Shown: positions 1 to 64,000 of the stretch, in pieces
How positions within the stretch are numbered: the stretch's first letter is position 1
How the letters are laid out: each line of letters starts with the position of its first letter
NCBI GenBank assembly: GCA_043427975.1
Contig: JBHWTK010000026.1
Location: 915-64,914 of the forward strand
Reading direction: 5' to 3'
DNA length: 64,000 nt
From: Chloroflexia bacterium
GTDB taxonomy: Bacteria; Chloroflexota; Chloroflexia; Thermomicrobiales; UBA6265
Notes under the pieces: generated by a model
The model's database searches: none
What the model was told of the DNA's origin: nothing
What the model saw: only the letters and a program-made list of their open reading frames with translations
Translations under genes and position numbers: made by a program

Positions 1-1
1 G

Positions 2-208
2 CACTACGCGCCGGGATATGACTTCGGGTATTTTCTCAGCCGCTTTCTGGATTTGGAGGACGATCTGGCCAGGATACTGGGGCGGCCAGCCCAGCTTGTG
101 ATGACAAGCGCCTTGAAGAAAGAGTCGTTTCGGAACAACGCCAGCAGGACAAGGACCATAATCTATGTCCGAGATGCGAGCGTCCTGCCAATATCCGTGA
201 AAACCTGA
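2..208 (+). CDS. 3' end of a gene truncated by the window edge (product not recognised)
   Basis: Frame 2 is open from the window edge to TGA 206-208 (...RTIIYVRDASVLPISVKT*). It is absent from the ORF track because its start lies outside the window. Confidence 0.35.
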   Translation, partial: HYAPGYDFGYFLSRFLDLEDDLARILGRPAQLVMTSALKKESFRNNASRTRTIIYVRDASVLPISVKT

Positions 209-230
209 AGTAGCACCGAAGACGAAACGC

Positions 231-268
231 CAAAGACAAATGAAGAGGGGGACCTTACGGTCCCCCTC
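231..268 (-). terminator. Intrinsic terminator of hsp20
   Basis: Hairpin GAGGGGGACC-TTAC-GGTCCCCCTC at 245-268. On the minus strand it starts 5 nt after the hsp20 stop and is followed by TTCATTTGTCTTT. Confidence 0.7.
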
Positions 269-273
269 GTGTG

Positions 274-831
274 CTACTCGCTCTTCCGCTGTTTGTTGGA
301 TGTACCCGATTCTTCCTTGCTGCCCTGGCCGCTTCCCACGGTAATTTCCGGGAACCGGCTTTCCATCACCTGCAGTGACACCTTGCGGGGCTTCGAGGCC
401 TCCAGCTTGGGGAGCACTACGCGGAGCATACCGTTGGAGAACTGGGCCTCCACTCCCTCCTCATCAATCGGGAACGGGAGTGTAATGCTGCGCTCGAACG
501 AGCCCCTCGGGACTTCGGCGAGGTACCAGGAAACCGGATCGCCCTTTTCGTCCTGCTGCTTGCGCTCGCCACTGACCTTACCGGTAATGGTGAGGGTGTC
601 CTTGTCGACCGAAACACTGGCGTCATCCGGATGAATGCCCGGCATGGCCGCAAGCACAACGGCATGATCGTTGGTCGCGTAGCAGTCCACCAGCATGCCC
701 ATTGTCAGGTCGCCGTTCGAGCTGGATGTCGAGCGGTTGGATTGAAGGGGCAGCCGGGTCGCCTGGTTGAAAGCGCTATTGAACGAATCAAGGATGGAAA
801 GAACGTCGTACAGTGGAGATTGACGAATCAT
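274..831 (-). CDS. Hsp20/alpha-crystallin family small heat-shock protein
   Basis: 185-aa ORF with an alpha-crystallin domain pattern (VDKDTLTITGKV...FERSITLPFPID...AQFSNGMLRVVLPK). AGGAGG RBS lies 8 nt upstream of the ATG. Confidence 0.93.
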   Translation of the reverse strand: MIRQSPLYDVLSILDSFNSAFNQATRLPLQSNRSTSSSNGDLTMGMLVDCYATNDHAVVLAAMPGIHPDDASVSVDKDTLTITGKVSGERKQQDEKGDPVSWYLAEVPRGSFERSITLPFPIDEEGVEAQFSNGMLRVVLPKLEASKPRKVSLQVMESRFPEITVGSGQGSKEESGTSNKQRKSE

Positions 832-906
832 GGTAAAAACCTCCTTTGCCCAATTCGAATTTCTCCGAACTAACCAGAGGTGGCCTTATGGCCGACCGTC
901 ACCTAC

Positions 907-935
907 AGTATAGGAATGCTTCCCGGTTTTGTCAA
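907..935 (-). promoter_or_regulatory. Near-consensus sigma-70 promoter of hsp20
   Basis: On the minus strand: TTGACA (935-930), 17-nt spacer, TATACT (912-907). It would give a ~70-nt leader before the hsp20 ATG at 831. Confidence 0.65.
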
Positions 936-990
936 CACTCCTTCATACTTCGACTCAACTATCTGATTTGTTGGCGGGAATACCTGGCGA

Positions 991-2316
991 TCAGTCGAGC
1001 CATGTCCAGGGCTCAGTCGGGTACTCCCCGTCCCGAAGCACATCCAGCAAATCAGCGAGTCCGATGGGATAAACCTGATCGTAACTGGCGCGAATATCAT
1101 CTGCAGAGAACCACCGCTGGGCGGTGTAATCCTGAAACTCGTAGGGGAGCATGTTCCCGATGTGAGGGAGTTGTCCGTTCAGACGGGCAACGAAATAGCG
1201 CTCCTGCGCAAGAGTCGGGATCCCGGCAATCATGCCAAGCGCCTCGCGCGTCGCCACCACAGGGCTAAGCCGCACATCGTCAATACCGCATTCCTCCCAC
1301 AGTTCGCGTCGGGCGGTATCCTCCCAGCTTTCCCCCTCCTCTACCCCGCCACCCGGCAGGATCCATCGCGGTCGAACCGGATCGTTGATCCGGAAAAGCC
1401 AAACCCTGGAATCCGCATCAAGCAGGATGATGCGCGAGCTCCGGCGCACCGGCGGGCCGGAGGCGAGCAAGTCGCGTTCCTCTACCAGCGCCTGGATGTT
1501 CTCGAGGTGCATTGCCGAGGCGAGTTCAGATGCCGCCCGGTGTTCATCCAGTTCGTGCAGCACACGGGCAGCGATTTCCTCGGCGCCCTCCCCTTCCCGG
1601 GCCTGGCAAACGGCAGGACCGAGCGCTTCCAGGTATCGGCGATCAGCATCAAGGCGGCGCTGTGCTTCGCCCTGGTTGGCGGGCGAGCCATGGCCGGGCA
1701 CGATCCACTCCACCCGGTCTATCACCGTCTGAAGTCGATCCAGCGTCTGCAGGTAGATGGCAACGCCGCGGCTACCACCGTCGACGCTGGGGATCTCGAT
1801 ATCGCTCAGGGTATCGGCAACAAAGGCCACCCCGTGCTCCGGCAGGAGAAGCGCTGCCTGGCCATCGGCATGGCCAGGCACGGGCATAAGTTCGCAGGCG
1901 ATGCTGGCAATACTCCCCCGCCCCCACGGCATTGGCTGCTCCGTGAACAGCAGCGAGTCATCCCACGAATCCGTCAGGCCAAACGCTCTTTCTGCATCTG
2001 CGAGGCTCTTCCGGATCCGGTTGGAATCGCTATTCAGCAACGCCACGGTTTCCGTGCTGGCGTACCGGGGTACATCAATACCGAAACCGGCCTGCCAGAG
2101 CACATGGTCCCAATGGGCATGGGTGGAGAATCCGGCAAAGACCTCGCTGGAAGCCGCAGCAATGGCATCCATCTCCTCCGGGTAAATACCGGGGTCAATG
2201 AGCAAGGTTCCCTGCGGCCCCTGCACGATGCCGGTATTGGTTTGCCACAAACGGGATTGATGAAGGGACACATGAGGCGTGAGCTTCTGCATGGGGCCAC
2301 CTCGATAGAAGCGCAT
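991..2316 (-). CDS. MBL-fold metallo-hydrolase fused to a C-terminal NUDIX hydrolase domain
   Basis: N-terminal HxHxDH motif (THAHWDH). C-terminal Nudix box GGGVEEGESWEDTARRELWEECG. Single uninterrupted 441-aa ORF; the start may be M9 (2292). Confidence 0.85.
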   Translation of the reverse strand: MRFYRGGPMQKLTPHVSLHQSRLWQTNTGIVQGPQGTLLIDPGIYPEEMDAIAAASSEVFAGFSTHAHWDHVLWQAGFGIDVPRYASTETVALLNSDSNRIRKSLADAERAFGLTDSWDDSLLFTEQPMPWGRGSIASIACELMPVPGHADGQAALLLPEHGVAFVADTLSDIEIPSVDGGSRGVAIYLQTLDRLQTVIDRVEWIVPGHGSPANQGEAQRRLDADRRYLEALGPAVCQAREGEGAEEIAARVLHELDEHRAASELASAMHLENIQALVEERDLLASGPPVRRSSRIILLDADSRVWLFRINDPVRPRWILPGGGVEEGESWEDTARRELWEECGIDDVRLSPVVATREALGMIAGIPTLAQERYFVARLNGQLPHIGNMLPYEFQDYTAQRWFSADDIRASYDQVYPIGLADLLDVLRDGEYPTEPWTWLD

Positions 2317-2360
2317 GGTATGACGGACACTGGGGTTAGTCGCGGGCTATCGGGAGGATT

Positions 2361-4142
2361 CTAGTTCCCGCCCTCGATCGGAGCCGGAGTGCTGACAGGT
2401 TCAGGTTCCTCATCCTGCTGCTCGCGGGTGTAATCTTCCAGGGTCCAGGCATCGCCGGCAGGATCCCAAGCATCATTTCCCAAGATTACGACGATATCGT
2501 AACCATAGTATCCACTCCCGATAGCAGATTCACGGGCCGGGTCTCCGAACGTGATCGTGTCCTGCCCAACGCTGATCAACTCGGACACCAGGGCACTGGT
2601 ACCGAGGTTGCCTTCGACATCGAGGATGGTAGAGCGATCGTAGTTGCCTACGTCTTCCGCGGTATCAACGGATATCTGCCAGAACCCGTTGTATTCCAGC
2701 ACGGTGCCGACACGGCCGGCAAGGCCACGGTTATTGGTGCCGTTAATAATGAGGATACGGGCGCCATAATCGGGGTTCATGTATGCCGCCCCAGGTGAAG
2801 ACACGCTGTAGCCGACGAAATCGCTCAACAGATCCTCCATCAGGAGCCAGTCGACACTGAGGTAGTAGATTCCGTTGTCTCCAATATCTTCGTATAGCGC
2901 CGGCATAACCGGTATTTGTGTGATCCGATCGCGCGGAATCTCGAGGCCAACCTGAGCCAGCTTGATTGCATCGGTAATTGAAATGTCGGTGCGAACAGTG
3001 TCGCCGAAATCGGTAATCAGCTTTGGCAACTGCGTAATGATGTCGGGATTCAGGTGCTGATCGCGCAGGGCCAGCAATACCTGTTGCTGCCTGGCAGCGC
3101 GGCTGGCGTCGCCATCCTGGTGACGGGTGCGCGCATAGATCAGCGCTTCCTCGCCATCGAGGTGCTGCCATCCGGCCGGGAAGTAGATGCGCTGGTAATT
3201 GAAGTTTTCCGCCGGGTAGGTGTTGTCCATAATCGGGTAGGGGACATCAACGTAAATGCCGCCCACGGTATCGATCATCTGGACGAAGCCGTTGAAATCG
3301 ATCTGCACGAAGCCATGGATCGGGATACCGAAATTGGCTTCAATGGTACGGATCATGAGTCCCGCACCCCCGCCCTGCACCTTGTTGTAATCCCCGAGCG
3401 CAAAGGCGGCATTGATTTTGTCGATACCGTACCCGGGGATCACCACCTTTACATCGCGCGGGATCGACATGATGCTGGCTGACTTGTTCCTGGGATCGAT
3501 GTTCACAAGCATGATCGTGTCAGTACGGCTCGAACCATCCGACGAGGAAAGATCGGCACCGAGGAGCAGGATCGTGATGCGATCTTCACCGTTCCAGTGG
3601 GAGATACCCTGGTCCGGCGTGCGCTCCACCAGTTCCGGGGTTCCCTCACGGTTGAGCTGGGCCACCAGCGACGATTCGTTGTGCTGGATATTGCCGACCT
3701 GTACATCCCGGTAGGCCCGGAACGATGAGAACAACACGGGTGTGAGGATAATGAGTGCCACCATCGCCAGGATGGACGGCACACCGATGACGGGCCAGAA
3801 CCACTTGCGGCGCGTAAGTCGTTTCCACCGGCTGGAGGTGCCGAGCGTGCGAGATTGCGCAGCCCGCGCCCGCAGGAGATCTTGCGCCAGCTGTGTATTC
3901 GGCAGGGCGGCTGCTACCGCCCGGGGTGCCCGGGATGGTGGTTGTTGCCGGTAACGGGTATCCGGCCCGGCCTGCGGCGATGCCGCCTGGCCTGAGGAGG
4001 CATGGAGGCGTGCATACCGTTCACTCCGCGATCGGGGCCGCTGCTCCTGTTGCGGTGCACGGGGCGGCTGAGGCCGCTGCCTACGCCGGCGCAGGTAGTC
4101 GTTCTGGTGCGGGGGCCGGTTGTAGGGTTCACGGTCGGGCAT
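2361..4142 (-). CDS. LytR-CpsA-Psr (LCP) family cell-envelope phosphotransferase
   Basis: Pro/Arg/Gln-rich cytoplasmic tail, one TM helix, then an LCP core (ILLLGAD...RTDTIMLVNIDP...SIPRD...INAAFALG) and a LytR_C-like C-terminus. Confidence 0.88.
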   Translation of the reverse strand: MPDREPYNRPPHQNDYLRRRRQRPQPPRAPQQEQRPRSRSERYARLHASSGQAASPQAGPDTRYRQQPPSRAPRAVAAALPNTQLAQDLLRARAAQSRTLGTSSRWKRLTRRKWFWPVIGVPSILAMVALIILTPVLFSSFRAYRDVQVGNIQHNESSLVAQLNREGTPELVERTPDQGISHWNGEDRITILLLGADLSSSDGSSRTDTIMLVNIDPRNKSASIMSIPRDVKVVIPGYGIDKINAAFALGDYNKVQGGGAGLMIRTIEANFGIPIHGFVQIDFNGFVQMIDTVGGIYVDVPYPIMDNTYPAENFNYQRIYFPAGWQHLDGEEALIYARTRHQDGDASRAARQQQVLLALRDQHLNPDIITQLPKLITDFGDTVRTDISITDAIKLAQVGLEIPRDRITQIPVMPALYEDIGDNGIYYLSVDWLLMEDLLSDFVGYSVSSPGAAYMNPDYGARILIINGTNNRGLAGRVGTVLEYNGFWQISVDTAEDVGNYDRSTILDVEGNLGTSALVSELISVGQDTITFGDPARESAIGSGYYGYDIVVILGNDAWDPAGDAWTLEDYTREQQDEEPEPVSTPAPIEGGN

Positions 4143-4272
4143 GGAAGGCAGGGCAGGGGATAGGCCGAACGGACGTTTGCACGCAGTCTACCATTATGAG
4201 GCTCGCGGTCGCGGCGCAGCGCCCGGATCGAGAGGGAGCCGAGTGGCATGGACGGTCGGCTGCTGGCCGCGA

Positions 4273-4281
4273 TGCTAGAAT
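4273..4281 (+). promoter_or_regulatory. Possible extended -10 promoter of ndk
   Basis: TGCTAGAAT (TGnTAnAAT) about 60 nt upstream of the ndk ATG. No clear -35. Confidence 0.4.
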
Positions 4282-4340
4282 GAACCCGACGAGCGTGCGG
4301 ACACCGGTGTTCGCAATACCCATGATGGAGTACCAACGCA

Positions 4341-4802
4341 ATGGCAAATATCGAGCGATCGCTGGTGATTGTGAAGCCCGACGCAGTACAGCGCGGCCTG
4401 ATCGGCGAGATCATCTCGCGCTACGAGAAGCGTGGCCTGAAGGTTGTGGCCATGAAGTTCGAGCAGGTTTCCGAGGAAACCGCCGGCAAGCACTATGGCG
4501 AGCACAAGGGCAAGCCGTTTTACGAGGGCCTGGTGAGCTACATCACCAGCTCGCCGAGCGTGTTGATGGTGATTGAGGGTCCGGATGCGGTCAGCATCGT
4601 GCGCACCACCAACGGTGCCACCAAGCCGGCCGAAGCCGCCCCGGGTACGATCCGCGCCGATTTCGGTGTGACCATCGGCCGGAACCTCGTGCATGCGTCT
4701 GATTCCGTCGAGAGCGCAGCTCGCGAGGTCGAGATCTTCTTCGGTGATGGCGGTATCGTGGAGTACACCCGCGCTATCGATGCCTGGATCGTCGAAGACT
4801 AA
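4341..4802 (+). CDS. ndk: Nucleoside diphosphate kinase
   Basis: 153-aa ORF. The N-terminus ERSLVIVKPDAVQRGLIGEIISRYEKRGLKVVAMKF and the active-site region NLVHASDS are typical of Ndk. Confidence 0.97.
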   Translation: MANIERSLVIVKPDAVQRGLIGEIISRYEKRGLKVVAMKFEQVSEETAGKHYGEHKGKPFYEGLVSYITSSPSVLMVIEGPDAVSIVRTTNGATKPAEAAPGTIRADFGVTIGRNLVHASDSVESAAREVEIFFGDGGIVEYTRAIDAWIVED

Positions 4803-4841
4803 TCAGTAACCGGGTAACCAGGACTGCCACCGGGCCGGGAT

Positions 4842-4861
4842 GTGTTTCATGTGAAACATCT
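4842..4861. promoter_or_regulatory. 20-nt palindrome-containing motif, copy 1 (candidate operator)
   Basis: GTGTTTCATGTGAAACATCT, containing the inverted repeat TGTTTCA-TG-TGAAACA. An identical copy lies 86 bp downstream. Confidence 0.4.
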
Positions 4862-4927
4862 CCTGGCCCGTTCGTTTGGGCCTGGCTCGGTTCCCGGTTC
4901 CCGATCGCAAGCACGAAATGGCCACTG

Positions 4928-4947
4928 GTGTTTCATGTGAAACATCT
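4928..4947. promoter_or_regulatory. 20-nt palindrome-containing motif, copy 2 (candidate operator)
   Basis: Exact repeat of 4842-4861, about 180 nt upstream of the dcd start. Confidence 0.4.
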
Positions 4948-5128
4948 AGCGCCAGTCCGTGAAGGCATGTGGCTCCCTCTGCCAACATCCCGAAAAAGGC
5001 CACCGCTGCACGACCAAACCTCCGCCCGCCCGGTAGGGGACAGACTGCGGTAAACTACCTTCCAGTACGCCGCATTATGCGGCAGTGTATCGACTATGCC
5101 GTGATTGCTGGAAGCGAGCCGATTGCAG

Positions 5129-5713
5129 ATGGTGTTATCAGACCGCGATATCCTTGTCGCCCTGGAGCAGGGCCGGATCAAGATCGACCCCGCACCGGAC
5201 CTCGAGAAGCAACTGGGGTCGGTATCCGTCGATTTCCGCCTCGGGAACACCTTTATGGTGTTCGAGCACAGCCGCTTCAGCTACATCGATCCCCGCCACC
5301 CGCAATCTATCGGCGATGCCATGCGCACGATCACCGTGGAGGATGACGAGGCATTCATCATGCAGCCGGGTGATTTCGCACTGGCCAGCACTAAGGAATC
5401 GCTCGAACTCTCCAACGACCTGCTTGGTCGCCTGGAAGGCCGCAGCAGCATTGCCCGCCTGGGCATTACGGTCCACAGCACCGCCGCGGTGTTCGAACCA
5501 GGCTGGATCGGGACAGCAACGATGGAGCTGAGTAACCTGGGCCGCATGCCGGTAGCCCTGTACCCGGGCATGCGCATCTGCGCATTCTCGTTCCAGGCGG
5601 TCTCAAGCCCGGTGATGACCCAGTATCGAGACAAGAAGGGCAACAAGTACGCTGGCCAGATCGACCCGCGTGCAAGCCAATTATCCGAAGAGAACAAGGC
5701 CGGTAATCCGTAA
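5129..5713 (+). CDS. dcd: dCTP deaminase
   Basis: MVLSDRDILVALEQGRIKIDP... N-terminus and a length of ~194 aa are typical of Dcd. ATG 5129 lies inside the longer TTG-initiated track ORF (5105). Confidence 0.92.
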   Translation: MVLSDRDILVALEQGRIKIDPAPDLEKQLGSVSVDFRLGNTFMVFEHSRFSYIDPRHPQSIGDAMRTITVEDDEAFIMQPGDFALASTKESLELSNDLLGRLEGRSSIARLGITVHSTAAVFEPGWIGTATMELSNLGRMPVALYPGMRICAFSFQAVSSPVMTQYRDKKGNKYAGQIDPRASQLSEENKAGNP

Positions 5714-5732
5714 ACCGGAGAAGGGGAGCAGT

Positions 5733-6113
5733 ATGGGCAACCTGGCAGAGATCCGCAATCGATTCGTCCCGATCCTGAGGGTGGTGGCGAATCAGTATCA
5801 GGGCCGCGTACCGGAAGGGTATCCACATATCGTCGACAACGTGGATTCCGGCATGGTTGGGCTCGAACTCGATCCTAACTACGCTGTGTATATCACGGAG
5901 GATAACGACGGCGTTTTCGCCGAACTCTACCGGCGGGAACCGCGTATCGATTCGCGGGCGACCGCCAGCCGGCAGAAGTATGGTGGTGCTCCCAATAGCG
6001 ACCGGCGCCGGGTGGTTGATACCCTTACCGACCAGGAACTGCGCAACCTCGTTGCAGAGCTCAAGAACTCCTTCAACACGCAGCCCGGCCTCATCTACAT
6101 CACCGACGACTGA
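5733..6113 (+). CDS. Hypothetical protein (126 aa)
   Basis: ATG 5733 is preceded by GGAGAAGGGGAG. It lies 20 nt after dcd and is followed by a hairpin at 6141-6164. No family recognised. Confidence 0.65.
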   Translation: MGNLAEIRNRFVPILRVVANQYQGRVPEGYPHIVDNVDSGMVGLELDPNYAVYITEDNDGVFAELYRREPRIDSRATASRQKYGGAPNSDRRRVVDTLTDQELRNLVAELKNSFNTQPGLIYITDD

Positions 6114-6140
6114 TCGATCCCTCATCCGCTAGTACAGACA

Positions 6141-6164
6141 ACAGCCCGCCTGTCGGCGGGCTGT
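6141..6164 (+). terminator. Hairpin downstream of the dcd-linked gene
   Basis: ACAGCCCGCC-TGTC-GGCGGGCTGT, 10-bp perfect stem. The T-tract (GGTTTTG) is displaced by 12 nt, so terminator strength is uncertain. Confidence 0.5.
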
Positions 6165-6291
6165 TGCGTATCCGGTTTTGTTGGACTGGCGTGATCCTGT
6201 CGTTGCCAGGGAACTCACGGAACCAGAAGTAGCGGACATCCAACGGGCTGAGCTGCCGGCCTCCATATCATGCGGTTCACGCTCCCAGGCC

Positions 6292-6672
6292 CTACTCGGA
6301 TGAGCCACCACCATCCGAACCACCGTCCGAACTGCTGGAATCGGAGCCGCTGTCGGACGTTCCTCCCACCGACGGCGTAGCCGCAGGTTCCGGGACATCG
6401 CTACCAGGAGCTGGCTCGTCTGTTTGCTCCCGAATATGCTGGGTTTCGTGGGATCCGGCAATGCCAGCCTCCTGCGAACGGGCCGCCTTGCGGGCGGCTA
6501 CCTCTTCAGGGCTGAGCGCCGCCTTCCTTTTGACGCCAATCTGCGCGTCTTTACGGTTTGCCCGTTTCCGCTTGTTCGCCTGGTCGATGGTCCATAATGT
6601 GACGACGACCGCGATGATCAGCGGCACCACAATCACAATAACGATTAGCAGGAACCATTCGAACGTGGTCAT
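6292..6672 (-). CDS. Small single-pass membrane protein with Ser/Gly/Asp-rich tail
   Basis: The ORF extends to GTG 6687. ATG 6672 has a GGAGA RBS 4 nt upstream. N-terminal TM helix FEWFLLIVIVIVVPLIIAVVVTLW. No family recognised. Confidence 0.6.
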   Translation of the reverse strand: MTTFEWFLLIVIVIVVPLIIAVVVTLWTIDQANKRKRANRKDAQIGVKRKAALSPEEVAARKAARSQEAGIAGSHETQHIREQTDEPAPGSDVPEPAATPSVGGTSDSGSDSSSSDGGSDGGGSSE

Positions 6673-6720
6673 ATCGTCTCCGGGCACGTAGGCTTTATTT
6701 ATGGCACTATAGTAAACAGC

Positions 6721-6748
6721 AATGCCGCCGGGCTAACCCGGCGGCATT
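6721..6748 (-). terminator. Terminator of the pdh operon
   Basis: AATGCCGCCGGG-CTAA-CCCGGCGGCATT, 12-bp stem, 12 nt after the E2 stop on the minus strand, followed by GCTGTTTACT. Confidence 0.65.
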
Positions 6749-6760
6749 GGCATTCTCTTC

Positions 6761-8095
6761 TTATCCGACCGCCAGCAGTACCGGGTTCTCCAGGTACGTC
6801 CGAACGGATTGCAGGAACGAGGCGACCTCCGCACCATCCAGCGCGCGATGATCGGCGCTCAGGGTGATGGTCATCTGGTTGCCAATGGTGATCTCGCCAT
6901 TCTTCACCACCGGAACTTCCGCTACCGAGCCAACCGCGAGGATAGCGACCTGCGGCGGGTTGATAACGGCGATGAACTCGCTGACATCGAACATGCCCAG
7001 GTTGCTGATGGTGAAGGTACCGCCCTGGTATTCCTCCAGCTTCAGGCCACCCTCGCGGGCGCGCTTGCCGAGGTCCTTGGCCATCTTGCTGATGGTGCCG
7101 AGGCTCTTCTCGTTGGCTGCCGGGATGAACGGGGCAATCAGGCCACCATCCATCGCGATCGCGATGTTGATATCGATGCTGTCCTGCTGGTACAGGTCGC
7201 CATCGACGAAGGTGCGATTCACGTTTGGATGCTCTACCAGGGCCATGGCCGCGGCCTTGATGATCAGGTCGTTCACGCTGATCTTCACGCCGCTGGCTTC
7301 CAGCTGGGCATTGGTGTTCTTGCGGAATTCCAGCGCAGCCGTCATATCGATGCTGGCACTCACGTAGTAATGGGGGATGAACGCCTTGCTCTCGCTCATG
7401 CGATCGCCGGTGACCCGCTTGATCTTCGGCATGTCCACCTTCGTGCCAGTAACGGCATACGAGGGGGCAGCCGCTCGAGCAGCCGGTGCAGCGGAGGTCG
7501 TCGCGGGCTCGGCAGTTTTCGCCTCACCGGCGGCGGTGGGCATGGGCTTGCTGCCATCCAGGTATGGCTGGATATCGCGCTTCACGATGCGGCCATCCGG
7601 GCCGGAGCCACTGACAAGGCCGAGATCGAGGCCAGCTTCTTCCGCCAGCCGCTTCACCAACGGACTGGCGCGGAATTTGTCATTACGCTGGACACTTTCA
7701 CCCTGGGCCTGGGGGGCTGGTGCTGGAGCCTCTTCGGACTGCTGCTCCCCACCCATTGCCTCGAGTTCTTCTCGCGTGCCTTCGTCAACGGAAGCTTCAC
7801 CAATTGCCTCGGCTTCCTCGGCGGATTTCGCGGCCGGCTTCTCGCCCTTGCCAACTTCATCCTGCGCGCCGATGGTGGCAACCACCTCGCCGATCGGGAC
7901 AACATCGCCTTCGTCGACAAACACATTGGTGAGGAAGCCGCTTTCCTGGGCTTCCATCTCCAGTGTGATCTTGTCGGTTTCGATTTCCGCGAGGGGATCA
8001 CCCTCGGAAACCTCATCACCCACGGCCTTCAGCCACTTGATGAGGGTTCCTTCCTCCATAGCGTCGCCCATTTTGGGCATGATTACTTCAGCCAT
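6761..8095 (-). CDS. pdhC: Dihydrolipoamide acyltransferase (E2) of a 2-oxoacid/pyruvate dehydrogenase complex
   Basis: Lipoyl motif EIETDKITLEMEA, E3/E1-binding domain ASPLVKRLAEEAGLDLGLVSGSGPDGRIVKRDI, and catalytic motif SADHRALDG. Confidence 0.95.
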   Translation of the reverse strand: MAEVIMPKMGDAMEEGTLIKWLKAVGDEVSEGDPLAEIETDKITLEMEAQESGFLTNVFVDEGDVVPIGEVVATIGAQDEVGKGEKPAAKSAEEAEAIGEASVDEGTREELEAMGGEQQSEEAPAPAPQAQGESVQRNDKFRASPLVKRLAEEAGLDLGLVSGSGPDGRIVKRDIQPYLDGSKPMPTAAGEAKTAEPATTSAAPAARAAAPSYAVTGTKVDMPKIKRVTGDRMSESKAFIPHYYVSASIDMTAALEFRKNTNAQLEASGVKISVNDLIIKAAAMALVEHPNVNRTFVDGDLYQQDSIDINIAIAMDGGLIAPFIPAANEKSLGTISKMAKDLGKRAREGGLKLEEYQGGTFTISNLGMFDVSEFIAVINPPQVAILAVGSVAEVPVVKNGEITIGNQMTITLSADHRALDGAEVASFLQSVRTYLENPVLLAVG

Positions 8096-8098
8096 GGG

Positions 8099-9082
8099 TT
8101 ACTTCTCCAGATACAGAACGCGCCGGACAGCGCTTATCACATGATCCATGGTGGGGAATCCGGCCACTTCCAGGTTGCGAGCGTAGGGGGCCGGCACTTC
8201 GGCACCGGATACGCGCTCAACCGGCGCATCCAGGTAATCGAACGCCTCGTGCTGCAGCACAGCACACACCTCGGAAGCGACGCTGAAGTAGCGCCACTGT
8301 TCCTGCACCACTACCGCGCGGTTGGTCTTCTTCACCGAGTTGACGAAAGTTTCCTTATCCAGCGGGCGGATTGAGCGCAGGTCAATCACCTCGGCGCTGA
8401 TCTCCTGCTCGGCCAGCTTGTCGGCTACCTTCAGCAGCAGCGGCACCTGGCGTCCGTAGGCGATAAGGGTCACATCGGTGCCCTCGCGCGCGACACGGGC
8501 CTTGCCAAACTCGACGGTTTCGTCACCTTCGGGTACTTCGCCCTTGGTGCCGTACAGGGCACCGGCCTCGAGGAAGATCACCGGGTTGGGGTCGCGGATC
8601 GCCTCGAGCATCATGCCCTTCACATCGGCGGGCGTGGCCGGGCTCACAACCTTCAGGCCGGGGAAGTGGCCGTAAAAGCCCTCCAGGCTGTGGGTATGCT
8701 GGGCGCTCAGTTGTACACCACCACCGTTGGGGCCGCGCACCACCAGGGGCACGTTCACCTGGCCGCCACTGAAGTAGTGGAGCTTGGCGGCGGTCTGGAT
8801 GATCTGGTCGGCAGCAAGGAAGCTGAAGTTCCAGGTCATCATCTCGACGATGGGCTTCAGGCCGGCCATGGCCATACCGATGGCTGCCCCGGTGAATCCA
8901 CCCTCGGCGATAGGGGTATCGATAACGCGTTTCGGGCCGAACTGGTCGATGAGGCCGTTGGTGACGAGGTGGGTACCGCCATAGAGACCGATATCCTCAC
9001 CCAGCAGCACGATGGATTCATCGCGCTCCATTTCTTCAGCCATCGCACTGCGCAGCGCATCGCGATAGGTCATGACGGGCAT
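8099..9082 (-). CDS. pdhB: Pyruvate/2-oxoacid dehydrogenase E1 beta subunit
   Basis: 327 aa with a transketolase-like pyrimidine-binding pattern (VIDTPIAEGGFTGAAIGMAMAG...). Lies 3 nt upstream of E2. Confidence 0.96.
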   Translation of the reverse strand: MPVMTYRDALRSAMAEEMERDESIVLLGEDIGLYGGTHLVTNGLIDQFGPKRVIDTPIAEGGFTGAAIGMAMAGLKPIVEMMTWNFSFLAADQIIQTAAKLHYFSGGQVNVPLVVRGPNGGGVQLSAQHTHSLEGFYGHFPGLKVVSPATPADVKGMMLEAIRDPNPVIFLEAGALYGTKGEVPEGDETVEFGKARVAREGTDVTLIAYGRQVPLLLKVADKLAEQEISAEVIDLRSIRPLDKETFVNSVKKTNRAVVVQEQWRYFSVASEVCAVLQHEAFDYLDAPVERVSGAEVPAPYARNLEVAGFPTMDHVISAVRRVLYLEK

Positions 9083-9133
9083 GAGCTGAAATCCTTTCCA
9101 AGAGGGAGCAGAAGCTCCGTGAATGCCAGGTGA

Positions 9134-10444
9134 TTAGCCCGCCGGTTCGATATAGGTATCGTCGGCGTACACATCGGTCAACAGTTCGGAGAGATCCGGT
9201 TCCGGGCTTTCCTCGGCAAACTTCACGGCCTCGTCGGCCTTGGCCTTGGCTTCGGCGCGGATGGTTTCCAGGCGGTCTTCCTCGATGCCCATCTCAATCA
9301 GCTGCTGGTGGAGCAGGGGAATGGGATCCTTCTCGCGCCACTTGGCCACTTCTTCCTTGGAGCGGTACTGCTCCAGGAAGTCGGCGGCACCGTGCGGCAC
9401 AATCCGGTAGCTGAACGCCTCAATCGCGTAGGGCTTGCCGGTTTCGCGCACGCGCTCCTGCGCCTTTTCGGCCACAGCGAGCACGGCCTGGAGATCCATG
9501 CCGTCGACGCGCTCCCACTCGATGCCATAGCTCTCGAACTTGCGGCCGAGGTCAGTCATGGCCGTTGCGCGCTCGACGCTGGTACCCATGCCGTACTGGT
9601 TGTTCTCAAGGATGAAGAGGCAGGGGCACATGCCCGTTTTGCCCCACAGGCCGGCAAGGTTGGCAGCTTCATGGAAGGCACCGTTGTGGATGGCACCATC
9701 ACCGAGATAGAGCTGCACCACTTCATCGCCACCCTGGTAGCGCTTGCCATAGGCCATGCCCGGGCCGAGGGGAATGTGGCCACCCACAATACCGTAGCCA
9801 CCATACATGCCGCCTTCCGTATGGAAGAGGTGCATGGAGCCACCCTTGCCCTTCACGATACCGGTGCCCTTGCCGTAGAGCTCGGCCATCACGCGCTTCG
9901 GATCGGCACCCTGCAGGATCGCATGGGCGTGATCGCGATAGGCGGTGATGGTGATATCGCCCTCTTTCATGGCATTGATGAAACCGGTTGCTACGGCTTC
10001 CTGGCCGCTGTAGACGTGGAGGTAGCCACCGATTTTGCCCTGCCGGAACGCCCTGGTAGAGGCATCCTCGAACAGACGGATTTCCACCATCTTCTGGTAG
10101 AACCCGACAAGGGCTTCTGCGTCGTACGCCACTTGCGCCTGTCCTTCCGTATACGTATCGGCGGGGAATGTTGCCGGCGCCGTCGCCGGATCCAGCCGAT
10201 CCACACTGCTCGAAACTGGTTGCGCGCTTACTCCGGCCGTTTGCGCAGGATATGTACCTTCGCTACCAGGCCCGAGGTAGGCGCGTTGCGCCGGGGTGGC
10301 GCCTGCGTGATGTGCGTATCGCTCCCGCACAGCGGTTCTGGTGGTGATTGTACCGTATGATGCAACCTTAACTCTCATAGCCCTTCGGCCAGCTATCATG
10401 AGAATAATGAATACAATAGGGATTAACAGGCGCTGATACTGCAT
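9134..10444 (-). CDS. pdhA: Pyruvate/2-oxoacid dehydrogenase E1 alpha subunit (start uncertain)
   Basis: TPP motif YLGDGAIHNGAFHEAANLA. The 436-aa maximal ORF has a ~90-aa N-terminal extension; an alternative ATG at 10378 (MRVKV) has GAAGGG upstream. Confidence 0.9.
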   Translation of the reverse strand: MQYQRLLIPIVFIILMIAGRRAMRVKVASYGTITTRTAVRERYAHHAGATPAQRAYLGPGSEGTYPAQTAGVSAQPVSSSVDRLDPATAPATFPADTYTEGQAQVAYDAEALVGFYQKMVEIRLFEDASTRAFRQGKIGGYLHVYSGQEAVATGFINAMKEGDITITAYRDHAHAILQGADPKRVMAELYGKGTGIVKGKGGSMHLFHTEGGMYGGYGIVGGHIPLGPGMAYGKRYQGGDEVVQLYLGDGAIHNGAFHEAANLAGLWGKTGMCPCLFILENNQYGMGTSVERATAMTDLGRKFESYGIEWERVDGMDLQAVLAVAEKAQERVRETGKPYAIEAFSYRIVPHGAADFLEQYRSKEEVAKWREKDPIPLLHQQLIEMGIEEDRLETIRAEAKAKADEAVKFAEESPEPDLSELLTDVYADDTYIEPAG

Positions 10445-10678
10445 GTGGAAACGCCTTCTTTAGTTATTTAGCCCAAGTGGCAGTAGACGTGGCGAAAACG
10501 TGCATGTTACAGAAACATGACGAACTGCAAAAGGGGCATTTTCCCGACATAAATCCGCATAAGTGTTCCGTATGATACCAACAGGGACTACTAGAACAGA
10601 GCGCCTGCCTGACCACCCAACCGGGAGGTTGATCCAGGTACGGGCGCATTTCGATTACAGAGATCCCGGAGGTGGGTC

Positions 10679-11641
10679 ATGGAAGTATCGCGTCGTAGCT
10701 TCGTTAGGTCTGGATTGATCACCGTTGGGATTCTCGCTTCTCCCGCTCATGGTTTTGGTCGGGCGCAAACACCCCTGACACCTCCCGCAAACGGTGTTCT
10801 TGCAAACCCTCTTGATGCCCTGGACGGAGAGAAAATCCGGGCAGTCATTAACGGTGAACGCGTCGTCGTACGGCTCATTGGCTGCGATGCCCCGGAGCCA
10901 GAGGTGGAGGAGAACACCACAGAATGCGGCTTTGCTGAATCTCGATGGGCCCTGGCCAATGCAGTCGCTGGTCGCACGCTTCTCCTGGAAGCGGACAAAG
11001 AAGATAAGGACAGCAAGGGTCGTCTGTGGCGCCATGTTTGGCTCGTGAATGCTGATGGGACTGACGGTGGACTACTGAACCAACAACTCCTGCAGCAAGG
11101 ATGGGTAACAACTCAAGAAGAAGAACTCAACGTCAAGTACGCCGATGTTTATGCTTCGGCAGCCAAAGAGGCGAAAACAGGTAAAGCCGGCGTATTGGCG
11201 ACGTGCTCGGGGTTCCACCAGGAAACGAACCGCCGCGGCGGCCACGATGATCCGGCTTTGGTTGGTGAGGTAGTCCAGGTGAAGGGTGTTCAAGCAATAC
11301 TGAACAGTTACTACTTCTCCTGGGCCGATGCTCTGGGCCTTGCTCCGACCGGAGGATACAAGTTCCTCATGTTGAACTTCACATTCACCAATGTGAGGGA
11401 AACAGGAAAATTCGATTACTACTGGGAGAAAATCGCAGGTAAGGATCTAGATACCGGGGCTGACTATGACAATCCCGATCTGATCTTTCTCAATACTGGA
11501 ACGGAAGCAGCAGAGCTAAGTCCAGGCGAATATGCAATCGTGGAAACGGCAGTAGAGGTGCAGGAAACGGCAACAAATATTCGCGTGAAGTACACCGTAG
11601 AAGGCGATTATGCCCTCTACTGGCTTACCCCGGTCTACTAG
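10679..11641 (+). CDS. Secreted thermonuclease (SNase-like) fused to a DUF4352-like Ig domain
   Basis: Tat-type signal SRRSFVRSGLITVGILASPAHG. SNase-like core (VRLIGCDAPE...GRLWRHVW...NQQLLQQGW). C-terminal YKFLMLNFTFTNV... resembles DUF4352. GGAGGTGGG RBS. Confidence 0.8.
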   Translation: MEVSRRSFVRSGLITVGILASPAHGFGRAQTPLTPPANGVLANPLDALDGEKIRAVINGERVVVRLIGCDAPEPEVEENTTECGFAESRWALANAVAGRTLLLEADKEDKDSKGRLWRHVWLVNADGTDGGLLNQQLLQQGWVTTQEEELNVKYADVYASAAKEAKTGKAGVLATCSGFHQETNRRGGHDDPALVGEVVQVKGVQAILNSYYFSWADALGLAPTGGYKFLMLNFTFTNVRETGKFDYYWEKIAGKDLDTGADYDNPDLIFLNTGTEAAELSPGEYAIVETAVEVQETATNIRVKYTVEGDYALYWLTPVY

Positions 11642-11683
11642 TTTGTTCCTGCGAAACGACCGTGTGGGCTTAACAGAGAGGAT

Positions 11684-12136
11684 ATGATCATGGCTACCGA
11701 GGCAACACTTCCGCATAACGTCTACATCTCTACGCAAAGTCACAATCACTCGCTGGTCACGCGGGCCTTCTGGTTCCTGTTCGTAGGATGGTGGCTCTCG
11801 GCGCTATTCATGTTCATGGGCCTTGTCGGTATCGCATCAATTTTCCTTGCACCGGTAGGATTCTGGTTTATCAACCGGGTGCCGAAGGTGCAGACGTTGA
11901 GAAGCCGAAGTACTCATTGGGAGTACACGGAGCAGGAGGGAACAACCTACATCAGTGAACGCCGCGCCCGGCAGCATCCCTGGTACCTGCGCCTGCTGTA
12001 CTTGCCGATCGGTTTTACCCTCGGGCTTGTCTGGCTTTCGATCGCGTGGCTGGTGAGCTTGCCAATCATTACGTTGCCCCTCTCTGTCTGGATGGTCGAT
12101 CGCGCGCCGGCCATTATTACGCTCGAGAAGAACTAG
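11684..12136 (+). CDS. YccF-like (DUF307 repeat) inner membrane protein
   Basis: Two hydrophobic repeats (FWFLFVGWWLSALFMFMGLVGIASIFLAPVGFWF and LPIGFTLGLVWLSIAWLVSLPIITLPLSVW). The start may be ATG 11690 (RBS AGAGAGGA). Confidence 0.72.
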   Translation: MIMATEATLPHNVYISTQSHNHSLVTRAFWFLFVGWWLSALFMFMGLVGIASIFLAPVGFWFINRVPKVQTLRSRSTHWEYTEQEGTTYISERRARQHPWYLRLLYLPIGFTLGLVWLSIAWLVSLPIITLPLSVWMVDRAPAIITLEKN

Positions 12137-12158
12137 CTCGATCATCCAAATAATTGGC

Positions 12159-12196
12159 GAAGGCGGCAGGCATCCATGTGCCTGCCGCCTTCTTTT
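12159..12196. terminator. Bidirectional terminator between convergent genes
   Basis: GAAGGCGGCAGGCA-TCCATG-TGCCTGCCGCCTTC, 14-bp stem, followed by TTTT. Confidence 0.7.
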
Positions 12197-12216
12197 CCTG
12201 CCTCACCCGGCCCGGG

Positions 12217-12762
12217 TTAGTTGACCGGCTCTACCGCCACATAGATGGTGCAAATGCTGTCGTCGGCGTCGGGGCCGAATGTGTACAACTCCACATCGCC
12301 GGTAAAGGTGCGCTGCCAGGGGATGGTGCCATCCGCAAACTGGTTCAGCAGCCAGGTCCACGCCGCCGGAATGGTGCTATGGAACGGACCCGATACCTCC
12401 AGCGCCAGGAAGGTGCCGGGCGGCACTTCCACCATGCCGACATCCTCGGGCAGGTCTTCGCCACCGGTTACGCGCATGCCCATGGTGTACCTGTACAGCG
12501 GATCGTGCGTGTGCAGGTTGGTGAAATGGGTATAGGCGCTGGCCATTTGCCCGGCCGGGTGAGCGTGCAGCATGCCCACGTTCAGGGGCTGTTCCATCAT
12601 CTTGTGGATCACGCGGCTGATCGGGCTGGTGCCCGGCTCGGCCCGGAGCTCGATGCTGTTGCTCGTGTCTGCCTGGTACCCGGCGACAAGGATGGGCATG
12701 CCGATGGTAACGAGCTTGAGTTGCTGCGATGAAAACGTGGGGCCCGATCCATTGGTGTGCAT
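12217..12762 (-). CDS. GyrI-like small-molecule-binding domain protein
   Basis: 181 aa with the pattern of an AraC-effector/GyrI-like fold (...PPGTFLALEVSGPFHSTIPAAWTWLLNQF...GDVELY...). Recognition by eye only. Confidence 0.7.
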   Translation of the reverse strand: MHTNGSGPTFSSQQLKLVTIGMPILVAGYQADTSNSIELRAEPGTSPISRVIHKMMEQPLNVGMLHAHPAGQMASAYTHFTNLHTHDPLYRYTMGMRVTGGEDLPEDVGMVEVPPGTFLALEVSGPFHSTIPAAWTWLLNQFADGTIPWQRTFTGDVELYTFGPDADDSICTIYVAVEPVN

Positions 12763-12920
12763 CTCAACCTCCCGGCATAGGTGCGACCCGCCATGGCCAC
12801 AACCCGCGGATATGGGCTAGGCCCGGCGCGAATGCGATCACATGTTCTATTCCTGAATTGTAGCACTCGCAACGCCGGTTTGGTGACACCCTCCCCACGT
12901 GCATCCCCGGCTACAACTGT

Positions 12921-12963
12921 GCCGAAAACAGAACCGGCCCGACCGGCGGATACCGGTCGGGCC
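12921..12963 (-). terminator. Terminator of the 12976-13428 gene
   Basis: GGCCCGACCGG-CGGATA-CCGGTCGGGCC (12936-12963), followed on the minus strand by GGTTCTGTTTTCGGC. Confidence 0.65.
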
Positions 12964-12975
12964 AGGGCGGCGACA

Positions 12976-13428
12976 CTACTCGCCGGATTTCTCGAATGAT
13001 GCGGCGTGCTCGGCCTCGGCGGCGAGGGCGTTCAACTGCTCGCTCAGGCGAGAACCGCTGGCGTGCAGCGCGTAACCAACCTGCGGACGGGCGGGCTTGC
13101 GCCTCCAGGGCGTGGCCTTGCGCTGCTCTTCATAGCTCGGTGGAGCCACATGGAACTGCTCGAAGCGCTCGGGATCAAGCACGTCCTTGCCGGTGGCATC
13201 GAACACATCCAGAATCTCCTGCGCCGTGCGGTACTGGGTGGAGGGACGCCGTGGACCTTCCTCCGGGATCGGTACCGGCAGGACTCCTCGCTCCGGCACG
13301 GTGGATACATCGGGCAACTGGCCCGGTTGTTGCGGGCTCCGCACGGCCCCAGGTGCCACGGGCGCAAAAGGTCGATCGGTATTCACCTGGTTGCCGATGT
13401 TTGCGTATTTGCGAAGGACAAATGCCAT
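12976..13428 (-). CDS. Hypothetical Pro-rich protein
   Basis: The maximal ORF runs to 13527. ATG 13428 (MAFVLRKYANIG) was chosen to avoid the divergent promoter region. No family recognised and the RBS is weak. Confidence 0.45.
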   Translation of the reverse strand: MAFVLRKYANIGNQVNTDRPFAPVAPGAVRSPQQPGQLPDVSTVPERGVLPVPIPEEGPRRPSTQYRTAQEILDVFDATGKDVLDPERFEQFHVAPPSYEEQRKATPWRRKPARPQVGYALHASGSRLSEQLNALAAEAEHAASFEKSGE

Positions 13429-13535
13429 GATGCCGAAAACTCCCTGAATACACGGCCTCTCGTACGGGCATTGTAGCATTGTCGAATACCAGTCCAGGCT
13501 CCAGCGCCGTCCAACACGATGCATCAAGGAGGACC

Positions 13536-14867
13536 ATGAAGCGATACTTGCCGTTCTCGGTGTACGACCTTAAAGACAGCCTCTGGTACCGCCCCGGGTT
13601 GATGACGGCGGCTGCGCTGATCCTTTCCTTTCTTACCCTGCAGTTGGATAACTGGCTCTTCGGCACGCAGCGTGTGGAACTACCATGGCTTTTCGGGGGA
13701 GGCAGCGAAGGGGCCCGTGGGGTACTCACCGCAATTGCCAGCACCATGATCACAGTTGCCACCACCGCATTCTCCGTGACGCTGGTGGCCCTGCAGCTCG
13801 GATCGAGCCAGTTTTCTCCACGTATCCTGCGAAGTTTCACCGGCGATGTCGGCAACCAGATGGTGCTGGGCATCTTCATTGCCACCTTTGCGTACTCGCT
13901 ATCGGTGCTTCGCTCGGTTCGGTCCCAACGGGAAGATTTCGAAGCGTTCGTCCCGACTGTCAGCGTCTCGGTGGCGGTGCTTCTGGCCTTTGTATCAGTA
14001 GGCTCCCTCATCTACTTTTTTCATCACGCCACCCGTACCATCCAGGCATCGGTGGTAATTGATCGCACCCTAAGCGATACCAGTGGGCTGATAGAGCAAC
14101 AGGCCACCTGGCTTGGAGAACCCGGCAGGCGCCTGTTGCAGGAACCACTGGCCCTGCCAGCATCGTTCCGGATGCTGGGCACGGTTGCATCTACTCGCGC
14201 CGGTTACCTGCAAAACGTTAATCACCAGGCACTGTCGCAGGTGGCGACAGCCCATTCGGTGATCATTCGGTTGCAGCCGCGTATCGGCGATTACCTGAAC
14301 ACTGGCACACCGCTCGCCACTATCTGGCAGGAGGCCGGGGCCGAACCGGCAGAAGGCGAGCAGGATACGCCGCTCTCCGAGGCAATACAGGACTGTTTCA
14401 CGATCGGCATGGAGCGCACGCTGGAGCGCGATGCGCTGTTTGGCATGCAGCAGCTTACCGATATCGCCCTGCTCGCACTATCACCCGGAACAAACGATCC
14501 CACCACTGCGGTTGGCGTGATCGACGGTATAGGCACGGCGCTTATCAGGTCGACATGTGTTACCGGCGCGGAAGTCGTCTGCACCGATGACGGTGCGATC
14601 CGGCTTATCTACCCGGTACCGGGCTTCGGCGATTACCTGCGCATTCCGTTCGACCAGATTCGGTACTACGGCTCCAACGATCCATATGTCGTCATGCATG
14701 TGTTGCGCACCCTGGAGGTGGTGGCCCGTGAAGTGGGGCCAGATTACGCGCCGGAGCTGAAGCGCGTCGCGCTGGATTACGAGGAATCGGCCGCGAGGCA
14801 AAACTGGATTCCGGCCGATACTGCCCGCGTGTGCCAGGCTGCTGCCTGGGCACAGTCACCCGGCTAA
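13536..14867 (+). CDS. DUF2254 family membrane protein
   Basis: ATG 13536 has a strong AAGGAGGA RBS. The N-terminus MKRYLPFSVYDLKDSLWYRPGLM plus TM helices match the DUF2254 pattern. Confidence 0.8.
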   Translation: MKRYLPFSVYDLKDSLWYRPGLMTAAALILSFLTLQLDNWLFGTQRVELPWLFGGGSEGARGVLTAIASTMITVATTAFSVTLVALQLGSSQFSPRILRSFTGDVGNQMVLGIFIATFAYSLSVLRSVRSQREDFEAFVPTVSVSVAVLLAFVSVGSLIYFFHHATRTIQASVVIDRTLSDTSGLIEQQATWLGEPGRRLLQEPLALPASFRMLGTVASTRAGYLQNVNHQALSQVATAHSVIIRLQPRIGDYLNTGTPLATIWQEAGAEPAEGEQDTPLSEAIQDCFTIGMERTLERDALFGMQQLTDIALLALSPGTNDPTTAVGVIDGIGTALIRSTCVTGAEVVCTDDGAIRLIYPVPGFGDYLRIPFDQIRYYGSNDPYVVMHVLRTLEVVAREVGPDYAPELKRVALDYEESAARQNWIPADTARVCQAAAWAQSPG

Positions 14868-14975
14868 TTGATCCCTCGTCCTCCCGTGTTCTCAGCCCGG
14901 AATACGGACACGCGCTGTCCCTGGTCTGGGTGACACGATGCCTCGACACGTTCGCGATTCCACCAGGGTACCCGC

Positions 14976-16229
14976 GTGAGTTCAGGAACCGATACATCCA
15001 CCACGACCGCCCCAACACCTGCCCGTCAGGGTGGGTTCGCGGCGCTGCGCGACCGCTTTTTCGCCAATTACATCGCCGCCTACGCGCTTTCCATGACCGG
15101 CATGATAGTACGCGTGACTGCCATGGGGTACCTGGTGTACGACCTCACCGGCGATCCATTCCTGCTGGGCGTGATGAGTTTCGCGCAGGTGGCGCCAGAG
15201 ATCATCTTCGGGCCGGTGGCTGCCGCCGTGCTGGACCGGCTGGACCGGCGTCGGCTGCTGATCATCATCCAGGTGGTGTATGTGATCGGCATGCTCACCC
15301 TCATGGCCCTGATTGGGCTGGAAGTGGTGGAGTTCTGGCACCTGGTGGTGATCGGCTTCATTCTCGGCACCGGCGCATCGTTCGATTGGCCGGCACGCAT
15401 GGCGCTGGTGCCGACATTGGTTGATCGACCCCTGCTTTCCAGCGCGGTCGCGATCAATGCGGCAACGTTCAATGGCGCCCGGGTGATTGGTCCCTCGCTG
15501 GGCGGCTGGCTGATTGGGCTCGTTGGGGTGATGTGGTGTTTTGGCGTGTATGCGCTGGCATTGCTGCCCTTTATCGCCATGCTGGTGGTGATGCCGAAGA
15601 ATCGACGCCCGGTGGCGCGACGAACAGGCGGATCCCCCTGGAGCGAACTTCGCGACGGGTACCGCTATATATGGGAGCACAAGCCGATTCGCGCCATGCT
15701 CACGGTGGATATCGTGCCGATCATGCTGGGCATGAGCTATATCACCATGGCCCCGGCCTTCGCACGTGATGTGCTGGATATGGGCAGCGAGGGGCTGGGG
15801 TACCTGCTGAGTGGCAGCGGGTTTGGATCGTTGCTGGGCACGCTGCTGGTGGCGCGCATGAGCGGCATGGGTGGCCGCGGCATGGTGGTAACCGTTGGGG
15901 TCGGGCTGTTCGGCGTGGCGCTGATCGCGTTCGGGCTCTCGTCCACGCTGGTGGCTGCGATGGCCATGATCGTGGTGGTCGGGCTGGTGTACGGCATCTA
16001 CAGCACCATGAACGACACGCTGATTCAATCAACAGTGGATGACGATTACCGTGGCCGTGTTTCGGCAACCTATTCGATGATCTGGGGGCTGTCGCCAGTA
16101 GGCGGGCTGATCGCCGGCTCGCTGGCAAACTACGTCGGCGTGCAGTGGGCCATTGCCATTTGCGGCATGCTGGTGATCGCCTACCTGCCGTACCTGTGGT
16201 TCTTCACCCCGTTGCGCCGCGTGGAGTAG
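14976..16229 (+). CDS. MFS transporter (EntS/MFS_3-like)
   Basis: GTG start, 417 aa, about 12 TM segments. N-terminus LRDRFFANYIAAYALSMTGMIVRVTAMGYLVYDLTGDPFLLG. Confidence 0.9.
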   Translation: MSSGTDTSTTTAPTPARQGGFAALRDRFFANYIAAYALSMTGMIVRVTAMGYLVYDLTGDPFLLGVMSFAQVAPEIIFGPVAAAVLDRLDRRRLLIIIQVVYVIGMLTLMALIGLEVVEFWHLVVIGFILGTGASFDWPARMALVPTLVDRPLLSSAVAINAATFNGARVIGPSLGGWLIGLVGVMWCFGVYALALLPFIAMLVVMPKNRRPVARRTGGSPWSELRDGYRYIWEHKPIRAMLTVDIVPIMLGMSYITMAPAFARDVLDMGSEGLGYLLSGSGFGSLLGTLLVARMSGMGGRGMVVTVGVGLFGVALIAFGLSSTLVAAMAMIVVVGLVYGIYSTMNDTLIQSTVDDDYRGRVSATYSMIWGLSPVGGLIAGSLANYVGVQWAIAICGMLVIAYLPYLWFFTPLRRVE

Positions 16230-16324
16230 CAGGCCCATTGCAGGCACCGGCCTGTGAAAGTACCATGCCCACACCGACCCGTGCAGCGCCGCACATCTCC
16301 TCTTGCCCCTTGCCCGGATCGCGT

Positions 16325-17623
16325 ATGACCACTGCACCGCCTGTCCACCGTATTCCCTTCCTCAAGCACCGCCACTACGCCTGGATCATGTTCGGGGTGG
16401 TGTTTGTCATCCTGCTCGGGGCGTCCGGGTTCCGGTCGGCACCCGGTGTGCTCATGGTGCCGCTGCAGGAGGCGTTCGGCTGGGATCGGGGTACGATCTC
16501 GTTCGCGGTCAGCATCAACCTGGTGCTTTACGGTTTTATGGGTCCGTTCGCCGCTGCGCTGATGGAGCGGTTCCCAATGCGCATGGTGGTCTCTGTCGCA
16601 CTTCTCACCATCTCCAGCGGCGCGTTACTCACCCTTGCCATGACGGAACCCCTGCACCTCTACCTCACATGGGGCGTGATGGTGGGGTTGGGATCGGGCT
16701 CGATGGCGACGGTGCTGGCCGCGACGGTGGTGAGCCGCTGGTTTGTGGCGAAGCGTGGTTTGGCCATGGGGGCACTCACCGCGGCCAGCGCTACCGGTCA
16801 ACTTGTGTTCCTGCCGATCATCGCCAAACAGGCGAGTATCTTCGGTTGGCAGGCGGTATCGATCACCATCGCCGCAATGGCCTGGGCAGTGGTGCCGCTC
16901 GCGTTCATCTTCCTGCGGGATCGACCCGCCGACCTCGGCCTGGCCCGCTATGGCGCACCGACTGGCGATACGGTGGTGCGGGCACCAGGCAACCCGATTC
17001 GTCTGGCATGGAGCACCCTTGCCCAGGCGAGTCGATCGATAGATTTCTGGATCCTCAGCATCACGTTTTTCGTGTGCGGGGCAACCACGAACGGGCTTAT
17101 CGGAACGCACCTGATTCCGGCCGGCCACGACCACGGCATGAGCGAGGTGGCCGCGGCCAACCTGCTGGCGCTTATCGGCATTTTCGATGTGGTGGGCACC
17201 ATCGTCTCCGGCTGGCTGACCGACCGTATCGACCCGCGCAAACTCCTGTTTGCCTACTATGCGTTACGCGGCCTGAGCCTGTTGGCGCTCACGCATGTGC
17301 TGGGGAGCGTGAATTTCGGCTTGATTGCGTTCGTCGTGTTCTATGGGCTGGACTGGGTAGCCACCGTGCCACCCACGGTGGCGTTGTGCCAACAGATCTT
17401 CGGGCCGGGGAAGGGTTCAGTGGTCTACGGCTGGGTATTTAGCGCCCATCAGATTGGGGCCGCGCTGATTGCCTGGCTGGCCGGCTACACCCGCACCATC
17501 ACCGGTGATTACGTGATGGCGTTCTACACCGCCGGGGCGATGGCGATGATCGCGGCCATGATGATCTTGCTTATCCGGCTACCGGGACCGACACCAATTG
17601 TGACGGTGGGTGCCGGCGACTAG
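16325..17623 (+). CDS. MFS transporter (OFA/monocarboxylate-like)
   Basis: ATG 16325 (MTTAPPVHRIPFLKHRHYAWIMFGVVF) lies within the longer track ORF that would overlap the upstream MFS gene. About 12 TM segments. Confidence 0.88.
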   Translation: MTTAPPVHRIPFLKHRHYAWIMFGVVFVILLGASGFRSAPGVLMVPLQEAFGWDRGTISFAVSINLVLYGFMGPFAAALMERFPMRMVVSVALLTISSGALLTLAMTEPLHLYLTWGVMVGLGSGSMATVLAATVVSRWFVAKRGLAMGALTAASATGQLVFLPIIAKQASIFGWQAVSITIAAMAWAVVPLAFIFLRDRPADLGLARYGAPTGDTVVRAPGNPIRLAWSTLAQASRSIDFWILSITFFVCGATTNGLIGTHLIPAGHDHGMSEVAAANLLALIGIFDVVGTIVSGWLTDRIDPRKLLFAYYALRGLSLLALTHVLGSVNFGLIAFVVFYGLDWVATVPPTVALCQQIFGPGKGSVVYGWVFSAHQIGAALIAWLAGYTRTITGDYVMAFYTAGAMAMIAAMMILLIRLPGPTPIVTVGAGD

Positions 17624-17666
17624 CGACGTTACGAGATAACCGGTAACAACCCAACATCGGGCAGCC

Positions 17667-18107
17667 TTACGAATCGAAGTCGATTTGTGGTGCAGCACAC
17701 ACGGGGTTACCGGTTCCATAGAGGGTGAGATCGTATTTCAGTGTTTCGTCCGGATCGATCTCCAGGATCAGCTGGCTGTTGCTCACATTGCCGCCATCGA
17801 CACACTGCACCAGCAACCACGCGTTGGTAATGCGCTCGTCGCCGGCGTTTGTCACGGCCACGTTGACATCGATCTCCTTCTTGCCATCGACATCACGCGA
17901 TGCCAGCACGCTGAAGCCGCTGGCTTGCAACATTTGCCCCGATACGGCCTGGTTTGGAGCAGGATCGTCGCCGGGCACGTCGACCACGCCAAAGGCAATC
18001 AGGCCCATGGCGAGGGAAAACAGCAGTAACAAAACGGAAAACGCCGCCAGCACGACGATATAGCCGGGTAACGAGTTCCTGGGATCGGACGGTGGGTGGG
18101 CAGACAT
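17667..18107 (-). CDS. Membrane-anchored hypothetical protein
   Basis: ATG 18107 has GGAG 6 nt upstream. N-terminal TM helix YIVVLAAFSVLLLLFSLAMGLIAFGVV, then a ~100-aa beta-rich ectodomain with a Cys pair. Confidence 0.6.
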   Translation of the reverse strand: MSAHPPSDPRNSLPGYIVVLAAFSVLLLLFSLAMGLIAFGVVDVPGDDPAPNQAVSGQMLQASGFSVLASRDVDGKKEIDVNVAVTNAGDERITNAWLLVQCVDGGNVSNSQLILEIDPDETLKYDLTLYGTGNPVCAAPQIDFDS

Positions 18108-18245
18108 GAACAGCTCCGCAACGAATCGGTTGTCGCCACGTATTGTAGCCGCCTGCCGGGCACCCACAGCGGTATGGGCCATAGTAGGGTAAGAGAGCAT
18201 GGTAGGGTAGGGATATACCACTATTCCTCACCCGGAAGGAGACCC

Positions 18246-18665
18246 ATGGAATCCTGGATTGTAGCCGTGGCCCTCCTCGTGCTTGCACTGGTGATTGCCT
18301 ATGCCAACTTCCAGAACGCCAGGCCGTTTCGCATTGAAGCGCGCACGACGCTCCCACCATCGGAGGCACTGGACACAATGCAGGCCCGGCTGGCGCGCGA
18401 CGGCTGGAGCCTCGGTTACCGGGACACCACCCAGTTGACCATGAGTGCCGATCGCAACGCCGACCTCGGTTCCACCGCGGCGATCGGCTGTATTTCCGTC
18501 TGGTTCGGATTGCTATATGCGCTCTCATCCCGCCGAACGATTACGGTGAATGTGGAGGCCGTGAGACTGGCAGAAAGTACCACGATGATTGTCAACGGTA
18601 GCCGAAGCGGCAACGGCCTGCTGCGCTATATTGCCGAGCGGCTGCGGGAGCTACCAAAACCCTAA
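18246..18665 (+). CDS. Hypothetical membrane protein
   Basis: ATG 18246 is preceded by GGAAGGAGA. N-terminal TM helix (WIVAVALLVLALVIAY) and a second hydrophobic segment. Confidence 0.6.
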   Translation: MESWIVAVALLVLALVIAYANFQNARPFRIEARTTLPPSEALDTMQARLARDGWSLGYRDTTQLTMSADRNADLGSTAAIGCISVWFGLLYALSSRRTITVNVEAVRLAESTTMIVNGSRSGNGLLRYIAERLRELPKP

Positions 18666-18675
18666 AAAGGAAGGA

Positions 18676-19872
18676 CTACGGTTTCCCCGTATCGCTCTCC
18701 CGGAGGATCTTGTGCAGCGCCGCGAGGTCGGCGCGATGCTCTGCCAGGCGTGCCTCACGCACCTTGGCGGGAATGGCGATCAGCGCCTCCAGGTCGGATA
18801 TCGCCGCCTCACCCACGCCTAACGCCTGCCCGGACGAGATGACTCCCGCCTGCCAGGCTGCGGCCGCGGCCGCGATGTACGAGTTGAAGAACGCAATGCC
18901 CGGCTCGTGGTGCGCATCCGGCTGATTCAGCGCCGTCTCCTTCACATCATGGATAAACACCGCCCGTACAGCATCGCCCAATTCCTGCAGCATTTCCCTG
19001 CCGACCTGGACATCGCCCTGACCGCTATCGCCCACAAATACGATGCCGTATTCGGGGAAGAGTTGATGGTACCGCCGGATATTCTGCATTTTGCGCCGCG
19101 CCATGTAGTGGTGCGATCGTAACGCCAGCAGGCTCCCCAGCAGGATCGTGTGCTGTCGAATACCCGCCTTGCGCAGGGATCGGCGAGTAAACCGGGAAAC
19201 GATCCCGGCGATCAAGCCCGGACGTGCGCTGACGAAGGTAAGGTCACCGGATTCGCCGGAACCATCCGGGGCATGATCGAGCGCGTTGAAGAAGGCCAGC
19301 ACGCCGGGGTAGCGCGTTTTGCCGGGATACCGTTTATCGTGCAGCCGGGCGAACACGGTATCGTCGATGTCTGACAGCACCTTGATCTCATCCGTGGGAA
19401 CCTGGTGGGCGGCGATATGATCGATAATCTCCGCCCGGATGGCGGGGTCGTCGATGTCGGTGAACACCAGCCGTGGAAGGTCCCGGTAGGTGCCGGAGAG
19501 ATTAAGGACGTTACGAAGGCGCCGTAACTCTTCTCCTGTTGACCCGAGGATGATGTTCCGGATCGCCATCTCCAGCGGCCTGTGGGTACGACCTTTCTGG
19601 AGCGCCCACACGATATCTGCCCGGGTTTGGAGCGAGAGGTCATGCAGGCGATCGACAGTAAGCAACTTAAGCAGCTGATCGAGGTGGTCTGGCCCATTTA
19701 CCCTGTTATGGAAATTCCGTACCAGGATGTCGACGTCCAGCTCACGCAGGATGACATCCAGCGAGGCGTCCGGAGCTGCTTCCAGCAGGTCGAGGATACG
19801 CGCCTCGTCCTTACGGCCGGTCCAGCCCCGTTTGAGCGCCCTGATTTCCTTCACGATCTCCTGCAGGTTCAT
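18676..19872 (-). CDS. App1-like (DUF2183) DxDxT phosphatase with N-terminal helical domain
   Basis: DxDxT motif VLSDIDDTVF and the second HAD-like motif VFVGDSGQGD match bacterial DUF2183/App1 phosphatidate-phosphatase-like proteins. Confidence 0.65.
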   Translation of the reverse strand: MNLQEIVKEIRALKRGWTGRKDEARILDLLEAAPDASLDVILRELDVDILVRNFHNRVNGPDHLDQLLKLLTVDRLHDLSLQTRADIVWALQKGRTHRPLEMAIRNIILGSTGEELRRLRNVLNLSGTYRDLPRLVFTDIDDPAIRAEIIDHIAAHQVPTDEIKVLSDIDDTVFARLHDKRYPGKTRYPGVLAFFNALDHAPDGSGESGDLTFVSARPGLIAGIVSRFTRRSLRKAGIRQHTILLGSLLALRSHHYMARRKMQNIRRYHQLFPEYGIVFVGDSGQGDVQVGREMLQELGDAVRAVFIHDVKETALNQPDAHHEPGIAFFNSYIAAAAAAWQAGVISSGQALGVGEAAISDLEALIAIPAKVREARLAEHRADLAALHKILRESDTGKP

Positions 19873-20800
19873 AGGCTACAGCGGCCTTTCCACGAATAAT
19901 GAGTGCAGCGGGGTCTGCCGAAATCTCGACGCGGTGGACATCATGCCACACATCGCCGTCTACCTGGACCGCCGCCGGTGCTTCCGGAATAATCGTGACC
20001 TGCTCCACCAGATGATCGCCCACGCCCCGGACGGGCCGGGATGTGCCACGCACGCCTCGCCAGGCCAGGGGCAGCCACCCGACAACAGAACGTGGGGCAA
20101 CATGCAGCAGGTTCAGCTTGCCATCGTGCAGGCTGGCACCGGGTAAAACGGTGAGTCCACCGGGCACAACGGCACAGTTCCCAACCAGCACACTCCAGGC
20201 GGCGGTATGGGGCAGCGGTTCGCCGTCGATAACCACCTGCATGGGCAACGGTCGCCGCAGTAATTGCGGCAGTCCCGCGGCGAAATAGGCTGCCGCACCA
20301 ATGGTTCGCTTGAGCCGGGGCGAAACACCATGCAGGCTGAGGGCATCACGACCGACACCCACAACGACGAGGAACCGGCCCTCAACTGCGTCGCCCCTGG
20401 CATCGTGCAGGTGGACGATACCCGTATCAACCGGCGTATCCGTGCCCATGAGCGCAGTGCGAACCGCCTGGTCGAGCCGCTTGTCCCTGCCGATTGCGTT
20501 GAGGTGGAAGATGTTGGCCGTCCCGATGGGAATAATGCCCATCGCTACACCGGAGTGCGCCATCACGTTGGTAACCTGCCCAACCGTACCGTCCCCGCCT
20601 GCCACAATTACCAGGTCGGCACCGGCATCCAGTGCCTGCCGTGCCTGCGGCCCTCCGGGCGCTTCGATGGTGGTATGGAGCAGCGTTGGCGGGGGAGTAC
20701 CAAGGGCAGCGCAGTGCTGTTGCACCAGTTGCCACACACGCTCATGACGGGCGCGCGCCGGGTTGGCGATGCAATAGACCCGCCGGTTCCGCATTTCCAT
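19811..20800 (-). CDS. Diacylglycerol/lipid kinase family protein (YegS/DagK-like)
   Basis: Catalytic-domain motif LVIVAGGDGTVGQV. 329 aa. The 3' end overlaps the next gene by 62 nt. Confidence 0.87.
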   Translation of the reverse strand: MEMRNRRVYCIANPARARHERVWQLVQQHCAALGTPPPTLLHTTIEAPGGPQARQALDAGADLVIVAGGDGTVGQVTNVMAHSGVAMGIIPIGTANIFHLNAIGRDKRLDQAVRTALMGTDTPVDTGIVHLHDARGDAVEGRFLVVVGVGRDALSLHGVSPRLKRTIGAAAYFAAGLPQLLRRPLPMQVVIDGEPLPHTAAWSVLVGNCAVVPGGLTVLPGASLHDGKLNLLHVAPRSVVGWLPLAWRGVRGTSRPVRGVGDHLVEQVTIIPEAPAAVQVDGDVWHDVHRVEISADPAALIIRGKAAVAYEPAGDREGNQGAQTGLDRP

Positions 20801-20803
20801 GTC

Positions 20804-21403
20804 CTACCACTTTTCCCGGTGGAGCACGGTTTCGAGCGGACGTCGCCCGCGCTTCAGCGATCCACTTTTCTTGTCCGGCGCGGGATGGCCAATAAACACC
20901 ACCCCGATCGGCATGTGCTCGGCCGGAATGTGGAGCGCCTGCTGGAGTTCGGCAGGATCCTGCACGCCCACAAAGGCTGTGCCAAGCCCCTCGTCCACTG
21001 CAGCCAGCAAGACCAGCATCATCGCGGCACCGGCGTCGGTATGCCAGTAGGGGACAGGCCAGCCGATTTCCTCCTGGCCTTTCGCTTTTTTGTCCGGCTC
21101 GTTATAGCGCTGGTGGTAGATCTCCTCGCTGGTGGTGATGACGATATGCACTGGCGCACGGCTCATGAACGGTTCATGGCCCTGCCGTACATACCAGTGC
21201 TCGCCAGCGATCTCCGCAATGCGGCCGCGCATGTCGTCATCGGTCACTGCGACAAAGGCGACCCCCTGGCTATACCCGGCACTCGGGCCACGCCGGCCGG
21301 CATCGACAATGCGCTCGATTACCTCCCAGGATACCGGTTCCTCCGTAAAGTTCCGGATCATGCGGCGTTTCCGTACCAGTTCGTGGAATGGTGACTGGCT
21401 CAT
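20804..21403 (-). CDS. Nitroreductase family protein
   Basis: 199 aa. N-terminus RRMIRNFTEEPVSWEVIERIVDAGRRGPSAGYSQG is typical of the FMN nitroreductase fold. 4-nt overlap with the upstream VOC gene. Confidence 0.87.
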   Translation of the reverse strand: MSQSPFHELVRKRRMIRNFTEEPVSWEVIERIVDAGRRGPSAGYSQGVAFVAVTDDDMRGRIAEIAGEHWYVRQGHEPFMSRAPVHIVITTSEEIYHQRYNEPDKKAKGQEEIGWPVPYWHTDAGAAMMLVLLAAVDEGLGTAFVGVQDPAELQQALHIPAEHMPIGVVFIGHPAPDKKSGSLKRGRRPLETVLHREKW

Positions 21404-21759
21404 TGCCCCTGCTCGTTTACCTGCACCCGCACACCGTTGGGATCGACCACCGTGAAGAACCGGCCCATGCGTTCGAGTGTCTGGATTTCAGACGGGCCGT
21501 ATTCCGCCATATCGCGGTGCATCTCCTCAAACCGGGCGCCACCGGCCAGCAAGTGCAGCTCAGGGTTTGATGTGGCCGGCAGGGCCTCATCCCGGTTCCA
21601 ATGGAGTGCCAGCGATGCATCGCCCACGGAGAACTCGTTCCACCACCGGTTCACCTCGCCGTCCTCGCGCCGGTGCAGGCCCAGCTTCTCGTAAAACGCC
21701 ACCGACTCTTCCATATGATTGGTATAGAGGATGTTTTGCAAACGCAGCGATGTACTCAT
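21400..21759 (-). CDS. VOC/glyoxalase family protein
   Basis: ATG 21759 (MSTSLRLQNILYTNHMEESVAFYEKLG) was preferred over the TTG at 21789. Glyoxalase-like beta-alpha-beta pattern. Confidence 0.82.
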   Translation of the reverse strand: MSTSLRLQNILYTNHMEESVAFYEKLGLHRREDGEVNRWWNEFSVGDASLALHWNRDEALPATSNPELHLLAGGARFEEMHRDMAEYGPSEIQTLERMGRFFTVVDPNGVRVQVNEQGQ

Positions 21760-21797
21760 GGGTAGTCCTTTACGTATCGTTGGCCTCAAGCACCTGA

Positions 21798-22346
21798 TTA
21801 TACGGGCTGCAGTGGCACGTGCTCCCCGTCGGGAAGCTCGACGCGCACAGCATCGCCGGGACGAACCACGCCACCGGTTTGGACCACGCTCATGACGCCG
21901 GCCTTCCGCACAACCGAGCCGTCCGGCAGTTTCTCCACCATATGATTCAACAGGCCTGGCTGAAATTTATCGATCTGCGAACACGGGTTACGCAGGCCGG
22001 TGATGCGTAATACCACCTCGGAGCCGATATAGAGAAGCGCGCCTTCGGGGAGGCCGAGCAGGTCTATTCCCAGGGTGGTGATGTTTTCGCCCATTTCCCC
22101 TGGCGCTACGGTATACCCATAACCGGCGACCTCATCGAGCAGTTCCTGGTGGATGAGGTGTACCTGACGCAAGTTGGGCGTCGTCGGATCGCGCCTCACC
22201 CGCGAACGGTGCTTTACTGTGGTACCGGCGTGGGCATCGCCATCAACCCCAACGCCAGCGACAAGGGTGATCTCATCCGCCGTCTGTTTACTGAAGCGGT
22301 GGCGCGGATCCTTCGCGACCGCGACTACAGTTCCTGTGGGGTTCAT
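21798..22346 (-). CDS. MOSC domain-containing protein
   Basis: 182 aa. GENITTLGIDLLGLPEGALLYIG...LRITGLRNPCSQIDKF matches the MOSC beta-barrel with its conserved Cys. Confidence 0.85.
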   Translation of the reverse strand: MNPTGTVVAVAKDPRHRFSKQTADEITLVAGVGVDGDAHAGTTVKHRSRVRRDPTTPNLRQVHLIHQELLDEVAGYGYTVAPGEMGENITTLGIDLLGLPEGALLYIGSEVVLRITGLRNPCSQIDKFQPGLLNHMVEKLPDGSVVRKAGVMSVVQTGGVVRPGDAVRVELPDGEHVPLQPV

Positions 22347-22355
22347 CGGTACTCC

Positions 22356-23366
22356 CTAATAGAAGATCGTCTCGGTGAGATGATACGGTGTCCGCTGCCC
22401 GGACAGTGACTGCGAACGCGACCACAGCAGCCAGTCCAGCTCGGTAGCGCTGATCCTGTGGTCCATGGCGGCAAGGGCCGCGACAAGGCGATCGCAGGCC
22501 ACAATGGTCGCCGCCCGGATCTCGATTTCCATGCGGGTTCCTGCCGGGATGCGCGTGCGCGTATCGACCGTGGCAGCAAGGGCGTCATCGTATACCAGTA
22601 CGCCGAACCAGCGCAGGATCTGCGGCACCTTGTAATCCGCAAAGGCGGTGAGGTGATCCATATCGGCGAATATGGCCAGCGCCGAGCCGGCAAGCCCGCC
22701 AGCGAGGTCACCGACCAGGATCTGCGCCCGCTTGTACAACCGGACTTCATTGCCTGGAAGCCATGTTTCCGCATATGGCCACGTCGTAACATCGTTGAAC
22801 GACGGGATCTCCTCGACAACCCTCTGCACCATCGTGATCGCGTTCCCTTGGGCCGACTGGATAAACGCGGTCGCCGGGGTTGGGCCATACGGAATGAGGG
22901 CGTTGCCCAGTTCGCGCAGGTTGGCAACGCGCGCGGAAAAGAGCGGTATTTCCGTATGACCCCGTGCAGGGGCGAGGATTGCGGCCACATCCCGCTCGGA
23001 TACGTTCGCGAGCCATTCGGCGTTGTGTATCGGGTAACCGGCCTCGACCGCCGTAGTCAGGGCAGCGACAAGGGCGACGTAGCCATCCACCAGTTCACCG
23101 CGCCATGTCACCCGCCAGCGGTGATTGGGATCATCCGACCAGAAACAAAAGTTGAGTGTATCCAGCACCAGCAGCCACATGGCCGTGCGTTCATTGGCAT
23201 CGTCGCCGGTAGCGCGGTAATGCAGGCTGGCATCCCATTCGGGTGCAGCGGTGGTGCCCTTCAGTTCGTGGGCCAGTCGTGTCACTGCCTCGTCGTTGAT
23301 ACGCACGTGCCGGCTACTGCGAACGACAGCTTCGCAACTGGTACGCACACCAAGGCGATCAGCCAT
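22356..23366 (-). CDS. Queuosine salvage protein family (DUF2419/QNG1-like)
   Basis: LLVLDTLNFCFWSDD motif and ~335 aa length. ATG 23366 overlaps the DinB stop in ATGGCTGA, an 8-nt overlap. Confidence 0.78.
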   Translation of the reverse strand: MADRLGVRTSCEAVVRSSRHVRINDEAVTRLAHELKGTTAAPEWDASLHYRATGDDANERTAMWLLVLDTLNFCFWSDDPNHRWRVTWRGELVDGYVALVAALTTAVEAGYPIHNAEWLANVSERDVAAILAPARGHTEIPLFSARVANLRELGNALIPYGPTPATAFIQSAQGNAITMVQRVVEEIPSFNDVTTWPYAETWLPGNEVRLYKRAQILVGDLAGGLAGSALAIFADMDHLTAFADYKVPQILRWFGVLVYDDALAATVDTRTRIPAGTRMEIEIRAATIVACDRLVAALAAMDHRISATELDWLLWSRSQSLSGQRTPYHLTETIFY

Positions 23367-23853
23367 CAGCGCGGGCCCGTTCAGCCAGCCAGAGCTGCCG
23401 CGTGATCTGCGCATGCCCGAGGTGCAGGGCGGTGTGTTCTATCAGGCTCACCAGGTACCGCAGTTTGGTCCAATCCGGCGAGGATTCGCGGATGGTGGGT
23501 GGCATGGCGTTGAGGTCGACATCCGGCTGTTCCTCTATCAACGCGGAGAACCGGCGCAGCATGGTATCGAACATGGCATCGATTTCGGCCCTGGTTGCCG
23601 TAGCGGTGAACTCTGCATCGCGGTCGCGCGGGAAATCGTGTTCGAATGCCTGGTGCACGATCCGCCATGCTCCTGCCTGCACCACGTGGACGCTCATGGC
23701 CGCCAGCGTGTTCATGGCTCCGCCACCGTTGTGTTCGGCAGCGGGCTTCCAGGTATTCAGGTCGTCATCCGGAATGCCATCCAGCGCCTCGAGAAACTCT
23801 CGGACGATCTTCTCAAGCGATGCGTAGGTAGCGATGAGGACGTCGTGAGACAT
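23359..23853 (-). CDS. DinB family protein
   Basis: 164 aa four-helix-bundle pattern with His residues (SVHVVQAGAW...LIEHTALHLGHAQI). Confidence 0.83.
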   Translation of the reverse strand: MSHDVLIATYASLEKIVREFLEALDGIPDDDLNTWKPAAEHNGGGAMNTLAAMSVHVVQAGAWRIVHQAFEHDFPRDRDAEFTATATRAEIDAMFDTMLRRFSALIEEQPDVDLNAMPPTIRESSPDWTKLRYLVSLIEHTALHLGHAQITRQLWLAERARADG

Positions 23854-23880
23854 GGTATTGCCCCTTGTATGTAGTGCTGC

Positions 23881-24507
23881 TTATGGCAGGGTGGCGATCC
23901 AGTGGCTTTCACGGCCAATGGTGGTTTCATCGCCATGCCCGGGCAACACCCGGGTTTCTGCCGGCAGGTCCAGAAAGCGTTTGAGGGTTCGGTTCATCAC
24001 CTGCTGATCGCTGCCGGGCAGGTCGGTGCGGCCGTGGCCATTCGGGAAGAGGACATCGCCACCCAGGATGACGCCATCTCGTTCGCTGTAGAGGATAATG
24101 TGGGCCACATCGTGCCCGGGCATGTGCATCACCTGGAAGGTGTGCGCGCCCACGGTCAGCTCGTCACCCTCGTCCACTTCGCGGTCCAGCGATACCGCCA
24201 CCATCGGTACGGGCGCATGGGCAGAAAGGGAGGGATCCTCCAGGCGGTTGCGGACGTCCTTATGTCCAATAACTGGAACGTCCCATTGCCCTTTCACCTC
24301 GGCTGCCCCAATGATGTGATCCCAGTGGCCATGAGTTATAACAATCATCATCACATTGGCGCCGGCCTCTTCGGCGGCATGCCGGGCGAGAGGCGCCACG
24401 TCGGGCGGCGTATCAACCAACATGGCGTCGCCGGAAACGGTGTCGACAACGAGGTAGGCATTGGTAGCAATGGGACCAGCCGGAAGTTGATAGATGCGAA
24501 GCGTCAT
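23881..24507 (-). CDS. MBL-fold metallo-hydrolase (glyoxalase II-like)
   Basis: HxHxDH motif ITHGHWDH, with downstream HMPGH and PGHG motifs. 208 aa. Confidence 0.88.
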   Translation of the reverse strand: MTLRIYQLPAGPIATNAYLVVDTVSGDAMLVDTPPDVAPLARHAAEEAGANVMMIVITHGHWDHIIGAAEVKGQWDVPVIGHKDVRNRLEDPSLSAHAPVPMVAVSLDREVDEGDELTVGAHTFQVMHMPGHDVAHIILYSERDGVILGGDVLFPNGHGRTDLPGSDQQVMNRTLKRFLDLPAETRVLPGHGDETTIGRESHWIATLP

Positions 24508-24672
24508 TGGATACCTCCTGTTACATGCAGGTTTTCACGGTATCGTATCGCGCTGGTATGGTTTCTGCGATATTCATCACTGGAAATAACGAGTAGGTGA
24601 GGGATCTTGAAACCTGAACACACTGGTACACCATTCAAAGATCCCAAATCTCTTAACCGGGTAGATGACGAC

Positions 24673-25008
24673 ATGCCAGAAGTATTGCTGGTGGATGACG
24701 ATCCGCAGATCGGCGAGGTGCTGGAACAACTGCTTCGTGAAGAAGGATTCCGTGTAGCTCGTGAACTTGATGGCCTCAGCGCGTTACAGCGCATTGAGAT
24801 GGCCAAGCCGAAGGTGGTGCTTGCTGATATCTGCATGCCCAAACTCGACGGCGTGACCCTGTGCAAGGAAATCAGCAAGCGCTGGGATGATGTAGAGGTG
24901 ATCCTGATGAGCGCAGCGGAAACGCCGCGCGGGCTACCTGTACCCTTCCTGCGAAAGCCATTTGATTTGAACGCCTTGCTCACCACGCTCGAAAGCCGCC
25001 TCCGCTAA
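24673..25008 (+). CDS. Stand-alone response-regulator receiver domain
   Basis: MPEVLLVDDD..., phospho-acceptor VVLADICMPKLDG, and conserved LRKPF. No output domain and no adjacent histidine kinase. Confidence 0.87.
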   Translation: MPEVLLVDDDPQIGEVLEQLLREEGFRVARELDGLSALQRIEMAKPKVVLADICMPKLDGVTLCKEISKRWDDVEVILMSAAETPRGLPVPFLRKPFDLNALLTTLESRLR

Positions 25009-26597
25009 CGTTCTGTAAACTCCCTGAAATAGACAGAATCCCCTGGTGAGAGCTGCCCGAGGCGATCCCAATTTTGGGAAACAACGGTGGCTATTTTGGT
25101 GTACCCGCCAATTGTGGCGTGCCCCGGTAGCATCACGATCGCCTGCCCCTCTCCGGTGACCTGGATGGAACCCGTCGCAATCCCTTCACTGAGGATGTCA
25201 GCACCATCCTCCGGGGCCAGAGAGGGCCCCAGCAGCCGCAAGCCAACCCGATTGGCATCCTGGCTGACGGTGAACCGTTCCGTGAGCAGTCGCTGCCAGG
25301 CGGCATCGCCAAAGCGGTTCCGCTGAACCCCGGGCAGGATTCGGAACGGCGTATCGAGGGCGAGGGACGATGATCCTGTATCCATTCCGGGCGCGAAGGG
25401 TGCAGGCTGGATATGCTGCTGCCCAACCGGCAGGCGGTCGCCCCGCATCAAGGCGCGACCCTGCCAGCCGCCGATACCCGCCAGCAGGCTGGTACTGGCA
25501 CTCCCCATGACCAGTGGCACATCGAACCCTCCCCGCACTGCGAGGTAGGCGTAGGCACCCACCGACGAGGGAGAGCGATGGAAAGTGAGTGCATCACCAG
25601 GCATGGTTTCGAACAGGCGATTCACCGGAAGCGGCCGTTCGTTCAGCCGGGCCCCAAGGTCTGCACCACTTAGTACCAGTTGTAACCGGCGATGGAACCG
25701 CAGCGCTGGCCCCTGATGGGCAATCTCCAGCGCTGCTGTCGCATCCGGGTTCCCTACCAGCCGGTTTGCACGCACCAGGCTGGCGCGGTCCATGGCACCG
25801 TCAGTGGCAAATCCGTATCGCGCCATGCCATAGCGCCCGAGGTCCTGCAAGGTGGCCTGGAACCCCGACGCGAGCACCTCGATCTGGCCATCCCCACAGG
25901 GTATCCCTGGAGCCGATTCAAGGTGTGAAAAATCGGCATGCGGAACCGGCTGGAAGCGAACCCGGTCACCCAGCTGCAACCGCACTGGTGGATCGGCCGA
26001 CGGGTCGAACAGGAGATCCGGCGAGCGGCCAATCAGGTTCCAGCCACCGGCCGAGGGAAGCGCGTAGACGCCCGTTTGTGCCCCGCCAATCCCTACGCTC
26101 CCGGCTGGAACAGCCAGGCGAGGACTTGCGCGGCGGGGTGTAAAGAGGGCTGGAGGCAATCCGATGAGATACGTAAATCCCGGCACGAATCCCACGGCGC
26201 CAACAGTGTACGTACTACTGGCGTGAAGTGTTATCACATCCTCAACGTTTATCCCGGAATGTTCCGATACGTTCGTTAAGTCTTCCCCGTATTCATCCCC
26301 ATAAACGACACTAATAGTGACGATGCTATCACCTGCCCGAACCGGTTTCTCGAACGTATGTTCCCATGCCATCCGGAGCAGAATGACAATTTCGTCCGTA
26401 CACTTTACGTTTTCATCATATACCGCCAGAATGGAGCCATATGAGGGGATGATTTCCCGGATCCCGGACTGGTTTCGGGCGTCCAAATAGCGCACTGTGG
26501 CAGCGATACGCGAGGTTGTGATTTCGCTCATGGTATCGGACACGGCAAACAACAGTACGCCGGGGATAATGTCGAAACTGTGGGGAAAATCGGTCAT
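25005..26597 (-). CDS. 5-oxoprolinase subunits PxpB and PxpC fused (KipI/KipA, allophanate-hydrolase-subunit-like)
   Basis: 530-aa single ORF. The N-terminal half is KipI/PxpB-like and the C-terminal half KipA/PxpC-like (cyclophilin-like folds). 4-nt overlap with pxpA. Confidence 0.85.
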   Translation of the reverse strand: MTDFPHSFDIIPGVLLFAVSDTMSEITTSRIAATVRYLDARNQSGIREIIPSYGSILAVYDENVKCTDEIVILLRMAWEHTFEKPVRAGDSIVTISVVYGDEYGEDLTNVSEHSGINVEDVITLHASSTYTVGAVGFVPGFTYLIGLPPALFTPRRASPRLAVPAGSVGIGGAQTGVYALPSAGGWNLIGRSPDLLFDPSADPPVRLQLGDRVRFQPVPHADFSHLESAPGIPCGDGQIEVLASGFQATLQDLGRYGMARYGFATDGAMDRASLVRANRLVGNPDATAALEIAHQGPALRFHRRLQLVLSGADLGARLNERPLPVNRLFETMPGDALTFHRSPSSVGAYAYLAVRGGFDVPLVMGSASTSLLAGIGGWQGRALMRGDRLPVGQQHIQPAPFAPGMDTGSSSLALDTPFRILPGVQRNRFGDAAWQRLLTERFTVSQDANRVGLRLLGPSLAPEDGADILSEGIATGSIQVTGEGQAIVMLPGHATIGGYTKIATVVSQNWDRLGQLSPGDSVYFREFTER

Positions 26598-27346
26598 GGC
26601 GGGGAAATCGTGAAACCCGCTTCAGGGAGCGATGTACGGAGGGCCTGCGCGATGCGAACAGACTCAGGGGTATCGCCATGGACGCAGATGGTGTCGGCCT
26701 GGAGCCGGATCAGTTCACCGGTGACGGCCACGAACGGTTCACCACGAATCATCCCCACGGCGCGCTGGACAATCTCATCCACATCGTGAAGGACTGCGTT
26801 CGGCATCGAACGCGGGGCAAGCTGTCCATCGGCCAGGTAGGCACGGTCGGCAAAGACCTCGTGGGCAACCGAAACGCCTGCCTTCCGGGCCACGTCGGCA
26901 GTCACACTTCCCGGCTGGGCGTAGATCAGCGGCGTATCCATGGTGACCGCAATCGCTTCCACGATTGCGGTCGACATCCCCTCGTCCGTTGCTGCCATGG
27001 TGTACATGGCACCATGCGGCTTCACATGGTGCAGGGGCACCCCAACCGCCTTGCAGATCGCCTGCAATGCCCCGATTTGCACCATCACATCGGTGTATAG
27101 CTCCCGGTGGGAAAGGGTCATTGCCCGGCGGCCGAAGCCGACGAGGTCGGGAAAGCCCGGATGTGCCCCCACCGCCACCCCGGCCGCGGCGCAGGCCTCA
27201 ACCGTCACCAGCATGGTGCGGGGATCGCCGGCGTGGAACCCACAGGCGATATTGGCGCTGCTGATGCTGCCGATAAGCGCAGCGTCATCGGCCATGGTCC
27301 AGGCACCAAAGCTCTCGCCGAGATCACTGTTGATATCGATTCGCAT
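26594..27346 (-). CDS. pxpA: 5-oxoprolinase subunit PxpA (LamB/YcsF family)
   Basis: ATG 27346 gives MRIDINSDLGESFGAW, the canonical LamB/YcsF N-terminus. 250 aa. Confidence 0.9.
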   Translation of the reverse strand: MRIDINSDLGESFGAWTMADDAALIGSISSANIACGFHAGDPRTMLVTVEACAAAGVAVGAHPGFPDLVGFGRRAMTLSHRELYTDVMVQIGALQAICKAVGVPLHHVKPHGAMYTMAATDEGMSTAIVEAIAVTMDTPLIYAQPGSVTADVARKAGVSVAHEVFADRAYLADGQLAPRSMPNAVLHDVDEIVQRAVGMIRGEPFVAVTGELIRLQADTICVHGDTPESVRIAQALRTSLPEAGFTISPP

Positions 27347-27433
27347 GGGCGGTCTCCGGGTAAATGGTGTGGCAATGGTAAAATAGGGGAGTCGTACCGT
27401 CGACACCTTCCCCGCATTCATCCCGAGAACCAT

Positions 27434-28561
27434 ATGTCCGAACGTATCATGCCCCAACCTGTACCCGTTAACCCCATCTCCCGTCGCAAGCGCCTCACCG
27501 GTTTTTACGATTTATCCGTTGAAGAACTCGGCGAGAAACTGAACGACCTCGGCGCGCCCGCGTTCCGGGCCAAGCAGCTCTACAACTGGGGATATGAGCA
27601 TTTCGTAACTGGCTACAACGAGATGAAGAATATCCCGGCCAGCCTGCAACACCAGCTTGAGGAAGCGCTTCCGTTCGCCACGATGAAGCTAGTGGACCAG
27701 AAGGTCACCGATAACGGCGATACTTACAAGCTGCTCTACGAGACCTTCGATGGCCAGGTGGTCGAGACGGTGCTGATGCTCTATCCCGACCGCGCCACCG
27801 TTTGTGTGAGTTGCCAGGTTGGATGCGCCGTGGGCTGCGCCTTCTGCGCTACCGGCCTCGGCGGACTCACCCGCAGCCTCAGCGCCGGCGAAATCGTGCA
27901 GCAAACCGTGGATGCCGCCCGCATATCGCGCACGCTCGGCCGCAACCTCACCAACCTGGTGATGATGGGCATGGGCGAGCCGCTGCAGAACTATGCCGAG
28001 ACAATGAAGTTCGTGAGGATCATCCACGATCCCCGCGGGCTTAACTTTGGCGCCCGCCGCATCACCATCAGCACCTCTGGCATCGTGCCACGTATCGATG
28101 CCTTGGCGGAGGAACCGCTGCAGGTGAACCTCGCTGTGAGCCTTCACGCGCCCAATAACGAGCTGCGCAGCCGCCTGGTACCGATCAACGGTCGCTGGCC
28201 CGTAGAGGTGCTGCTGGAGGCCTGCGACCGCTATATCCAGAAGACCGGGCGGCGCATCAGTTTCGAATACGCGCTGATGAACGGCATCAACAACAGCGAT
28301 GAGACTGCCCATGAGCTTGGCGCGCTGCTCCGTGGTCGCCTGTGCCACGTGAACATCATCCCGTTCAATCCGGTGGAAGTACTGGATTTCGAGCGGCCGA
28401 CGGTGGAGATGATCGACCGGTTCGCCGGCATTGTTGCCAGCCATGGCGTGCCGACCACCGTGCGCTACAGCCGCGGGGTCGAAATCGACGCTGCCTGCGG
28501 CCAGCTTCGTGCCCGGTACGAAGCGACTCGTGGCAAGGCCGGAGTTGCTCCGCTCGCCTGA
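27434..28561 (+). CDS. rlmN: 23S rRNA/tRNA adenine-C2 methyltransferase RlmN (radical SAM)
   Basis: Radical-SAM cluster CQVGCAVGCAFCATG, plus MGMGEPL and a C-terminal CGQL motif. ATG 27434 lies within the longer track ORF. Confidence 0.93.
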   Translation: MSERIMPQPVPVNPISRRKRLTGFYDLSVEELGEKLNDLGAPAFRAKQLYNWGYEHFVTGYNEMKNIPASLQHQLEEALPFATMKLVDQKVTDNGDTYKLLYETFDGQVVETVLMLYPDRATVCVSCQVGCAVGCAFCATGLGGLTRSLSAGEIVQQTVDAARISRTLGRNLTNLVMMGMGEPLQNYAETMKFVRIIHDPRGLNFGARRITISTSGIVPRIDALAEEPLQVNLAVSLHAPNNELRSRLVPINGRWPVEVLLEACDRYIQKTGRRISFEYALMNGINNSDETAHELGALLRGRLCHVNIIPFNPVEVLDFERPTVEMIDRFAGIVASHGVPTTVRYSRGVEIDAACGQLRARYEATRGKAGVAPLA

Positions 28562-28605
28562 GCGATGCCCTGTGACCAGGTGTGACCGTGTGCCTTGGGT
28601 TCTCG

Positions 28606-28893
28606 CTTAATCAATTCATTTGGTATGTGGATATAGTCGTTAATTGTAGTGTCTGTGGATAGTGTGGATAACCGGCAAACAGCCCGCAACCATACGGAAA
28701 TTTCGATGTGGATAATCCGCAGGACTATCCCGCCCTTCCACTGGCATGCGTATCGACAGGTGTGACAATCCCCGCGGGCAGCACCGGAAACCTTGATAGC
28801 TTTTCAGCACTTCTTCAGGGGATCTTCACATATACGCTGCTGTTATCCCCAAATGGACCTGGTTATCCACATTTCTGCACAGAGTTATCCACA
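28606..28893. other. Candidate oriC: DnaA-box cluster with AT-rich element
   Basis: Perfect boxes: TGTGGATAA at 28663-71 and 28707-15; TTATCCACA at 28863-71 and 28885-93. One-mismatch boxes at 28626-34, 28654-62 and 28843-51. AT-rich 28606-28652. The gap is non-coding. Confidence 0.75.
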
Positions 28894-28988
28894 GCCCGTA
28901 GGATGATGGTGACAAGCGGTCACCGAGCCGACAGTCATCTGTCAAAGGAACCGGCCCGGGACCGGCGAGCAGATGCGCCCTGCCAGGA

Positions 28989-30191
28989 ATGCCGGGTATA
29001 GGAAAGGGAGTAGTTTTGCGTATCGTTCACGCCGGGGCAATCCGGCCGGTTTCATCGTTTGCCGATGTACAGGCATGGGTGCGCGAATCACTGGCGCCAG
29101 TTAATGTAGCCATCGGCAACGAGGAATCGGTTGGCGTCAGCGTGCGATTGTCCCAGGCGGCACTGGCGGATCCGATGCTTACCGCAGCCAACCTCAAGGC
29201 GGTCCTGGGCGAGTACGGCCTCTACCTGGCGGGGATCAGCGGTGTCGGTATCAGTGGCGGCGCGAAAGAACAGATCCACCATCCCGACTGGCGCACCGAG
29301 GATCGACTCTCGTTCATGTTTGCCGCCACCAACCTGCTGGCAGATGGGGCCGATCCTGACGGCCCCGAATTAGGGATAACTACCAACGCGTTCAGCCACC
29401 GCAACTGGTTGGATGTCGATTTCCCCGGTAACTGGGCAGCGCTCACGTTGAACCTGATGCGGGTGGTGCAACACCTGGCCACGATCCGCGAGCGTACCGG
29501 TATCACCATGCATATCGATCTTGAGGCCGAGCCCGGCAGCGTGCTGCGGGATACGGACGATATCATCCGCTTCTGGAACACGTGGTTGCTCGGGCGGGGC
29601 TCGGCGATGCTGAGCGACCGCATGCAGGTTACCGACGGCACCGCCGCCGATGTAGTGCAGCGCCATGTGCGCCTCGCGCTGGATACTGCCCATGCCGCTG
29701 TTGTGCGGGACGATGCTGCCACCAGCCTGGACCGATTTGCGGACGCCGGCGTTGGCATTGGCCGGTTGCAGGTCTCATCGGCGCTGGAGATCGACATTCC
29801 GGCGGATGATACCGGTCGGGTTGATGTCCGCGCCCAGCTTGCCCGGCTCCAAAGCGATCGGCTGTTGCAGCAGGTGGTTGCCACCCGCGATGGTGTGATT
29901 ACGGCGCGCCATGAGGATCTGCCGGACGCGCTCGCGGCGATCGATGGTGCTGTCGGCGAGACATGGCGGATTCACACCCACGCACCGGTCCTTGCCGACC
30001 GGTATGGTGTGTGGCGGAGCACGCGGGACGATGCCGCAGCCTGGCTGCGCGAAACCGCCGTCCGCGGCATGGATGTCGGGATGGTCGAGTTGCGCTCGGC
30101 CAATTGGGACGTGGTCCCCGCCGATGATCGAGCCTCGGTGGAAGAGATGGTCGCCCGCGAGGCCGAGTGGGTGCGGGGACCCATCTCATAA
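28989..30191 (+). CDS. TIM-barrel protein resembling EboE / xylose-isomerase-like family
   Basis: Pattern ...GVSVRLSQAA...LKAVLGEYGLYL...AKEQIHHPDWRTEDRL...ITTNAFSHRNW resembles EboE. An alternative TTG start at 29016 has a strong GGAAAGGGAG RBS. Confidence 0.5.
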   Translation: MPGIGKGVVLRIVHAGAIRPVSSFADVQAWVRESLAPVNVAIGNEESVGVSVRLSQAALADPMLTAANLKAVLGEYGLYLAGISGVGISGGAKEQIHHPDWRTEDRLSFMFAATNLLADGADPDGPELGITTNAFSHRNWLDVDFPGNWAALTLNLMRVVQHLATIRERTGITMHIDLEAEPGSVLRDTDDIIRFWNTWLLGRGSAMLSDRMQVTDGTAADVVQRHVRLALDTAHAAVVRDDAATSLDRFADAGVGIGRLQVSSALEIDIPADDTGRVDVRAQLARLQSDRLLQQVVATRDGVITARHEDLPDALAAIDGAVGETWRIHTHAPVLADRYGVWRSTRDDAAAWLRETAVRGMDVGMVELRSANWDVVPADDRASVEEMVAREAEWVRGPIS

Positions 30192-30207
30192 ACATGGCGG
30201 GCCAATC

Positions 30208-30350
30208 GTAGGCTCGGGCTTCATGCCCGAGCTCGATCCCGAAGGGATCGCTTTGATGGCAGGCCGGATATGAAATCCAGGTGGGTCGGGCCGGACGCCG
30301 TTCGAGGCAATGGCTAGTGGATCAAGCCTGGGTATGAAACCCAGGCCTAC
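30208..30350. repeat. REPIN-like inverted doublet (GTAGGC-hairpin family)
   Basis: Left end GTAGGCTCGGGCTTCATGCCCGAGC. Right end GCCTGGGTATGAAACCCAGGCCTAC, the reverse complement of GTAGGCCTGGGTTTCATACCCAGGC. Bounded by GTAG...CTAC. Confidence 0.7.
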
Positions 30351-30362
30351 GTTGCCCACACA

Positions 30363-30392
30363 TTGACGTTGCCGCGCTGTCACCCCTATAAT
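30363..30392 (+). promoter_or_regulatory. Strong sigma-70-like promoter upstream of rpmH
   Basis: TTGACG (30363-68), 18-nt spacer, TATAAT (30387-92). Leaves a ~165-nt leader before the rpmH GTG. Confidence 0.55.
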
Positions 30393-30562
30393 CACCATTC
30401 GTATGCGCCGGGCCCTGATACCCGGTGTTGGGGCGTGTGTGCCAAAAATACGGCACCTTTCGATGACATGGATCCGCCCCGTTGCAGCGGCCGCCAGGCG
30501 GCCCACCCGAAACTGTGACCCTTTATGACGGGATGTCATTGATTTCTTAGAGGAGAGCTCTC

Positions 30563-30733
30563 GTGTCCACCAAGCGTACATACCAGCCAAAGCGCATCAA
30601 GCGCATCCGCAAGTTCGGCTTCCTCGCCCGCATGTCCACCAAGGGTGGCCGGAACGTGCTGGCGGCTCGTCGTCGCAAGGGCCGACACGCCCTGACGGTG
30701 GCCGAGGAGAACAAGTTCACCCAGAACCGCTAG
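30563..30733 (+). CDS. rpmH: 50S ribosomal protein L34
   Basis: GTG start after [55 protein letters not shown]... Only 56 aa, so below the ORF-track size cutoff. Confidence 0.93.
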
Positions 30734-30789
30734 GCGGTTGCTGGGTGAATGCCGCGCCCTGTGCGTGCGGGTTCACCTTTTCGGATAAA

Positions 30790-30820
30790 CGCCGGGCCAG
30801 CTGCCCGGCGTTTGCTGTTT
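30790..30820 (+). terminator. Terminator/attenuator between rpmH and rnpA
   Basis: CGCCGGGC-CAGCT-GCCCGGCG followed by TTTGCTGTTT. Confidence 0.6.
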
Positions 30821-31280
30821 GTGGCAAGCGGAGCGGAATGTGGTAGATCGCCGGTATCGCCTCCGGGAAGAACACGATGTGAAACGAGTCCGGTCTCGTG
30901 GCCGGTCCGTGGCGCATGGTGCCCTGGTATTGCGATTTATGCCGAACAATACTGAGCCGCCGCAGAACCGCTACACCGTTATCGCGGGCAAGAAGTGCGG
31001 CAATGCTGTGCACCGGAACCGGTTGAAGCGCCTGGTACGTGAGGCATTGCGGGCATGGCACCCGATACTGCATCCGGGTCACGATGTGGCCATTGTCTGC
31101 CGCGGCGGTATTGAGGAAATGCCAGACCTTGCCACCGCGCAAACCACCTTGCAGCACATTTTGGAGCGCACGAACCTGGTGCAACAGGGCAGCACCCCGC
31201 CAACCATCGGCGCACCGGTTCGCACGAGCTGGAAGCAGAAACCGGCAGAAGCAACCGACGAGAATGAGGAAAACGGGTAA
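30819..31280 (+). CDS. rnpA: Ribonuclease P protein component
   Basis: [30 protein letters not shown]...[10 protein letters not shown] is the RnpA pattern. Start is TTG 30819 or GTG 30840. The stop overlaps the yidD ATG. Confidence 0.87.
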
Positions 31281-31489
31281 TGAAGCGGCCGGTGCTGGCG
31301 ATGATTCGCTTTTACAAGAAACGCATTTCCCCGGCGCTTCCGCCCTCGTGCCGCTACCAGCCAACGTGTTCGGAATACGCCTACGAGGCGGTTGAGAAGT
31401 ACGGTATCTTTAAGGGCGGTCGGCTGGCGGTGTGGCGCATCCTGCGCTGCAACCCGTTTGGCGGTACCGGATGGGATCCTGTTCCATAG
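31280..31489 (+). CDS. yidD: Membrane protein insertion efficiency factor YidD
   Basis: 69 aa. [32 protein letters not shown]...RILRCNPF is the canonical YidD sequence. Confidence 0.93.
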
Positions 31490-31611
31490 GGTTCCTGTTC
31501 CGCAAATCATCCCCAACTGTCGCGGCCACCACTCGTTGGCCAAACGCAGGCGAGCGACATCGCTGCGCGAATCGTCCGTAAGGGTTGCAGTAGTACCGGC
31601 GCACCAGCGCC

Positions 31612-32715
31612 ATGTTTTCGCCGCACTGCGGCAGGAGGGCACGTTACGTGCTGGATATCACCTCGGGCGTGAACACGATTGTTCCCGGAATTATCATCTG
31701 GGATCAGTACGTCGATTTCCTCAAATGGTTCCTGAACCTGCTGGCCGATACCTTCCGCAATGGTGGTATCGCGATCATCGTTTTCACCATCATCATCAAG
31801 ACCCTCATGCTGCCGCTCACCATCAAGTCCATTCGCTCGTCCAAGGCGATGCAGGAGCTGGCGCCCAAGATCAAGGAACTGCAGAAAAAGCATGGCAAGG
31901 ATCGCCAGGCGGCCTCGGCGGCGCAGATGCAGCTTTACCAGCAGTACGGCGTCAACCCGATGGCCGGCTGTTTGCCGATGCTGATCCAGCTGCCGATCTT
32001 CTTTGGCGTGTACCGGGCCATCCTGCCGCTCAGCGAGAGCGGTGAAGGACACTGGGCCGATGGTTTCCTCTGGCTCTCCGACCTTGGCCAGCCAGACAAG
32101 TTCTTCATCATGCCGGTACTGGCCGGTCTCTTCCAGTTCGTGCAGGCGCGCATGATGCGGCCGGCGAACCAGAAGGTGACTGATCCGCAGCAGAAGATGA
32201 TGAACACCATGATGAACTTCATGCCGCTCACCGTCATCCTCTTCGGCGCCAACTTCGCCTCGGGCGCGGTGCTGTACTGGGTGGCGCAGGCGATCTACTC
32301 GGTGGTGCAGCAGTGGCTCATCACCGGCTGGGGCGCCATGGCCGAGTGGTTCCCGTGGCTGCCGGAAATGCCCGAGCATCGTCGGCTGGGCTACGTCGCC
32401 CCCAAGACCGCCGAGGAACTGGCCGTACAGAGTGGCCAGCCGGTAAAGAAGGGCCGCTTTGCCGAGTTCATGGAGAAGCAGGCCGAGCTTGCCCGCGAAA
32501 AGCAGGAGCAGGCCCAGCGCCAGCGTGAGGAAGCTGCCGCTGCCATGAAATCCACCAGCCCCCAGGCCGCAGCGAAACCCACCAGGCGTAGCGATTACCA
32601 GAGCCGTGTGGATGCCGCATCCCGCTATCGGAAGGACGCAACCGACGCCGTTGTGGTGCAGTCCGGGCCTGCCGGGCAGGGTACGCCCCGCCGCAAGCGG
32701 AAGAAAAAGGCGTAA
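31612..32715 (+). CDS. yidC: Membrane protein insertase YidC (short, monoderm type)
   Basis: GIAIIVFTIIIKTLMLPLTIKSIRSSKAMQELAPKIKELQKK...GVNPMAGCLPMLIQLPIFFGVY core, with a Lys/Arg-rich C-terminal tail. Confidence 0.92.
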   Translation: MFSPHCGRRARYVLDITSGVNTIVPGIIIWDQYVDFLKWFLNLLADTFRNGGIAIIVFTIIIKTLMLPLTIKSIRSSKAMQELAPKIKELQKKHGKDRQAASAAQMQLYQQYGVNPMAGCLPMLIQLPIFFGVYRAILPLSESGEGHWADGFLWLSDLGQPDKFFIMPVLAGLFQFVQARMMRPANQKVTDPQQKMMNTMMNFMPLTVILFGANFASGAVLYWVAQAIYSVVQQWLITGWGAMAEWFPWLPEMPEHRRLGYVAPKTAEELAVQSGQPVKKGRFAEFMEKQAELAREKQEQAQRQREEAAAAMKSTSPQAAAKPTRRSDYQSRVDAASRYRKDATDAVVVQSGPAGQGTPRRKRKKKA

Positions 32716-32753
32716 ACTATCCGCATCTATACAACCGTTAAGGTGGGGTAAAC

Positions 32754-33593
32754 ATGAGCAAACGAACCAGCGTTGAGATACAGGCTGTCTCGGTTGAGGA
32801 TGCTGTACGCCTCGCACTGGAACAACTGGAACTCACCGAAGCCGATGTGGATATCGAAATCCTCTCCGAGGAAGGCCCCGGTGAGGATGCCGAGGCCCTA
32901 GTGCGTGTGACCGCCAAGGGCATGGCCAGCCAGCCAATTCCATCCCAGAAACCCGCCGATGCCGGAGACCGGGGCAGCCGGAACCGGCGCCGGGGCCGGG
33001 GCGGCCGTGGCGAGAACGGGAATCGCGATTGGCTTGGTGGCCGCACACCGGGGGATCGTCCCAGCCGCCGTGGCAAGCCACCGGTACGCGAGGGCCAGCC
33101 GCGTGATCGCGCGGATGCCGCCCACGAGGCCATTGCCAAGGAAATCCTCACGGACCTGCTCGAGCGCATGGGCGTGGAAGCCGACGTTATGGCGGTTGAT
33201 AACCCCAGCAGCGTGCCGCTGAGCACCGAAGACCCGCCGACCATTTTCCTCGATATCATGGGGCGCGACCTGGGCATGCTCATCGGCCGCCGTGGCGATC
33301 ACCTGGGCCAGCTGCAGTTCCTTATGAATACGCTGGTGAATCGCAAGCTCGAGGAATGGACCCGGGTGATCGTGGATGTGGAGGGCTACCGTGCCCGTCG
33401 CGAGGAATCGCTGGTAGGCCTGGCCGAGCGGGTTGCCCGCCAGGTGGAGCGCAGCGGTCGTCCCATTGTGCTGGAGCCGATGCCGGCCAACGAACGCCGC
33501 ATTATCCACCTCACCCTCAAGCAGTACCCCGGTGTCGCTACCCACAGTGAAGGTGAAGGCAATACCCGCCGGATTACGGTGGAGCCGGTATGA
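32754..33593 (+). CDS. jag: Jag/KhpB RNA-binding protein (Jag_N, KH, R3H)
   Basis: Jag_N N-terminus (VEDAVRLALEQLELTEADVDIEIL), Arg/Gly-rich linker, KH (GMLIGRRGDHLGQLQFL) and R3H (MPANERRIIHLTLK). Conserved position after yidC. Confidence 0.9.
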   Translation: MSKRTSVEIQAVSVEDAVRLALEQLELTEADVDIEILSEEGPGEDAEALVRVTAKGMASQPIPSQKPADAGDRGSRNRRRGRGGRGENGNRDWLGGRTPGDRPSRRGKPPVREGQPRDRADAAHEAIAKEILTDLLERMGVEADVMAVDNPSSVPLSTEDPPTIFLDIMGRDLGMLIGRRGDHLGQLQFLMNTLVNRKLEEWTRVIVDVEGYRARREESLVGLAERVARQVERSGRPIVLEPMPANERRIIHLTLKQYPGVATHSEGEGNTRRITVEPV

Positions 33594-34594
33594 CGGATGC
33601 AGGCAAACCGGGCCGCAAGCACGGCACGCGCGCGCCATTCCGTGGCCAGCAACTCCGATCTCCATTGCAGGGCATGCGCACGCCCGATTACCTGATTGTC
33701 GGCCATATTACTGCCGATTTGCTGGACGATGGCAGCGTGACCTTGGGCGGTACCGCGCTTTATAGCGGGCTGGCCGCAGCACATCTTGGCGCGAATGTCG
33801 CCATCCTCACACGCGGTCGTTTTGGCGAGAAGATCGCCGGAATGGATGTGCCAGGACTTGGCGAATACGCCGACCGCCTGCAGGTGATCGTGCAGGATGC
33901 CGATGTGCCGACGACGTTCACCAATCATTACCTTGGCACCAGCCGCACCCAGCAGATCAAACACTGGGCGGGTCCGATCGACCTGCGTGGCCTGCCGCCG
34001 CACTGGGGCAACGCCAAGATCGTGCACCTCGGCCCGGTGGCCGATGAGCTGGATCCGCGCCGGATTTCCGGCTTTACCACCGGGTTCCTTGGCGTTACGC
34101 CGCAAGGCTGGATGCGCGAATGGCCAAAGGATCGCGGTGGCCGCGTGAATCTTGTGCCGCTCCGCCTGCCGGTGGACCTGGTGAACCGGATCGATTCTGC
34201 GATTGTTTCCGATGAAGAGATCTTCAATGCCCGCGAGTTTATCGAGCGGGTGGGCGAGCGGCGCATGAGCGTGGTGACGCGCGGCCCCGAGGGCGCGAGT
34301 ATCTATCACAGCCTCCCGCGTGATGTGCAGGTGCAGCCGGGCCGGAAGGCCTTCCGTACAGTGGAAATTCCCGGTGTGCCTGTCAAGGTGAAGAGCCTCA
34401 CTGGCGCGGGCGATGTGTTTGCTGCTGCCTTCTTCATGAAGGCCTCCGAGCGCAACAGCAGCGCGCTGGAGGCTGGCCGCTATGCCAACGCCGTGGCCGC
34501 GCTCAGCCTGCGTGAGTTGGGCGCCGGTGTAGTGCCCGACAAACGCGAGGTTGATGAACTGCTGGCCCAGCTGAGGGCCGCAGACCAGCGCTAA
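33590..34594 (+). CDS. PfkB-family carbohydrate/nucleoside kinase
   Basis: C-terminal GAGDVFAAAF motif and an N-terminal GG dipeptide region. ATGA overlap with jag; the start may instead be M29 (33674). Confidence 0.83.
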   Translation: MTDAGKPGRKHGTRAPFRGQQLRSPLQGMRTPDYLIVGHITADLLDDGSVTLGGTALYSGLAAAHLGANVAILTRGRFGEKIAGMDVPGLGEYADRLQVIVQDADVPTTFTNHYLGTSRTQQIKHWAGPIDLRGLPPHWGNAKIVHLGPVADELDPRRISGFTTGFLGVTPQGWMREWPKDRGGRVNLVPLRLPVDLVNRIDSAIVSDEEIFNAREFIERVGERRMSVVTRGPEGASIYHSLPRDVQVQPGRKAFRTVEIPGVPVKVKSLTGAGDVFAAAFFMKASERNSSALEAGRYANAVAALSLRELGAGVVPDKREVDELLAQLRAADQR

Positions 34595-35001
34595 CCTGGC
34601 AGGATCGCCGTCACCCGTATTTCTACCTTCATCGCTGGCTCTCCCAACGCTTCTACCCCCAGCAGGGTCCAGATGGGGGCGTGATGGGGCATATAGTGCC
34701 GGAACATGGCGGTCATGGTTGCGTTGACTTCCGCCTGATGGCCCTCAAGGCCCACGTGCCACGAGTTCACCTCAATCACGTGGTTCCAGTTGGCCCCGGC
34801 GGTCGCGAGGGTACGTCCCACGTTGGCGAATGCCAGCCGGATTTGCTCGTCCACCGTTTCCGGGAATTCCATTGCGTCATTCCACCCGCCCTGGCCGGAG
34901 ATATCGACACGATTGCCAACCCTGACCGCCTGGGAGTAATGGTGCCGTTCCAGTTGAACGTCGCCGTATCCCGGCGTCACGAAATACTCTGGCTCGCTCA
35001 T
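34591..35001 (-). CDS. RidA/YjgF family protein
   Basis: ATG 35001 (MSEPEYFVTPGY...) gives 136 aa. SQAVRVGNRVDISGQGGW and a C-terminal EIRVTA pattern. Confidence 0.85.
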   Translation of the reverse strand: MSEPEYFVTPGYGDVQLERHHYSQAVRVGNRVDISGQGGWNDAMEFPETVDEQIRLAFANVGRTLATAGANWNHVIEVNSWHVGLEGHQAEVNATMTAMFRHYMPHHAPIWTLLGVEALGEPAMKVEIRVTAILPG

Positions 35002-35082
35002 ATGTCCTCCTGTTTTCGACTTTCCGACAGGGACATTGTATCGAGCGGGCACAATGCCAGGCCCCTCCATCGAAAAGCGGGT

Positions 35083-35118
35083 ATGGAAAACGGCTGGCGC
35101 GTGCCAGCCGTTTTCCAT
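35083..35118. promoter_or_regulatory. Perfect 16-bp inverted repeat in a divergent promoter region
   Basis: ATGGAAAACGGCTGGC-GCGT-GCCAGCCGTTTTCCAT, between the ridA start (35001) and the STAND-LuxR gene. No flanking T-tract typical of a terminator. Confidence 0.4.
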
Positions 35119-35300
35119 CTCTCCTGCTCGAGGCGTCCGTTGTGTCTGGGGGCCACCGGGATAACGTCCTCTGGCATCAAGCAATATTGGGTTGGCCATT
35201 CGTTGCCATGGCCGCAGGCATCGGTGCCAGCACACCGGTGCCCGTCTGTTTGATACACGCGAGGTCTATCAACCTCTTTCAAACTATCCACCAGGCGGGT

Positions 35301-37598
35301 ATGGTTGCCTATGGCCCCATGGGATCAATTAGCGGTCCGGAATCGGGTACAGTGGCCCTATGCCTGTATGTCGTGGAGTGCTCACTGGTGAACAATCCGT
35401 CCCGATATGCCCCATATCACCAGCCACTTGTTGGCCGCACGATCGAGCGGGATACCCTGCTTGCCTGGTTGCGGGAAGAAGGTCCTGTAGTGGCCAGCAT
35501 TGTTGGCCCCGGCGGTGTCGGTAAAACGCACCTGGCACATGTGGTGGCGCGCCACCTCGCCACAGAACTCGATGCCGACCTGACGGTGCTGCGGCTGGAT
35601 AACCAGACCCCGGAATCATTGCCGGGATACCTCGCCATGCGGCTGGGTGCTCCGCTGGCCAGCGACGAACCGGATGATATCCCTCAGGAGTTGGTGGAAC
35701 GGCGGCTGGTGCTGCTGGTGGATAACTGTGAAACCGTGCTGCCGGATATCTCGCTGACCGTCTCGCGCCTTGCCATGCTCCCTGGTGTGCGCATCATCGC
35801 CACCAGCCAGGTACCCCTGAACACCTCTACCGAGCGCGTGTTGTGGCTGCAACCACTCGGGGTGGAGTCAGATCTCGAAAGCGACGCCGTGCGCCTGTTT
35901 CTCCATCATGCCCGTATCGCCCGGCCCGATTTTGCGATTGATGAAGAGAACGCCGGGCTGCTGAACGCGATTCTCCATGAGTTGGATGGCTTGCCGCTGG
36001 CGATTGTGCTGGCCGCAGCGCATGTTCGGCACTTGCCGCTTGACGCCCTGCTGGAACAACTGCGCGAGGATATTACCCTGCTTAATGGCGGCCCGGGCGA
36101 TATCCCGGCCCGGCACCGGTCGTTGCGATCCGCTTTCGCCACCAGCCTCAATGGCCTGTCGCACCACCAACACGATCTGCTGCTGATGCTCTCGTGGTAC
36201 CGGTCGGGGTTTGGCGCAGGCGATGTGCAGGAACTGCTGCCGGATACCAGCCGCGCTGCCGCATGGACGTTGCTGGAGCAGTTGGCGGATCGCAGCCTGA
36301 TCCGCCATGTAGCAGGTAACCGGTTTGGCATGCTGCACATTATCCAGGCGATGGCGCACCAACGCGTCATCACCCGCCCGGAACTGGCGGAACACGCGCG
36401 TTCGGTTCATCGCACCATGCTGGCGCGCGTGGCCGCAGAGGCCAAAACGCACATGCACGGCCCGGCAGAGCTGGCCTGGCGGCGCAGGCTTCACGACCTG
36501 CTGCCCGATGTGATGGCTACCTGGGACGATCCTGATCCCGCCATTGCGTTACGCCTGATAGCGGATATGCAGTGGTTCTGGTACACCGGCGCGATGTATG
36601 CCCCGGTATTGCCACGTATGGAAGAGGTGGTTACGCGTGGACAGGGACACGACGCTGCGGCCGGAGCGCACGTCACGCTTGGCTGGATGTGGCACCGGCT
36701 GGGTGAAATAGATACCGCGCAACGGCACTTTGAAGAGGCCATACAGCTTCGTTCGCCCGACGATCCGGTAAGGCAACTCGCAACTGTCGGCCTGGCATAT
36801 TGCCTTACATTCGCCGGCGAGAACATCGAGCGTGGCATCGGGATGTTCGACGACGTCATCGCGGCGGCGTCCCGGCAGGATGGCGTGAGCCATGAACTGG
36901 TAGCGGCGTGGTTCGGCAAGGGCGTGATCCTGGTCTTCCACGGAGATATGGAACTTGCCCAGCCCTGTTTCCTCCGGGCGCTGGAACTTGCTGGCCAGGT
37001 CGACGATTTCCATGCCCTGGGCATGTGCCTGATGCACCTCGCCATGATCAATCTTGCGGAAGGTGATGGTGAATCGGCCCTGTGGAAGCTGCAGGAAGCG
37101 ATCCCACAAATCCTTTCCGGCGGCGACCTCGCCACAGTCGCGCTGGCGCTGGATATCCTGGCCTCGACGCTGGCGGCAATACACCAGCCCGAGCGCGCCG
37201 CGCTGGCACTGGCGCACGGTGAGCGGTTGCGCAATCGCCTGGGCGTGGTGCGCTCGCCGGTAGAGCGGCAGGCGATCGATGAGTTGCGCGCCACCCTGCC
37301 GCCCTTGCCGCAGCTTGCCGCCAATACCGCCACCGGGCAGATTTTGGAGTTGCTGGATACGCGTTCAGGAAAAGAGGCTGAGGCCCCGGCAGCAGCCATG
37401 CTCTCGTCCCGCGAGATGGATGTGCTGCAACTCACGGCCCAGGGATACCGGGGTGCGGAAATCGCCGAACGGCTGTTCATTAGCCCCAATACGGTGAAGC
37501 GGCACATGGCCAATATCCGCAGCAAGCTGGGGGTGAAATCGCAGGCAGCTGCCATCGCCACCATCCGGGAGATGTCTGGCAGTGAAATCCGCAGGTAA
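35301..37598 (+). CDS. STAND-type (AAA/NB-ARC + TPR-like) LuxR-family transcriptional regulator
   Basis: Walker A GPGGVGKTHLA, long helical-repeat middle, C-terminal LuxR HTH LSSREMDVLQLTAQGYRGAEIAERLFISPNTVKRHMANIRSKLG. The maximal ORF starts at 35142; the start is uncertain. Confidence 0.85.
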   Translation: MVAYGPMGSISGPESGTVALCLYVVECSLVNNPSRYAPYHQPLVGRTIERDTLLAWLREEGPVVASIVGPGGVGKTHLAHVVARHLATELDADLTVLRLDNQTPESLPGYLAMRLGAPLASDEPDDIPQELVERRLVLLVDNCETVLPDISLTVSRLAMLPGVRIIATSQVPLNTSTERVLWLQPLGVESDLESDAVRLFLHHARIARPDFAIDEENAGLLNAILHELDGLPLAIVLAAAHVRHLPLDALLEQLREDITLLNGGPGDIPARHRSLRSAFATSLNGLSHHQHDLLLMLSWYRSGFGAGDVQELLPDTSRAAAWTLLEQLADRSLIRHVAGNRFGMLHIIQAMAHQRVITRPELAEHARSVHRTMLARVAAEAKTHMHGPAELAWRRRLHDLLPDVMATWDDPDPAIALRLIADMQWFWYTGAMYAPVLPRMEEVVTRGQGHDAAAGAHVTLGWMWHRLGEIDTAQRHFEEAIQLRSPDDPVRQLATVGLAYCLTFAGENIERGIGMFDDVIAAASRQDGVSHELVAAWFGKGVILVFHGDMELAQPCFLRALELAGQVDDFHALGMCLMHLAMINLAEGDGESALWKLQEAIPQILSGGDLATVALALDILASTLAAIHQPERAALALAHGERLRNRLGVVRSPVERQAIDELRATLPPLPQLAANTATGQILELLDTRSGKEAEAPAAAMLSSREMDVLQLTAQGYRGAEIAERLFISPNTVKRHMANIRSKLGVKSQAAAIATIREMSGSEIRR

Positions 37599-38505
37599 TA
37601 CCCCGTTTGGGGCCGACGAAACGATCCGCGAGCTTATTGCCTGGGGCCGAGACCAGCCCGATATCCGGGCCATGCTGCTCACCAGCACCCGCGCCACCGG
37701 TGCGCCTACGGATACATGGTCCGATTACGACGTGATCCTCATCTGCACCGATGTCACGGTGCGATACGAGGATCGAACGTGGCTGGGCGCCTTTGGCGAG
37801 GTTGTCATCGACTGGTGGGACCCGCTGCAGCCCGATGCTGATACCGGCCTGCCTTCCACCGGCAACGTCGTGTATTACACCGGCACCCGCAAGATCGATT
37901 TCACCCTCTGGCCCACCGGCGTCGCCCCGGTACTGACGGCGGGTCTTACCAATGAACTCGATGCCGGCTATGCCGTACTGCTGGATAAAGACGACCTCAC
38001 CGTCGGCTGGTCCGCCCCAACTGGACAGGCGTATGTTATCGCGTTGCCCGATTGCAAGCGCTACCGCGAGGCCGTGAACGATTTCTTTATCGGCGTGCCG
38101 TATGTGGCAACGGCGATGATCCGCGGCGAGATCCTGCCCGGCAAATGGGTGCTGGATTATGACATGCGCTACGAGTACCTGCTGCCCCTGCTGAAGTGGT
38201 ATGCCGTGGTGTTGCACGGCGATGTGCGCATCGGCGAAACGGGCAAGGGGTTGTCGGCGCTGTTGCCGCGCGCAGTGTGGGATCGGCTGGAGCCTACCTA
38301 CGCTGGCATGGATGTAGCGGCCAACATCGCGGCTATGGACGCGATGATCGTGCTCTTTCGCGGCATCGCGCAGGTGGTGGGTCTGGGAATCGGCTGTGGG
38401 TATCCGCACGACCTCCACGACCGTGTGGTGGGGCACACCAATACACTGCTGGCAGGTGCGGGGTTGCCTCAGCTGTCCAGGAGTGCCAGTTCCTCATCTA
38501 CATAG
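37582..38505 (+). CDS. Aminoglycoside 6-adenylyltransferase (ANT(6)/AadK) family protein
   Basis: IRAMLLTSTRA...SDYDVILI...KIDFTLWP...VLLDKD...FFIGVPYVATAMIRGEILPGKW parallels the AadK layout. 17-nt overlap with the LuxR gene. Confidence 0.78.
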   Translation: MKSAGNTPFGADETIRELIAWGRDQPDIRAMLLTSTRATGAPTDTWSDYDVILICTDVTVRYEDRTWLGAFGEVVIDWWDPLQPDADTGLPSTGNVVYYTGTRKIDFTLWPTGVAPVLTAGLTNELDAGYAVLLDKDDLTVGWSAPTGQAYVIALPDCKRYREAVNDFFIGVPYVATAMIRGEILPGKWVLDYDMRYEYLLPLLKWYAVVLHGDVRIGETGKGLSALLPRAVWDRLEPTYAGMDVAANIAAMDAMIVLFRGIAQVVGLGIGCGYPHDLHDRVVGHTNTLLAGAGLPQLSRSASSSST

Positions 38506-39170
38506 ATGTCCGGCTCGTCGTTCTCCTTGAGCTGGAGCAGGATCTCCCGGGCCGCTTCCGGCCGGCCGGTTCGCCGCAGGATATGGGCAACGCTCCATTG
38601 CGCAATATGGATCTGCTCGGCGGTACCGTGCTCGATAAACCACTCCTCGGCGGCCAGGAACTCTGCCAGTGCTTCTTCGGGCAGGTAGTTTTCCACCAGT
38701 GTCCACGCCCAGTTGTTGCGCAGGCTCCCCTCCCACCGTTGCACGCGGGGATCGGGCGATCCCTGTGCCAGGCGCATGCCCCAGTTGTACCAGTAGCGGG
38801 CGTTGCTCGGGTTCACGATGGCCAGCATGTGCAGGGCATCAACCGTGAGGTAGGGATCGGCATCGAGCTGGACTGCCTCCTGGAAGTAGGGGCGCGCCCG
38901 GAAGGCATCACCAGCGGAGTTGTACAGGCGGCCCCGTTCGAGCGCAATGCGTTGCTGCACGATCGGGTCGTTGTTGGCGATGGTGTTCAGGAGCGCGTGG
39001 CCCTGCTGGAATCGCCCCTGCATGCCGGCGGCACGCGCAATTTGGGTGGTGAGTTCGTCGGCAGCGTGGCCTTCGGCCGCCGCCTCGGCCTCTCGCAACC
39101 GCGGTTCGGCGGCTTCGGCGTCGAAATCGCCCCAGAGTTGATCCAGCAGGTTGCCGTCGAGGTGGGTCAT
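38469..39170 (-). CDS. TPR-like helical repeat protein
   Basis: ATG 39170 (MTHLDGNLLDQLWGDF...). Repeated A/L/Y-rich helical hairpins. Convergent 37-nt overlap with the ANT(6) gene. Confidence 0.6.
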   Translation of the reverse strand: MTHLDGNLLDQLWGDFDAEAAEPRLREAEAAAEGHAADELTTQIARAAGMQGRFQQGHALLNTIANNDPIVQQRIALERGRLYNSAGDAFRARPYFQEAVQLDADPYLTVDALHMLAIVNPSNARYWYNWGMRLAQGSPDPRVQRWEGSLRNNWAWTLVENYLPEEALAEFLAAEEWFIEHGTAEQIHIAQWSVAHILRRTGRPEAAREILLQLKENDEPDIYVDEELALLDS

Positions 39171-39291
39171 GGTTGTTGCCTTTGGGTACCGGCGTGCAAC
39201 CCTGGGCGCGCGCGGTGAATTACTATCAGGACATGATGTACTGCCCGAATGATAGCGAACACCGGAATACCCCCTGTTATGGCGTGCCCGC

Positions 39292-40302
39292 ATGATTAAG
39301 TACCTGGGATCCAAGCGCAAGCTGGTGCCGCATATCCTGGAGCGGATTCAGGGGTTGCCGGTGCAGCGTGTATGCGACCTGTTCACCGGTACCACCCGGG
39401 TGGCCCAGGCTTGCAAGCGGGCCGGAATGTATGTGGTGGCAAACGACCTCGCCAGCTACAGCCATGTGTTTGCGACCGCCTATATCGCGGCGGATGCCAC
39501 CCGGCTGGACATGGACCGGCTGCAGGGCTGGATTAATCACCTGAACGCGCTGCCGCCCGCGCCGGGGTACATCACCCGCACGTTTTGCGAGGATGCGCGC
39601 TATTTCCAACCAAAGAACGGTGCCCGTATCGATGCCATGCGGGCCGGAATCGATGCGTTGCCAGCCTCGGAGCACGAACGCGCGGTGCTGCTGGCCGCGC
39701 TGCTGCTGGCGGCCGACCGGGTGGATTCCACCACGGGGTTGCAGATGGCCTACCTGAAACAGTGGTCGCCGCGATCCCACAACGATATCGAACTGCGCTT
39801 GCCGCACCTGCTGGACGGTCCCGGAGAGGCGCACCAGCAGGATGCCCTGATGTTCGCCCGGGCTGGTGGCACGCGGGATGTGGACCTGACCTACATCGAT
39901 CCGCCCTACAACCAGCACAGCTACGCTGGTAACTACCACGTGTGGGAAACCCTGGTGCGCAACGACGCCCCGGAGGCATACGGAGTCGCGCGCAAGCGCC
40001 TGGATGTGCGCGGTCAGCGCAATCCGTGGAACAGCAAACCGCGGTTCCGCGAGACCCTGGGCAATACACTGGCCGCGATTGAGAGCCGCTACATGCTGGT
40101 GAGTTTCAGTAATGAGGGGTTTCTCTCCAGTACCGACCTGGAAGCGCTGTTACAGGAATTCGGCCGCGTCGAGCGCACGGATATCGATTTCCGGCGCTAC
40201 ATCGGCGCCCAGATCGGCGTGCACAATCCCGCCGGGGAGAAGGTTGGAACGGTGTCGCACACGAAGAACGTGGAGCACCTGTTCCTCGTGGACCGGGGGT
40301 AG
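39292..40302 (+). CDS. N6-adenine DNA methyltransferase (D12/Dam-like class)
   Basis: MIKYLGSKRKL N-terminus, SAM motif DLFTGTTRV, catalytic YIDPPYN. No restriction endonuclease recognisable next to it. Confidence 0.87.
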   Translation: MIKYLGSKRKLVPHILERIQGLPVQRVCDLFTGTTRVAQACKRAGMYVVANDLASYSHVFATAYIAADATRLDMDRLQGWINHLNALPPAPGYITRTFCEDARYFQPKNGARIDAMRAGIDALPASEHERAVLLAALLLAADRVDSTTGLQMAYLKQWSPRSHNDIELRLPHLLDGPGEAHQQDALMFARAGGTRDVDLTYIDPPYNQHSYAGNYHVWETLVRNDAPEAYGVARKRLDVRGQRNPWNSKPRFRETLGNTLAAIESRYMLVSFSNEGFLSSTDLEALLQEFGRVERTDIDFRRYIGAQIGVHNPAGEKVGTVSHTKNVEHLFLVDRG

Positions 40303-40317
40303 GTTTCACAGGGGAAT

Positions 40318-40435
40318 GTAGGCCCGTCCTTCGCACCCTGAGCACAGCGAAGGGAAGAATGGGGCGGGCCCGGCAGGCATGGCCACCCGGTTCGATGGAC
40401 CCGCCCCATGGCCGTTCCGGCCAGGTCGGGTCTAC
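40318..40435. repeat. REPIN-like doublet, copy 1
   Basis: Forward REP GTAGGCCCGTCCTTCGCACCCTGAGCACAGCGAAGGGAAGAATGGGGCGGGC, plus inverted REP GGACCCGCCCCATGGCCGTTCCGGCCAGGTCGGGTCTAC. Confidence 0.85.
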
Positions 40436-40459
40436 ATTTGGGATTATTCCACGCGGGAA

Positions 40460-40582
40460 GTAGGCCCGTCCTTCGCACCCTGAGCGCAGCGAAGGGGAGA
40501 ATGGGGCGGGCCCGGAAGGCCGGGCAATCCCTGTGCCAGCCATGGATCCACCCAATGGCCGTTTCGGCCCGGACGGATCTAC
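40460..40582. repeat. REPIN-like doublet, copy 2
   Basis: The forward REP is nearly identical to copy 1. The inverted partner is degenerate (GGATCCACCCAATGGCCGTTTCGGCCCGGACGGATCTAC). Confidence 0.8.
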
Positions 40583-40607
40583 AGTTGGGCGTTATCCCAC
40601 ACGGCAA

Positions 40608-40659
40608 GGAGACCCGTCCTTCGCACCTTGAGCGCAGCGAAGGGGAGAATGGGGCGGGC
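40608..40659. repeat. Solo REP, degenerate head (GGAG instead of GTAG)
   Basis: GGAGACCCGTCCTTCGCACCTTGAGCGCAGCGAAGGGGAGAATGGGGCGGGC, ending 10 nt before the transposase start region. Confidence 0.75.
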
Positions 40660-40668
40660 ACAGGGAGA

Positions 40669-41208
40669 ATGTTGATGCCATTTCCGGATCGCACGTCCAT
40701 ACGCCCCGGCACCACCCGGCGGGTGCGTCTGAAGGATTTCGATTACTCTACCCCGGGCTACTACTTCATCACTATTTGCACGCATAACCGGCATCACTAC
40801 TTCGGATCAATAGCAGGCGAAGTCCTCAGCCTCACTCCCGCCGGAAACATGGTTGCAGATGCAATTCGCGAATCCGAATCGGTGTTTCCATCAACGGCTG
40901 TCGACTCATTTATCGTTATGCCCAACCACATTCACGTATTGTTTGGCCAATCGGTGCGTTTAGAGGATGAGCCGGGAACCACTGACCTGATTGACGTGGT
41001 GCAATGGCTTAAGAGCACAACCCATCAGCGGTTCCGCAAGGGTGTCTTGAAACACCGATGGACTCCATACGACCGGTTGGTTTGGCAAGAGGGGTATCAC
41101 GATCACATCGTTCGGAATGAACGTGAGTTGGATGCGCTTCGTGCGTATGTGATGAAAAACGTTGCCACATGGGAGAAGGACCGGTTCTACGACGGGATTG
41201 TGGGTTGA
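40669..41208 (+). CDS. REP-associated tyrosine transposase (RAYT; IS200/IS605-like Y1 HUH transposase)
   Basis: HUH motif MPNHIHVLF. Catalytic-Tyr region WQEGYHDHIVRNERELDALRAYV. ATG 40669 or 40675 after GGGAGA. The upstream part of track ORF 40408 is just REP sequence. Confidence 0.87.
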   Translation: MLMPFPDRTSIRPGTTRRVRLKDFDYSTPGYYFITICTHNRHHYFGSIAGEVLSLTPAGNMVADAIRESESVFPSTAVDSFIVMPNHIHVLFGQSVRLEDEPGTTDLIDVVQWLKSTTHQRFRKGVLKHRWTPYDRLVWQEGYHDHIVRNERELDALRAYVMKNVATWEKDRFYDGIVG

Positions 41209-41231
41209 TATAGAGAAATCGCCTGGAACAC

Positions 41232-41334
41232 GTAGGCCCATCCTTCGTATCCTCAGCGTAGTGAAGAGGAGAATGGGGCAGCCGTGGCCAGCCATGGACC
41301 CGCCCCATGGCCGTTCCGGCCAGGACGGGTCTAC
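41232..41334. repeat. REPIN-like doublet, copy 4 (downstream of RAYT)
   Basis: GTAGGCCCATCCTTCGTATCCTCAGCGTAGTGAAGAGGAGAATGGGGCAGCC ... GGACCCGCCCCATGGCCGTTCCGGCCAGGACGGGTCTAC. Confidence 0.8.
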
Positions 41335-41371
41335 AAACGCGGCGTTGGGCCGAGATCCGGGCGGGGCGGGC

Positions 41372-41848
41372 CTATGCCTCCCCGCCATCCCATTGCATCT
41401 GGCGCTCTTCGACCTCTTCGTCGGTGAGGTCCTCATGCGCAAGGACCAGCATGGCGGTGGCCATTTCCTTCTTGCGGAAGAACATGCGGATTTCGCTCCA
41501 CAGGTTCGGGTTGGTGCGGCCCAGTTCCAGCAGGGCATCGCTGAACACCACATCGCCACGGGCACGCTGTTCGGTCATGAACTCGGTGCTTAGCAGCTCC
41601 GCCATGTAGATCGGGCCGATATCGGCAAACTTCTCGCGGTAATACGCGATCAGCTTGCTAATGTGCCCGATATCCACCGGCTGGCCGTCATCCGTACCAA
41701 ACGCGCTGCGCCAATCCACACAGGCCAGCAGCTCATCGATCAACCGAATCTTCTCGCCGTGGCGTACCCGTTCCAGCAAGGCATCGACCTTTGCGCGGTC
41801 GTAGGGCAAATCGTGGGGTGTCTCGGGCAGGCGGGTTCCGTCGGTCAT
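41372..41848 (-). CDS. Hypothetical acidic protein (158 aa)
   Basis: ATG 41848 (MTDGTRLPETPHDLPYDRAKVDALL...). The upstream part of the track ORF has no coding look. No family recognised. Confidence 0.55.
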   Translation of the reverse strand: MTDGTRLPETPHDLPYDRAKVDALLERVRHGEKIRLIDELLACVDWRSAFGTDDGQPVDIGHISKLIAYYREKFADIGPIYMAELLSTEFMTEQRARGDVVFSDALLELGRTNPNLWSEIRMFFRKKEMATAMLVLAHEDLTDEEVEERQMQWDGGEA

Positions 41849-41990
41849 GCATCTATCCTCGTACATACAGGGGAGTATTCGCCCGCGCGGGTATGCAGGC
41901 AGTACCATTATGAAGCGATTGTACAATCGTCGCTGGTCACCACCTGCCCTGTTCACCATCCACCTGCCAGCGCACCTACGGAGATACCTC

Positions 41991-44471
41991 ATGGCCCAGG
42001 GCCGCATCGGTCGCAGCGTCGGTCGATACCCTTCCACCCAATACCGGCGCAACGCGTTCGCCAGCAGCCGCTACGGCAAGCGTGGACGTGGCCTGCCACC
42101 CCACCTGATGCCGGGCGTGCGCAACCACAAGCGCAAATCCAACCCAGTGATGAACCGCCGCACCTTTGTGATCGGGATGTTCACGCTGGGGATTACGCTG
42201 TTGCTCTCGTTCCTGGCGATCACCGTTACATCGGCGGTGACAGGTGCCTGGGCAATTGTGCGCGAGTACCGCAAGGTGAACGCGAGCCTGCCGGCCGCGG
42301 GGCCACTGTTTGTGAACACCTTCCAGACTACGCGCATCTTTGACCGCAAGGGCAAGCTGCTGCAGGAAATCGAGAACCCGGACTACGGCTGGCGCACGTT
42401 CATTTCCATGGACCAGATGTCGCAGGATTTCATCAACGCCACCGTTGCCGCCGAGGATGCCACGTTCTGGACTAACCAGGGCATTGAGCCGGTGGCATTC
42501 CTGCGTGCCGGTATGATCATGGTCACCGGGGCGGGGAGTTCCGGTGCATCCACCATCACCCAGCAGTTGGTGCGCGCCACGTATCCCGACGAGATCAGCG
42601 CGCAGGATATCAGCATCAACCGCAAGTTCCGCGAGGCGCTGGCGGCCGTGGCGATGGCGCAGGAGTATTCCAAGGAAGATATCTTCACGATGTACGTGAA
42701 CCAAATCTTCTATGGCAATCGCAGCTACGGCATTGAAGCGGCAGCGAACAGCTATTTCAACAAGCACGCCAGCGAGCTTACCCTGGCCGAGTCCGCCTTC
42801 CTGGCCGGTATCCCGCAGCAGCCCAGCAATTTCACTCCCACCACAGAAGAGGGCTACAACGCCGCCAAGAACCGGCAGGGGTACGTGCTGGATCAAATGC
42901 GCAAGCTCGGCTATATCACCCGCGAGCAGCGCAAGGCCGCCTGGGAAGAGCCGCTGAACGTAATTCGGGAACCGCGCGTGGGCACCATGAAGGCGGCACC
43001 GCACTTCACCCTGTACATGCACGATTACATCCGCGAGAAGTTCGGTGACGAGGCCATTTACGGCGGCCTGAACTTCTACACCAGTATCGACCTGGACTTG
43101 CAGGCCGAGGCGGAGGCGATTATTCGTCAGGGTGTGGAGCGCGAGCGGCAATACAACCGGAACAACGCCGCAACGGTGATCATGTGTCCCTGGAACGGGG
43201 AGATCCTGGCGATGGTCGGTTCGGCCGATTTCAACGACCAGTCGATTGCTGGCCAGGTGAACTTCACCACCTCGGGCATCCAGCCGGGATCTAGCATGAA
43301 GCCGATCGCCTACGCAGCCGCCTTCGAGCAGGGGTGGCACCCGGGTTACGTGGTGATGGATGTTCCCACCACCTGGGAAGTGCCGGGCCAGGAAGATTAC
43401 AAGCCAAACAACTACAGCAAGCTGTTCTATGGAGCGGTCAATATCCGTCGGGCACTGGCAAGCTCACTAAATATCAGCGCCGTAAAGGCGACGGAATATG
43501 CTGGCGTGGCCGGCGTGATGGATGTCGCCAAGCGCATGGGTATGATCACCAGCCTGGGCGAGGATCCGAGCTGGTACGGTGTGGCGTTAGGCCTGGGGTC
43601 CGGTGAGGTGAAGCTGCTGGAACACACCAATGTGTTTGCCACATTCGCCAACAATGGCCGCTATGTGCCGGTTACCCCCATCCAGCGTGTGGAGGATACG
43701 CAGGGCAACATCCTGTACGAAACCACGCAGGAAAGTACCGACCAGGTGGCCAGCCAGGCGATTGCCCCCGGTATTGCCTACCAGATCACCAGCATCCTGA
43801 GCGATAACGAAGCCCGCGCGCCGATGTTTGGCGACGATAACGCCCTCAGCAACGCCCAGCGCGGCGTCGGCCGGCCGACGGCGGCGAAATCGGGTACCAC
43901 CGAGAACTGGCGCGACCTGTGGACCATGGGCTATACCAGCGCCCTCGCGGTCGGCGTATGGGTCGGCCGATCCGGTGACGGTGGCGGCGAATTGCTGGAA
44001 CGCGACGGTACGCCGGCGGCGGGTCCGATTTTCGGTGACCTGATTCGCATGGTGCACGGAACCCCGGAATTCGCCGAACTGTTGCACGGCCCGGATGGCC
44101 AGCCGCTGCCGGAGGAGTTCCCGGTACCCGACGATGTCTCCCGCCAGCGGGTCGACCGGGTGACGGGGCATCGGCCAGGGTCGGGTAACACCGTTGAGGA
44201 GTGGATTGTGGACGGCCTGGAGCCGCAGCTGGCCTACAACGAGACCAGTGAGTGGGAGCGTGAGCAGCTCGAAAACGCACTGCGCCAGGTGGATCGGGGC
44301 GCGCAATGGAGCGGCGATGCGGAACGGAGCATTCTGCGGTATGCCAACCAGGTTGGCGCGCGCAACGCCCCGATTGATGATGATGAGGATTCCGATTCCG
44401 GTTCGAACGACAGCGGCGGCGGCAACGACAGTGAAGAAGTGCCCATCGAGCCAATCGAACCGAACGATTGA
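41991..44471 (+). CDS. Class A penicillin-binding protein (transglycosylase/transpeptidase, PBP1A-like)
   Basis: GT51 motifs EDATFWTNQGIEP and RKFREA. Transpeptidase SSMK (SxxK), SLN (SxN) and KSGTT (KTG). ATG 41991 has GGAGA 7 nt upstream. Confidence 0.92.
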   Translation: MAQGRIGRSVGRYPSTQYRRNAFASSRYGKRGRGLPPHLMPGVRNHKRKSNPVMNRRTFVIGMFTLGITLLLSFLAITVTSAVTGAWAIVREYRKVNASLPAAGPLFVNTFQTTRIFDRKGKLLQEIENPDYGWRTFISMDQMSQDFINATVAAEDATFWTNQGIEPVAFLRAGMIMVTGAGSSGASTITQQLVRATYPDEISAQDISINRKFREALAAVAMAQEYSKEDIFTMYVNQIFYGNRSYGIEAAANSYFNKHASELTLAESAFLAGIPQQPSNFTPTTEEGYNAAKNRQGYVLDQMRKLGYITREQRKAAWEEPLNVIREPRVGTMKAAPHFTLYMHDYIREKFGDEAIYGGLNFYTSIDLDLQAEAEAIIRQGVERERQYNRNNAATVIMCPWNGEILAMVGSADFNDQSIAGQVNFTTSGIQPGSSMKPIAYAAAFEQGWHPGYVVMDVPTTWEVPGQEDYKPNNYSKLFYGAVNIRRALASSLNISAVKATEYAGVAGVMDVAKRMGMITSLGEDPSWYGVALGLGSGEVKLLEHTNVFATFANNGRYVPVTPIQRVEDTQGNILYETTQESTDQVASQAIAPGIAYQITSILSDNEARAPMFGDDNALSNAQRGVGRPTAAKSGTTENWRDLWTMGYTSALAVGVWVGRSGDGGGELLERDGTPAAGPIFGDLIRMVHGTPEFAELLHGPDGQPLPEEFPVPDDVSRQRVDRVTGHRPGSGNTVEEWIVDGLEPQLAYNETSEWEREQLENALRQVDRGAQWSGDAERSILRYANQVGARNAPIDDDEDSDSGSNDSGGGNDSEEVPIEPIEPND

Positions 44472-44497
44472 TTTGCACATCGCAGAAAACGGCGGAG

Positions 44498-44528
44498 GCC
44501 CGGACTTTATGTCCGGGCATTTGTTTGT
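44498..44528 (+). terminator. Terminator of the PBP gene
   Basis: GCCCGGAC-TTTAT-GTCCGGGC followed by ATTTGTTTGT. Confidence 0.7.
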
Positions 44529-44610
44529 GCCGATGACCAGACGATCCCGTCGTCCCGGACTGTGTGGGCGGGCGTCGGGGCCGATGGCAGGACGGGAAGT
44601 TCCCCACCAT

Positions 44611-44653
44611 GCCCGCCCATGCAGGATCGTGCCGATCCTTGGGACGGGCCTAC
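44611..44653. repeat. Solo REP (reverse orientation) of the GTAGGCCCGTCC family
   Basis: The reverse complement reads GTAGGCCCGTCCCAAGGATCGGCACGATCCTGCATGGGCGGGC. Lies 14 nt beyond the terminase-like gene stop. Confidence 0.7.
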
Positions 44654-44666
44654 GCATGTATGGCAA

Positions 44667-46109
44667 TCATGTCCCCACCGCAATCCGGGGCCGGGGATCG
44701 AGATCGTCCAGCGCGGCAACGAGGGCAGCACTGAGCACCAGGTCATCATGACCAACATGGGCAGGCACGCCCCATTGCATGGTGTTACCTGGTCCGCGGC
44801 GCACCTCGTACTCCGTGGCAGCCAGCTGGGCATAGAACTCGTTCGTCAGCGCGTCCCCATCATCCGCATAGTCACGGAACCGCCCGGTTTCGATGAGCCC
44901 GATGAAATCCCATCCAAGGCGGCTCTTGCTGGCAGCCGAAAACACAAACGGCACCACGCGAATGCCGGTGCGGCGCAAGCTGGCCTCAAGGAAACTGGCC
45001 AGGCCCGCCCCAATGCCGGTGGAATCCACCACGATCCAGTTCGACCGCCATACATGCCGGGCCAGTTCCACGATATGCGCATGCAGGTCGGCGTGGCGGA
45101 TGCCGGTCCATGCCCGGCGATCGATAACGCGGTACACGGGCCGGGTGTCGGCGCGGCTGCGGGTATCCACCTCCACCACCGTGAGCGCCGTGCTATCGCG
45201 GCGACTGGTGCTGAAACTGTCAATACCGCCGCCGTGTTCTTCCTCGCCGGCAACATCCAGCAGCAGGGCGTAGCGCTTGCCGGGTTCGGCGCGGTACCGG
45301 CGTGGATGGTCGCCGCGCATCATCGCCAGGCGATGCGGCGGGAACAGGCTTTGCTGGCCATCCAGTTCTTCCAGGAAATACTCGGTGCGCACAAATGGAT
45401 GCTGCTCACCCAATTGGGCGATACGGCTCTGCACCCGCATGCCATAGGCGGGAACATCCTGCGCCACACGTTGCCATGGCACCACGAACACCCGTTGTAA
45501 TCCGTCGGCATGCTGCTTTTCGCGCAGGTAGCGCATCTGGCGGGCGAGCAATGTTTCGCGCGTCCAGACCGTGCCGAGGAAGAGAGTGGTTGCGTTGGTG
45601 GATGCCGCCATTGGATCGAACACTGCATCCCACACTGCCGGGCGGATATCCTGCGATTCGTTGGCGATAAGGCCGAGATCGGCAGTGAGGCCGCGCGCAT
45701 TGGCAGTACGGGCTGCCGAAACGAACACCGCCTGCGCGTTCCCGACACTGATGCTGCGGTCGCGCACGCGTACCAGTGGCGCGGTGATGGGGTTGGCCAG
45801 CAGCCGGTCGCACAGGCGGTCACGGCTAATCAGCGCCTGCGGCCGGAGGGTAGGGGCGGCCACCACAATGGTGCCGCCACGGGTTGCGTTACGCAGCAGC
45901 ACCCAGGCAATGATCTGGGCCAGTGTTTCATCCTTGCCGGCCTGGCGGCTGAACACCAGCGCAAATTGTTCGCCACTGCGGGCCAGCAGGTGCCGCGCCA
46001 GGGGACGTGCCGCCTCCAGCTGGTACCCGCGCATGGCGAACTGCGGCAGCCCGACCCGGCTAAAGCTGCCGATATCGCGCAGGGCAGCATGGAGCGGGCT
46101 TACACCCAT
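44667..46109 (-). CDS. Phage terminase large subunit-like protein (ATPase + RNaseH-like nuclease)
   Basis: Walker A-like FSRQAGKDE, Walker B-like LGLIANES, nuclease-domain Asp motifs LLLDVAG, WIVVDSTGIG and HDDLVLS. 480 aa with no frameshifts. Confidence 0.8.
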   Translation of the reverse strand: MGVSPLHAALRDIGSFSRVGLPQFAMRGYQLEAARPLARHLLARSGEQFALVFSRQAGKDETLAQIIAWVLLRNATRGGTIVVAAPTLRPQALISRDRLCDRLLANPITAPLVRVRDRSISVGNAQAVFVSAARTANARGLTADLGLIANESQDIRPAVWDAVFDPMAASTNATTLFLGTVWTRETLLARQMRYLREKQHADGLQRVFVVPWQRVAQDVPAYGMRVQSRIAQLGEQHPFVRTEYFLEELDGQQSLFPPHRLAMMRGDHPRRYRAEPGKRYALLLDVAGEEEHGGGIDSFSTSRRDSTALTVVEVDTRSRADTRPVYRVIDRRAWTGIRHADLHAHIVELARHVWRSNWIVVDSTGIGAGLASFLEASLRRTGIRVVPFVFSAASKSRLGWDFIGLIETGRFRDYADDGDALTNEFYAQLAATEYEVRRGPGNTMQWGVPAHVGHDDLVLSAALVAALDDLDPRPRIAVGT

Positions 46110-46291
46110 TGCAACAGCACATCCAGCAGCACGCTGGTGATTACAAGATAGAAAATGGCGTTGGTGCGGCTGCGCACCTCATCCAGGCTGGCGGCGAGTT
46201 GCTCCACCTTCTCGCGGGTAACCACCTCGTATGTGGAACGTGGTTGGAGATCAATGGCCGGGGCGGTGATGCGGGTGGGAATGGTTACCAT
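46100..46291 (-). CDS. Small tail-anchored membrane protein (63 aa)
   Basis: ATG 46291 has GAGGAGG 8 nt upstream. C-terminal TM helix AIFYLVITSVLLDVLLQWV. 10-nt overlap with the terminase-like gene. Confidence 0.55.
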   Translation of the reverse strand: MVTIPTRITAPAIDLQPRSTYEVVTREKVEQLAASLDEVRSRTNAIFYLVITSVLLDVLLQWV

Positions 46292-46629
46292 GGTGTTGCC
46301 TCCTCGTGTTCGACGTCGGTGAGCAGCTTGCGGATTTTGTCCGCCAGTTCGGGCTCCTGCGCGCTGTCCAGCGCGGCCTGGATACGGGCTGTGGTGGTGG
46401 CCACGCTCACGATGCGGGGAATGTGCTTGCATAGGGTCTCCAGGTCGTCTACCTCGGTCGTTACCCGCATCAGCAGGCGCCGCATCGCATTCCGCTCTGC
46501 GGCGAGGGTTTTTTCAGGTACGGCATCGGGCGTTGGGGAAAAGGGTCTTTCAGGCACGGCATCGGGCTCTGGGGCACAGGGCCTTTCAGGAACGGCATCC
46601 GGCTTTGATGCGTAGGGATGTTGGGGCAT
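46285..46629 (-). CDS. Small acidic protein with 3 x 12-aa N-terminal repeats (114 aa)
   Basis: ATG 46629 has GGAGGA 7 nt upstream. Repeats of PDAVPE(R/K)P-type 12-mers. 7-nt overlap with the next ORF. Confidence 0.55.
   Translation of the reverse strand: MPQHPYASKPDAVPERPCAPEPDAVPERPFSPTPDAVPEKTLAAERNAMRRLLMRVTTEVDDLETLCKHIPRIVSVATTTARIQAALDSAQEPELADKIRKLLTDVEHEEATPW
46513..46620. repeat. 36-bp tandem repeat x3 (within the 114-aa ORF)
   Basis: Units start at 46513, 46549 and 46585 (TTCAGGnACGGCATCGGGC...). The period is a multiple of 3. Confidence 0.8.
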
Positions 46630-46796
46630 GGGAATTCCTCCGGGTGGGATCGGTGTCGCCTACTTCCTATACGCATCGGAGGGGAACCAGCCAGCAGCGG
46701 GTGGCGTTGGATGTAACAGAGACGGTGGATACACTGTCGAAGGATTACCTGGGCGAAGGCTGATTTAATCGCCCATATCTATAGGGAGGACACAGG

Positions 46797-47798
46797 ATGC
46801 GACGACTGTTAACCGTACTCATTGCTGCAGGCATGCTCATGTCGGGCATGTTGGCAGCATCCGCACAGGAAGCCGGTAGCGCTGTTGCGACCGGAACAGG
46901 CTCACCCGTGACGTGGATCGATGAGCGTGGCAACGAAATCGCCACCATGCAGGTCACGGATGTTGAGAACGACTGGCAGGGATACGGAGAGTATTACGAA
47001 CCGGAGCGTGGATACATCTATGTCGCGGTAACCTTCGAGGTTTCCAACATCTCCGGGTCGTCGCTGGTTGTGGGCGCGTACGATTTCAGCATGATGGATG
47101 CGGAAGGCCGCAATAACGGTCGTTCATTCGTCTCCGTTGATGAAGGTTCCGATGAGCAGTTGTTCGAGGAAGATGCCGCAGTAGCCGACGGTGAGACCGT
47201 TGAGCTGAAGCAGGTCTTCGAGGTACCCAATGCGGTGCCGGCCGCCGCCTTTGTCTGGCAGCCGGATAGTGGCGTGCTGTTGATTGTTGATATCAGCGAA
47301 GGTGCCCTGGAGAACAGCGCCCTTGCCAATGGCCTGAACACCCCCGCCACCTGGACCGATGAGCGTGGCAACCCGGTAGCCACCATTGAGGTAACCGGCA
47401 TCAACCCCGATTGGCAGGATTACGGCGAGTACTACGAGCCAGAGCGCGGCATGGTGTACGTGGCCATCGATTTCAAGGTGACCAACGTATCTTCATCCAA
47501 CTTCGTCCTCGAGAACTACGATTTCAGCCTGCTGGATAACACCGGCATGAACAACCCCCGCACCTGGGCCGAGCCCGCAGAGGATGCGGATCCGATCTTC
47601 AGCGAAGATGTGGCGATTGCCGCCGGCGAAACCTACGAGGGAACCATCGTGTTCGCCGTCTACGATGATCTCGAGCCGTCGGTGCTTGTGTGGCAGCCGG
47701 AATCGGGCGTGCTTCACTTCGTGATGCTCGGTGAGGGCAGCCAGGGTGCCCCGGGCAGTGTCCCGGCGGGTACACCGGCCGCAACCCCGGCGGGTTAA
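46797..47798 (+). CDS. Secreted protein with two tandem DUF4352-like domains (paralog 1)
   Basis: Signal peptide MRRLLTVLIAAGMLMSGMLAASAQE. Two ~140-aa repeats (W.DERGN..AT..VT...DWQ.YGEYYEPERG..YVA..F.V.N.S...). GGGAGGA RBS. Confidence 0.8.
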   Translation: MRRLLTVLIAAGMLMSGMLAASAQEAGSAVATGTGSPVTWIDERGNEIATMQVTDVENDWQGYGEYYEPERGYIYVAVTFEVSNISGSSLVVGAYDFSMMDAEGRNNGRSFVSVDEGSDEQLFEEDAAVADGETVELKQVFEVPNAVPAAAFVWQPDSGVLLIVDISEGALENSALANGLNTPATWTDERGNPVATIEVTGINPDWQDYGEYYEPERGMVYVAIDFKVTNVSSSNFVLENYDFSLLDNTGMNNPRTWAEPAEDADPIFSEDVAIAAGETYEGTIVFAVYDDLEPSVLVWQPESGVLHFVMLGEGSQGAPGSVPAGTPAATPAG

Positions 47799-47827
47799 TC
47801 GCTTACGGGCGCGATCTGAATGACCAT

Positions 47828-47863
47828 ATAACTGCCGGCGTGAACTTGCACGCCGGCAGTTAT
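47828..47863 (+). terminator. Terminator of paralog 1
   Basis: ATAACTGCCGGCGTG-AACTTG-CACGCCGGCAGTTAT, 15-bp perfect stem. Weak T-tail. Confidence 0.6.
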
Positions 47864-47895
47864 CGTTCCTGAACCCAGCACACAAAGCCCACCCG

Positions 47896-47909
47896 TATGC
47901 TAGTGTGGA
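47896..47909 (+). promoter_or_regulatory. Conserved 14-mer upstream of paralog 2
   Basis: TATGCTAGTGTGGA, 55 nt before ATG 47964. An identical 14-mer occurs before paralog 3. Confidence 0.45.
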
Positions 47910-47963
47910 TTCACACCATGAGGAGTTATCTAACATTCCGTTCGGGCGGAAGGAGGAGCCGTT

Positions 47964-48950
47964 ATGAGCCGCATCCTGTGTCTTGCGATGCTGTTTGCGC
48001 TGATGTCCGCGCTGCTGCCGGTTTCCGCGCAGGAGACGGGAACCGCTGTCGGTGCCGGGCTGAATACGCCCGTAACGTGGGTCGACCAGCGCGGGAACGC
48101 GGTCGCCACCATGCAGGTCACGGATGTGGAGAACGACTGGCAGGGATACAGGGAGGCTTACGAACCAGAACGTGGATACATCTATGTCGCAGTGACGTTC
48201 GAGGTGACCAACCTCTCCGGCGCGCCCCTTCATATCAACGTGTTCGGTTTCAGCGTGATGGATGTCGAGGGTCGCACCGACCAACGCGCGTTTGTGGCGG
48301 TGCCGGATGATTCCGACGAGCAATTATTTGAAGAGGATATTGAGCTTGCCGATGGCGAGACGGCTGAACTCAAGCAGGTATTCAGGGTTCCGGCCAACGT
48401 TCCAGTGGCGGCGTTTGTGTGGCAGCCGGAGAACGGCGTGCTGTTGCTGGTGGATATCCGCGAAGGTGCCACGGAGAACAGTGCCCTTGCCGTTGGCCTG
48501 AACACCCCGGCCACCCTCACGGATGATCGGGGCAACCCGATCGCCACCATTGAGGTGACGGGCATCAACCCCGATTGGCAGGATTACGCCGAGGTCTACG
48601 CGCCCGATAGGGGCAAGGTTCACGTAGCCCTCGATGTCAGCGTCACGAATGTCTCGTCTACGGAGTTCACCCTGGAACCGTTCTACTTCAGCCTGGTAGA
48701 TTCGACCGGCATGAATAACGGCCGGAGCGGGGCGATGGCGGATGAAGGCAAGGATCCTGTTTTCAGCGAACCTGTCCCGATCGCGCCCGGCGACACCTAC
48801 CAGGGCACCATGGTGTTCACCATCTACGCCGACCTGCAGCCTGCCGTTTTGGCCTGGCAGCCGGATTCCGGCCTGATGCACTTTATCGTTCTCACCACGG
48901 CCGACCAGGCGCTTCCGGCCGGTACACCTGCTGCAACGCCGCAAGGTTAG
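47964..48950 (+). CDS. Secreted protein with two tandem DUF4352-like domains (paralog 2)
   Basis: Signal peptide MSRILCLAMLFALMSALLPVSAQE. Same two-repeat layout as 46797-47798. GGAAGGAGGAG RBS. Confidence 0.8.
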   Translation: MSRILCLAMLFALMSALLPVSAQETGTAVGAGLNTPVTWVDQRGNAVATMQVTDVENDWQGYREAYEPERGYIYVAVTFEVTNLSGAPLHINVFGFSVMDVEGRTDQRAFVAVPDDSDEQLFEEDIELADGETAELKQVFRVPANVPVAAFVWQPENGVLLLVDIREGATENSALAVGLNTPATLTDDRGNPIATIEVTGINPDWQDYAEVYAPDRGKVHVALDVSVTNVSSTEFTLEPFYFSLVDSTGMNNGRSGAMADEGKDPVFSEPVPIAPGDTYQGTMVFTIYADLQPAVLAWQPDSGLMHFIVLTTADQALPAGTPAATPQG

Positions 48951-48985
48951 GCGTGTTGCCTGGCATCACGGTGGAATCACCGCGG

Positions 48986-49028
48986 CAACTACCGGGGTGC
49001 ATACGCATCCCGGTGGTTGTGATTAATA
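48986..49028 (+). terminator. Terminator of paralog 2
   Basis: CAACTACCGGG-(12-nt loop)-CCCGGTGGTTG, 11-bp stem with one G-U, followed by TGATTAAT. Confidence 0.5.
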
Positions 49029-49067
49029 GCCCGCCAGCCTGCGATAGATCCCAATTTCACCGGTCGT

Positions 49068-49081
49068 TATGCTAGTGTGGA
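49068..49081 (+). promoter_or_regulatory. Conserved 14-mer upstream of paralog 3
   Basis: TATGCTAGTGTGGA, 57 nt before ATG 49138. Confidence 0.45.
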
Positions 49082-49137
49082 AGTACATCACGTACACCCG
49101 CTTCCGTATACATATGTGTGTTGAAGGAGTGATCGCC

Positions 49138-49650
49138 ATGAAAGGTATGGTTCGTTTGCTGATCATGCTTGCGCTGCTCGTTTCTCCGGCACTGGTTGCC
49201 TCTGCCCAAACGCCAGTCGTTACCTCGGGTGAACCTCAGGCGTTCGCTTCCGGGGTTGGCCAGCCCGCCACGTTTTTCGATGATCGCGGTAACCCGATCC
49301 TTGAGGTGGTAGTCACCGGGATGGAAATGGACTGGCAGGACTACGACGAGATGTATCCGCCGGACCGTGGCATGGTGTACGTGAAGATCGATTTCACCTT
49401 CACCAACCTCACCGACAGCGCCGAGACGATCATGCCCTATAGCATCATGCTGATCGATTCCACAGGCCTCATGCTGAACCAGGCCTATATGCCAGACAAT
49501 CCGGACATCATGATCGAGGACATCCCGCTGGATGCCGGGGGCACCGTGGAAGGCAGCCTGATCTTCTCGGCCTACCAGGAGTTCGAGCCGATAATGGTGA
49601 TGTGGCAACCGGAGTACACCCAGTACGTGTTTATCCATCTCGGCGAGTAA
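49138..49650 (+). CDS. Secreted single-domain DUF4352-like protein (paralog 3)
   Basis: ATG 49138 after GAAGGAG. Signal peptide MKGMVRLLIMLALLVSPALVASAQ. One repeat unit homologous to paralogs 1 and 2. Confidence 0.75.
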   Translation: MKGMVRLLIMLALLVSPALVASAQTPVVTSGEPQAFASGVGQPATFFDDRGNPILEVVVTGMEMDWQDYDEMYPPDRGMVYVKIDFTFTNLTDSAETIMPYSIMLIDSTGLMLNQAYMPDNPDIMIEDIPLDAGGTVEGSLIFSAYQEFEPIMVMWQPEYTQYVFIHLGE

Positions 49651-49674
49651 CTGCCGCCAACAGCCAGCATGCAA

Positions 49675-49710
49675 ACAGGGGTCCCCATGGGAAATGGGGA
49701 CCCCTGTTCT
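49675..49710. terminator. Bidirectional terminator between convergent genes
   Basis: ACAGGGGTCCCCA-TGGGAAA-TGGGGACCCCTGT, 13-bp perfect stem, followed by TCTGGTTGG. Confidence 0.7.
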
Positions 49711-49734
49711 GGTTGGTACGCGTCCTGGTAATGC

Positions 49735-51252
49735 CTAGTCCTCGGAGCGGCGCACCACGAAGGCGGACATCATGATGGTCACGATACATCCGGCAGCAAT
49801 GAGCACGGTCATGGGCATCGCACTGGTACCGCCGGCACCGGTGCTCGGCAGCGCTGATACGGTGGGCTCTGCCGCGACCGTAGACGTCGCAGTTGATTGT
49901 GTGCCCTGGGTGGGGGCGGCCGTAGCGGGTACGACCGTGCCGGTTGCAGGTGCGACGGGAGGAGCGGGAACCTGCAATACCATCTCGCGAGTGGTGCCAT
50001 CGACCGTCAGCAGGAACTCAATTGGGGTCCTGCCCTCGGGGCGAATCACCAACTGGTAGGTCCCGTACGGGATGTCGGCCAGCTGGATCGTGTTGTTTGC
50101 ACCCACAATGCCCGAACGATATGGCTGCACCGCCGCCTGCGAAGCGACTGGCGCGTAGAGATCCCACGGCACCCCTGAGATGTTCTCGCCGTTTGGCATG
50201 GCGATACGGAGGGTCATCGTCGGCAGGTTTGGCGTAACCGTCGGCGTCTCAACGGTGGTGCTGGTGGGCGTTACACCCGGTTCGCTGGTGGACGTCGGCA
50301 CGACCGTTTCTGTGGCTGTCGGCTCGATGGTGGGCGATGGGGTCACACCAGGTTCCGACGTAGCAGCGGACGTTGGAGACGGTTCTATTGTGGCTGTTGG
50401 CGATGGTTCAGCCGTGGCCGTTGGCGATGGTTCAGTTGTCGCTGTTGGCGATGGTTCAGTTGTCGCTGTTGGTTCCGGTGTATTGGTTGGTGTTGGCTCC
50501 GGCGTATTCGTCGGAGTCGGCTCCGGTGTATTGGTTGGGGTCGGCTCCGGTGTATTGGTCGGAGTTGGCTCCGGCGTGTTGGTTGGAGTTGGCTCCGGCG
50601 TGTTGGTTGGCGTGGGTTCCGGTGTATTGGTTGGGGTCGGCTCCGGCGTGTTGGTTGGAGTGGGCACTGGTGTATTGGTCGGGGTCGGCTCTGGCGTGTT
50701 GGTTGGCGTGGGTTCCGGTGTATTGGTAGGTTCTGGTGTGGGTACTGGCAGGGAAGCAACCACGCAGCGAACCTCGCGGAAGGAGACGCCCGATACCGCG
50801 CCGCCCGTCATGCTGTCGATCACCGAGCCGCTGATGTAATACCGCACCGTCGTACCCGGAGCCGGGCTGCCGTAGCCAAAGCCCGTTCCGGCACTATAGC
50901 TGAGCGTGACCGTGCCATCGAAGGTCGATTGGACGTACGGGTTGGCGGTGGTGAAGTAAAACGTGCCGTTTACCGAGATAGGCGTGAGCATGGCGTTGTA
51001 TCGTGGGTCACCCGTCGGCTGAACGGTCGTCTTCAGGTAGAAATCCTGGTGGTACACACCGTTTTCCCAGCGACCGGGGCCACAGGAAAACGCATCGACA
51101 GTTGCCTGGCCGCTACCGTTCCATTGGGCACTGGCTGACAATGGCAACATTACGAGCAGCATAATGACTGCCGCCGCGGCACGCAGGCCGGACGCTCGTT
51201 CTCTGGTCACTCTTCTCTTCCCCCAGCTTGTCCGTAGGTACGAGATCCCCAT
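49735..51252 (-). CDS. LPXTG-anchored surface protein with Pro/Thr-rich repeat stalk
   Basis: Signal peptide; ~125-aa N-terminal domain; 11 x PTPTNTPE repeats plus 4 x SPTATxEP; Ig/CarboxypepD_reg-like domain. C-terminal LPSTG + hydrophobic helix + RRSED sorting signal. Confidence 0.85.
   Translation of the reverse strand: MGISYLRTSWGKRRVTRERASGLRAAAAVIMLLVMLPLSASAQWNGSGQATVDAFSCGPGRWENGVYHQDFYLKTTVQPTGDPRYNAMLTPISVNGTFYFTTANPYVQSTFDGTVTLSYSAGTGFGYGSPAPGTTVRYYISGSVIDSMTGGAVSGVSFREVRCVVASLPVPTPEPTNTPEPTPTNTPEPTPTNTPVPTPTNTPEPTPTNTPEPTPTNTPEPTPTNTPEPTPTNTPEPTPTNTPEPTPTNTPEPTPTNTPEPTATTEPSPTATTEPSPTATAEPSPTATIEPSPTSAATSEPGVTPSPTIEPTATETVVPTSTSEPGVTPTSTTVETPTVTPNLPTMTLRIAMPNGENISGVPWDLYAPVASQAAVQPYRSGIVGANNTIQLADIPYGTYQLVIRPEGRTPIEFLLTVDGTTREMVLQVPAPPVAPATGTVVPATAAPTQGTQSTATSTVAAEPTVSALPSTGAGGTSAMPMTVLIAAGCIVTIMMSAFVVRRSED
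50471..50734. repeat. 24-bp tandem repeat x11 (coding, PT stalk)
   Basis: Units GG(C/T)TCCGG(T/C)GT(A/G)TTGGT(T/C)GG(N)GT(N) begin at 50471 and recur every 24 nt to 50734. A second 24-bp repeat type precedes it (~50376-50470). Confidence 0.9.
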
Positions 51253-51472
51253 GGAGTGGTCGCGTGCCTACGGGCCAACTTTACAAAAAGCCCAATACAA
51301 TTAGTGTATCCGTGGGATAGTACCACGGTATTAACAGATTGATAGGGTCTTTTCCCGCATTTTTCGCATGAAGGGTATCCGTTCAGAACTGGACACCCCG
51401 ATGCGAGTACACTTGGGGCAGATAGATGTAATGCCGGGTGGATAAAGATGTTCCCGCGCGGCAGGCGGTAAT

Positions 51473-52453
51473 GTGATGGCCGCCAATGTGATTGACCATT
51501 ATGAGGGACATTCTGTGACAGATATGACGCCAGGGTTGGCATTCCCGGGTGATGCCAGTGAGCTTGCAGTTTTCGTTGACTTCGAGAATATTCGCTATTC
51601 CACCATCAACTCGTTTGGCCGGGAACCGGATCCGCTGTTGTGGCGCGATATGGCCATGAAGCACGGCCTGATGGGTGTATCCCGCGCCTATGCCGATTTC
51701 GACCAGCACCCGGAGGCGGTACGCACCCGCCTGGATGTGGCCGGTTTTGAGGCGTTCCACTATCCGGCCAAGCGCGTAACCGATGCAACCGGCCGCGAGC
51801 GCTACACCAGCCGCAGCGACCTGAATATGGCGGTGGATATCATCAACACCGCGCTGGCACGTCCCGATATCAACACGTTCATGATCTTCAGTGGCGACAA
51901 GGATTTCATCCGCCTCGTCACCACGCTGCGTAACCGGCTTGGCAAGCGCGTGATCATCGCCGGGGTCCCGGGGTCGGTGAGCCCTGAACTGGTGGCGGCG
52001 GCTGGAGAGAGCGACCTGATCGAGATGGAGCCGAGCGCCGATGTCGATGCAGCGGTAATCGAGGCCATCGATACCTACATCCGCCAGCTCCACGATGGCT
52101 TCGTGCCCACCCAAAGCCACATGAGCCGCACGCTGTGGCGCTTCCTCGATCGTTCCCTGTTGCCCAGCGAGCATATCGAGGCCAAGGTGATGGAGTTCCT
52201 GCGCAAGGGCGTGCTTACCAAGCGCCAGACCATTAACGGCCAGGGGCAGGAACTAGTCACCACCGAGCTGAACCCTGAACACCCGCTGGTGGTGCAAGTG
52301 CTGGGTGAACGCCCGGCGGCGCAGAACGATACCACCATGCGCGATATCGAGCCGCAACCGCAGCCCGCGCACCATGCGGCCCAGGAGCCTGCACCTGAAC
52401 GGGCCTACCAGCGCCGGTTTGCTCCTACTACTCGCGGGCTGAACCGGCGGTAA
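51473..52453 (+). CDS. NYN (LabA-like) domain protein with C-terminal helical domain
   Basis: LAVFVDFENIRYS...SRAYADF...DLNMAVDIINTA...TFMIFSGDKDFIRLVTTLRNRLGKRVIIAG is the NYN/LabA nuclease-fold pattern. GTG/ATG start at 51473/51476. Confidence 0.83.
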   Translation: MMAANVIDHYEGHSVTDMTPGLAFPGDASELAVFVDFENIRYSTINSFGREPDPLLWRDMAMKHGLMGVSRAYADFDQHPEAVRTRLDVAGFEAFHYPAKRVTDATGRERYTSRSDLNMAVDIINTALARPDINTFMIFSGDKDFIRLVTTLRNRLGKRVIIAGVPGSVSPELVAAAGESDLIEMEPSADVDAAVIEAIDTYIRQLHDGFVPTQSHMSRTLWRFLDRSLLPSEHIEAKVMEFLRKGVLTKRQTINGQGQELVTTELNPEHPLVVQVLGERPAAQNDTTMRDIEPQPQPAHHAAQEPAPERAYQRRFAPTTRGLNRR

Positions 52454-52515
52454 CCAGTTTCCAGAATCCCGGCCTGTGTACACGCTGTAGCTGCAGGCGT
52501 GGCATTCTGCTTGCC

Positions 52516-52543
52516 TTGCACGATTTAAGGCCTGCGGTACACT
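52516..52543 (+). promoter_or_regulatory. Possible promoter of the ABC exporter operon
   Basis: TTGCAC (52516-21), 16-nt spacer, TACACT (52538-43), 45 nt before GTG 52588. Confidence 0.35.
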
Positions 52544-52587
52544 CAAAATCCGGGTAGTCCTGCCCGTGTTCCCCTGGAGATCCCTTC

Positions 52588-54393
52588 GTGAAAATCCTGC
52601 TACGTATTCTCACCTACCTCATGCCATACAAATGGCGGCTGGTGGTGGTGTACCTGGCGCTCTTTATTGGCATGGGTTTCCAGTTGCTCATTCCGATCAT
52701 GCTCCAGCGCGCCATTGACGACGGCATCCTTGACCGTGACCTGGGGTACCTTACCCGCGCCACCCTGCTGATTGTGCTCTTCGCCATCCTGCAGGGCATC
52801 TTCATGTATATCCGTACCTATGGCACCAACGCCCTGGCCGAACAGGTGGGAAACGACCTGCGTAACGAACTGTACGATTCGTTCCAGAGCCAGCCCTTTG
52901 CCTTTTACGACAAGGCCCAAAGCGGCCAGCTGATGAGCCGGGCCACCGAGGATATCAACAACATCCGCGGCATGCTCATGTTCGCGCTGCGTGCCATCGT
53001 GCAAACGATCGGTATCGTGTTCTTCGTCACCATTATCCTGGTCCGGTTCGACTGGCTGCTGGCGCTGGTGGCCCTGAGTACCGTGCCGCTAATGCTGCTG
53101 TGGAGCGCCAGTTTCTCCATGACCATCCGGCCAATGTTCCTGCGTGTGCAGCAACAGTTCGGTGTTATGACCAGCGCATTGCAGGAGAACGTGGCCGGTG
53201 GCCGCGTGGTGCGCTCTTTCGCCCAGGAAAAGGCCGAGAGCGATCGCTTTGAAGAAGAACTGGACGAGCTGTTTGTGCGCAATATGAAGGCGGCCAAACG
53301 CTTCAGCTTCAGTTTCCCGATGACCATTGCCGCCAATGGCCTGTCGATAGCCGGTGTGATCTGGGTGGGCGCCTGGATGGTGATGAACGGGCGTATCTCG
53401 CTCGGCACGCTGGTGGCGTTCGAACGCTATACCTCCATGCTGCAGGATCCCGTGCGCTGGCTCGGGTTTGTGGTGAACCGTATCGCCCGGGCCATTGCCA
53501 GCGGTGAGCGCATCTTTGAGATCCTCGATACCAGGCCATCGATCCGCAATGCGACCGGCGCAACCCCCATGGAACTGCGTGGCGAGGTGGAGTTCCACAA
53601 TGTGAGCTTCCGTTACCAGAAGCGTGGTGCCGAGGCGCTGAGCGACGTCAGCTTTGTCGCCAAACCAGACCAGATCACCGCGCTGGTTGGCCACACCGGA
53701 TCCGGCAAGAGCAGCGTGATCGGCCTGATCCCGCGGTTCTACGATGCCACCAGCGGCTCGGTGACCATTGATGGCCACGATGTGCGCGAGATCGAGCTCG
53801 ATTCGCTGCGGCGGCAGGTAGGGATCGTTATGCAGGACAGCTTCCTGTTCAGCATGACCATTCGCGAGAACATCGCCTATGGCCGGCCGAATGCAACGTT
53901 CGAGCAGGTGCAGGCGGCGGCCGTGGCCGCGCAGGCGCACGATTTCATCCTGAACCAGGAGAATGGCTACGATACCGTCATCGGCGAGCGTGGTGTCACC
54001 CTGAGCGGTGGCCAGAAACAGCGACTCTCCATCGCCCGCGCGCTCCTGATCGATCCCCGCATCCTCATCCTCGATGATGCCACGGCGAGTGTGGACAGCG
54101 AAACCGAACACGATATCCAGCAGGCACTGCGCACGCTCATGGCCGGGCGCACCAGCATCGTGATCGCCCAGCGACTCAGCACCGTGAAGGATGCCGACCA
54201 GATCCTGGTGTTCGAGAACGGCCGTATCACCCAGCGTGGCACCCACGAAAGCCTTGTTGCCGAGGCCGGTGGTTTCTATGCCGAGCTCTGGCAGTTGCAG
54301 CAACAGGATGCCGCCGATTTGGTGATAGATGTAGAACCGGACGATGACGATGCGCCGATTGAAACGGCATCTGTGGCAGCGGAGGGCGAATAA
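52588..54393 (+). CDS. ABC transporter permease/ATP-binding protein (type I exporter half-transporter)
   Basis: GTG start. 6-TM domain, Walker A GHTGSGKSS, signature LSGGQKQR, Walker B ILILDDATS. Confidence 0.93.
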   Translation: MKILLRILTYLMPYKWRLVVVYLALFIGMGFQLLIPIMLQRAIDDGILDRDLGYLTRATLLIVLFAILQGIFMYIRTYGTNALAEQVGNDLRNELYDSFQSQPFAFYDKAQSGQLMSRATEDINNIRGMLMFALRAIVQTIGIVFFVTIILVRFDWLLALVALSTVPLMLLWSASFSMTIRPMFLRVQQQFGVMTSALQENVAGGRVVRSFAQEKAESDRFEEELDELFVRNMKAAKRFSFSFPMTIAANGLSIAGVIWVGAWMVMNGRISLGTLVAFERYTSMLQDPVRWLGFVVNRIARAIASGERIFEILDTRPSIRNATGATPMELRGEVEFHNVSFRYQKRGAEALSDVSFVAKPDQITALVGHTGSGKSSVIGLIPRFYDATSGSVTIDGHDVREIELDSLRRQVGIVMQDSFLFSMTIRENIAYGRPNATFEQVQAAAVAAQAHDFILNQENGYDTVIGERGVTLSGGQKQRLSIARALLIDPRILILDDATASVDSETEHDIQQALRTLMAGRTSIVIAQRLSTVKDADQILVFENGRITQRGTHESLVAEAGGFYAELWQLQQQDAADLVIDVEPDDDDAPIETASVAAEGE

Positions 54394-56174
54394 TGGGCCA
54401 GATTCGTGTGGCACAAGACGATGAACTCCTCGGCAAGGCGTACGATGCCCGCATCGCGCGGCGGCTGGTCGGCTTCCTGCTGCCCTACCGGCGGACCCTG
54501 ATCGCCACCACCGCGCTGGTCATCGTCGGTACGCTGGCCGATCTGCTGCTGCCGTGGCTGTTCGCCCGCGCCATCGATGCGCTGGAACGCGACGAGGGCA
54601 TGCGCGTGATTAACATCATCGGTGCCACATTTGTGGTAACGGTGATTATCCGCTTCCTCAGTAACTGGGGGCAGTTCTATACCGCCCAATGGCTCGGTAA
54701 CCGGGTGGTGTTCGATATGCGGAACCGCATGTTCCGCCACCTGCAGAACCTGAGTATCAGCTACATCGACAAGCGCGGCGTCGGCGCGGTGATGACCCGC
54801 ATCCAGAACGACGTCGCCGTGATCCAGGAGCTATTCGGCGATACGGTGATCGGCATTATTAGCAACGTGCTGGTGCTGCTGGGCATTATCGTGATCATGC
54901 TCATCTCCAACTGGAAGATGGCGTTGCTCAGCTTTGCCGTGTTGCCGATCATGATCATCGTGATGCGCGTATGGCAGGGGTACGCCAAGGATGCGTACCG
55001 CAAAACCCGCCGCACCATCGGTATCGTGAACGCCAACCTCGCCGAGAGTATTGCCGGCATGCGCGTGGTGCAGAGCTTTGTGCGCGAGAAGGAGAACCGC
55101 CGCTACTTCCGTATCCTGAACGGCGATAACCTCGATGCCAGCCTGGAAGCCGCGCGCTACAGCAGCATGCTGTTCCCGACGGTGAACTTCCTCAGCGCCA
55201 CCGCCACCGCAGCGATTACCTATGTGGGCGGGCGGATGATCTTTGGCGAATCGCTCTCACTGGGCCAGCTGGTGCTGTTTATCGCCATGATCGACCGCTT
55301 CTTTGCCCCTATCCGCGAACTCAGCCAGCAGTACAGCACGCTCCAGAGCGCCATGGCCGCCGGCGAGCGCATCTTCGAGGTGCTGGACGTGGAGCCGGAA
55401 GTCAAGGATGCCCCCAACGCCAGCATCCTGCCGCCGGTGGTGGGCAAGGTGGATTACACGAATGTGCAGTTCGGGTACGGCAACAAGCAGATCCTGCACG
55501 ATATCAACCTGCATGTGAATCCGGGCGAGACGGTAGCGTTCGTGGGCGAGACCGGTGCAGGCAAGAGCAGCATGGTGAACCTGCTGATGCGCTTTGCCGA
55601 TGTGTGGGATGGCAGTATCACGATTGATGACATCGATGTCCGCAGCGTGACGCAGCAGAGTTTGCGCAGCCAGTTGGGGATTGTGCTGCAGGATACGTTC
55701 CTGTTCGGCAGCACCATTCGCGATAACATCGCCTACGCGCGGCCACATGCCACCCTGAAAGAGATCCAGCAGGCAGCGAAGGACGTTGGTGCGCACGAGT
55801 TCATCATGGCCCTGCCCGATGGCTACGATACCGAGGTACAGGAACGCGGCGTGAGCCTGAGCGTGGGGCAGCGGCAGCTGATCTCGTTTGCACGGGCGCT
55901 GTTGGCCGATCCGCGCATCCTGATCCTGGACGAGGCGACCAGCTCTATTGATACGCAAACCGAGAAGATGATCCAGGATGCCCTGAAGCGGCTGCTGGAA
56001 GGGCGCACGAGCTTTGTGATTGCGCACCGCCTGAGCACCATTCGCGAGGCCGACCGCGTGGTGGTGATGGACCAGGGCCGCATCATCGAAATGGGCACCC
56101 ACGAGGAACTCATGGCCGCCCGCGGCGCGTATTACAACCTCACCACCATGCAATCCACCGGCACTGCTGCGTAG
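54393..56174 (+). CDS. ABC transporter permease/ATP-binding protein (heterodimer partner)
   Basis: ATG overlaps the upstream stop (TAATG). Walker A GETGAGKSS, signature LSVGQRQL, Walker B ILILDEATS. Confidence 0.93.
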   Translation: MGQIRVAQDDELLGKAYDARIARRLVGFLLPYRRTLIATTALVIVGTLADLLLPWLFARAIDALERDEGMRVINIIGATFVVTVIIRFLSNWGQFYTAQWLGNRVVFDMRNRMFRHLQNLSISYIDKRGVGAVMTRIQNDVAVIQELFGDTVIGIISNVLVLLGIIVIMLISNWKMALLSFAVLPIMIIVMRVWQGYAKDAYRKTRRTIGIVNANLAESIAGMRVVQSFVREKENRRYFRILNGDNLDASLEAARYSSMLFPTVNFLSATATAAITYVGGRMIFGESLSLGQLVLFIAMIDRFFAPIRELSQQYSTLQSAMAAGERIFEVLDVEPEVKDAPNASILPPVVGKVDYTNVQFGYGNKQILHDINLHVNPGETVAFVGETGAGKSSMVNLLMRFADVWDGSITIDDIDVRSVTQQSLRSQLGIVLQDTFLFGSTIRDNIAYARPHATLKEIQQAAKDVGAHEFIMALPDGYDTEVQERGVSLSVGQRQLISFARALLADPRILILDEATSSIDTQTEKMIQDALKRLLEGRTSFVIAHRLSTIREADRVVVMDQGRIIEMGTHEELMAARGAYYNLTTMQSTGTAA

Positions 56175-56199
56175 CGACATTTACCGAACGCGGGTCGTA

Positions 56200-56222
56200 C
56201 GCCCGGGGTTAATCCCCGGGCG
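56200..56222. repeat. GC hairpin repeat (CGCCCGGGG family), copy 1
   Basis: CGCCCGGGG-TTAAT-CCCCGGGCG, preceded by GTA. A related copy lies at 56458-56483. Confidence 0.6.
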
Positions 56223-56268
56223 CTGCGCAAAAAAAGCGTGTTCGTGCCTGGCCGGATTCGCTTCGACT

Positions 56269-56430
56269 GTAGACCCGTCCTGACCGCGAAGCGGTCATGG
56301 GGCGGGTTTCCCTCCGCAAGACGCGTATTTGGCCACCATCCCGCCTGGTGCCCGCCCGATTCGCCGGGGCTCGCTCCGCTACTCGTGCTTCGCACTCGGC
56401 CGCCTTCGGCGCGGCGAAGGACGGGCCTAC
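56269..56430. repeat. REPIN-like doublet (GTAGACCCGTCC head ... GGACGGGCCTAC tail)
   Basis: Begins with GTAGACCCGTCCTGACCGCGAAGCGGTCATGGGGCGGGT, a nested 8+7-bp hairpin. Ends with the inverted GTAGGCCCGTCCTTCGC-type REP. Confidence 0.8.
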
Positions 56431-56457
56431 ATTTTCACGGCGATCGGAATGATTCGT

Positions 56458-56501
56458 GCGCCCGGGGGATGAACCCCGGGCGCATCCCCAGGAATCCCTA
56501 C
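56458..56501. repeat. REP (reverse orientation), GTAGGGATTCC...GCGCCCGGGG hairpin
   Basis: The reverse complement reads GTAGGGATTCCTGGGGATGCGCCCGGGGTTCATCCCCCGGGCGC. Confidence 0.6.
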
Positions 56502-56556
56502 GCAGGGGCTGCCAAGCAGCGCTTCGCGCGGGGATTCCGGACTGATAGACGCGCAT

Positions 56557-56650
56557 GTAGACCCGTCCTGACCGCGAAGCGGTCATGGGGCGGGTTTCCC
56601 TCAACCAGGCACGCATCCCGCCATCACGCCGGATGGTGCCCGCCCGATTC
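56557..56650. repeat. 94-bp direct repeat of 56269-56362
   Basis: The first 46 nt (56557-56602) are identical to 56269-56314, and the last 16 nt GGTGCCCGCCCGATTC are identical. The middle 32 nt have diverged. Confidence 0.85.
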
Positions 56651-56704
56651 CTCTGCGGCGGCATAGGGCCCGAATACCCTGATTTCGAACCAGAACAACA
56701 ATTC

Positions 56705-56718
56705 CGAACGAATGTTTG
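56705..56718. promoter_or_regulatory. LexA (Cheo/SOS) box, one mismatch
   Basis: CGAACGAATGTTTG versus the consensus CGAAC-N4-GTTCG. Confidence 0.45.
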
Positions 56719-56737
56719 GAATTGTGCCCGTACACCC

Positions 56738-56766
56738 TTGACAACGTGTCACCGGCATGCGAACAT
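56738..56766 (+). promoter_or_regulatory. Promoter overlapped by the perfect LexA box
   Basis: TTGACA (56738-43), 17-nt spacer, GAACAT (56761-66), about 100 nt upstream of ATG 56867. Confidence 0.5.
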
Positions 56767-56773
56767 GTGTTCG
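56760..56773. promoter_or_regulatory. LexA (Cheo/SOS) box, perfect match
   Basis: CGAACATGTGTTCG equals CGAAC-N4-GTTCG and covers the putative -10 element. Confidence 0.6.
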
Positions 56774-56866
56774 TACACCCCGATGGGACTGATCCGGAAC
56801 ATCCCGAACAGGGGCCCTCACCTGACGTATGAACGAGCCGGCGATCCGGCAGAAGGACGTATTGAT

Positions 56867-57106
56867 ATGACAACCCTGCTGCTGAACACCTTCCTGGTGC
56901 TGATCACGATCCTCTTTGCCGCCATGGCGCTCTACCCGCTCTTCCTGGGCGGCCCGGATACCGACCTCCAGGCCGAACCGTTCGGCGAGGATCACGTTAT
57001 CAGCGTGGTGCCGGTAGGCCTGGATTCGCGGCGACCGACCCCGATTGGCCCGGCGCCTGCAGGCGAATCGCGCGATGAGCATCCGGGGCACCAGCCGGCT
57101 GCATAA
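56867..57106 (+). CDS. Small single-pass membrane protein (79 aa)
   Basis: ATG 56867 after GAAGGA. N-terminal TM helix LLLNTFLVLITILFAAMALYPLFL, then an acidic/Pro-rich tail. First ORF downstream of the LexA-box promoter. Confidence 0.45.
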   Translation: MTTLLLNTFLVLITILFAAMALYPLFLGGPDTDLQAEPFGEDHVISVVPVGLDSRRPTPIGPAPAGESRDEHPGHQPAA

Positions 57107-57114
57107 CCAGCACG

Positions 57115-57140
57115 GGCCTCTCCAGTTTGGAGGGGCCTTT
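57115..57140 (+). terminator. Hairpin between the small ORF and mmcQ-like gene (terminator or RBS-sequestering)
   Basis: GGCCTCTCC-AGTTT-GGAGGGGCC followed by TTTGC. The 3' arm contains the GGAGG RBS of the next gene (ATG 57143). Confidence 0.5.
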
Positions 57141-57142
57141 GC

Positions 57143-57535
57143 ATGTCATGGAGGAATGATATGGACTACAGCTGGGTCGACGACGTGGTTAAAGCCATGC
57201 CGGGAACAACTGTTACCCCTAAACCCGAGTGGGACTCCATGCTCTACCACTTGCAGGGGAAATCGATGGGTATGCGCGGCGGGTACAAGGATGGCCGCCC
57301 GATCCTGACGATCAAGCTGCCACCCGACCAGGGCGAGATGCTGCGGGAAACGCACGACTCCATCATCCCCGGGTACTACAGCAACAAAACGCACTACAAC
57401 TCGGTTTTCCTCGATGCCGGGTTACCGCGCGAGTTCATCATGGAACTGCTGGAAGATGCATGGAATTGCGTGTTCGCGTCCCTGCCGAAGAAGGTGCAGG
57501 CGACATTGAGGGCCGAAACGCCGGATCGATCGTGA
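57143..57535 (+). CDS. MmcQ/YjbR family DNA-binding protein
   Basis: 130 aa. ...MLYHLQGKSMGMRGGYKDGRPILTIKLPPDQGEMLRE...IIPGYYSNKTHYNSV... matches the YjbR/CyaY-like fold family. Confidence 0.78.
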   Translation: MSWRNDMDYSWVDDVVKAMPGTTVTPKPEWDSMLYHLQGKSMGMRGGYKDGRPILTIKLPPDQGEMLRETHDSIIPGYYSNKTHYNSVFLDAGLPREFIMELLEDAWNCVFASLPKKVQATLRAETPDRS

Positions 57536-57560
57536 TCTGGACGATGGTGTTCTCCCGATC

Positions 57561-57585
57561 GTAGCCCCGGGCCCTGTGCCCGGGA
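57561..57585. repeat. Solo REP (GTAGCC-hairpin family)
   Basis: GTAGCCCCGGGCCCTGTGCCCGGGA: GTAG followed by a 7-bp GC hairpin. Related to the ends of the 30208-30350 element. Confidence 0.6.
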
Positions 57586-57641
57586 TGGAGAAGGGATCCA
57601 GTCGTGCCGGATGCGGCCGTACCGTGGTCACCTAGCGGCGC

Positions 57642-57833
57642 ACCTGTATGTGTGCCCCGGGTCCGTTTGAGGCGGACACATAGGTCCGCCACTACAGACC
57701 AGCTCCGGAGCCTACCTGTGTGCGCCCTGATCCTGCACCTGGCGGACACGTAGGTCCGCCACTACGGACCAGCTCCGGAGCCCACCTGTGTGCCTCGAAC
57801 CGGCACCCGGCGGACACATAGGTCCGCCACTAC
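57642..57833. repeat. ~69-bp tandem repeat x2.8, each unit carrying a GTAG-hairpin REP on the minus strand
   Basis: GGCGGACAC(A/G)TAGGTCCGCCACTAC at 57671-95, 57741-65 and 57809-33. The reverse complement is GTAGTGGCGGACCTATGTGTCCGCC. The flanking ACCTGTGTGC also repeats. Confidence 0.85.
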
Positions 57834-57857
57834 GGGTCCACCCAACCTTGCCCCAAA

Positions 57858-57893
57858 TGACACGAGGCGGACCCATCGGTCCGCCTCGTGTCA
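57858..57893 (-). terminator. Terminator of the LLM oxidoreductase gene
   Basis: TGACACGAGGCGGACC-CATC-GGTCCGCCTCGTGTCA, 16-bp perfect stem, followed on the minus strand by TTTGGGG. It shares the GGCGGACC core with the adjacent tandem repeat. Confidence 0.7.
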
Positions 57894-57915
57894 TGTGTTG
57901 CACCGGTTCCGGGTG

Positions 57916-58884
57916 TTATCCCATCTTCGCGATGACTTCTTCCTCGTACCGCTTCATCGGCTCCATATCGTATGCAAGGCCAGGGATGTAATTGATGACG
58001 TAATCAATACCATCCGCCTGCATCTTCTGGATCTTCTCGATGATCTGGTCCGGCTCCATTGGCTGGCCAAAGTACTTGAAGTCTTCCAGGCTGATATCGC
58101 CGTAGTGCTTGCGCACGGTCTCCGTGGCCTGCATCGGATCGGCGCCCGGGGCGATGGGGTAGACCGTGAGCGAACTGGACTTGGTGATCTCGTCGTAGTT
58201 CCGACCCACCTTGTCGCAATGGCCCTTCAGGATCTCCAGCTTCTCGGCGGCCACATCGGCCCCCACGTTGCAGGCATCTCCGTACTGCGCCACCAGCTTC
58301 AGGGTCACCTGCGGGCCACCGCCACCGATCCACAGCGGAATCTTGTAGCCGGGCTTGTGGCTCTTTGGCTCATTGATGGGCGAGTCGATGGTGTAGTACT
58401 TGCCCTCGAAGGTCGGCTTGTCCTCAGTCCACATCTTGTGGATGATCTCGGTCGCCTCGCGGAACATGGCCATGCGTTCCTTGGTTTCCGGGAACCCGTA
58501 GCCGTAGGCGCGCCACTCATGCTCGTACCAGCCGGCACCGAACCCGGCATAGAGGCGGCCCTTGGAGGCCACATCCACGGTGCTGGCGATCTTGGCGAAC
58601 AGGCTCGGCTGGCGATAGCCGTTGCAGTTCACCATCTGGCCAACGTTCACGCGCTGGGTATCGCGTACCAGGGTGGCGCTGATGGTCCAGCTCTCAAAGG
58701 TCGTGTTCATCGTCGGCTCGGGCACGGTGTGGAAGTGGTCGTAGACCCAGATTGAGTCCCACGGACCCTTGTCCGCTTCCTTCGCGACGTTGGTCATTGC
58801 CTCGAACTGTTCAACGGGATCCTGGATATCCGTAAGGTCCATCCGCCATCCCTGGGGGACAAACACACCATATTCCATGGCCAT
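57916..58884 (-). CDS. LLM-class (luciferase-like) F420-dependent oxidoreductase, Rv1855c-like
   Basis: ATG 58884 after GAGAGG gives MAMEYGVFVPQGWRMDL..., the typical N-terminus of this family. 322 aa TIM barrel. Confidence 0.88.
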   Translation of the reverse strand: MAMEYGVFVPQGWRMDLTDIQDPVEQFEAMTNVAKEADKGPWDSIWVYDHFHTVPEPTMNTTFESWTISATLVRDTQRVNVGQMVNCNGYRQPSLFAKIASTVDVASKGRLYAGFGAGWYEHEWRAYGYGFPETKERMAMFREATEIIHKMWTEDKPTFEGKYYTIDSPINEPKSHKPGYKIPLWIGGGGPQVTLKLVAQYGDACNVGADVAAEKLEILKGHCDKVGRNYDEITKSSSLTVYPIAPGADPMQATETVRKHYGDISLEDFKYFGQPMEPDQIIEKIQKMQADGIDYVINYIPGLAYDMEPMKRYEEEVIAKMG

Positions 58885-59145
58885 CTGAATATATCCTCTC
58901 TCGCAGCCTGGACCTGATGTCCTTCGGCCACATCTCTTCCAACAGGTCCGTATGTACCTGCCACTGCTAATTCTATGGCGCAATTTGTGTACCGGGAATA
59001 TGAATCCGCTCCGAGATAGTGCACGTTCGTACAGGTAACATCTGCTGTAGTGCTTCCGCTATAATTGCGAACAACCTCCGGGAGATCGGCAATCCCCGTA
59101 CGTTGGTTCTCTTCTTCCCAATTTGTTGCCCAACCAACAGGACGT

Positions 59146-61092
59146 ATGACCCGCACGCCTCGAAACGCCACACCGCCCCGAACACATAATTCGGAACCCG
59201 TTGTGCCCGAACAGGAGCATGACCGTTTGGCGTACCTTGAGGAAGGCCCGATCTACACCCCGCCGAAACCAAAGCGGTTCACCCGCACTGCGAGCCGTCG
59301 TAGCCTGGTAACTGCGGCCGTGGGCCTGATTGGAGCTACCGCCTGGTTCGGCGTACCCCTGAACACCGAGGGCGCGTTCTTCCCGGGCACGCACGTACAC
59401 GACCTGAATATTGCCGAGCTGAACCGCCCCCAGGCGCTGGCGCTGATGAAGCAGCATTTCGCTGATTTCGAGAACACGGCGGTGGATTTCACGTTTGAGC
59501 AGCAGGTGTGGAACGCCAGCCTCGCTCAGCTTGGGTTCGCTATCGATTACGAAACCACCCTGAATAACGCCTGGATGCACGGGCGCGACAGCAGCCAGTT
59601 GGAGCAGTTCGCCAGTGTGATGATCTCGCCCGACGAGCAATCGTTTCCGGTGATTTTTACCAGCAACGAGGAGCAACTCCACGCCTACCTGGAGGATATC
59701 GGTAGCCAGATCGTCGGCGCTGCCCGCGATGCCGTGCTGTACCTGGATGGCGATATGGTGCGGATCCAGCCGAACGAGGATGGCCGCGCACTTGATGTCG
59801 TAGCGGCGGCCGAGGCCACCCGCAAGGTAGTGGTCACCGCAACCCGCAGCCGGGTGATGCTCACCGCGAAGCCGGTGATCAGCCAGATCACCGCCGAAAC
59901 ACTGGAGCCGAAGCGGGCTCTCGCCCAAACCATGATCAGCGGGCCGATCCGCATTGGAACCGGCGATGATACATGGACCATTTCGCAATCCACGCTGCGC
60001 CAGGCGCTGGTGTTGCCAGAGCTGGGTGTTCTGGCCGACCCGGGCCTGAACGAGACCGTGATCAGCCATGCACTGGCCGAGATGGCGGTGGCGGTGAAGA
60101 CATCCCCTTCCGATGCGGTTCTCGGCTGGGACCAGCAACTGGTCGTGGTAACCCCGGATGTGAAGGGGCGGGAACTGGACATCGAGGGCACCGTGCAGGC
60201 GATTGTCGCTGCCGCGAAAACCCTCGACCAGCGCACGATCAACGCGGTGTTCACGGAGGTGTTGGCCGAGGTGCGCGCCGATAACCTCGATTCGCTGGGA
60301 ATCACCCACCTGCTGGCCACCGGGGATTCCAACTTCGATGGTTCGTCGTGGGAGCGTGCCGAGAACGTGCGCGTATCGGCTGAGCACCTGAACCACACGC
60401 TGGTGAAACCGGGCGAAACGTACAGCTTCAACAAGTCGATTGGCCCGATTACCGTGGAAAACGGGTTTGTTCAGGGCAAGATTATTCGTGGCAGCCGTAT
60501 TGTGGAAGATATCGGCGGTGGTGCCTGCCAGGCCAGCACCACGGTGTTCCGGGCGGCGCTGAAGGCCGGCTTCCCGATCGACCACGAGTACCACACCTAT
60601 CGCCTCGCCATGTACGAGCACGATGGCTGGCCGCCGGGAATCGACGCGGCCATTTTCCAGCCGGACGACCCAAATGACTGGGAACTGGACCTGTTCTTCA
60701 CCAATACAACCGAGAACTGGATCCTGGTGGAGTTCTACACCGAGGGTGTGCACGCTTACTGCAACATCTATGGCACCCCGCAGAACTGGGACGTCAGCGT
60801 GAGCGTGCCCTACATCAGCGAGCCGAAGAAGCCTGAGCCGCCGATCGAGACCGAGGACCCCAAGCTGGCCAAGGATGAACGCGTGCAGGTCGGCTGGGCT
60901 ACCGATGGCTACGATGTGCAGGCCGTGCGCACCATTACCCGCAATGGCGAAGTGGTGCAGTTCGACGATATGCCGAATCCGTGGGAGTTCTGGAGCTTCT
61001 TCAAGCCCCAGCGCGATGAGTTCCTCATCGGTCCCGGCACCAAACGCCAGTTCGGCACGAACACCACCCCAACCCCGTCCCCGGAAGGGTAG
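59146..61092 (+). CDS. VanW family protein with N-terminal TM anchor and PG-binding-like repeats
   Basis: VanW core YSFNKSIGPITVENGFVQGKII...GGGACQASTTVFRAALKAGFPI. ATG 59146 (MTRTPRN) lies within the longer track ORF. Confidence 0.87.
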   Translation: MTRTPRNATPPRTHNSEPVVPEQEHDRLAYLEEGPIYTPPKPKRFTRTASRRSLVTAAVGLIGATAWFGVPLNTEGAFFPGTHVHDLNIAELNRPQALALMKQHFADFENTAVDFTFEQQVWNASLAQLGFAIDYETTLNNAWMHGRDSSQLEQFASVMISPDEQSFPVIFTSNEEQLHAYLEDIGSQIVGAARDAVLYLDGDMVRIQPNEDGRALDVVAAAEATRKVVVTATRSRVMLTAKPVISQITAETLEPKRALAQTMISGPIRIGTGDDTWTISQSTLRQALVLPELGVLADPGLNETVISHALAEMAVAVKTSPSDAVLGWDQQLVVVTPDVKGRELDIEGTVQAIVAAAKTLDQRTINAVFTEVLAEVRADNLDSLGITHLLATGDSNFDGSSWERAENVRVSAEHLNHTLVKPGETYSFNKSIGPITVENGFVQGKIIRGSRIVEDIGGGACQASTTVFRAALKAGFPIDHEYHTYRLAMYEHDGWPPGIDAAIFQPDDPNDWELDLFFTNTTENWILVEFYTEGVHAYCNIYGTPQNWDVSVSVPYISEPKKPEPPIETEDPKLAKDERVQVGWATDGYDVQAVRTITRNGEVVQFDDMPNPWEFWSFFKPQRDEFLIGPGTKRQFGTNTTPTPSPEG

Positions 61093-61104
61093 CGGAGAAA
61101 TATC

Positions 61105-61211
61105 GTAGGGGCGGATCCGGTTCGCAAACCGATATCCGCCCTTTTCAACCCGCCGGAATTTCGTGGTGGGATCATACGGGCGGATACCGGCGTTGCCGGA
61201 TCCGCCCCTAC
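61105..61211. repeat. REPIN-like element with perfect 16-nt terminal inverted repeats
   Basis: GTAGGGGCGGATCCGG (61105-20) and CCGGATCCGCCCCTAC (61196-211). Each half forms a GGGCGGAT...ATCCGCCC hairpin. Confidence 0.85.
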
Positions 61212-61259
61212 AAAAATCGTCTCCGGCCGGTAATCGGCCATTGGTCGGCTAATACGGTT

Positions 61260-61802
61260 CTATTCGTATGTCTCGTACCGCACCAACTCTTCCAGCGGCA
61301 GGCGGCCGGGTTTGGGGCCGGTGGGGCGGGGATCCTTGCTGGTCACGAACGGGCCGATAGCCACCAGGCTCCGCAGTGTTTTGCCCTCCGGCACGTTCAG
61401 CAGCGCCTTCGCCTTCGCCTCGCGTTCCGGCTCGCCGAACCAGGCGGTGCCGGCACCAAGACCCAGCATGCTGGCCGCAATCATCAACCGCTCGGTGACG
61501 CGACCTTCATCGTACGCCTCGTGCTGCAGGTTCTGGCCCGGGCTCACCAGCCCGATTGCCAGGGCGGCATCGGCCACCCAGGTGATGTTCTCCCGCAGAT
61601 CGGCCAACTGCTTCAGCATGTCTTTATCCCGCACCACCACGAAGCGCCAGGGCTGCGTGTTGCGGCTGGAACCGGTCCAGCGGGCGATCTCCAGCAATTG
61701 GTCCAGGTGCTCATCGGTCACCTCGCCGGGCACGTACTGGCGTACCTGCCGAACCTTGCGCACGGTTTCCAGGGCATCGTTCGTGGAGTTGATATCGGTC
61801 AT
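61260..61802 (-). CDS. Nitroreductase family protein
   Basis: 180 aa. VRQVRQYVPGEVTDEHLDQLLEIARWTGSSRNTQPWRFVVV is the nitroreductase signature. Confidence 0.87.
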   Translation of the reverse strand: MTDINSTNDALETVRKVRQVRQYVPGEVTDEHLDQLLEIARWTGSSRNTQPWRFVVVRDKDMLKQLADLRENITWVADAALAIGLVSPGQNLQHEAYDEGRVTERLMIAASMLGLGAGTAWFGEPEREAKAKALLNVPEGKTLRSLVAIGPFVTSKDPRPTGPKPGRLPLEELVRYETYE

Positions 61803-61817
61803 GGCTGTTGGTCCCTC

Positions 61818-62639
61818 TCAATCGTCGTACGGGATTTGCTCGTTACAGTAGCTCCCATGATACGGGCAATAGCGGCAATACCAACCAGGTGTGGCTTTCC
61901 ACTCGGTTTCACTGGCCATGGCTTCCATTTGGGCGACGATTCCGGGCCAGGCGTGGTTGCAGTGCTCCACGGACACATCCACGTCGTCCGCATAGCCATA
62001 ATCCAGCCAGAACCAGCTAAATTGCACCTGCGCCTCGCTGGCATTGCCGGTCCATTCTTGCAACTTCTGGCGGGTTACATAGCGGTGAATCACCGGGACA
62101 TCCGGCTCGGGACGCACACTGCCGGTTTTCCAGTCGACGATATGAATCACTGGTTTGCCATCATCCATACGGCGACGGAGGATCAAATCCGGTTTGGCGG
62201 TGAGCCGGTAGGGTGCCCTGGCGGGGAACAGCGAAACCTCGCGGTATTCCTGGGACTCGATCAGCAGCCAGCCTTCCACATCATCCAGGCGCTCGAGGTA
62301 GCGCTGGCCCCGCCGAACCCACTGCAACACCAACTCGATATCGGCCTGGCGGGCAGCCTCGCTGGGGTATTCGGGAATGGGAAGCTTCATGCGGGCGCGG
62401 AACCGGATTTCGTCGTCGGTCATAAGCGGGGCACCAACCTTCATCTGGTTGGCGATGGTTCTGAGGGCATCGTGGGTGGAATTGCCCATGGCAAAGGCGC
62501 GAATCCACGTGTCCGGCGGGTCGATGTTATCCAGGTAGCGGAGCCTGTTGCGGTACGGGCACTGCCCAAACGTCTTGAGCGAACTCGGCGACATCACAAT
62601 ACTGTTCGGCCATCGCCTGAGGCGTTCGCTTTCGATCAC
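61818..62639 (-). CDS. PD-(D/E)xK nuclease with Cas4/AddB-like 4-Cys (Fe-S) arrangement
   Basis: N-terminal Cys (FGQCPYRNRLRY); core D...HIVDWKTG (D/ExK); C-terminal CRYCPYHGSYC. 273 aa. Confidence 0.78.
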   Translation of the reverse strand: MIESERLRRWPNSIVMSPSSLKTFGQCPYRNRLRYLDNIDPPDTWIRAFAMGNSTHDALRTIANQMKVGAPLMTDDEIRFRARMKLPIPEYPSEAARQADIELVLQWVRRGQRYLERLDDVEGWLLIESQEYREVSLFPARAPYRLTAKPDLILRRRMDDGKPVIHIVDWKTGSVRPEPDVPVIHRYVTRQKLQEWTGNASEAQVQFSWFWLDYGYADDVDVSVEHCNHAWPGIVAQMEAMASETEWKATPGWYCRYCPYHGSYCNEQIPYDD

Positions 62640-63076
62640 TGCAACATCTCCTGCCAGCTTGCCGGGATCGGGTCAGCCCATCCCAGCCAACAGACCGCAA
62701 ATCCGCCCACCAGGGCGATAACGATGGCCGCAGGGGGTAGCGACCTCCGCGGTACACGCGGCCAAAACGTGAGCGCCAGCGCCGCCAGCATCAGCGGCCA
62801 CAAGGGCATGGAGCCTACAGATTCCAGCCCGAATACCGCCAGCCCGGCGCTCCAGCCTACTGCGTTCCACAGCAGGATCAGCCCGGCGGTATCCAGCACC
62901 GGTACCAGCGCGCCAATCGCCGAAATCATCAACAGCCAGCCGGCAACCACATAGAGCGGGCGCTGCGGGGCGTACTCGATCGTATCCACACGTGTAATCA
63001 GTACCATGCTACCACCTGCAGCCAGCGCGAACAGCGCAGCAATGGCTCCCTGGCGCAGGCGTTGCAGGTCAGGCAT
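62636..63076 (-). CDS. Polytopic membrane protein (about 4-5 TM, 146 aa)
   Basis: Hydrophobic throughout. ATGA-type 4-nt overlap with the nuclease gene and 8-nt overlap with the upstream small ORF. Confidence 0.6.
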   Translation of the reverse strand: MPDLQRLRQGAIAALFALAAGGSMVLITRVDTIEYAPQRPLYVVAGWLLMISAIGALVPVLDTAGLILLWNAVGWSAGLAVFGLESVGSMPLWPLMLAALALTFWPRVPRRSLPPAAIVIALVGGFAVCWLGWADPIPASWQEMLQ

Positions 63077-63287
63077 CGGGGGCTTTCCGAATCTCCATCA
63101 CGGTACGCATCAACATGGTGATGCGGATGCGATCGCCCACCTGCACATCGGTATCAAAGGCATCAGATGGTAGCTGGCACTGGATGATGTTCTCCGGATC
63201 GCCTTCTACTGTGAAGAAGAGCCGGGCATACAGTTGCCCGTGAATGGTGTAATCCTGCCGGCCTTCCAGCGTGCCAAATGAATCCAT
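63069..63287 (-). CDS. Small soluble protein (72 aa)
   Basis: ATG 63287 (MDSFGTLEGRQDYTIHGQLYARLFFTVEG...) is the first ORF of the coupled cassette. No family recognised. Confidence 0.45.
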   Translation of the reverse strand: MDSFGTLEGRQDYTIHGQLYARLFFTVEGDPENIIQCQLPSDAFDTDVQVGDRIRITMLMRTVMEIRKAPDA

Positions 63288-63374
63288 AGCTGCTCCCCAC
63301 TGGAACGTTAAGTTCCCGAAAACGTTGTACCTCTTATCATAGTCGTGATACCGAAAGGCATGGCCGCGGGGTGC

Positions 63375-64000
63375 ATGCCGATACGGGGAGTAGTGAGCGT
63401 GCAACAAACGTGCGGAAACTGCGGAAAACCGGTGAGCGGCAGCGATATCACCTGCCCGCATTGCGATGCACTGCTGGCGGCGTACGCCTCGCCGGCCGGA
63501 TCGGTGTCGAATGGTGCATGGGAATCGTCCGCGCCCATCACCGAAGCAACCCCACCGGCAGGGATGGACGAACCTGCACCGGCAACCCCTATCGAGATCC
63601 CTACCGAGGTTGAAGCGGGATCATCCGCACCGCGGCCACTGTTCGATACCAATGTGACCATCGAGGAACTTCGGGAAGCCGCCGACGGCGAGCAGGATGA
63701 CACCCTGCTGGTGATGGCAGAAGAGCAGGTCGATCCGAAACCAGTAACGTTCGATGGACCGGACTACGCCAAACCGCCGTCGACAGCAGAACCTGTCCCG
63801 GTGATGGAGAATGTCAGCGAGGAGATGATTGCTCGCCCGGCCGAGCCGGCGAAGGCAGCGGCAGCGCCGGATGCAACCAGCGAGAACCCGCCGAGCCTAG
63901 CCAAAGAAGATGTGGCTCCCGCCCGGCCCGTTCGCAAGCAGCCGCCGACTCCTGAAGAGCGACGGGCGCAGGCCGAGCGCGGCCAAACCGAGGAGTACCT
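63375..64000 (+). CDS. Zinc-ribbon protein with long Pro/Ala/Glu-rich region (5' part; runs off the window)
   Basis: Open frame from ATG 63375 (alternatives GTG 63393 or 63399) to the window end. CGNCGKPVSGSDITCPHCDA zinc ribbon. Not in the track because there is no in-window stop. Confidence 0.55.
   Translation, partial: MPIRGVVSVQQTCGNCGKPVSGSDITCPHCDALLAAYASPAGSVSNGAWESSAPITEATPPAGMDEPAPATPIEIPTEVEAGSSAPRPLFDTNVTIEELREAADGEQDDTLLVMAEEQVDPKPVTFDGPDYAKPPSTAEPVPVMENVSEEMIARPAEPAKAAAAPDATSENPPSLAKEDVAPARPVRKQPPTPEERRAQAERGQTEEY

Follow-up and report, generated by a model that had tools for sequence, protein, structure and literature searches.

Does a short gap downstream of rlmN hold the chromosomal replication origin of an uncultured Thermomicrobiales bacterium (Chloroflexota), away from dnaA? 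Origins unlinked to dnaA are common, and oriC lies both beside dnaA and at the GC-skew switch in only about 60% of chromosomes (PMC2275245). Within the order, Thermomicrobium roseum has dnaA, dnaN, gyrA/B, spo0J and gidA dispersed, and its origin was set by GC skew (PMC2615216). Here, we analyze a 64,000-nucleotide stretch of DNA (the window) and propose that the gap at positions 28562 to 29015 is probably the chromosomal oriC of this bacterium; from the sequence we infer DnaA binding, the site of unwinding, and status as the only origin.

The gap is bounded on the left by rlmN (27434 to 28561, plus strand, 375 aa; TIGR00048, E = 8e-122; exact 375-aa match in an independent assembly), which is transcribed toward the element and flanks its AT-rich side. 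An exact-protein look-up with RlmN matched a 4-kb Logan contig. The first gene to the right encodes an EboE-like TIM-barrel protein (29016 to 30191, plus strand; NF035939, E = 8e-61, below the curated cut-off) and points away from the element. An earlier note on this DNA had placed a 427-bp gap here; its location between rlmN and the next gene holds, but the downstream gene starts at a TTG at 29016 (as called in the independent assembly), so the gap measures 454 bp. The note had also called it the largest clean non-coding, locally AT-rich stretch; the ORF-free gaps at 34595 to 35141 and 37599 to 38195 exceed it in length. A 97-aa ORF (28708 to 29001) was ruled out as a gene, because conservation takes the form of 9-mer islands with non-triplet indels. 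An Rfam scan of 28300 to 29300 returned no RNA family, and a terminator scan of the gap gave a single weak minus-strand terminator-like hairpin.

Four perfect DnaA boxes (TTATCCACA) occur in the 64 kb, all inside the gap (0.22 expected; four were reached in 0 of 100 shuffles). Three one-mismatch boxes (starts 28626, 28654, and 28843) bring the set to seven within 268 bp of non-coding DNA, and a motif scan recovered every box at the position and mismatch level given for it earlier. On the left, all four are on the minus strand. Box 1 (28626 to 28634; TGTGGATAT on the plus strand, one mismatch) sits inside an AT-rich tract; boxes 2 and 3 abut as a tandem pair (28654 to 28671; TGTGGATAG-TGTGGATAA, the perfect box at 28663 to 28671) and form the invariant core of alignment A2; box 4 (28707 to 28715) is perfect, also reads TGTGGATAA on the plus strand, and has a GGA core that is invariant in A2. 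The right arm (28843 to 28893, plus strand) faces the opposite way and comprises box 5 (28843 to 28851; TTATCCCCA) and the perfect boxes 6 (28863 to 28871) and 7 (28885 to 28893), with spacings of 20 and 22 bp. The previously described split, four left boxes one way and three right boxes the other, is borne out, around a core of 127 bp. Per 400 bp, the box score is 23.5 at the gap, against a next-best value of 4.0 and a median of 0.5 in the window. The tandem-box 18-mer is found elsewhere: a metagenome scan with it returned mostly unrelated phyla and one true homologue (locus L070), and at least 19 of 120 metagenome loci carry a dnaA signature in their short flanks.

The AT-rich candidate unwinding element that had been proposed beside the boxes is a real block, a 48-nt tract (28602 to 28649) of 67% AT, which puts it in the top 0.02% of the 64 kb for AT content over that length; in the subclade of the window, it contains box 1. 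A box-proximal TAG (the 3'-GAT-5' DnaA-trio consensus) and the 4-nt spacer TGTC (28647 to 28653) lead from it to the tandem pair, and both the TAG and the spacer length are invariant across ten lineages. In 10 of 10 lineages, the better box and the first trio are 13 bp apart (a 9-bp second box plus 4 bp); the BUS spacer limit is 16 bp, and 13 bp is the commonest value (PMC8287927). The pair at 28654 to 28671 has the form of a tandem-pair BUS (box with at most two mismatches, better box distal). The likeness to B. subtilis-type BUS elements (PMC8287927) covers this pair, the 4-nt spacer (often G/C rich), and the box-proximal 3'-GAT-5' trio followed by AT-rich DNA. The differences are a trio run that is short or interrupted (one consecutive NAN in the window, two to three in relatives), an extra DnaA box inside the tract in the window subclade, and a location outside the dnaA-dnaN gap. 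The strict BUS rule asks for at least three NAN trios in a row, a number that the window does not reach and that only 2 of 10 lineages have: the window and L007 read GAT then GTT (one consecutive), L015 and L008 read GAT-AAT-GAA (three consecutive), and the remaining lineages have one or two. A DnaA-trio candidate on the right arm (a loose run of three NAN, minus strand past box 7) was dropped, being neither conserved nor AT rich.

The element is kept with rigid geometry in ten related lineages (RlmN identity, 75 to 100%). All share the layout of a 48-nt AT-rich tract, TAG, a 4-nt spacer, the tandem pair, a centre of 170 to 182 bp, and opposed right-arm boxes, while the spacer sequences diverge; the exception in length is L015, where the tandem pair and right arm are 212 bp apart and a single box was scored. 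The equivalent tract is 54 to 71% AT in loci that are 34 to 43% AT overall. In 8 of the 10 lineages, all three right-arm boxes have at most one mismatch and lie about 20 bp apart (20 then 21 to 22 bp). Box 1 is more variable: L007, L015, and L008 conserve it, L009 and L024 have a degenerate form, and L016, L070, L147, and L150 lack it. Flanking genes also vary by lineage, with rlmN, FemAB, or Q_salvage on one side and eboE, eboD, or unrelated genes on the other; rlmN lies directly at the AT-rich side in window-type lineages and 0.5 to 4 kb away on that side in L016, L070, L147, and L150. In the more distant Thermomicrobiales sampled, the neighbourhoods of rlmN and rpmH lack such a cluster, which makes the position specific to the subclade. 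Assemblies that carry the element include GCA_046128665.1 (contig JBJSWG010012738.1), GCA_039809955.1 (JBDHWB010000003.1), HKST-UBA75 (JAGQGU010000007.1), and UBA6265 (DJVD01000077.1).

In its sequence anatomy, the element resembles an origin of the one-sided E. coli type. The E. coli oriC (mnmG/gidA-mioC intergenic) likewise has an AT-rich end, then TGTGGATAA boxes and, about 180 bp on, opposed TTATCCACA boxes; it too is compact (about 250 to 300 bp) and far from dnaA. In the E. coli sequence, which we checked, R1 at 358 (minus) and R4 at 538 (plus) lie 180 bp apart after the DUE, and the two opposed arrays of the window, both on one side of the candidate unwinding tract, have the polarity of R1 and R4. 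Near-consensus boxes number seven here, versus four at up to one mismatch in E. coli. No 13-mer repeats were seen here, the flanking genes differ, and the single GATC in the gap (at 28821) leaves it without a Dam/SeqA-type sequestration signature, unlike E. coli.

Beyond the boxes, the gap carries GTGAC-type motifs: five GTGAC where 0.61 are expected (p = 4e-4), with enrichment in all seven orthologous regions tested. A direct repeat of 10-bp period, TGTGACC-agg-TGTGACC (28571 to 28587; reverse complement GGTCACAcctGGTCACA; the reverse strand of 28566 to 28590 reads GGTCACAcctGGTCACAggg), is possibly a site for a second origin-binding protein. A TCCACTGGC block (28737 to 28745), conserved in alignments A1 and A2, may represent a low-affinity DnaA site. 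The central block GTGTGACAATCCCC (28760 to 28773) has GTGACA columns that are invariant in A2 and a TGACAA core present in all ten lineages, where L147 and L150 read GTTGACAATCCCC; as a TTGACA-like promoter -35, it was ruled out, having no -10 element at 16 to 18 bp. To the right of the boxes lie two palindromes, GGTGACaagcgGTCACC (28908 to 28924) and GACAGtcatCTGTC (28930 to 28943), whose GTGAC..GTCA and GACAG..TGTC columns both alignments, A1 and A2, conserve. The MtrA boxes of the M. tuberculosis oriC (PMC4285127) offer a possible parallel, in that GTCACA-type motifs lie between the DnaA boxes here and one forms a 10-bp-period direct repeat; the phylum differs, and the right-hand copies here are palindromes, not direct repeats.

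These motifs invite a more ambitious reading, in which the gap would be a compact, self-contained origin cassette with a lineage-specific second layer of control and a geometry held rigid despite reshuffling of its neighbours. The second layer would consist of the GTCACA-type repeats and palindromes (the 28571 to 28587 repeat, the central TGACAATCCCC block, and the 28908 to 28943 palindromes), which would bind an origin-specific regulator, such as an MtrA-like response regulator. Signs of reshuffling are a breakpoint that recurs at the right edge of the element and the absence of the element from the surroundings of rlmN and rpmH in more distant Thermomicrobiales. The window yielded no MtrA-like regulator, and a nearby response regulator in relatives consists of a receiver domain only. 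We regard this reading as tentative and rather unlikely; most likely, the element is an origin of an ordinary type, well built and simply not beside dnaA.

The surroundings fit an origin domain. The classical origin-linked cluster rpmH-rnpA-yidD-yidC-jag (30563 to 33593, plus strand) is codirectional with rightward forks; its placement about 1.6 kb to the right was accurate (the rpmH start is 1,575 bp past 28988), and Pfam and NCBIfam models confirmed these genes and rlmN. Two identical near-consensus parS sites (TGTTTCATGTGAAACA; 4843 to 4858 and 4929 to 4944), between ndk and dcd and 24 kb from the gap (about 0.0015 expected at up to one mismatch), mark the ori domain. In relatives, mnmE lies within 10 kb of the element. 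The adjacency to dnaA and dnaN that is usual for an oriC, if not defining, is absent: a six-frame scan of the window found no dnaA signature and a domain scan of its ORFs no DnaA or DnaN, so the earlier view of an origin uncoupled from dnaA is borne out over at least 28 kb on the left side and 35 kb on the right. Relatives whose flanks reach 10 kb also have no dnaA or dnaN within that distance on either side. Genes change strand at the gap (left, 15 plus and 18 minus; right, 25 plus and 4 minus; Fisher p = 0.001). The reported flip in orientation is therefore real but asymmetric, without an overall minus-strand majority on the left; among the nearest 11 genes on that side, the minus strand does predominate, with about 8 genes instead of the 10 counted before. 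Strand counts for the related loci were discarded, as the gene caller used, which relies on GC3, assigns strands wrongly at higher GC.

GC skew changes from negative to positive within 0.3 to 1.1 kb of the cluster in seven of eight loci, judged on local sequence. The change-point lies at -389 bp in the window, -300 in L009, -391 in L147, +896 in L150, -1129 in L015, -1008 in L007, and -588 in L024 (permutation p ≤ 0.023 in six of these seven); in the window, it falls in the right place with an amplitude that is not significant (permutation p = 0.41; Mann-Whitney p = 0.14). Combined by Fisher's method, the proximity probabilities of three arrangement types give about 0.003; most cluster-bearing loci share genes, and the skew results are for that reason not fully independent. 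For the window alone, GC3 skew has a replication term that flips from -0.025 to +0.025 (bootstrap p about 0.03), and a larger 10-kb skew contrast occurs at only 2 of 176 positions. Single genes behave in the same sense. The coding-strand GC3 skew of rlmN is -0.20 in the window, the sign predicted for transcription that runs head-on into forks coming from the element, and is -0.16 to -0.29 in five of six window-type lineages, where rlmN faces the cluster (L024, -0.06). The rpmH-pfkB block (30563 to 34594) has a coding-strand GC skew of +0.023 in the window, +0.014 to +0.029 wherever it lies downstream of the cluster, and -0.042 in L016, which has it inverted relative to the element. L016 (JBBJOX010000001.1, 33.5 kb) is the exception among the loci: over the 2.1 kb available on its rlmN side, the skew does not flip at the cluster, rlmN has a GC3 skew of +0.13, and the rpmH operon is directed at the cluster.

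In the strongest rival reading, the gap would be a titrating or regulating DnaA-box cluster of the datA/DARS or B. subtilis type and the true oriC would lie elsewhere, perhaps beside dnaA. Such clusters exist: in B. subtilis, stable DnaA complexes form at eight intergenic regions, the thdF-jag site is a non-origin cluster, and clusters of this kind generally sit near oriC (PMC2533591). Like the element, they and E. coli datA are dense, conserved, origin-proximal sets of near-consensus boxes in intergenic DNA (PMC2533591). The trio run of the window, too short for the strict rule, the missing flip in L016, and a coverage of 64 kb of the replicon with dnaA outside that stretch all speak for this explanation. 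Against it, those clusters lack an adjoining unwinding element and lie off the skew switch, whereas here an AT-rich tract and the switch are both present: the most AT-rich tract of the window adjoins it, with invariant TAG, spacer, and tandem-pair geometry, and the change-points at seven of eight loci have origin polarity. Orthologous genes, moreover, take a skew that tracks their orientation relative to the cluster, the cluster is the sole one in 64 kb, and a titration locus has no need of an unwinding tract or of opposed arms in phase. We consider a non-origin cluster improbable and retain the origin as the preferred reading.

Less probable again, by a clear margin, is that the element forms one part of a bipartite origin or is one of two origins, with a second DnaA-box cluster flanking dnaA, for example. 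Dual origins have reportedly been predicted in some lineages (a 2025 bioRxiv preprint), which we count in favor of this idea. B. subtilis and H. pylori provide known cases of bipartite origins (PMC8287927; PMC13643167), and the window covers only part of the replicon. Both opposed arms and the AT-rich tract, however, already lie within about 300 bp, like a complete E. coli oriC; no second box cluster occurs in the 64 kb, that is, within 28 to 35 kb of the element; and the halves of bipartite origins are parted only by dnaA, which is absent here.

That the gap is instead a DnaA-controlled promoter region for eboE, the rpmH operon, or both is very unlikely. In P. aeruginosa, DnaA is said to control gidAB-parAB from oriCII, a possible comparison. 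In the window, L147, and L150, ebo-type genes follow immediately downstream of the cluster (in L150, a fuller ebo-type cluster occupies the position of the EboE-like gene), and DnaA does act as a transcription factor at box clusters (PMC2533591). Yet a scan of the gap found no sigma-70-like promoter, the element is intact in L016 and L070 despite different or inverted downstream genes, seven boxes in two phased arms with an AT tract go far beyond the needs of an operator, and the skew switch would be left unexplained. A chance cluster, excluded by the shuffles and by conservation, or the origin of a plasmid or secondary replicon, a thought prompted by the 73-kb contig and the 0.9-Mb megaplasmid of T. 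roseum (PMC2615216), can be put aside as extremely unlikely, since the contig carries rpmH, rnpA, yidC, rlmN, ndk, a class A PBP, and chromosomal-type parS, and a search of 72,556 plasmids, bearing on the plasmid status that the earlier note had listed as an objection, gave no DNA match and only distant YidC matches. A tblastn search of plasmids with an acidobacterial DnaA returned no Thermomicrobiales record.

The proposal of the earlier note, a chromosomal origin in this gap, is thus supported by the unique boxes and AT-rich tract, conservation in ten lineages, the skew change-point, the strand change, and parS. If the gap functions as such an origin, DnaA would first occupy the high-affinity boxes (the tandem pair at 28654 to 28671, box 4, and boxes 6 and 7). 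ATP-DnaA would next fill the two opposed arrays, boxes 1 to 4 on the left and boxes 5 to 7 on the right, where the boxes are about two helical turns apart. The left oligomer would extend from the tandem pair across the 4-nt spacer to the TAG trio and on to the AT-rich tract, and this tract (28602 to 28649) would melt and take up the helicase. Forks would then leave both ways, rightward with eboE and the rpmH-jag operon and leftward against rlmN. The dnaA gene would lie beyond the window, either parted from the origin by rearrangement or never adjacent to it in Thermomicrobiales.

Within the order, a point of comparison is T. roseum, whose origin is the sole one published in Thermomicrobiales and is skew based, at odds with the database prediction. 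It was placed near dnaX; the window is without dnaX, and no dnaX-type P-loop was found in it that would link the two. The DoriC-derived BUS entry for T. roseum lies near 1.78 Mb, has TGTGGAAAA-type boxes, and is unrelated in sequence to the element.

The general understanding of origins is left unchanged by this finding. It supplies a concrete, testable oriC for an uncultured lineage of Thermomicrobiales, an order in which the usual marker-gene approach fails. In the ten-lineage alignment, constraint falls on the tandem pair, the TAG trio, the spacing, and the GTGAC-type motifs, at which assays of DnaA binding and unwinding can be aimed directly. Were the doubtful cassette with its own regulator to prove true, response-regulator control of initiation would be extended to Chloroflexota. 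A defined origin allows contigs of metagenome-assembled genomes (MAGs) to be oriented and growth rates to be derived from read-depth ratios, and origin architecture becomes comparable in a deep-branching phylum.

The candidate origin lies between rlmN and an EboE-like gene, at 28562–29015. The earlier note had ended this gap at 28988; its left edge stands, but its right edge was moved because an independent assembly starts the next gene at TTG 29016. Perfect TTATCCACA boxes were searched for across the 64 kb, and all four found were inside the gap (28663 and 28707, minus strand; 28863 and 28885, plus strand), with 0.22 expected and none of 100 shuffles reaching four. At one mismatch, 18 sites were found window-wide, seven of them in the gap (including 28626, 28654, and 28843), and the weighted box score (400 bp) was 23.5 for the gap, 4.0 for the second-best position, and 0.5 at the median of the window. 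Sequence checks placed the perfect and one-mismatch boxes where the earlier note had put them. Its orientation split, with four left boxes opposed to three right boxes around a core of ~130 bp, was also recovered (127 bp as measured), as was its AT-rich candidate unwinding element, a 48-nt tract (28602–28649) that is 67% AT in a window of 61% GC (equally AT-rich 48-nt windows, 0.02%). The gap, which the earlier note called the largest clean noncoding, locally AT-rich stretch, is not the longest ORF-free one: two others exceed it.

To the left of the element are pxpBC and pxpA (minus strand) and rlmN (27434–28561, plus); to the right, the EboE-like TIM-barrel gene (from 29016, plus) is followed in order by rpmH, rnpA, yidD, yidC, jag, and a PfkB kinase gene (all plus). 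The true start of rlmN is ATG 27434 (375 amino acids [aa]) according to independent assemblies; its longest ORF (484 aa, GTG 27107) overlaps, in the region 27107–27457, pxpA on the other strand. The EboE-like gene (29016–30191) stands alone beside the element, whereas the equivalent position in the related locus L150 (14549–20720) holds a fuller ebo-type cluster (DHQ-synthase-like, TatD, AP_endonuc_2/EboE-like, UbiA, and phosphodiesterase genes), a difference that points to loss or rearrangement of genes in the lineage of the window. Genes were 15 plus and 18 minus on the left and 25 plus and 4 minus on the right (Fisher P = 0.001); the proposed strand flip is thus one-sided, its right-hand plus majority standing and its left-hand minus majority not. 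YidC relatives put the window among uncultured Thermomicrobiales/Sphaerobacteraceae-like Chloroflexota; its RlmN is on record from an NCBI contig of 73 kb, and a comparison with 72,556 plasmids found nothing similar to the window. Genes for a D12-class N6-adenine DNA methyltransferase (39292–40302), an IS200-like Y1 transposase domain (40408–41208), and a terminase-like protein (44667–46109, minus) may be the remnant of a mobile element or prophage (38196–46109); a class A PBP gene (41847–44471) is situated among them, and a tandem family of three adjoining paralogues with DUF4352/DUF5067 domains lies at 46797–49650.

As the earlier note had stated, the window lacks dnaA and dnaN: the DnaA signatures GxGLGKTHL and RDHTT were absent from all frames, and neither DnaA nor DnaN domains were found among the window ORFs scanned. 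The sole GKTHL match was rejected as DnaA, since it belongs to an 818-aa LuxR-family regulator (35142–37598; AAA_16, TPR) whose P-loop, GPGGVGKTHLA, bears only a superficial resemblance to the Walker A motif of DnaA; homologues of this regulator recur near the element in three related loci (L019, L023, and L077). Two identical near-consensus parS sites (one mismatch; TGTTTCATGTGAAACA) lie 86 bp apart in the ndk-dcd intergenic region (4843–4858 and 4929–4944), with no parA or parB in the window; these sites, which the earlier note does not mention, count toward an origin in this region.

The element was found with window-type flanking genes in related lineages L007, L008, L009, L015, and L024/L025 and with other neighbors in L016, L070, L147/L148, and L150. 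In two alignments, the boxes and a few other blocks form islands of identity amid diverged spacer sequence. Ten lineages share a constant layout: a 48-nt tract (54 to 71% AT) leads into a TAG that never varies and then, after a spacer of 4 nt, into two abutting boxes (TGTGGATAG followed by one resembling TGTGGATAA). The right arm, 170 to 182 bp on, has three opposed boxes at spacings of 20 and then 21 to 22 bp (all with at most one mismatch in 8 of 10 lineages). Box 1 of the left arm is restricted to the window's subclade; in L147, L150, L070, and L016, the AT tract directly joins the TAG, spacer, and pair. On its AT side the element borders rlmN, FemAB, or Q_salvage; its other neighbor is eboE, an ebo cluster led by eboD, or unrelated genes. 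Since these neighbors differ between lineages, the element is conserved in its own right rather than as the promoter of a single gene; scans found no promoter in the gap and no Rfam RNA family around it. In more distant Thermomicrobiales (YidC, 55 to 62% identity, or RlmN, 71 to 73%), the neighborhoods of rpmH and rlmN lacked a cluster of this kind. The arrangement of genes around rlmN, rpmH, and mnmE varies greatly across Thermomicrobiales (L023, 8010–11185; L022, 1–1082; L147, 5844–7238): mnmE lies 3 to 9 kb from rlmN in L022, L147, and L150, and in L023, which lacks the box cluster, rpmH and rlmN diverge, and a PemK toxin and a serine recombinase are encoded close by.

For each locus, the best negative-to-positive GC-skew change-point was located, with a block-permutation P value. 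Offsets from the cluster were −389 bp in the window (P = 0.41) and −300 (L009), −391 (L147), +896 (L150), −1,129 (L015), −1,008 (L007), and −588 bp (L024) elsewhere (P ≤ 0.023 in all six). One shared gene signal does not explain this coincidence, because the genes adjoining the cluster differ in L147 and L150; proximity probabilities for the three arrangement types (0.013, 0.044, and 0.099) combined to ~0.003 (Fisher's method). In four lineages with the cluster upstream, rpmH-pfkB had a coding-strand skew of +0.014 to +0.029; in L016, which carries this block in inverted orientation to the cluster, it was −0.042 (yidC, jag, and pfkB, three of three genes tested, negative). In five of the six window-type lineages, rlmN, which points at the cluster, had a GC3 skew on its coding strand of −0.16 to −0.29 (−0.06 in L024). 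The G-rich strand therefore tracks the path leading away from the cluster rather than the genes. In the window itself, skew amplitude is weak; with coding bias removed, the replication term of GC3 skew changed from −0.025 left of the gap to +0.025 right of it (one-sided bootstrap P of ~0.03), and the 10-kb skew contrast at the gap was exceeded at only 2 of 176 sliding positions. Counts from higher-GC loci, on which the GC3 gene caller failed, were left out. At least 19 of 120 unrelated metagenomic sites with the tandem-box 18-mer carried a dnaA signature in short flanks, as expected of an oriC-type motif.

A rival cluster may lie elsewhere on the replicon, the DnaA-box scan here covering 64 kb, and Bacillus subtilis shows that DnaA-box clusters, one of them in thdF-jag, can be conserved close to the origin without being origins themselves (PMC2533591). 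One lineage, L016, genuinely departs from the simple origin picture, the only one to do so: the element is inverted 5.4 kb downstream of pfkB, with the rpmH-pfkB operon facing it (8831–21050), no skew flip is visible within 2.1 kb on the rlmN side, and rlmN GC3 skew is +0.13. Either its origin is situated slightly farther along or a recent rearrangement has affected this region. The program for basal unwinding systems (BUS; DnaA boxes, spacer, and DnaA-trios) requires a run of three or more NAN trios (PMC8287927), which occur in L015 and L008 alone (GAT-AAT-GAA); in the window, GAT is followed by GTT.

Judged by its sequence, the element is probably an ordinary DnaA-box oriC, combining a BUS-like unwinding edge with an Escherichia coli-like two-array body. 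E. coli oriC has the same polarity (AT tract, TGTGGATAA-type boxes, and TTATCCACA-type boxes ~180 bp on); on the real genome, between mnmG and mioC, R1 at 358 (minus) and R4 at 538 (plus) come after the DUE, and one account divides this origin into a DUE and two DnaA subcomplexes, Left and Right (PMC13643167). In the proposed mechanism, DnaA would bind the high-affinity boxes, ATP-DnaA would fill the two opposed arrays, and the left array would grow from the tandem pair over the spacer of 4 nt to reach the TAG trio, opening the AT tract (28602–28649) for helicase loading. Interleaved with the boxes are TGTGAC/GTCACA repeats, a central TGACAATCCCC block (28760–28773) kept in every lineage seen, and two palindromes (28908–28943; GGTGAC/GTCACC at 28908–28924); a direct repeat of 10-bp period lies at 28571–28587 (reverse complement, GGTCACAcctGGTCACA). 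GTGAC occurs five times in the gap (0.61 expected; P = 4 × 10^−4) and is enriched in seven of seven orthologous regions tested, with motifs of this class shared by L007 to L009, L015, L016, L024, L070, L147, and L150. Their similarity to the MtrA boxes of mycobacterial oriC offers a lead only, toward a candidate site for a second, MtrA-like origin regulator.

A position away from dnaA is not unusual for oriC: only 342 of 568 chromosomes had an oriC that was adjacent to dnaA and also coincided with the skew switch (PMC2275245), and its location "is not strictly conserved" (PMC4285127). The Thermomicrobium roseum genome paper already reported dnaA, dnaN, gyrA/B, spo0J, and gidA as dispersed in the order Thermomicrobiales and used GC skew to place base 1 of NC_011959, taken as the origin, near dnaX (PMC2615216); dnaX is absent from the window, which therefore has no link to that assignment. 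A DoriC-derived BUS table predicts the T. roseum oriC near 1,777,700 of 2,006,217 bp (PMC8287927, supplement), ~11% of the chromosome from the first placement and in sequence unrelated to the element. The new contribution is this particular element, together with an alignment of it for a subclade that is uncultured.

Follow-up and report, generated by a model that had tools for sequence, protein, structure and literature searches.

A probable REPtron in a Thermomicrobiales-like member of the Chloroflexota: one RAYT gene among GTAG-footed REP hairpins

Described REP-RAYT systems and their parallels

In the REPtron of Escherichia coli K-12, a single gene for the Y1 HUH nuclease TnpA-REP (YafM, PDB 4ER8; Quentin subclass 2.2, Bertels Group 2) lies between inverted REPs of two subtypes, Y and Z2. 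The nuclease carries an asparagine at position +4 from its catalytic tyrosine and a W-Q...(E/D)-H...R motif that contacts GTAG. Its REPs combine a 5' GTAG with a hairpin that is imperfect close to its foot, where it has a mispair or bulge. REPs and doublets without a gene are scattered over the intergenic DNA (PMC3333891, PMC3479197, PMC6006769). The same arrangement was found in the 64-kb stretch of DNA analysed here (the window), where the two subtypes of REP are called G and A. The locus matches the definition of a REPtron, and its REPs match those with a GT[AG]G foot in TnpA-REP subclasses 2.2, 2.4, 2.5, 2.7 and 2.8 (PMC6006769). We put the probability that it is a REPtron, with one chromosomal RAYT (class-2 Y1 HUH nuclease) gene amid cognate REP copies, at about 0.88. 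Most likely, this is a single-copy domesticated IS200-like nuclease gene whose product has copied the surrounding REPs and REPINs around the genome. RAYT loci are a well-known type of system, and the present one is a clean but ordinary example from a Thermomicrobiales-like member of the Chloroflexota.

There are also clear differences from the E. coli system. The two proteins share only ~18% identity in a structural alignment, the protein described here has D in place of E100 and Y---NV in place of Y---NP, and it has a conserved N-terminal extension (RPGTTRR.RLK.(F/Y)DYS.PGYYF), whereas TnpA-REP has a C-terminal tail. The host belongs to the Chloroflexota and not to the Proteobacteria, and only ~20 nt of each REP are conserved, the inner hairpins varying between copies. 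Several features resemble RAYT Group 4 (Bertels 2017) and subclasses 2.4 and 2.7 (Quentin 2018), which are scattered over many phyla, Group 4 being common in Cyanobacteria, Chlorobia and the Chloroflexi class Caldilineae (PMC5581495). Their REPs are long, canonical GT[AG]G elements with three consecutive G-C pairs at the bottom of the stem (PMC6006769), here R-CCC...GGG-Y, and in their proteins, as in the present one, a conserved motif precedes the core. The low abundance of flanking 16-mers in Group 4 is what modular REPs like these would give. D at the E100 position, here D145, has been reported for subclasses 2.5 and 2.7 (PMC6006769). Insertions between HUH and Y, a trait of subclass 2.4, occur in more distant homologues of the present protein, which itself has a HUH-Y spacing of 71 aa, in contrast to the subclass 2.4 median of 88. 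A further difference is that the RAYT gene carries no internal REP insertion. By these compatible features, the RAYT may belong near subclasses 2.4 and 2.7 (Bertels Group 4).

The REPIN-RAYT system of Pseudomonas fluorescens (Group 3, subclass 2.5), in which REPINs are the likely replicating unit (PMC3116915), likewise has a single-copy RAYT between REP doublets. However, in Pseudomonas the REPs are short and very uniform, and identical 16-mers run into the hundreds. Here the copy number appears low, and the two halves of a doublet differ in their inner hairpins, so that they cannot pair into a single long and perfect hairpin. The IS200/IS605 transposases of IS608 and ISDra2 have the same fold and apply the same HUH and tyrosine chemistry to ssDNA hairpins, guided by a tetranucleotide (PMC6006769). 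Unlike the system described here, they are obligate dimers with a domain-swapped tyrosine helix and a Y---Q motif, and they belong to multi-copy elements with defined, directly oriented LE and RE ends and often a tnpB partner.

The probable RAYT gene and its product

As listed in Table 1, the window contains one RAYT-type gene, an intact open reading frame. The start is probably ATG 40675, since this codon has a Shine-Dalgarno spacing of 7 nt and agrees with the N-termini of homologues (MPFP... or MLFP...). The 217-aa NCBI call (P0001), whose start falls within a REP doublet, is probably too long. The neighbours are a D12 methyltransferase gene and an ORF without a family match, in agreement with the earlier statement that a tnpB partner is missing, and no second RAYT gene copy, tnpB or IS ends were found in the window. 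A scan of the locus for promoters and terminators found no sigma-70-like promoter 5' of the gene and was uninformative.

A preceding interpretation of the DNA letters (the sequence-only reading) had recognized the HUH motif NHIHVL, which is indeed present as H87-I-H89 within PNHIHVL and aligns to the HMH of 4ER8. The same reading, whose interpretation is otherwise supported, had placed the catalytic tyrosine in GYHDHIVRNE, and this is wrong. In E. coli TnpA-REP the residue aligned to Y143 of that stretch is F98, and several homologues also have F there, whereas the catalytic residue, Y160 (LRAYVMKN), aligns to E. coli Y115 and ISDra2 Y132. The GYHDHIVRNE stretch is instead part of the WQ..DH..R motif that binds GTAG in E. 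coli, with W139, Q140, D145, H146 and R149 corresponding to E. coli W94, Q95, E100, H101 and R104 in a profile alignment to 4ER8. Y160-V-M-K-N164 aligns to E. coli Y115...N119 and carries the class-2 signature; the residue after N164 is V in the clade of this RAYT and P in more distant homologues, the usual form being Y---NP. H87, H89, Y160 and N164 are invariant in 75 homologues, and over the same set the catalytic and GTAG-contact residues, all intact here, are invariant or nearly so.

The identification as a RAYT is supported by profile searches. Pfam Y1_Tnp ('Transposase IS200 like') gave 34.6 bits against a cutoff of 23. The best NCBIfam match was REP_Tyr_transpos (NF047646; 60.7 bits, E=1.4e-16), which is below the curated equivalog cutoff of 80, so of the profile check proposed earlier the Pfam part passed and the RAYT-specific part gave a best match under threshold. 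The transpos_IS200 model (NF033573) reached 18 bits against a cutoff of 55. A single-sequence phmmer search of the PDB gave no matches, and a family profile was needed to retrieve 4ER8, the best match among solved structures by sequence (E=6e-8, versus 1.4e-3 for ISDra2 TnpA). The AF2 model had a pLDDT of 87.8, and Foldseek returned 30 chains at E<=0.001, all of them Y1 transposases. Among these, 4ER8 showed the lowest rmsd (2.5 Å over 144 columns) and the highest query TM-score (0.57), whereas the E-value ranking placed ISDra2 and IS608 TnpA chains level with or above it. The sequence-only reading had named grouping with ordinary IS200/IS605 TnpA as an outcome that would overturn it. The gene does not group there: it has the class-2 signature, with N at the Q position, it is present once in the window and has no IS ends, and it differs from subclass 1.1 in its transpos_IS200 score and its neighbours as well.

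Table 1. Features of the locus and REP copies elsewhere in the window
Feature	Position	Strand	Details
G-type REP (GTAG-GCCCGTCC ... GGGCGGGC), left half of doublet 1 (REPIN 40318-40435)	40318..40369	+	ssDNA fold -13.7 kcal/mol, z -2.6
A-type REP (GTAG-ACCCGACC-TGGCCGGAACGGCCA-TG-GGGCGGGT), right inverted half of doublet 1	40399..40435	-	ssDNA fold -15.7 kcal/mol, z -5.0
G-type REP, left half of doublet 2 (40460-40582)	40460..40511	+	repeat search, fold
Degenerate A-type REP (GTAG-ATCCGTCC ... GGGTGGAT), right half of doublet 2	40546..40582	-	fold -9.9 kcal/mol, z -2.6
Solo gene-proximal REP, GGAG for GTAG, A...C first pair	40608..40659	+	ends 3 nt 5' of Shine-Dalgarno
GGGAG Shine-Dalgarno	40663..40667	+	7 nt 5' of ATG 40675, 1 nt 5' of ATG 40669; read directly
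RAYT / TnpA-REP-type Y1 HUH gene	40669..41208	+	179 aa from 40669; probably 177 aa from 40675
Degenerate G-type REP (GTAG-GCCCATCC ... GGGGCAGC), left half of doublet 3 (41232-41334)	41232..41283	+	repeat search, fold
A-type REP, right inverted half of doublet 3	41298..41334	-	fold -15.4 kcal/mol, z -5.05
Possible REP-head remnant (ATAG-GCCCGCCC)	41364..41375	-	overlaps stop codon of minus-strand ORF 41372-42052; weak
Dispersed G-type REP, different inner hairpin	44611..44653	-	z -4.9; between PBP1A stop (44471) and stop of convergent ORF 44667-46109
Dispersed A-type REP, left half of 162-nt doublet (56269-56430)	56269..56307	+	z -5.0; downstream of ABC-transporter gene (stop 56174)
Dispersed G-type REP, right half of 56269-56430 doublet, 61-nt interior, foot unchanged	56350..56430	-	fold z only -0.5
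Dispersed A-type REP, identical to 56269-56307	56557..56595	+	followed by truncated partner tail (GCCCGCCCGATTC, about 56638-56650)

REP hairpins around the gene and elsewhere

Around the gene lie three REP doublets and a solo REP, which amounts to 2.5 doublets upstream and 1 downstream. The nearest upstream REP and the inverted REP that ends doublet 3 point towards the gene from either side (REP -> gene <- REP), and two more doublets lie further upstream. All composite repeats that the sequence-only reading had marked out were recovered, including their pairing of a forward with an inverted REP between GTAG and CTAC, except that the second half of doublet 2 and the first half of doublet 3 are degenerate. 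Its further observations, a shared outer stem around different inner hairpins and a GTAG mutated to GGAG in the copy beside the ribosome-binding site, were found as well. With the solo copy, 3/7 flanking REPs are degenerate (40546, 40608 and 41232).

The REPs have a common frame, GTAG-RCCCGTCC-[variable inner hairpin]-TN bulge-GGGCGGGY, whose foot contains a conserved T·G mispair. In an alignment of 20 copies the foot is conserved, its first pair is A-T (15) or G-C (5), covarying with none broken, and the T·G mispair is present in 17/20; GTAG directly precedes the 8-bp foot in 10/11 REP copies. Inverted A-type REPs fold as ssDNA with z-scores of about -5, and the longer flanking G-type REPs fold more weakly (z -1.6 to -2.6). 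None of the hairpins has a T-tract, and therefore they are not intrinsic terminators. The matches are not due to chance, since GTAGRCCCRTCC with at most 1 mismatch gave 12 matches in the window against 1.43 expected, a number reached by 0/100 shuffles, and for the REP cores of 42 nt and 30 nt 0 matches are expected. One direct repeat (D3) and two inverted repeats (I2 and I3) were judged to be chance matches. Wide variation of the inner hairpin, with only a foot of ~20 nt conserved, is a mildly unusual form of REP modularity.

The repeat could have been unique to this locus, which would have spoken against the sequence-only reading, but 4-5 further REP copies occur at two other intergenic sites of the window (44.6 kb and 56.3-56.6 kb; Table 1), the 64 kb over which copies outside the REPtron were counted. 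Over 46 nt there is no difference between the two A-type copies at 56269 and 56557, and the tails of their partners match too, which suggests a recent duplication or conversion. In the REP at 56350-56430, 14 of the 61 nt of the interior form a TTCGCCG/CGGCGAA inner stem, and L007 and L079 have copies with 91-93% similarity to this interior. The same REP frame recurs in two related MAGs, the Sphaerobacteraceae MAG CAZGML01 and Chloroflexi UBA6265, where it was found on several contigs. Among the matches listed for a scan of genome contigs with GTAGRCCCGTCCN{10,40}GGGCGGG, most were single chance matches in high-GC genomes, and only these two MAGs had multiple genuine REPs. Two metagenome contig scans with tighter REP frames gave 0 matches, and no Rfam family or tRNA was found in the window. 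A generic scan for GTAG at an 8-bp foot, which was noisy and used only to spot other hairpin families, placed 13.8% of GTAG sites at such a foot, against a baseline of 6.6% for tetranucleotide sites overall. The window has several more families of hairpins that are GTAG-footed or GC-rich, without a link to any Y1 gene there.

Orthologous loci and competing explanations

Orthologues that are 50-63% identical were found on five other Thermomicrobiales/Chloroflexota contigs with the same layout. In three of these (L016, L118 and L127) the gene follows a REP and is itself followed by an inverted REP (GTAG-REP -> gene <- REP-CTAC), and in the other two (L123 and L124) the contig end cuts one side, so that full REPs are visible on one flank only. 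The feet vary by lineage (RCCCGTCC, ACTCGGGC, RCCCGCAC and CGCCNNCC), which fits co-evolution of protein and REP. A distant homologue in Fodinibius (37% identity) had no obvious flanking GTAG REPs, and therefore we do not extend the REP association past the Thermomicrobiales clade. One family member (P0013) was found at one locus, between unchanged neighbours, on 12 contigs that stem from different samples. Relatives differ in the chromosomal position of the RAYT gene, thus over long periods the gene or the REPtron has not been strictly immobile. It is conceivable, though doubtful, that the whole REPtron can invert between its inverted REPs. Beside the same D12 methyltransferase gene in the relative UBA6265, the REPtron faces the other way; a simple in-place inversion was rejected there, since the gene on the far side is not homologous to the neighbour in the window.

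By homology with E. coli TnpA-REP, the RAYT would bind a REP folded into an ssDNA hairpin. The W139-Q140...D145-H146...R149 motif would read the 5' GTAG, and the protein would also read the stem's imperfect foot, which comprises 8 bp including the conserved T·G mispair and then the 2-nt bulge; the E. coli system needs GTAG plus a bulge (PMC3479197, PMC8266576). H87 and H89 would hold the metal, and ssDNA would be cut and rejoined via a 5'-phosphotyrosine on Y160. The expected outcome is that REPs and doublets (REPINs/BIMEs) are duplicated or moved to other intergenic sites while the gene stays single-copy. We infer DNA binding, cleavage and mobilization by the RAYT, and ongoing activity.

The shared fold, the Foldseek ranking, the Pfam family name and a gene neighbourhood that differs between relatives would also suit an ordinary autonomous IS200/IS605-type IS, with tnpA only, which moves as a unit and whose ends are the flanking hairpins. 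This is very improbable. The protein scores poorly with the IS200 model and has Y---N, not Y---Q (PMC6006769), the flanks are asymmetric and inverted rather than direct, gene-less copies of the same hairpins lie at other intergenic sites, and there is no tnpB. In addition, 64 kb contain 1 gene copy, and P0013 stays at its conserved locus. A pairing of the Y1 gene with unrelated palindromes, generic regulatory or terminator elements that happen to be adjacent, can practically be dismissed. GTAG-REPs flank the gene at 5 independent orthologue loci, 3 of them two-sided, with lineage-specific feet, the hairpins lack the T-tract of terminators, and the protein has retained its GTAG-contact motif; the other hairpin families of the window, and the finding of the loose scan that GTAG sits at the foot of an 8-bp stem only ~2x as often as an average tetranucleotide does, are what such an explanation can draw on.

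Somewhat different is the case of a once-active RAYT whose REPs are no longer mobilized and now serve as passive or host-co-opted hairpins, for instance as terminators or mRNA stabilizers. The degenerate REPs, including the GGAG copy beside the gene, the modest REP density in the window, the missing sigma-70-like promoter and the fact that E. coli TnpA-REP is itself auto-inhibited (PMC3479197) are in line with such decay. However, the ORF is full length with catalytic and GTAG-contact residues preserved, the copies at 56269 and 56557 are identical with matching tails, and orthologues have kept lineage-matched REPs; we consider a decayed relic very unlikely.

The REPtron reading extends to another phylum the conserved GTAG guide with its protein contact motif, and a REP foot that appears to change along with the protein by lineage. 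It concerns under-sampled Thermomicrobiales-like Chloroflexota, for which RAYTs and REPs are mentioned only in surveys; the locus raises no new biological question. The putative recognition module of ~20 nt (GTAG, the 8-bp foot with its T·G mispair and the TN bulge) is conserved across REPs, and the interiors measure 15-61 nt, with at least 5 different ones within 64 kb. It is conceivable, though doubtful, that the RAYT services a modular REP super-family in which this module is fixed and the inner hairpin is freely exchangeable cargo. The varied interiors could come from RAYT-mediated strand exchange between REPs or from nested insertions. If there is such a super-family, REPIN censuses based on 16-mers systematically undercount these systems outside the Proteobacteria. 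REP finders that look for abundant 16-mers will overlook families in which the conserved part is divided between a head of 12 nt and a tail of 8 nt. In these MAGs, REPs also account for contig breaks and for the mis-called 217-aa gene start that runs into a REP.

The RAYT protein

The open reading frame is intact, and its true start is probably the ATG at 40675, 7 nt past the Shine-Dalgarno sequence, as judged from homologue N-termini that read MPFP... or MLFP.... The database record of this protein (P0001) is 217 aa long, and its N-terminus (40555-40668, about 114 nt upstream) lies within REP doublet 2 and the solo REP, a start-codon mis-annotation that was probably caused by the repeat. The protein scored 34.6 bits with the Pfam model Y1_Tnp (cutoff 23), and the top model was NCBIfam REP_Tyr_transpos (60.7 bits, E=1.4e-16), a score below the curated cutoff of 80. 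A single-sequence phmmer search of the PDB with the window protein alone gave no match, and a 17-sequence profile placed E. coli TnpA-REP (4ER8) first (E=6e-8), with ISDra2 TnpA at 1.4e-3.

The residues that contact GTAG in TnpA-REP are W94/Q95/E100/H101/R104, the class-2 signature is Y---NP, and N119 stands where IS608 has Q (Quentin et al. 2018, PMC6006769). In the profile alignment, W94, Q95, E100, H101 and R104 correspond to W139, Q140, D145, H146 and R149 of the window protein, and E. coli Y115 and N119 to Y160 and N164; ISDra2 Y132 also aligns to Y160. The sequence-only reading had recognized the HUH motif in NHIHVL, and both of its histidines, H87 and H89, are invariant in 75 homologues, as are Y160 and N164. 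The same reading had placed the catalytic Tyr in GYHDHIVRNE, which did not hold, since Y143 of this stretch aligns to F98 and several homologues have F there. The alignment to E. coli Y115 and ISDra2 Y132 makes Y160, within LRAYVMKN, the predicted catalytic Tyr, and GYHDHIVRNE is the predicted GTAG-recognition stretch. An AlphaFold2 model of the protein (mean pLDDT 87.8, pTM 0.82) matched Y1 transposases in all significant PDB hits, with the best superposition on 4ER8 (rmsd 2.5 Å over 144 columns, query TM-score 0.57) and rmsd values of 5-13 Å for the domain-swapped IS608 and ISDra2 dimer chains. The modelled Tyr helix fits the arrangement in monomeric TnpA-REP (PMC3479197).

REPs in the window and in relatives

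A repeat search returned a four-copy direct family starting at 40313, 40455, 40603 and 41227, and a three-copy family at 40388, 40535 and 41287. The head motif GTAGRCCCRTCC, with at most one mismatch, had 12 matches across the window, where 1.43 were expected; 0 of 100 shuffles reached this number, and seven of the matches flank the RAYT gene. The match at 52397 has coding-looking surroundings without a matching tail, and is probably due to chance. The composite repeat proposed to bracket the gene is indeed found on both sides, every doublet has GTAG at its outer left and CTAC at its outer right end, and the altered copy nearest the gene borders the ribosome binding site, as had been noticed.

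Features of the window and loci of relatives (L numbers, contigs; P numbers, homologous proteins)
Feature	Position	Strand	Description
Second GTAG hairpin family	30208-30232	+	GTAG-GCTCGGGC-TTCAT-GCCCGAGC
Second GTAG hairpin family	30326-30350	-	GTAG-GCCTGGGT-TTCAT-ACCCAGGC
D12-class N6-adenine DNA methyltransferase, orphan-looking	39292-40302	+	directly upstream of REPtron; TAG stop within a GTAG
REP doublet 1	40318-40435		upstream of RAYT gene
REP doublet 2	40460-40582		upstream of RAYT gene; right half degenerate
Solo REP	40608-40659		upstream of RAYT gene; begins GGAG
Shine-Dalgarno GGGAG			3 nt beyond end of solo REP
RAYT gene	40669-41208	+	179 aa
REP doublet 3	41232-41334		downstream of RAYT gene; left half degenerate
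Dispersed REP	44611-44653	-	between PBP1A stop and convergent ORF
Dispersed REPs	56269-56307, 56350-56430	+, -	162-nt doublet after ABC-transporter gene
Dispersed REP	56557-56595	+	partner truncated
Third GTAG hairpin family	57650-57835	-	GTAG-TGGCGGAC-CTAYGT-GTCCGCC
Fourth GTAG hairpin family	61105-61141, 61178-61211	+, -	inverted pair, GTAG-GGGCGGAT...ATCCGCCC
L016 (UBA6265) homologue			about 63% identity; adjoins orthologous D12 methyltransferase, reversed relative to window; REPs: upstream G-type with GTGG, downstream doublet
L016 methyltransferase orthologue	2177-3187		abuts RAYT, REPtron reversed
L118 homologue P0013			56% identity; between arginase gene and gene of unknown function; REPs: GTAGACTCGGGCC...CCCGGGTTC on one flank, inverse on other
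L123 homologue P0012			55% identity; MFS-transporter gene upstream, contig end 115 nt past gene; REPs: GTAGRCCCGCACC...GGTGCGGGT doublets upstream
L124/L125 homologue P0004			63% identity; directly upstream of rpmH-rnpA-yidC, contig start 123 nt before gene; REPs: downstream GTAGGCCCGTCC, GTAGACTCGTCC, upstream one inverted copy with degenerate tag GTAA
L125 methyltransferase orthologue	6026-7039		without RAYT
L127 homologue P0018			50% identity; between Mur-ligase gene and ddl; REPs: on each flank, short hairpins (GTAG-CGCCNNCC) whose stems are compensated

All copies share a frame of GTAG, RCCCGTCC, a variable interior, a 2-nt TN bulge and GGGCGGGY. In an alignment of 20 REPs from the window and related contigs the foot is conserved, its first pair covaries (A-T in 15, G-C in 5, broken in 0), and pair 6 is a T·G mispair kept in 17. 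A-type REPs fold as hairpin-bulge-hairpin (z ~ -5), and G-type REPs have longer interiors and weaker folds (z -0.5 to -2.6), with the exception of 44611-44653 (z -4.9). As anticipated, a common outer stem encloses differing interiors: at least five versions of 15 to 61 nt, strongly unlike one another, occur within the same 64 kb, and in most copies the interior has complementary bases at its two ends (TG.CCG...CGG.CA or TTCG...CGAA). E. coli TnpA-REP requires GTAG before an imperfect, bulged stem (PMC3479197, PMC8266576), and the common frame of the window REPs presents exactly this determinant, in line with the recognition architecture suggested earlier. Their sole mildly unusual aspect is the small conserved part combined with diverse interiors; such little conserved REPs with varied interiors would also account for the low counts of flanking 16-mers that Group 4 RAYTs are reported to have.

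The repeat also occurs beyond the locus, at 44.6 kb and 56.3-56.6 kb and in two related MAGs; among the matches listed, the frame was present on at least four contigs of a Sphaerobacteraceae MAG and at least two of Chloroflexi bacterium UBA6265. One Sphaerobacteraceae contig (L053, CAZGML010000047.1) starts with a tandem REP array (1-860; 10 matches detected, representing nine distinct copies) that is made up of doublets recurring every 75-160 nt or so and probably caused the assembly break. The matches listed by the genome scan were mostly chance ones, and two metagenome scans with tighter versions of the REP frame gave no match.

Thermomicrobiales and related MAGs supplied the nearest homologues of the protein. 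Across the lineages in the table, GTAG and the arrangement of the flanks stay the same: L016, L118 and L127 have REPs on either side of the gene, and L123 and L124 have full doublets on one flank only, the other flank of L124 having a single degenerate copy. The foot sequence varies together with the protein, as has been described for TnpA-REP/REP co-evolution (PMC8266576). Among these relatives the RAYT gene has no conserved chromosomal position, and P0013 is identically placed on 12 contigs from several samples. The 3' flank of the L125 methyltransferase gene contains other repeats and RhuM and HsdM_N-fragment genes, and no RAYT.

ALTERNATIVES

The observation on 40299-41334 holds, and its reading as a RAYT embedded in REPs is supported, with the catalytic Tyr moved to Y160. 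An ordinary IS200/IS605 insertion sequence is disfavoured by the model scores (REP_Tyr_transpos 60.7 bits, IS200 model 18 bits), the Y---N motif, flanks that are asymmetric and inverted, the REP copies that exist without the gene, and the single gene copy in the window; moreover, no tnpB was seen at the locus, as stated before. That the RAYT is a decayed relic is improbable, as every functional residue is intact and two dispersed REP copies are identical over 46 nt. Coincidental adjacency of REPs and gene is excluded for practical purposes by five independent orthologue loci.

As Ton-Hoang et al. 2012 (PMC3333891) use the term, the locus is a REPtron; in the terms of Nunvar 2010 and Bertels and Rainey 2011 (PMC2817692, PMC3116915), it is a RAYT/REPIN system. 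GTAG-tagged REPs of Chloroflexi have been reported before (PMC3733652), and Group 4 RAYTs were reported as common in Caldilineae (PMC5581495). The RAYT is a candidate member of Quentin subclass 2.4 or 2.7, as suggested by the D at the E100 position, a motif conserved at the N-terminus, long canonical REPs whose stem bottom has three G-C pairs, and distant homologues with insertions between HUH and Y.

Other repeats and neighbouring genes

A second GTAG-footed hairpin family forms an inverted pair (30208-30350) just upstream of rpmH, and may be the partner of a different RAYT encoded elsewhere in the genome. In L125 the site upstream of rpmH is held by the RAYT gene itself. The third family consists of three tandem copies in one orientation, about 70 nt apart. 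With four GTAG hairpin families in the window, this genome thus contains several distinct GTAG-REP families within 64 kb. GC-rich perfect palindromes at 56195-56230 and 56455-56490 (CGCCCGGGG-TTAA-CCCCGGGCG and GCGCCCGGGGG-ATGAA-CCCCGGGCGC) have GTAC or GTGC in front, with an A-type REP 50-100 nt downstream of each; they may constitute a further small repeat family or belong to some larger composite unit.

Directly past the PBP1A stop, an intrinsic-terminator-like hairpin (44480-44510; GGCCCGGAC-TTTAT-GTCCGGGC, then a T-rich run) is distinct from the REP and degenerate REP fragments downstream (44540-44653). The 480-aa ORF at 44667-46109 (-) contains a Terminase_6C domain (phage terminase large-subunit RNaseH-like, E=3.5e-5), and a prophage or prophage remnant may begin right after REP 44611-44653. 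The rpmH-rnpA-yidC-jag(KH/R3H)-pfkB cluster at 30384-34539 has 74% nucleotide identity to L124, and its presence raises the possibility that the replication-origin region is close to the window. The following ~4 kb, from pfkB to a TPR gene (about 34540-38470), has no counterpart in L124/L125 and is therefore an indel between the relatives.

Follow-up and report, generated by a model that had tools for sequence, protein, structure and literature searches.

The gene for a large terminase and two small open reading frames (ORFs) coupled to it are located on the minus strand of the 64-kb window, by which we mean the whole stretch of DNA that was analysed. The three genes, in the following called the trio, and their features are placed as follows:

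44667..46109, minus strand: terL-like gene (480 aa) with an N-terminal ASCE ATPase domain and a C-terminal RNase H-like nuclease domain
45927..45950, minus strand: Walker A SRQAGKDE (residues 54-61), with Asp60 at the usual Ser/Thr position, invariant in alignment A1
45657..45674, minus strand: Walker B GLIANE (residues 146-151), with Asn150 for the usual Asp and the catalytic Glu151 retained
44742..45257, minus strand: span of the acidic nuclease residues, D285 at 45255-45257, D362 at 45024-45026 and D455/D456 at 44742-44747
46100..46291, minus strand: orf63 (63 aa), a small tail-anchored membrane protein of the g73 family (family HMM E 7e-22)
46285..46629, minus strand: orf114 (114 aa) of the g139 family (family HMM E 9e-13, alignment A3)
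46512..46607, minus strand: window-specific 36-nt tandem repeat, 2.7 copies, encoding a PDAVPE-rich N-terminal extension of orf114

The initial annotation had described the 480-aa ORF as an intact terminase with an ATPase and three nuclease motifs, and all of the strings were found at the expected places: FSRQAGKDE (residues 53-61), LGLIANES (145-152), LLLDVAG (282-288), VVDSTGIG (360-367) and HDDLVLS (454-460). The HMM and fold searches proposed for it pointed to a terminase. TerL matched Terminase_6C of Pfam with 24.3 bits (cut-off 22.6) over residues 299-432 and the terL family PHROG_2 with an E value of 4.9e-11, and the 23 best matches of a Foldseek search with its AF2 model (mean pLDDT 67) were all solved structures of large terminases. 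The ATPase domain of the model (pLDDT 80-93) resembles those of T4, P74-26 and D6E; the nuclease part is of low confidence. A profile search of the PDB sequences with TerL gave nothing useful, and the fold search alone worked. SRQAGKDE and LIANE are invariant in alignment A1, and aspartate is present at the nuclease positions D285, D362, D455 and D456 in 259, 249, 242 and 242 of 270 family members, respectively. Almost all of the exceptions are gaps in truncated sequences, with five substitutions in total. The two-domain fold, the SRQxGK Walker A motif, the catalytic Glu and the three nuclease Asp are shared with the large terminases of tailed phages (T4 gp17, Sf6 gp2, HK97, T7 and vB_BboS-125). 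The 480-aa protein is by its sequence a large terminase, intact and with all catalytic motifs present, and DNA translocation and nuclease cleavage are its predicted activities. The ATPase and the three acidic nuclease positions expected of a large terminase are thus encoded in the window itself; portal and capsid genes accompany terL in relatives and not in the 64 kb.

TerL of the Thermomicrobiales differs from the terminases of tailed phages in the predicted position of the Mg-ligand carboxylate, which would be carried on Walker A. Residues 60 and 150 were found to covary strictly: the pair D60/N150 was present in 146 sequences and N60/D150 in 94, while D/D or N/N was not seen. The nearest cultured phage for TerL is Bacillus phage vB_BboS-125 (28-29% identity), a bona fide phage whose TerL reads GKN at Walker A and GDE at Walker B. 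The alignment suggests for the entire Thermomicrobiales clade that Walker B lost the carboxylate (D to N) and Walker A acquired it (N or T/S to D). The swap appears to be perfectly compensated, and the active site would be preserved.

The stop of orf63 and the start of terL overlap by 10 nt (ATGGGTGTAA), and orf114 and orf63 overlap by 7 nt (ATGGTAA). Shine-Dalgarno-like GAGGAGG and GGAGGA sequences are present upstream of the two small ORFs, all as originally described; terL itself is not preceded by an obvious one. A longer reading of the orf63 frame starts at 46432. The tail anchor proposed for orf63 fits its anatomy, a core IDLxPxSxYEAVTRxxVE followed by a C-terminal transmembrane helix (alignment A2) with a Kyte-Doolittle maximum of 2.47 at about residue 53, and orf114 has a pI of 5.0, consistent with the acidic protein that was expected. 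In the g139 family the C-terminal helical domain alone is conserved. Most g139 homologues have an N-terminal CxxC..CxxH zinc ribbon, which is missing in the window clade, and the PDAVPE-rich extension is absent from the aligned homologues of orf114. Neither small protein alone matched a Pfam or PHROG family, and a scan of all alignment members (PHROGs for g73 and g139, Pfam for g139 only) gave no credible family. The sole leads were a weak match of one g73 homologue to XhlA (E 0.06) and zinc- or HNH-finger matches covering the ribbon only. No recognisable small terminase was found. That orf114 is the small terminase is a guess, and stays one because hhalign showed no similarity between the g139 family and the gene upstream of vB_BboS-125 terL, the presumed small terminase of that phage.

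The neighbours of the trio are PBP1A and three DUF4352 genes, as had been annotated. An IS200-like gene and clear rearrangements are seen close by. The reported lack of capsid and portal genes near the trio was found to hold for the whole 64 kb, where family HMMs detected no capsid, portal, adaptor, nozzle or lysis gene. A marginal MuF HMM match at 63701-63952 was rejected, as it lies in a non-coding frame. The window contained no tRNA, and an Rfam scan of it gave nothing. In GC and GC3 there is a match with the host genes.

Such isolation had been taken as a sign that the trio could be the last remnant of a prophage. The genes would then be functionless today, and the absence of other phage genes across 64 kb fits this, as do the IS200-like gene and the rearrangements. 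Selection on the trio does not. The dN/dS of terL was 0.10-0.14 towards its five closest relatives and up to 0.25 towards more distant ones, and those of orf63 and orf114 were about 0.25 and 0.3, all at saturated dS. The catalytic residues are all invariant, and relatives of terL occur in at least 158 GTDB species genomes (Thermomicrobiales/Chloroflexia) with full-length orthologues. Among 1931 TerL homologues the best 120 are full length and 60-88% identical, many of them on contigs of 0.1-0.8 Mb. Both small ORFs belong to conserved families, and a g73-family gene immediately precedes terL in at least 53 of 83 loci. An upstream element, described below, is conserved and common to capsid and portal loci, and relatives carry the trio within a complete gene set. 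A decaying remnant is already contradicted by these findings and is considered extremely improbable.

In many relatives the trio belongs to a module of about 11 kb that also encodes a scaffold-like protein, a capsid of the HK97 type, a portal of the SPP1 type, an adaptor resembling that of SU10, MuF, a protein with the fold of a podovirus nozzle, an amidase and a holin. At one such locus (L086), Pfam and PHROGs identified the capsid (phrog_212, 3e-78), SPP1_portal (8e-21), a holin (phrog_1299, 7e-14), SU10_adaptor, Phage_Mu_F and, weakly, an amidase. The best PDB folds for a 607-aa protein of the module (model pLDDT 84.7) were the podovirus nozzle or hub proteins of Pa223, Pan3, P22 gp10, PhiM1, Sf6 gp8, SU10 and T7 gp12, and from this model it is a putative podovirus-type nozzle. 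Neither a tail fibre nor a receptor-binding protein could be identified. Nitrolancea hollandica Lb, which can be cultured, has the module as well (locus L075), as probably do Sphaerobacter species. The relationship to cultured phages is distant, the closest match having 29% identity for TerL and 43% for the capsid.

Capsid, portal or nozzle genes were found within 10 kb of terL in 20 of 28 well-flanked species loci. The other eight lack them, like the window, although one has a holin-family gene. These eight loci would be expected if TerL and its two partners worked capsid-free, for example as a membrane-associated DNA translocase/nuclease for defence, repair or uptake. The membrane anchor of the terL-coupled orf63 and the loss of the g139 zinc ribbon in the window clade could be read in the same way. 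However, in all three 'orphan-trio' genomes with long contigs, capsid genes are located elsewhere on the chromosome, in one of them together with portal and nozzle. A cluster lacking its own terL elsewhere in the genome, which the initial annotation had proposed to look for, is therefore found in relatives. Furthermore, the g139-g73 pair heads the capsid genes instead of terL in Sphaerobacter and Nitrolancea, which have a lineage-specific gene order, the 11-mer at the trio head is the same as at capsid and portal loci, and PADLOC gave no match to known defence systems for any of the three proteins. A stand-alone exaptation is thus regarded as very unlikely. The earlier suggestion of a domesticated translocase/nuclease module is upheld in its first part, since purifying selection, presence in at least 158 species and a conserved trio support domestication; its second part, a stand-alone module of unknown role, gives way to the head, short-tail and lysis set of the relatives.

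In other genomes, including the closest relatives of the window, the module is split into two or three intact loci that are 11-240 kb apart with host genes between them. In the genome P0071, terL is 11 kb from capsid and amidase; in the MAG GCA_023957095.1, whose terL is 79% identical to that of the window, the loci are 38 kb apart on one contig; and in the genome P0068 the distance from terL to capsid is 240 kb. The order of the genes varies by permutation from one lineage to the next, with the ORFs intact. With a dispersal of up to 240 kb, self-packaging would be impossible in the split genomes. That the trio of the window belongs to a complete set is inferred from the relatives, the analysis of its own genome having covered the 64 kb.

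A widespread mobile element, either a small temperate podophage or a capsid-forming satellite of the cf-PICI type, could also give related loci at various integration sites. Several of the loci are entered in IMG/VR as viral contigs, the flanking host genes vary among genomes, and the structural set is similar to a minimal head module. Like the cf-PICIs, the set is small and supplies capsid, portal and terminase itself. An integrase and replication genes belong to the cf-PICIs, which use the tails of helper phages; the set described here differs in having a nozzle gene and no integrase and in being dispersed. Nine distinct loci annotated with Pfam contained no integrase, excisionase, repressor or replication gene, so that neither these hallmarks of a temperate prophage nor its contiguous genome were found. 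The separation of the genes by host genes and the permuted order of intact ORFs also speak against mobility. Among the 80 genome loci listed there is one locus per assembly, copy number being seen only through this listing. terL distances follow those of two housekeeping genes linked to it, ApbA and UbiA (r = 0.96), a comparison made at seven loci, and the base composition is host-like. A mobile element is therefore judged to be very improbable.

Two further features bear on the expression of the trio:

46667..46678, minus strand: promoter-like element CGATGCGTATAG, 47 nt upstream of the orf114 ATG, present once in the window
44498..44518, no strand assigned: GC-rich hairpin between the convergent PBP1A and terL genes, from a consensus scan only

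A sigma-70 consensus scan found no promoter. The 11-mer GATGCGTATAG was found nine times in 1.5 Mb of loci (seven independent places; about 0.7 expected), and every occurrence is upstream of the head of a trio, capsid or portal locus in related genomes. LexA-type (Cheo-like) boxes with the pattern AGAAC-N4-GTTCT, for example the candidate AGAACATATGTTCT, were observed in 19 of 45 upstream regions of trio heads, compared to a background of 0.0095 per 200 nt. Because of these boxes, SOS-linked induction is probable in many lineages; the trio head of the window itself has no such box. The hairpin is possibly a terminator shared by PBP1A and terL.

Taken with the relatives, the trio is likely to be the DNA-packaging locus of a phage-derived particle system, chromosomally fixed across the Thermomicrobiales, presumably passed on vertically over a long time, and similar to either gene transfer agents (GTAs) or PBSX. 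Transcription of the trio would start from the GATGCGTATAG element and translation would proceed by stop/start coupling. TerL would dock on the portal of procapsids whose genes are located elsewhere in the genome, its ATPase would pump dsDNA and its RNase H-like nuclease would cut it. Adaptor and nozzle would seal the head to give a short-tailed particle, to be released by holin and amidase. Viriforms of the GTA type are defined by caudoviricete-derived proteins forming virion-like particles, by fully endogenised genes, often in multiple loci, with mostly vertical inheritance and host co-diversification, and by the packaging of mostly random host DNA, never the whole gene set, for delivery to other cells (PMC9662315). 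By gene content the set provides the particle proteins (capsid, portal, adaptor, MuF and nozzle). Endogenisation is seen in the loci separated by host genes over 11, 38 and 240 kb, and the isolated trio of the window fits this. The correlation with ApbA and UbiA at seven loci, the gene order particular to Sphaerobacter and Nitrolancea and the host-like GC3 would fit mostly vertical inheritance.

Among the closest described counterparts is FpGTA of Faecalibacterium, whose operon of about 10 kb encodes TerL, portal, scaffold and capsid together with proteins like those of short-tailed phages and a candidate small terminase that lacks a DNA-binding domain (Nat Commun 2026, PMC12946183). A second locus with lysis genes is located about 125 kb away, the system is near-ubiquitous in its host clade, and particles with 8.5-9 kb of packaged DNA have been demonstrated (PMC12946183). 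Compared by description, the Thermomicrobiales set resembles FpGTA in operon content, short tail, second locus and clade-wide presence. It differs in phylum, in being known from genes alone, in its division into up to three or more loci and in its permuted order. With the GTAs of the RcGTA type (Rhodogtaviriformidae) the set has in common endogenised head and packaging genes of caudoviricete origin in multiple loci, the lack of integration and replication genes, and an evolution like that of host genes, with purifying selection. RcGTA resembles a siphovirus, has a long tail and is under the control of CtrA/GafA. The set differs from it in the podovirus-type adaptor and nozzle and in the LexA-type boxes at locus heads, and family searches revealed no sequence relationship between them.

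PBSX of Bacillus subtilis is defective, SOS-induced and packages 13 kb of host DNA; its genes form one uninterrupted element of about 28 kb, and its tail is contractile. The set described here is likewise chromosomal, not self-transmissible and equipped with a lysis cassette, and damage-inducibility is likely. The weak XhlA-like match of one g73 homologue (E 0.06) is no more than a lead towards PBSX. The set differs from PBSX in its size of about 11 kb, its short tail and its frequent dispersal. The particle could kill or lyse cells in the manner of PBSX, or have another use than gene transfer. This is suggested by the LexA-type boxes at many locus heads, by holin and amidase, and by the missing receptor-binding protein, and the same doubt has been voiced for FpGTA (PMC12946183). 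The anatomy expected of such a particle is identical to that of a GTA, so nothing separates the two and both are counted within the particle system proposed above. A use other than gene transfer appears rather unlikely to us. We give slightly less than an even chance to the more specific proposal that the Thermomicrobiales have an ancient, order-wide, podovirus-derived GTA of independent origin, its genes a dispersed chromosomal regulon with a shared promoter element, LexA-type operators in many lineages and a relocated terminase carboxylate.

To our knowledge, few GTA-type systems are known, nearly all of them in the Alphaproteobacteria. A search of the literature for GTAs, terminases and capsids in Thermomicrobia/Thermomicrobiales, Chloroflexi/Chloroflexota and Sphaerobacter found nothing relevant; a GTA in this order would have arisen independently, in a phylum for which the searched literature describes none. 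Each independent domestication shows how a virus can become a cellular organelle with which bacteria export DNA. Chloroflexota are a major phylum of soil and wastewater, and they would gain a candidate route for virus-like gene exchange or SOS-linked lysis. The set would also be a natural case of a phage gene set breaking into a co-regulated regulon. Annotating 'orphan' terminases or capsids of these genomes as prophage debris should be avoided, and viral calls of the IMG/VR type on these loci probably represent host genes.

The terminase-like gene of the window is one of three coupled ORFs, and their coordinates and overlaps confirmed the arrangement described in the initial annotation:

46285-46629, minus strand: orf114
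46100-46291, minus strand: orf63
44667-46109, minus strand: terL-like ORF, 480 aa

The stop/start overlaps were ATGGTAA (7 nt) for orf114/orf63 and ATGGGTGTAA (10 nt) for orf63/terL. GAGGAGG and GGAGGA were found upstream of the two small ORFs. No obvious Shine-Dalgarno sequence of its own was found at terL, which together with the overlaps fits translational coupling. The genes leading up to the trio encode, in order, a LuxR-type STAND protein, a TPR protein, a Dam-like methyltransferase, an IS200-like gene product and PBP1A; three DUF4352 genes, a NYN protein and ABC transporters follow on the other side. No tRNA genes were present in the window, and an Rfam search of it gave no match.

All five terminase motif strings quoted in the initial annotation were present in the terL-like ORF. 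The protein (TerL) matched Pfam Terminase_6C with 24.3 bits, just over the cut-off of 22.6, and the PHROGs terL family phrog_2 (4.9e-11). An AF2 model built from 24 homologues had a mean pLDDT of 67, with a good ATPase domain and a poor C-terminus, and its 23 best PDB matches were all large terminases, including T7-like PhiV-1, T4 gp17, Sf6 gp2, HK97, D6E and P74-26. Across 240 full-length members of the family, the residue that follows the Walker A Lys covaried strictly with the one at the Walker B 'Asp' position. D at Walker A with N at Walker B occurred in 146 sequences, forming the Thermomicrobiales clade with the window included, N with D in 94, real phage included, and D/D or N/N in none of the 240. 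In P-loop ATPases the Mg ion is contacted by residues at both positions. The swap looks like a compensated relocation of the Mg ligand, which argues for a (predicted) working ATPase. The nuclease Asp residues were kept family-wide, the rare non-Asp entries being almost all gaps in truncated sequences.

A protein search with TerL gave 1931 homologues, the best 120 of which were full length and 60-88% identical; named sources among these 120 were Thermomicrobiales or Chloroflexia MAGs, and many lay on contigs of 0.1-0.8 Mb. An exhaustive profile search gave 2293 clusters at 50% identity (543 below 1e-30). With one genome for each GTDB species, TerL relatives were found in at least 158 species, including Nitrolancea hollandica, Sphaerobacter, Thermomicrobiaceae and one Chloroheliaceae MAG. 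When the window was compared with relatives of 75-84% identity, dN/dS at saturated dS was 0.10-0.14 (terL), about 0.25 (orf63) and about 0.3 (orf114). The GC and GC3 of the trio were those of the surrounding host genes. The initial annotation had offered the last remnant of a prophage as one reading; this was rejected, since the many full-length relatives, the low dN/dS and the host-matching GC and GC3 rule out a decaying remnant.

Distances of terL correlated with the distances of ApbA and UbiA, two linked housekeeping genes (r = 0.96; 7 loci, 21 non-independent pairs), and terL did not evolve faster than these two genes at the 7 loci. The closest cultured-phage TerL, of Bacillus phage vB_BboS-125, was 28-29% identical and the closest cultured-phage capsid about 43%. 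A divergent DUF4352 gene was located within 1.5 kb of the trio head (its upstream start) in 14 of 51 related loci. Because terL tracks ApbA and UbiA, cultured phages are distant and the divergent DUF4352 gene recurs, long chromosomal residence appears to be favoured over a mobile element. DUF4352 homologues occurred anywhere at the locus in 27 of 83 cases; the association may go back to an insertion site in an ancestor, or it may be functional, e.g. a surface/receptor role.

A related locus, L086, with a terL 62% identical to that of the window, contains a larger gene set.

Genes of locus L086, in order and all on the same strand
1-3: g139-family gene (family of orf114), g73-family gene (family of orf63), terL
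4: scaffold-like, 131 aa
5: HK97-type capsid, 296 aa (phrog_212, 3e-78)
6: SPP1-type portal (8e-21)
7: SU10-type adaptor
8: MuF-like zinc-motif protein
9: 607-aa protein
10: amidase-like, 341 aa
11: holin, 93 aa (phrog_1299, 7e-14)

The run is bordered on either side by ordinary host genes, and no integrase, repressor or replication gene was found at this locus. The 607-aa family has 164 homologues, all within the present group. The closest PDB folds of its model (pLDDT 84.7) were podovirus tail nozzle/hub proteins, namely Pa223, Pan3, P22 gp10, PhiM1 nozzle, Sf6 gp8, SU10 and T7 gp12. Gene content and nozzle-like fold indicate that the set, about 11.5 kb in size, encodes head, short tail and lysis functions. 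Several IMG/VR 'viral contigs' (L089-L096, L100) consist of this chromosomal module with host flanks and were probably mis-called as viruses.

Within the 64 kb of the window, family HMMs matched the trio alone, in agreement with the initial annotation, which had seen no other phage gene at the trio; the remaining loci of the set are known from relatives. Maps made by tblastn and HMM for 83 loci from genomes and 22 from IMG/VR revealed several gene orders. In Sphaerobacter and Nitrolancea the adaptor precedes terL, the g139-g73 pair stands at the head of the capsid genes, and further permutations were seen. Among 28 species loci flanked by at least 8 kb on each side, 20 had a gene for capsid, portal or nozzle no more than 10 kb from the trio and 8 had an isolated trio like that of the window. 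Where long contigs permitted checking, isolated trios were accompanied by other genes of the set:

Genome of homologue P0071: scaffold, capsid and amidase 11 kb from terL, separated from it by host genes that include ApbA, UbiA and UbiE
Genome of homologue P0068: capsid, portal, adaptor, nozzle, amidase and holin at a distance of 240 kb from terL, with host genes scattered among them
MAG GCA_023957095.1 (terL 79% identical to that of the window): scaffold and capsid on the same 65-kb contig as the trio, 38 kb away from it

In this MAG the capsid is about 3 kb from the PBP1A-DUF4352-NYN genes that flank the trio in the window, which points to frequent local rearrangements. Most likely, the trio serves as the packaging locus of a podovirus-derived particle system that is conserved and dispersed. 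The earlier proposal of a domesticated module was upheld in this re-framed form, as part of a larger set seen in relatives.

Under the published definition of gene transfer agents (GTAs) (PMC9662315), caudoviricete-derived structural genes are present, and endogenisation across multiple loci was found; vertical inheritance of the set is supported, if not settled, by the sequence comparisons. The definition also names random packaging of host DNA, a limited head capacity and delivery to other cells. Among described systems, FpGTA of Faecalibacterium comes closest. Its 10.5-kb operon is accompanied by another locus at a distance of 125 kb, and it was reported to be the first GTA with a podovirus-like morphology (PMC12946183). 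No paper linking such an element to Thermomicrobiales or Chloroflexota was found in the literature searched.

Pfam and PHROGs gave no family for orf63 or orf114, and no family, defence-system or small-terminase relationship was detectable. The orf63 family has a conserved YEAVTRxxVE core followed by a C-terminal transmembrane helix. The orf114 family usually starts with a CxxC..CxxH zinc ribbon; orf114 of the window has kept the C-terminal helical domain alone, and a 36-nt repeat adds PDAVPE motifs to it. Hypothetically, the small proteins could act in packaging initiation, and loss of the DNA-binding ribbon might relax packaging specificity, an effect that has been suggested for the small terminases of GTAs.

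The window has a single copy of the 12-mer CGATGCGTATAG, which precedes orf114 by 47 nt. In 1.5 Mb of locus sequence the 11-mer GATGCGTATAG was counted 9 times, versus about 0.7 expected, always on the coding strand and upstream of locus heads: trio heads (L004, L005, L084, L114, L006), the capsid head of L111 and its two copies, and the portal head of L006. At each of the three L007 loci the 11-mer is present with one mismatch. The palindrome AGAAC-N4-GTTCT, which matches the Gram-positive LexA (Cheo) box (consensus from PMC2248561), was present in 19 of the 45 regions upstream of trio heads (background 0.0095 per 200 nt) and at capsid and portal heads of split genomes; it was absent from the trio head of the window. 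At the sequence level, the cis-elements common to separate loci tie those loci together. LexA may bind Cheo-like boxes in Chloroflexota. An alternative functional model is one like PBSX of Bacillus subtilis, an SOS-induced, non-transferring particle. A longer 22-bp palindrome, GATAAGAACATATGTTCTTATC, often encloses the LexA-like box and was seen upstream of module heads in six loci (L039, L031, L003, L088, L006, L007); being longer than the canonical Cheo box, it could point to a dedicated repressor instead of LexA.

Intergenic region 56640-56890 of the window contains one exact and one near Cheo-type box, CGAACACATGTTCG and AAACATTCGTTCG. Its homologous counterpart in GCA_023957095.1 is the sequence immediately upstream of the trio. 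The homology ends exactly where that MAG has GATGCGTATAG, which looks like a rearrangement breakpoint between operators and promoter element/trio. Further exact GAAC-N4-GTTC boxes are located at 26352 and 37467.

Other genes of the window were as follows:

39292-41208: Dam-like type II/orphan N6-adenine DNA methyltransferase (PADLOC MTase_II, 7e-142), without obvious restriction partner, adjoining the IS200-like Y1 transposase-domain gene
46797-49650, plus strand: three paralogous secreted DUF4352 genes, divergent from and adjoining the trio, two internally duplicated
49735-51252, minus strand: 505-aa secreted protein with LPSTG sortase-type anchor and a long (PTNTPEPT)n array (24-nt units, about 15 copies)
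51473-52453, plus strand: NYN-domain protein (weak PADLOC match HEC-09/NYN) whose synteny with the DUF4352 and PBP1A genes is kept in close relatives L084 and L111
61818-62639, minus strand: 273-aa protein resembling Cas4/RecB-type PD-(D/E)XK nucleases (predicted), with a C-terminal four-Cys cluster, CRYCPYHGSYC, and a marginal PADLOC Cas4-like match (E 0.0099)

The gene for the 505-aa repeat protein explains why both GC skew and AT skew are strongly anomalous at 50-51 kb.
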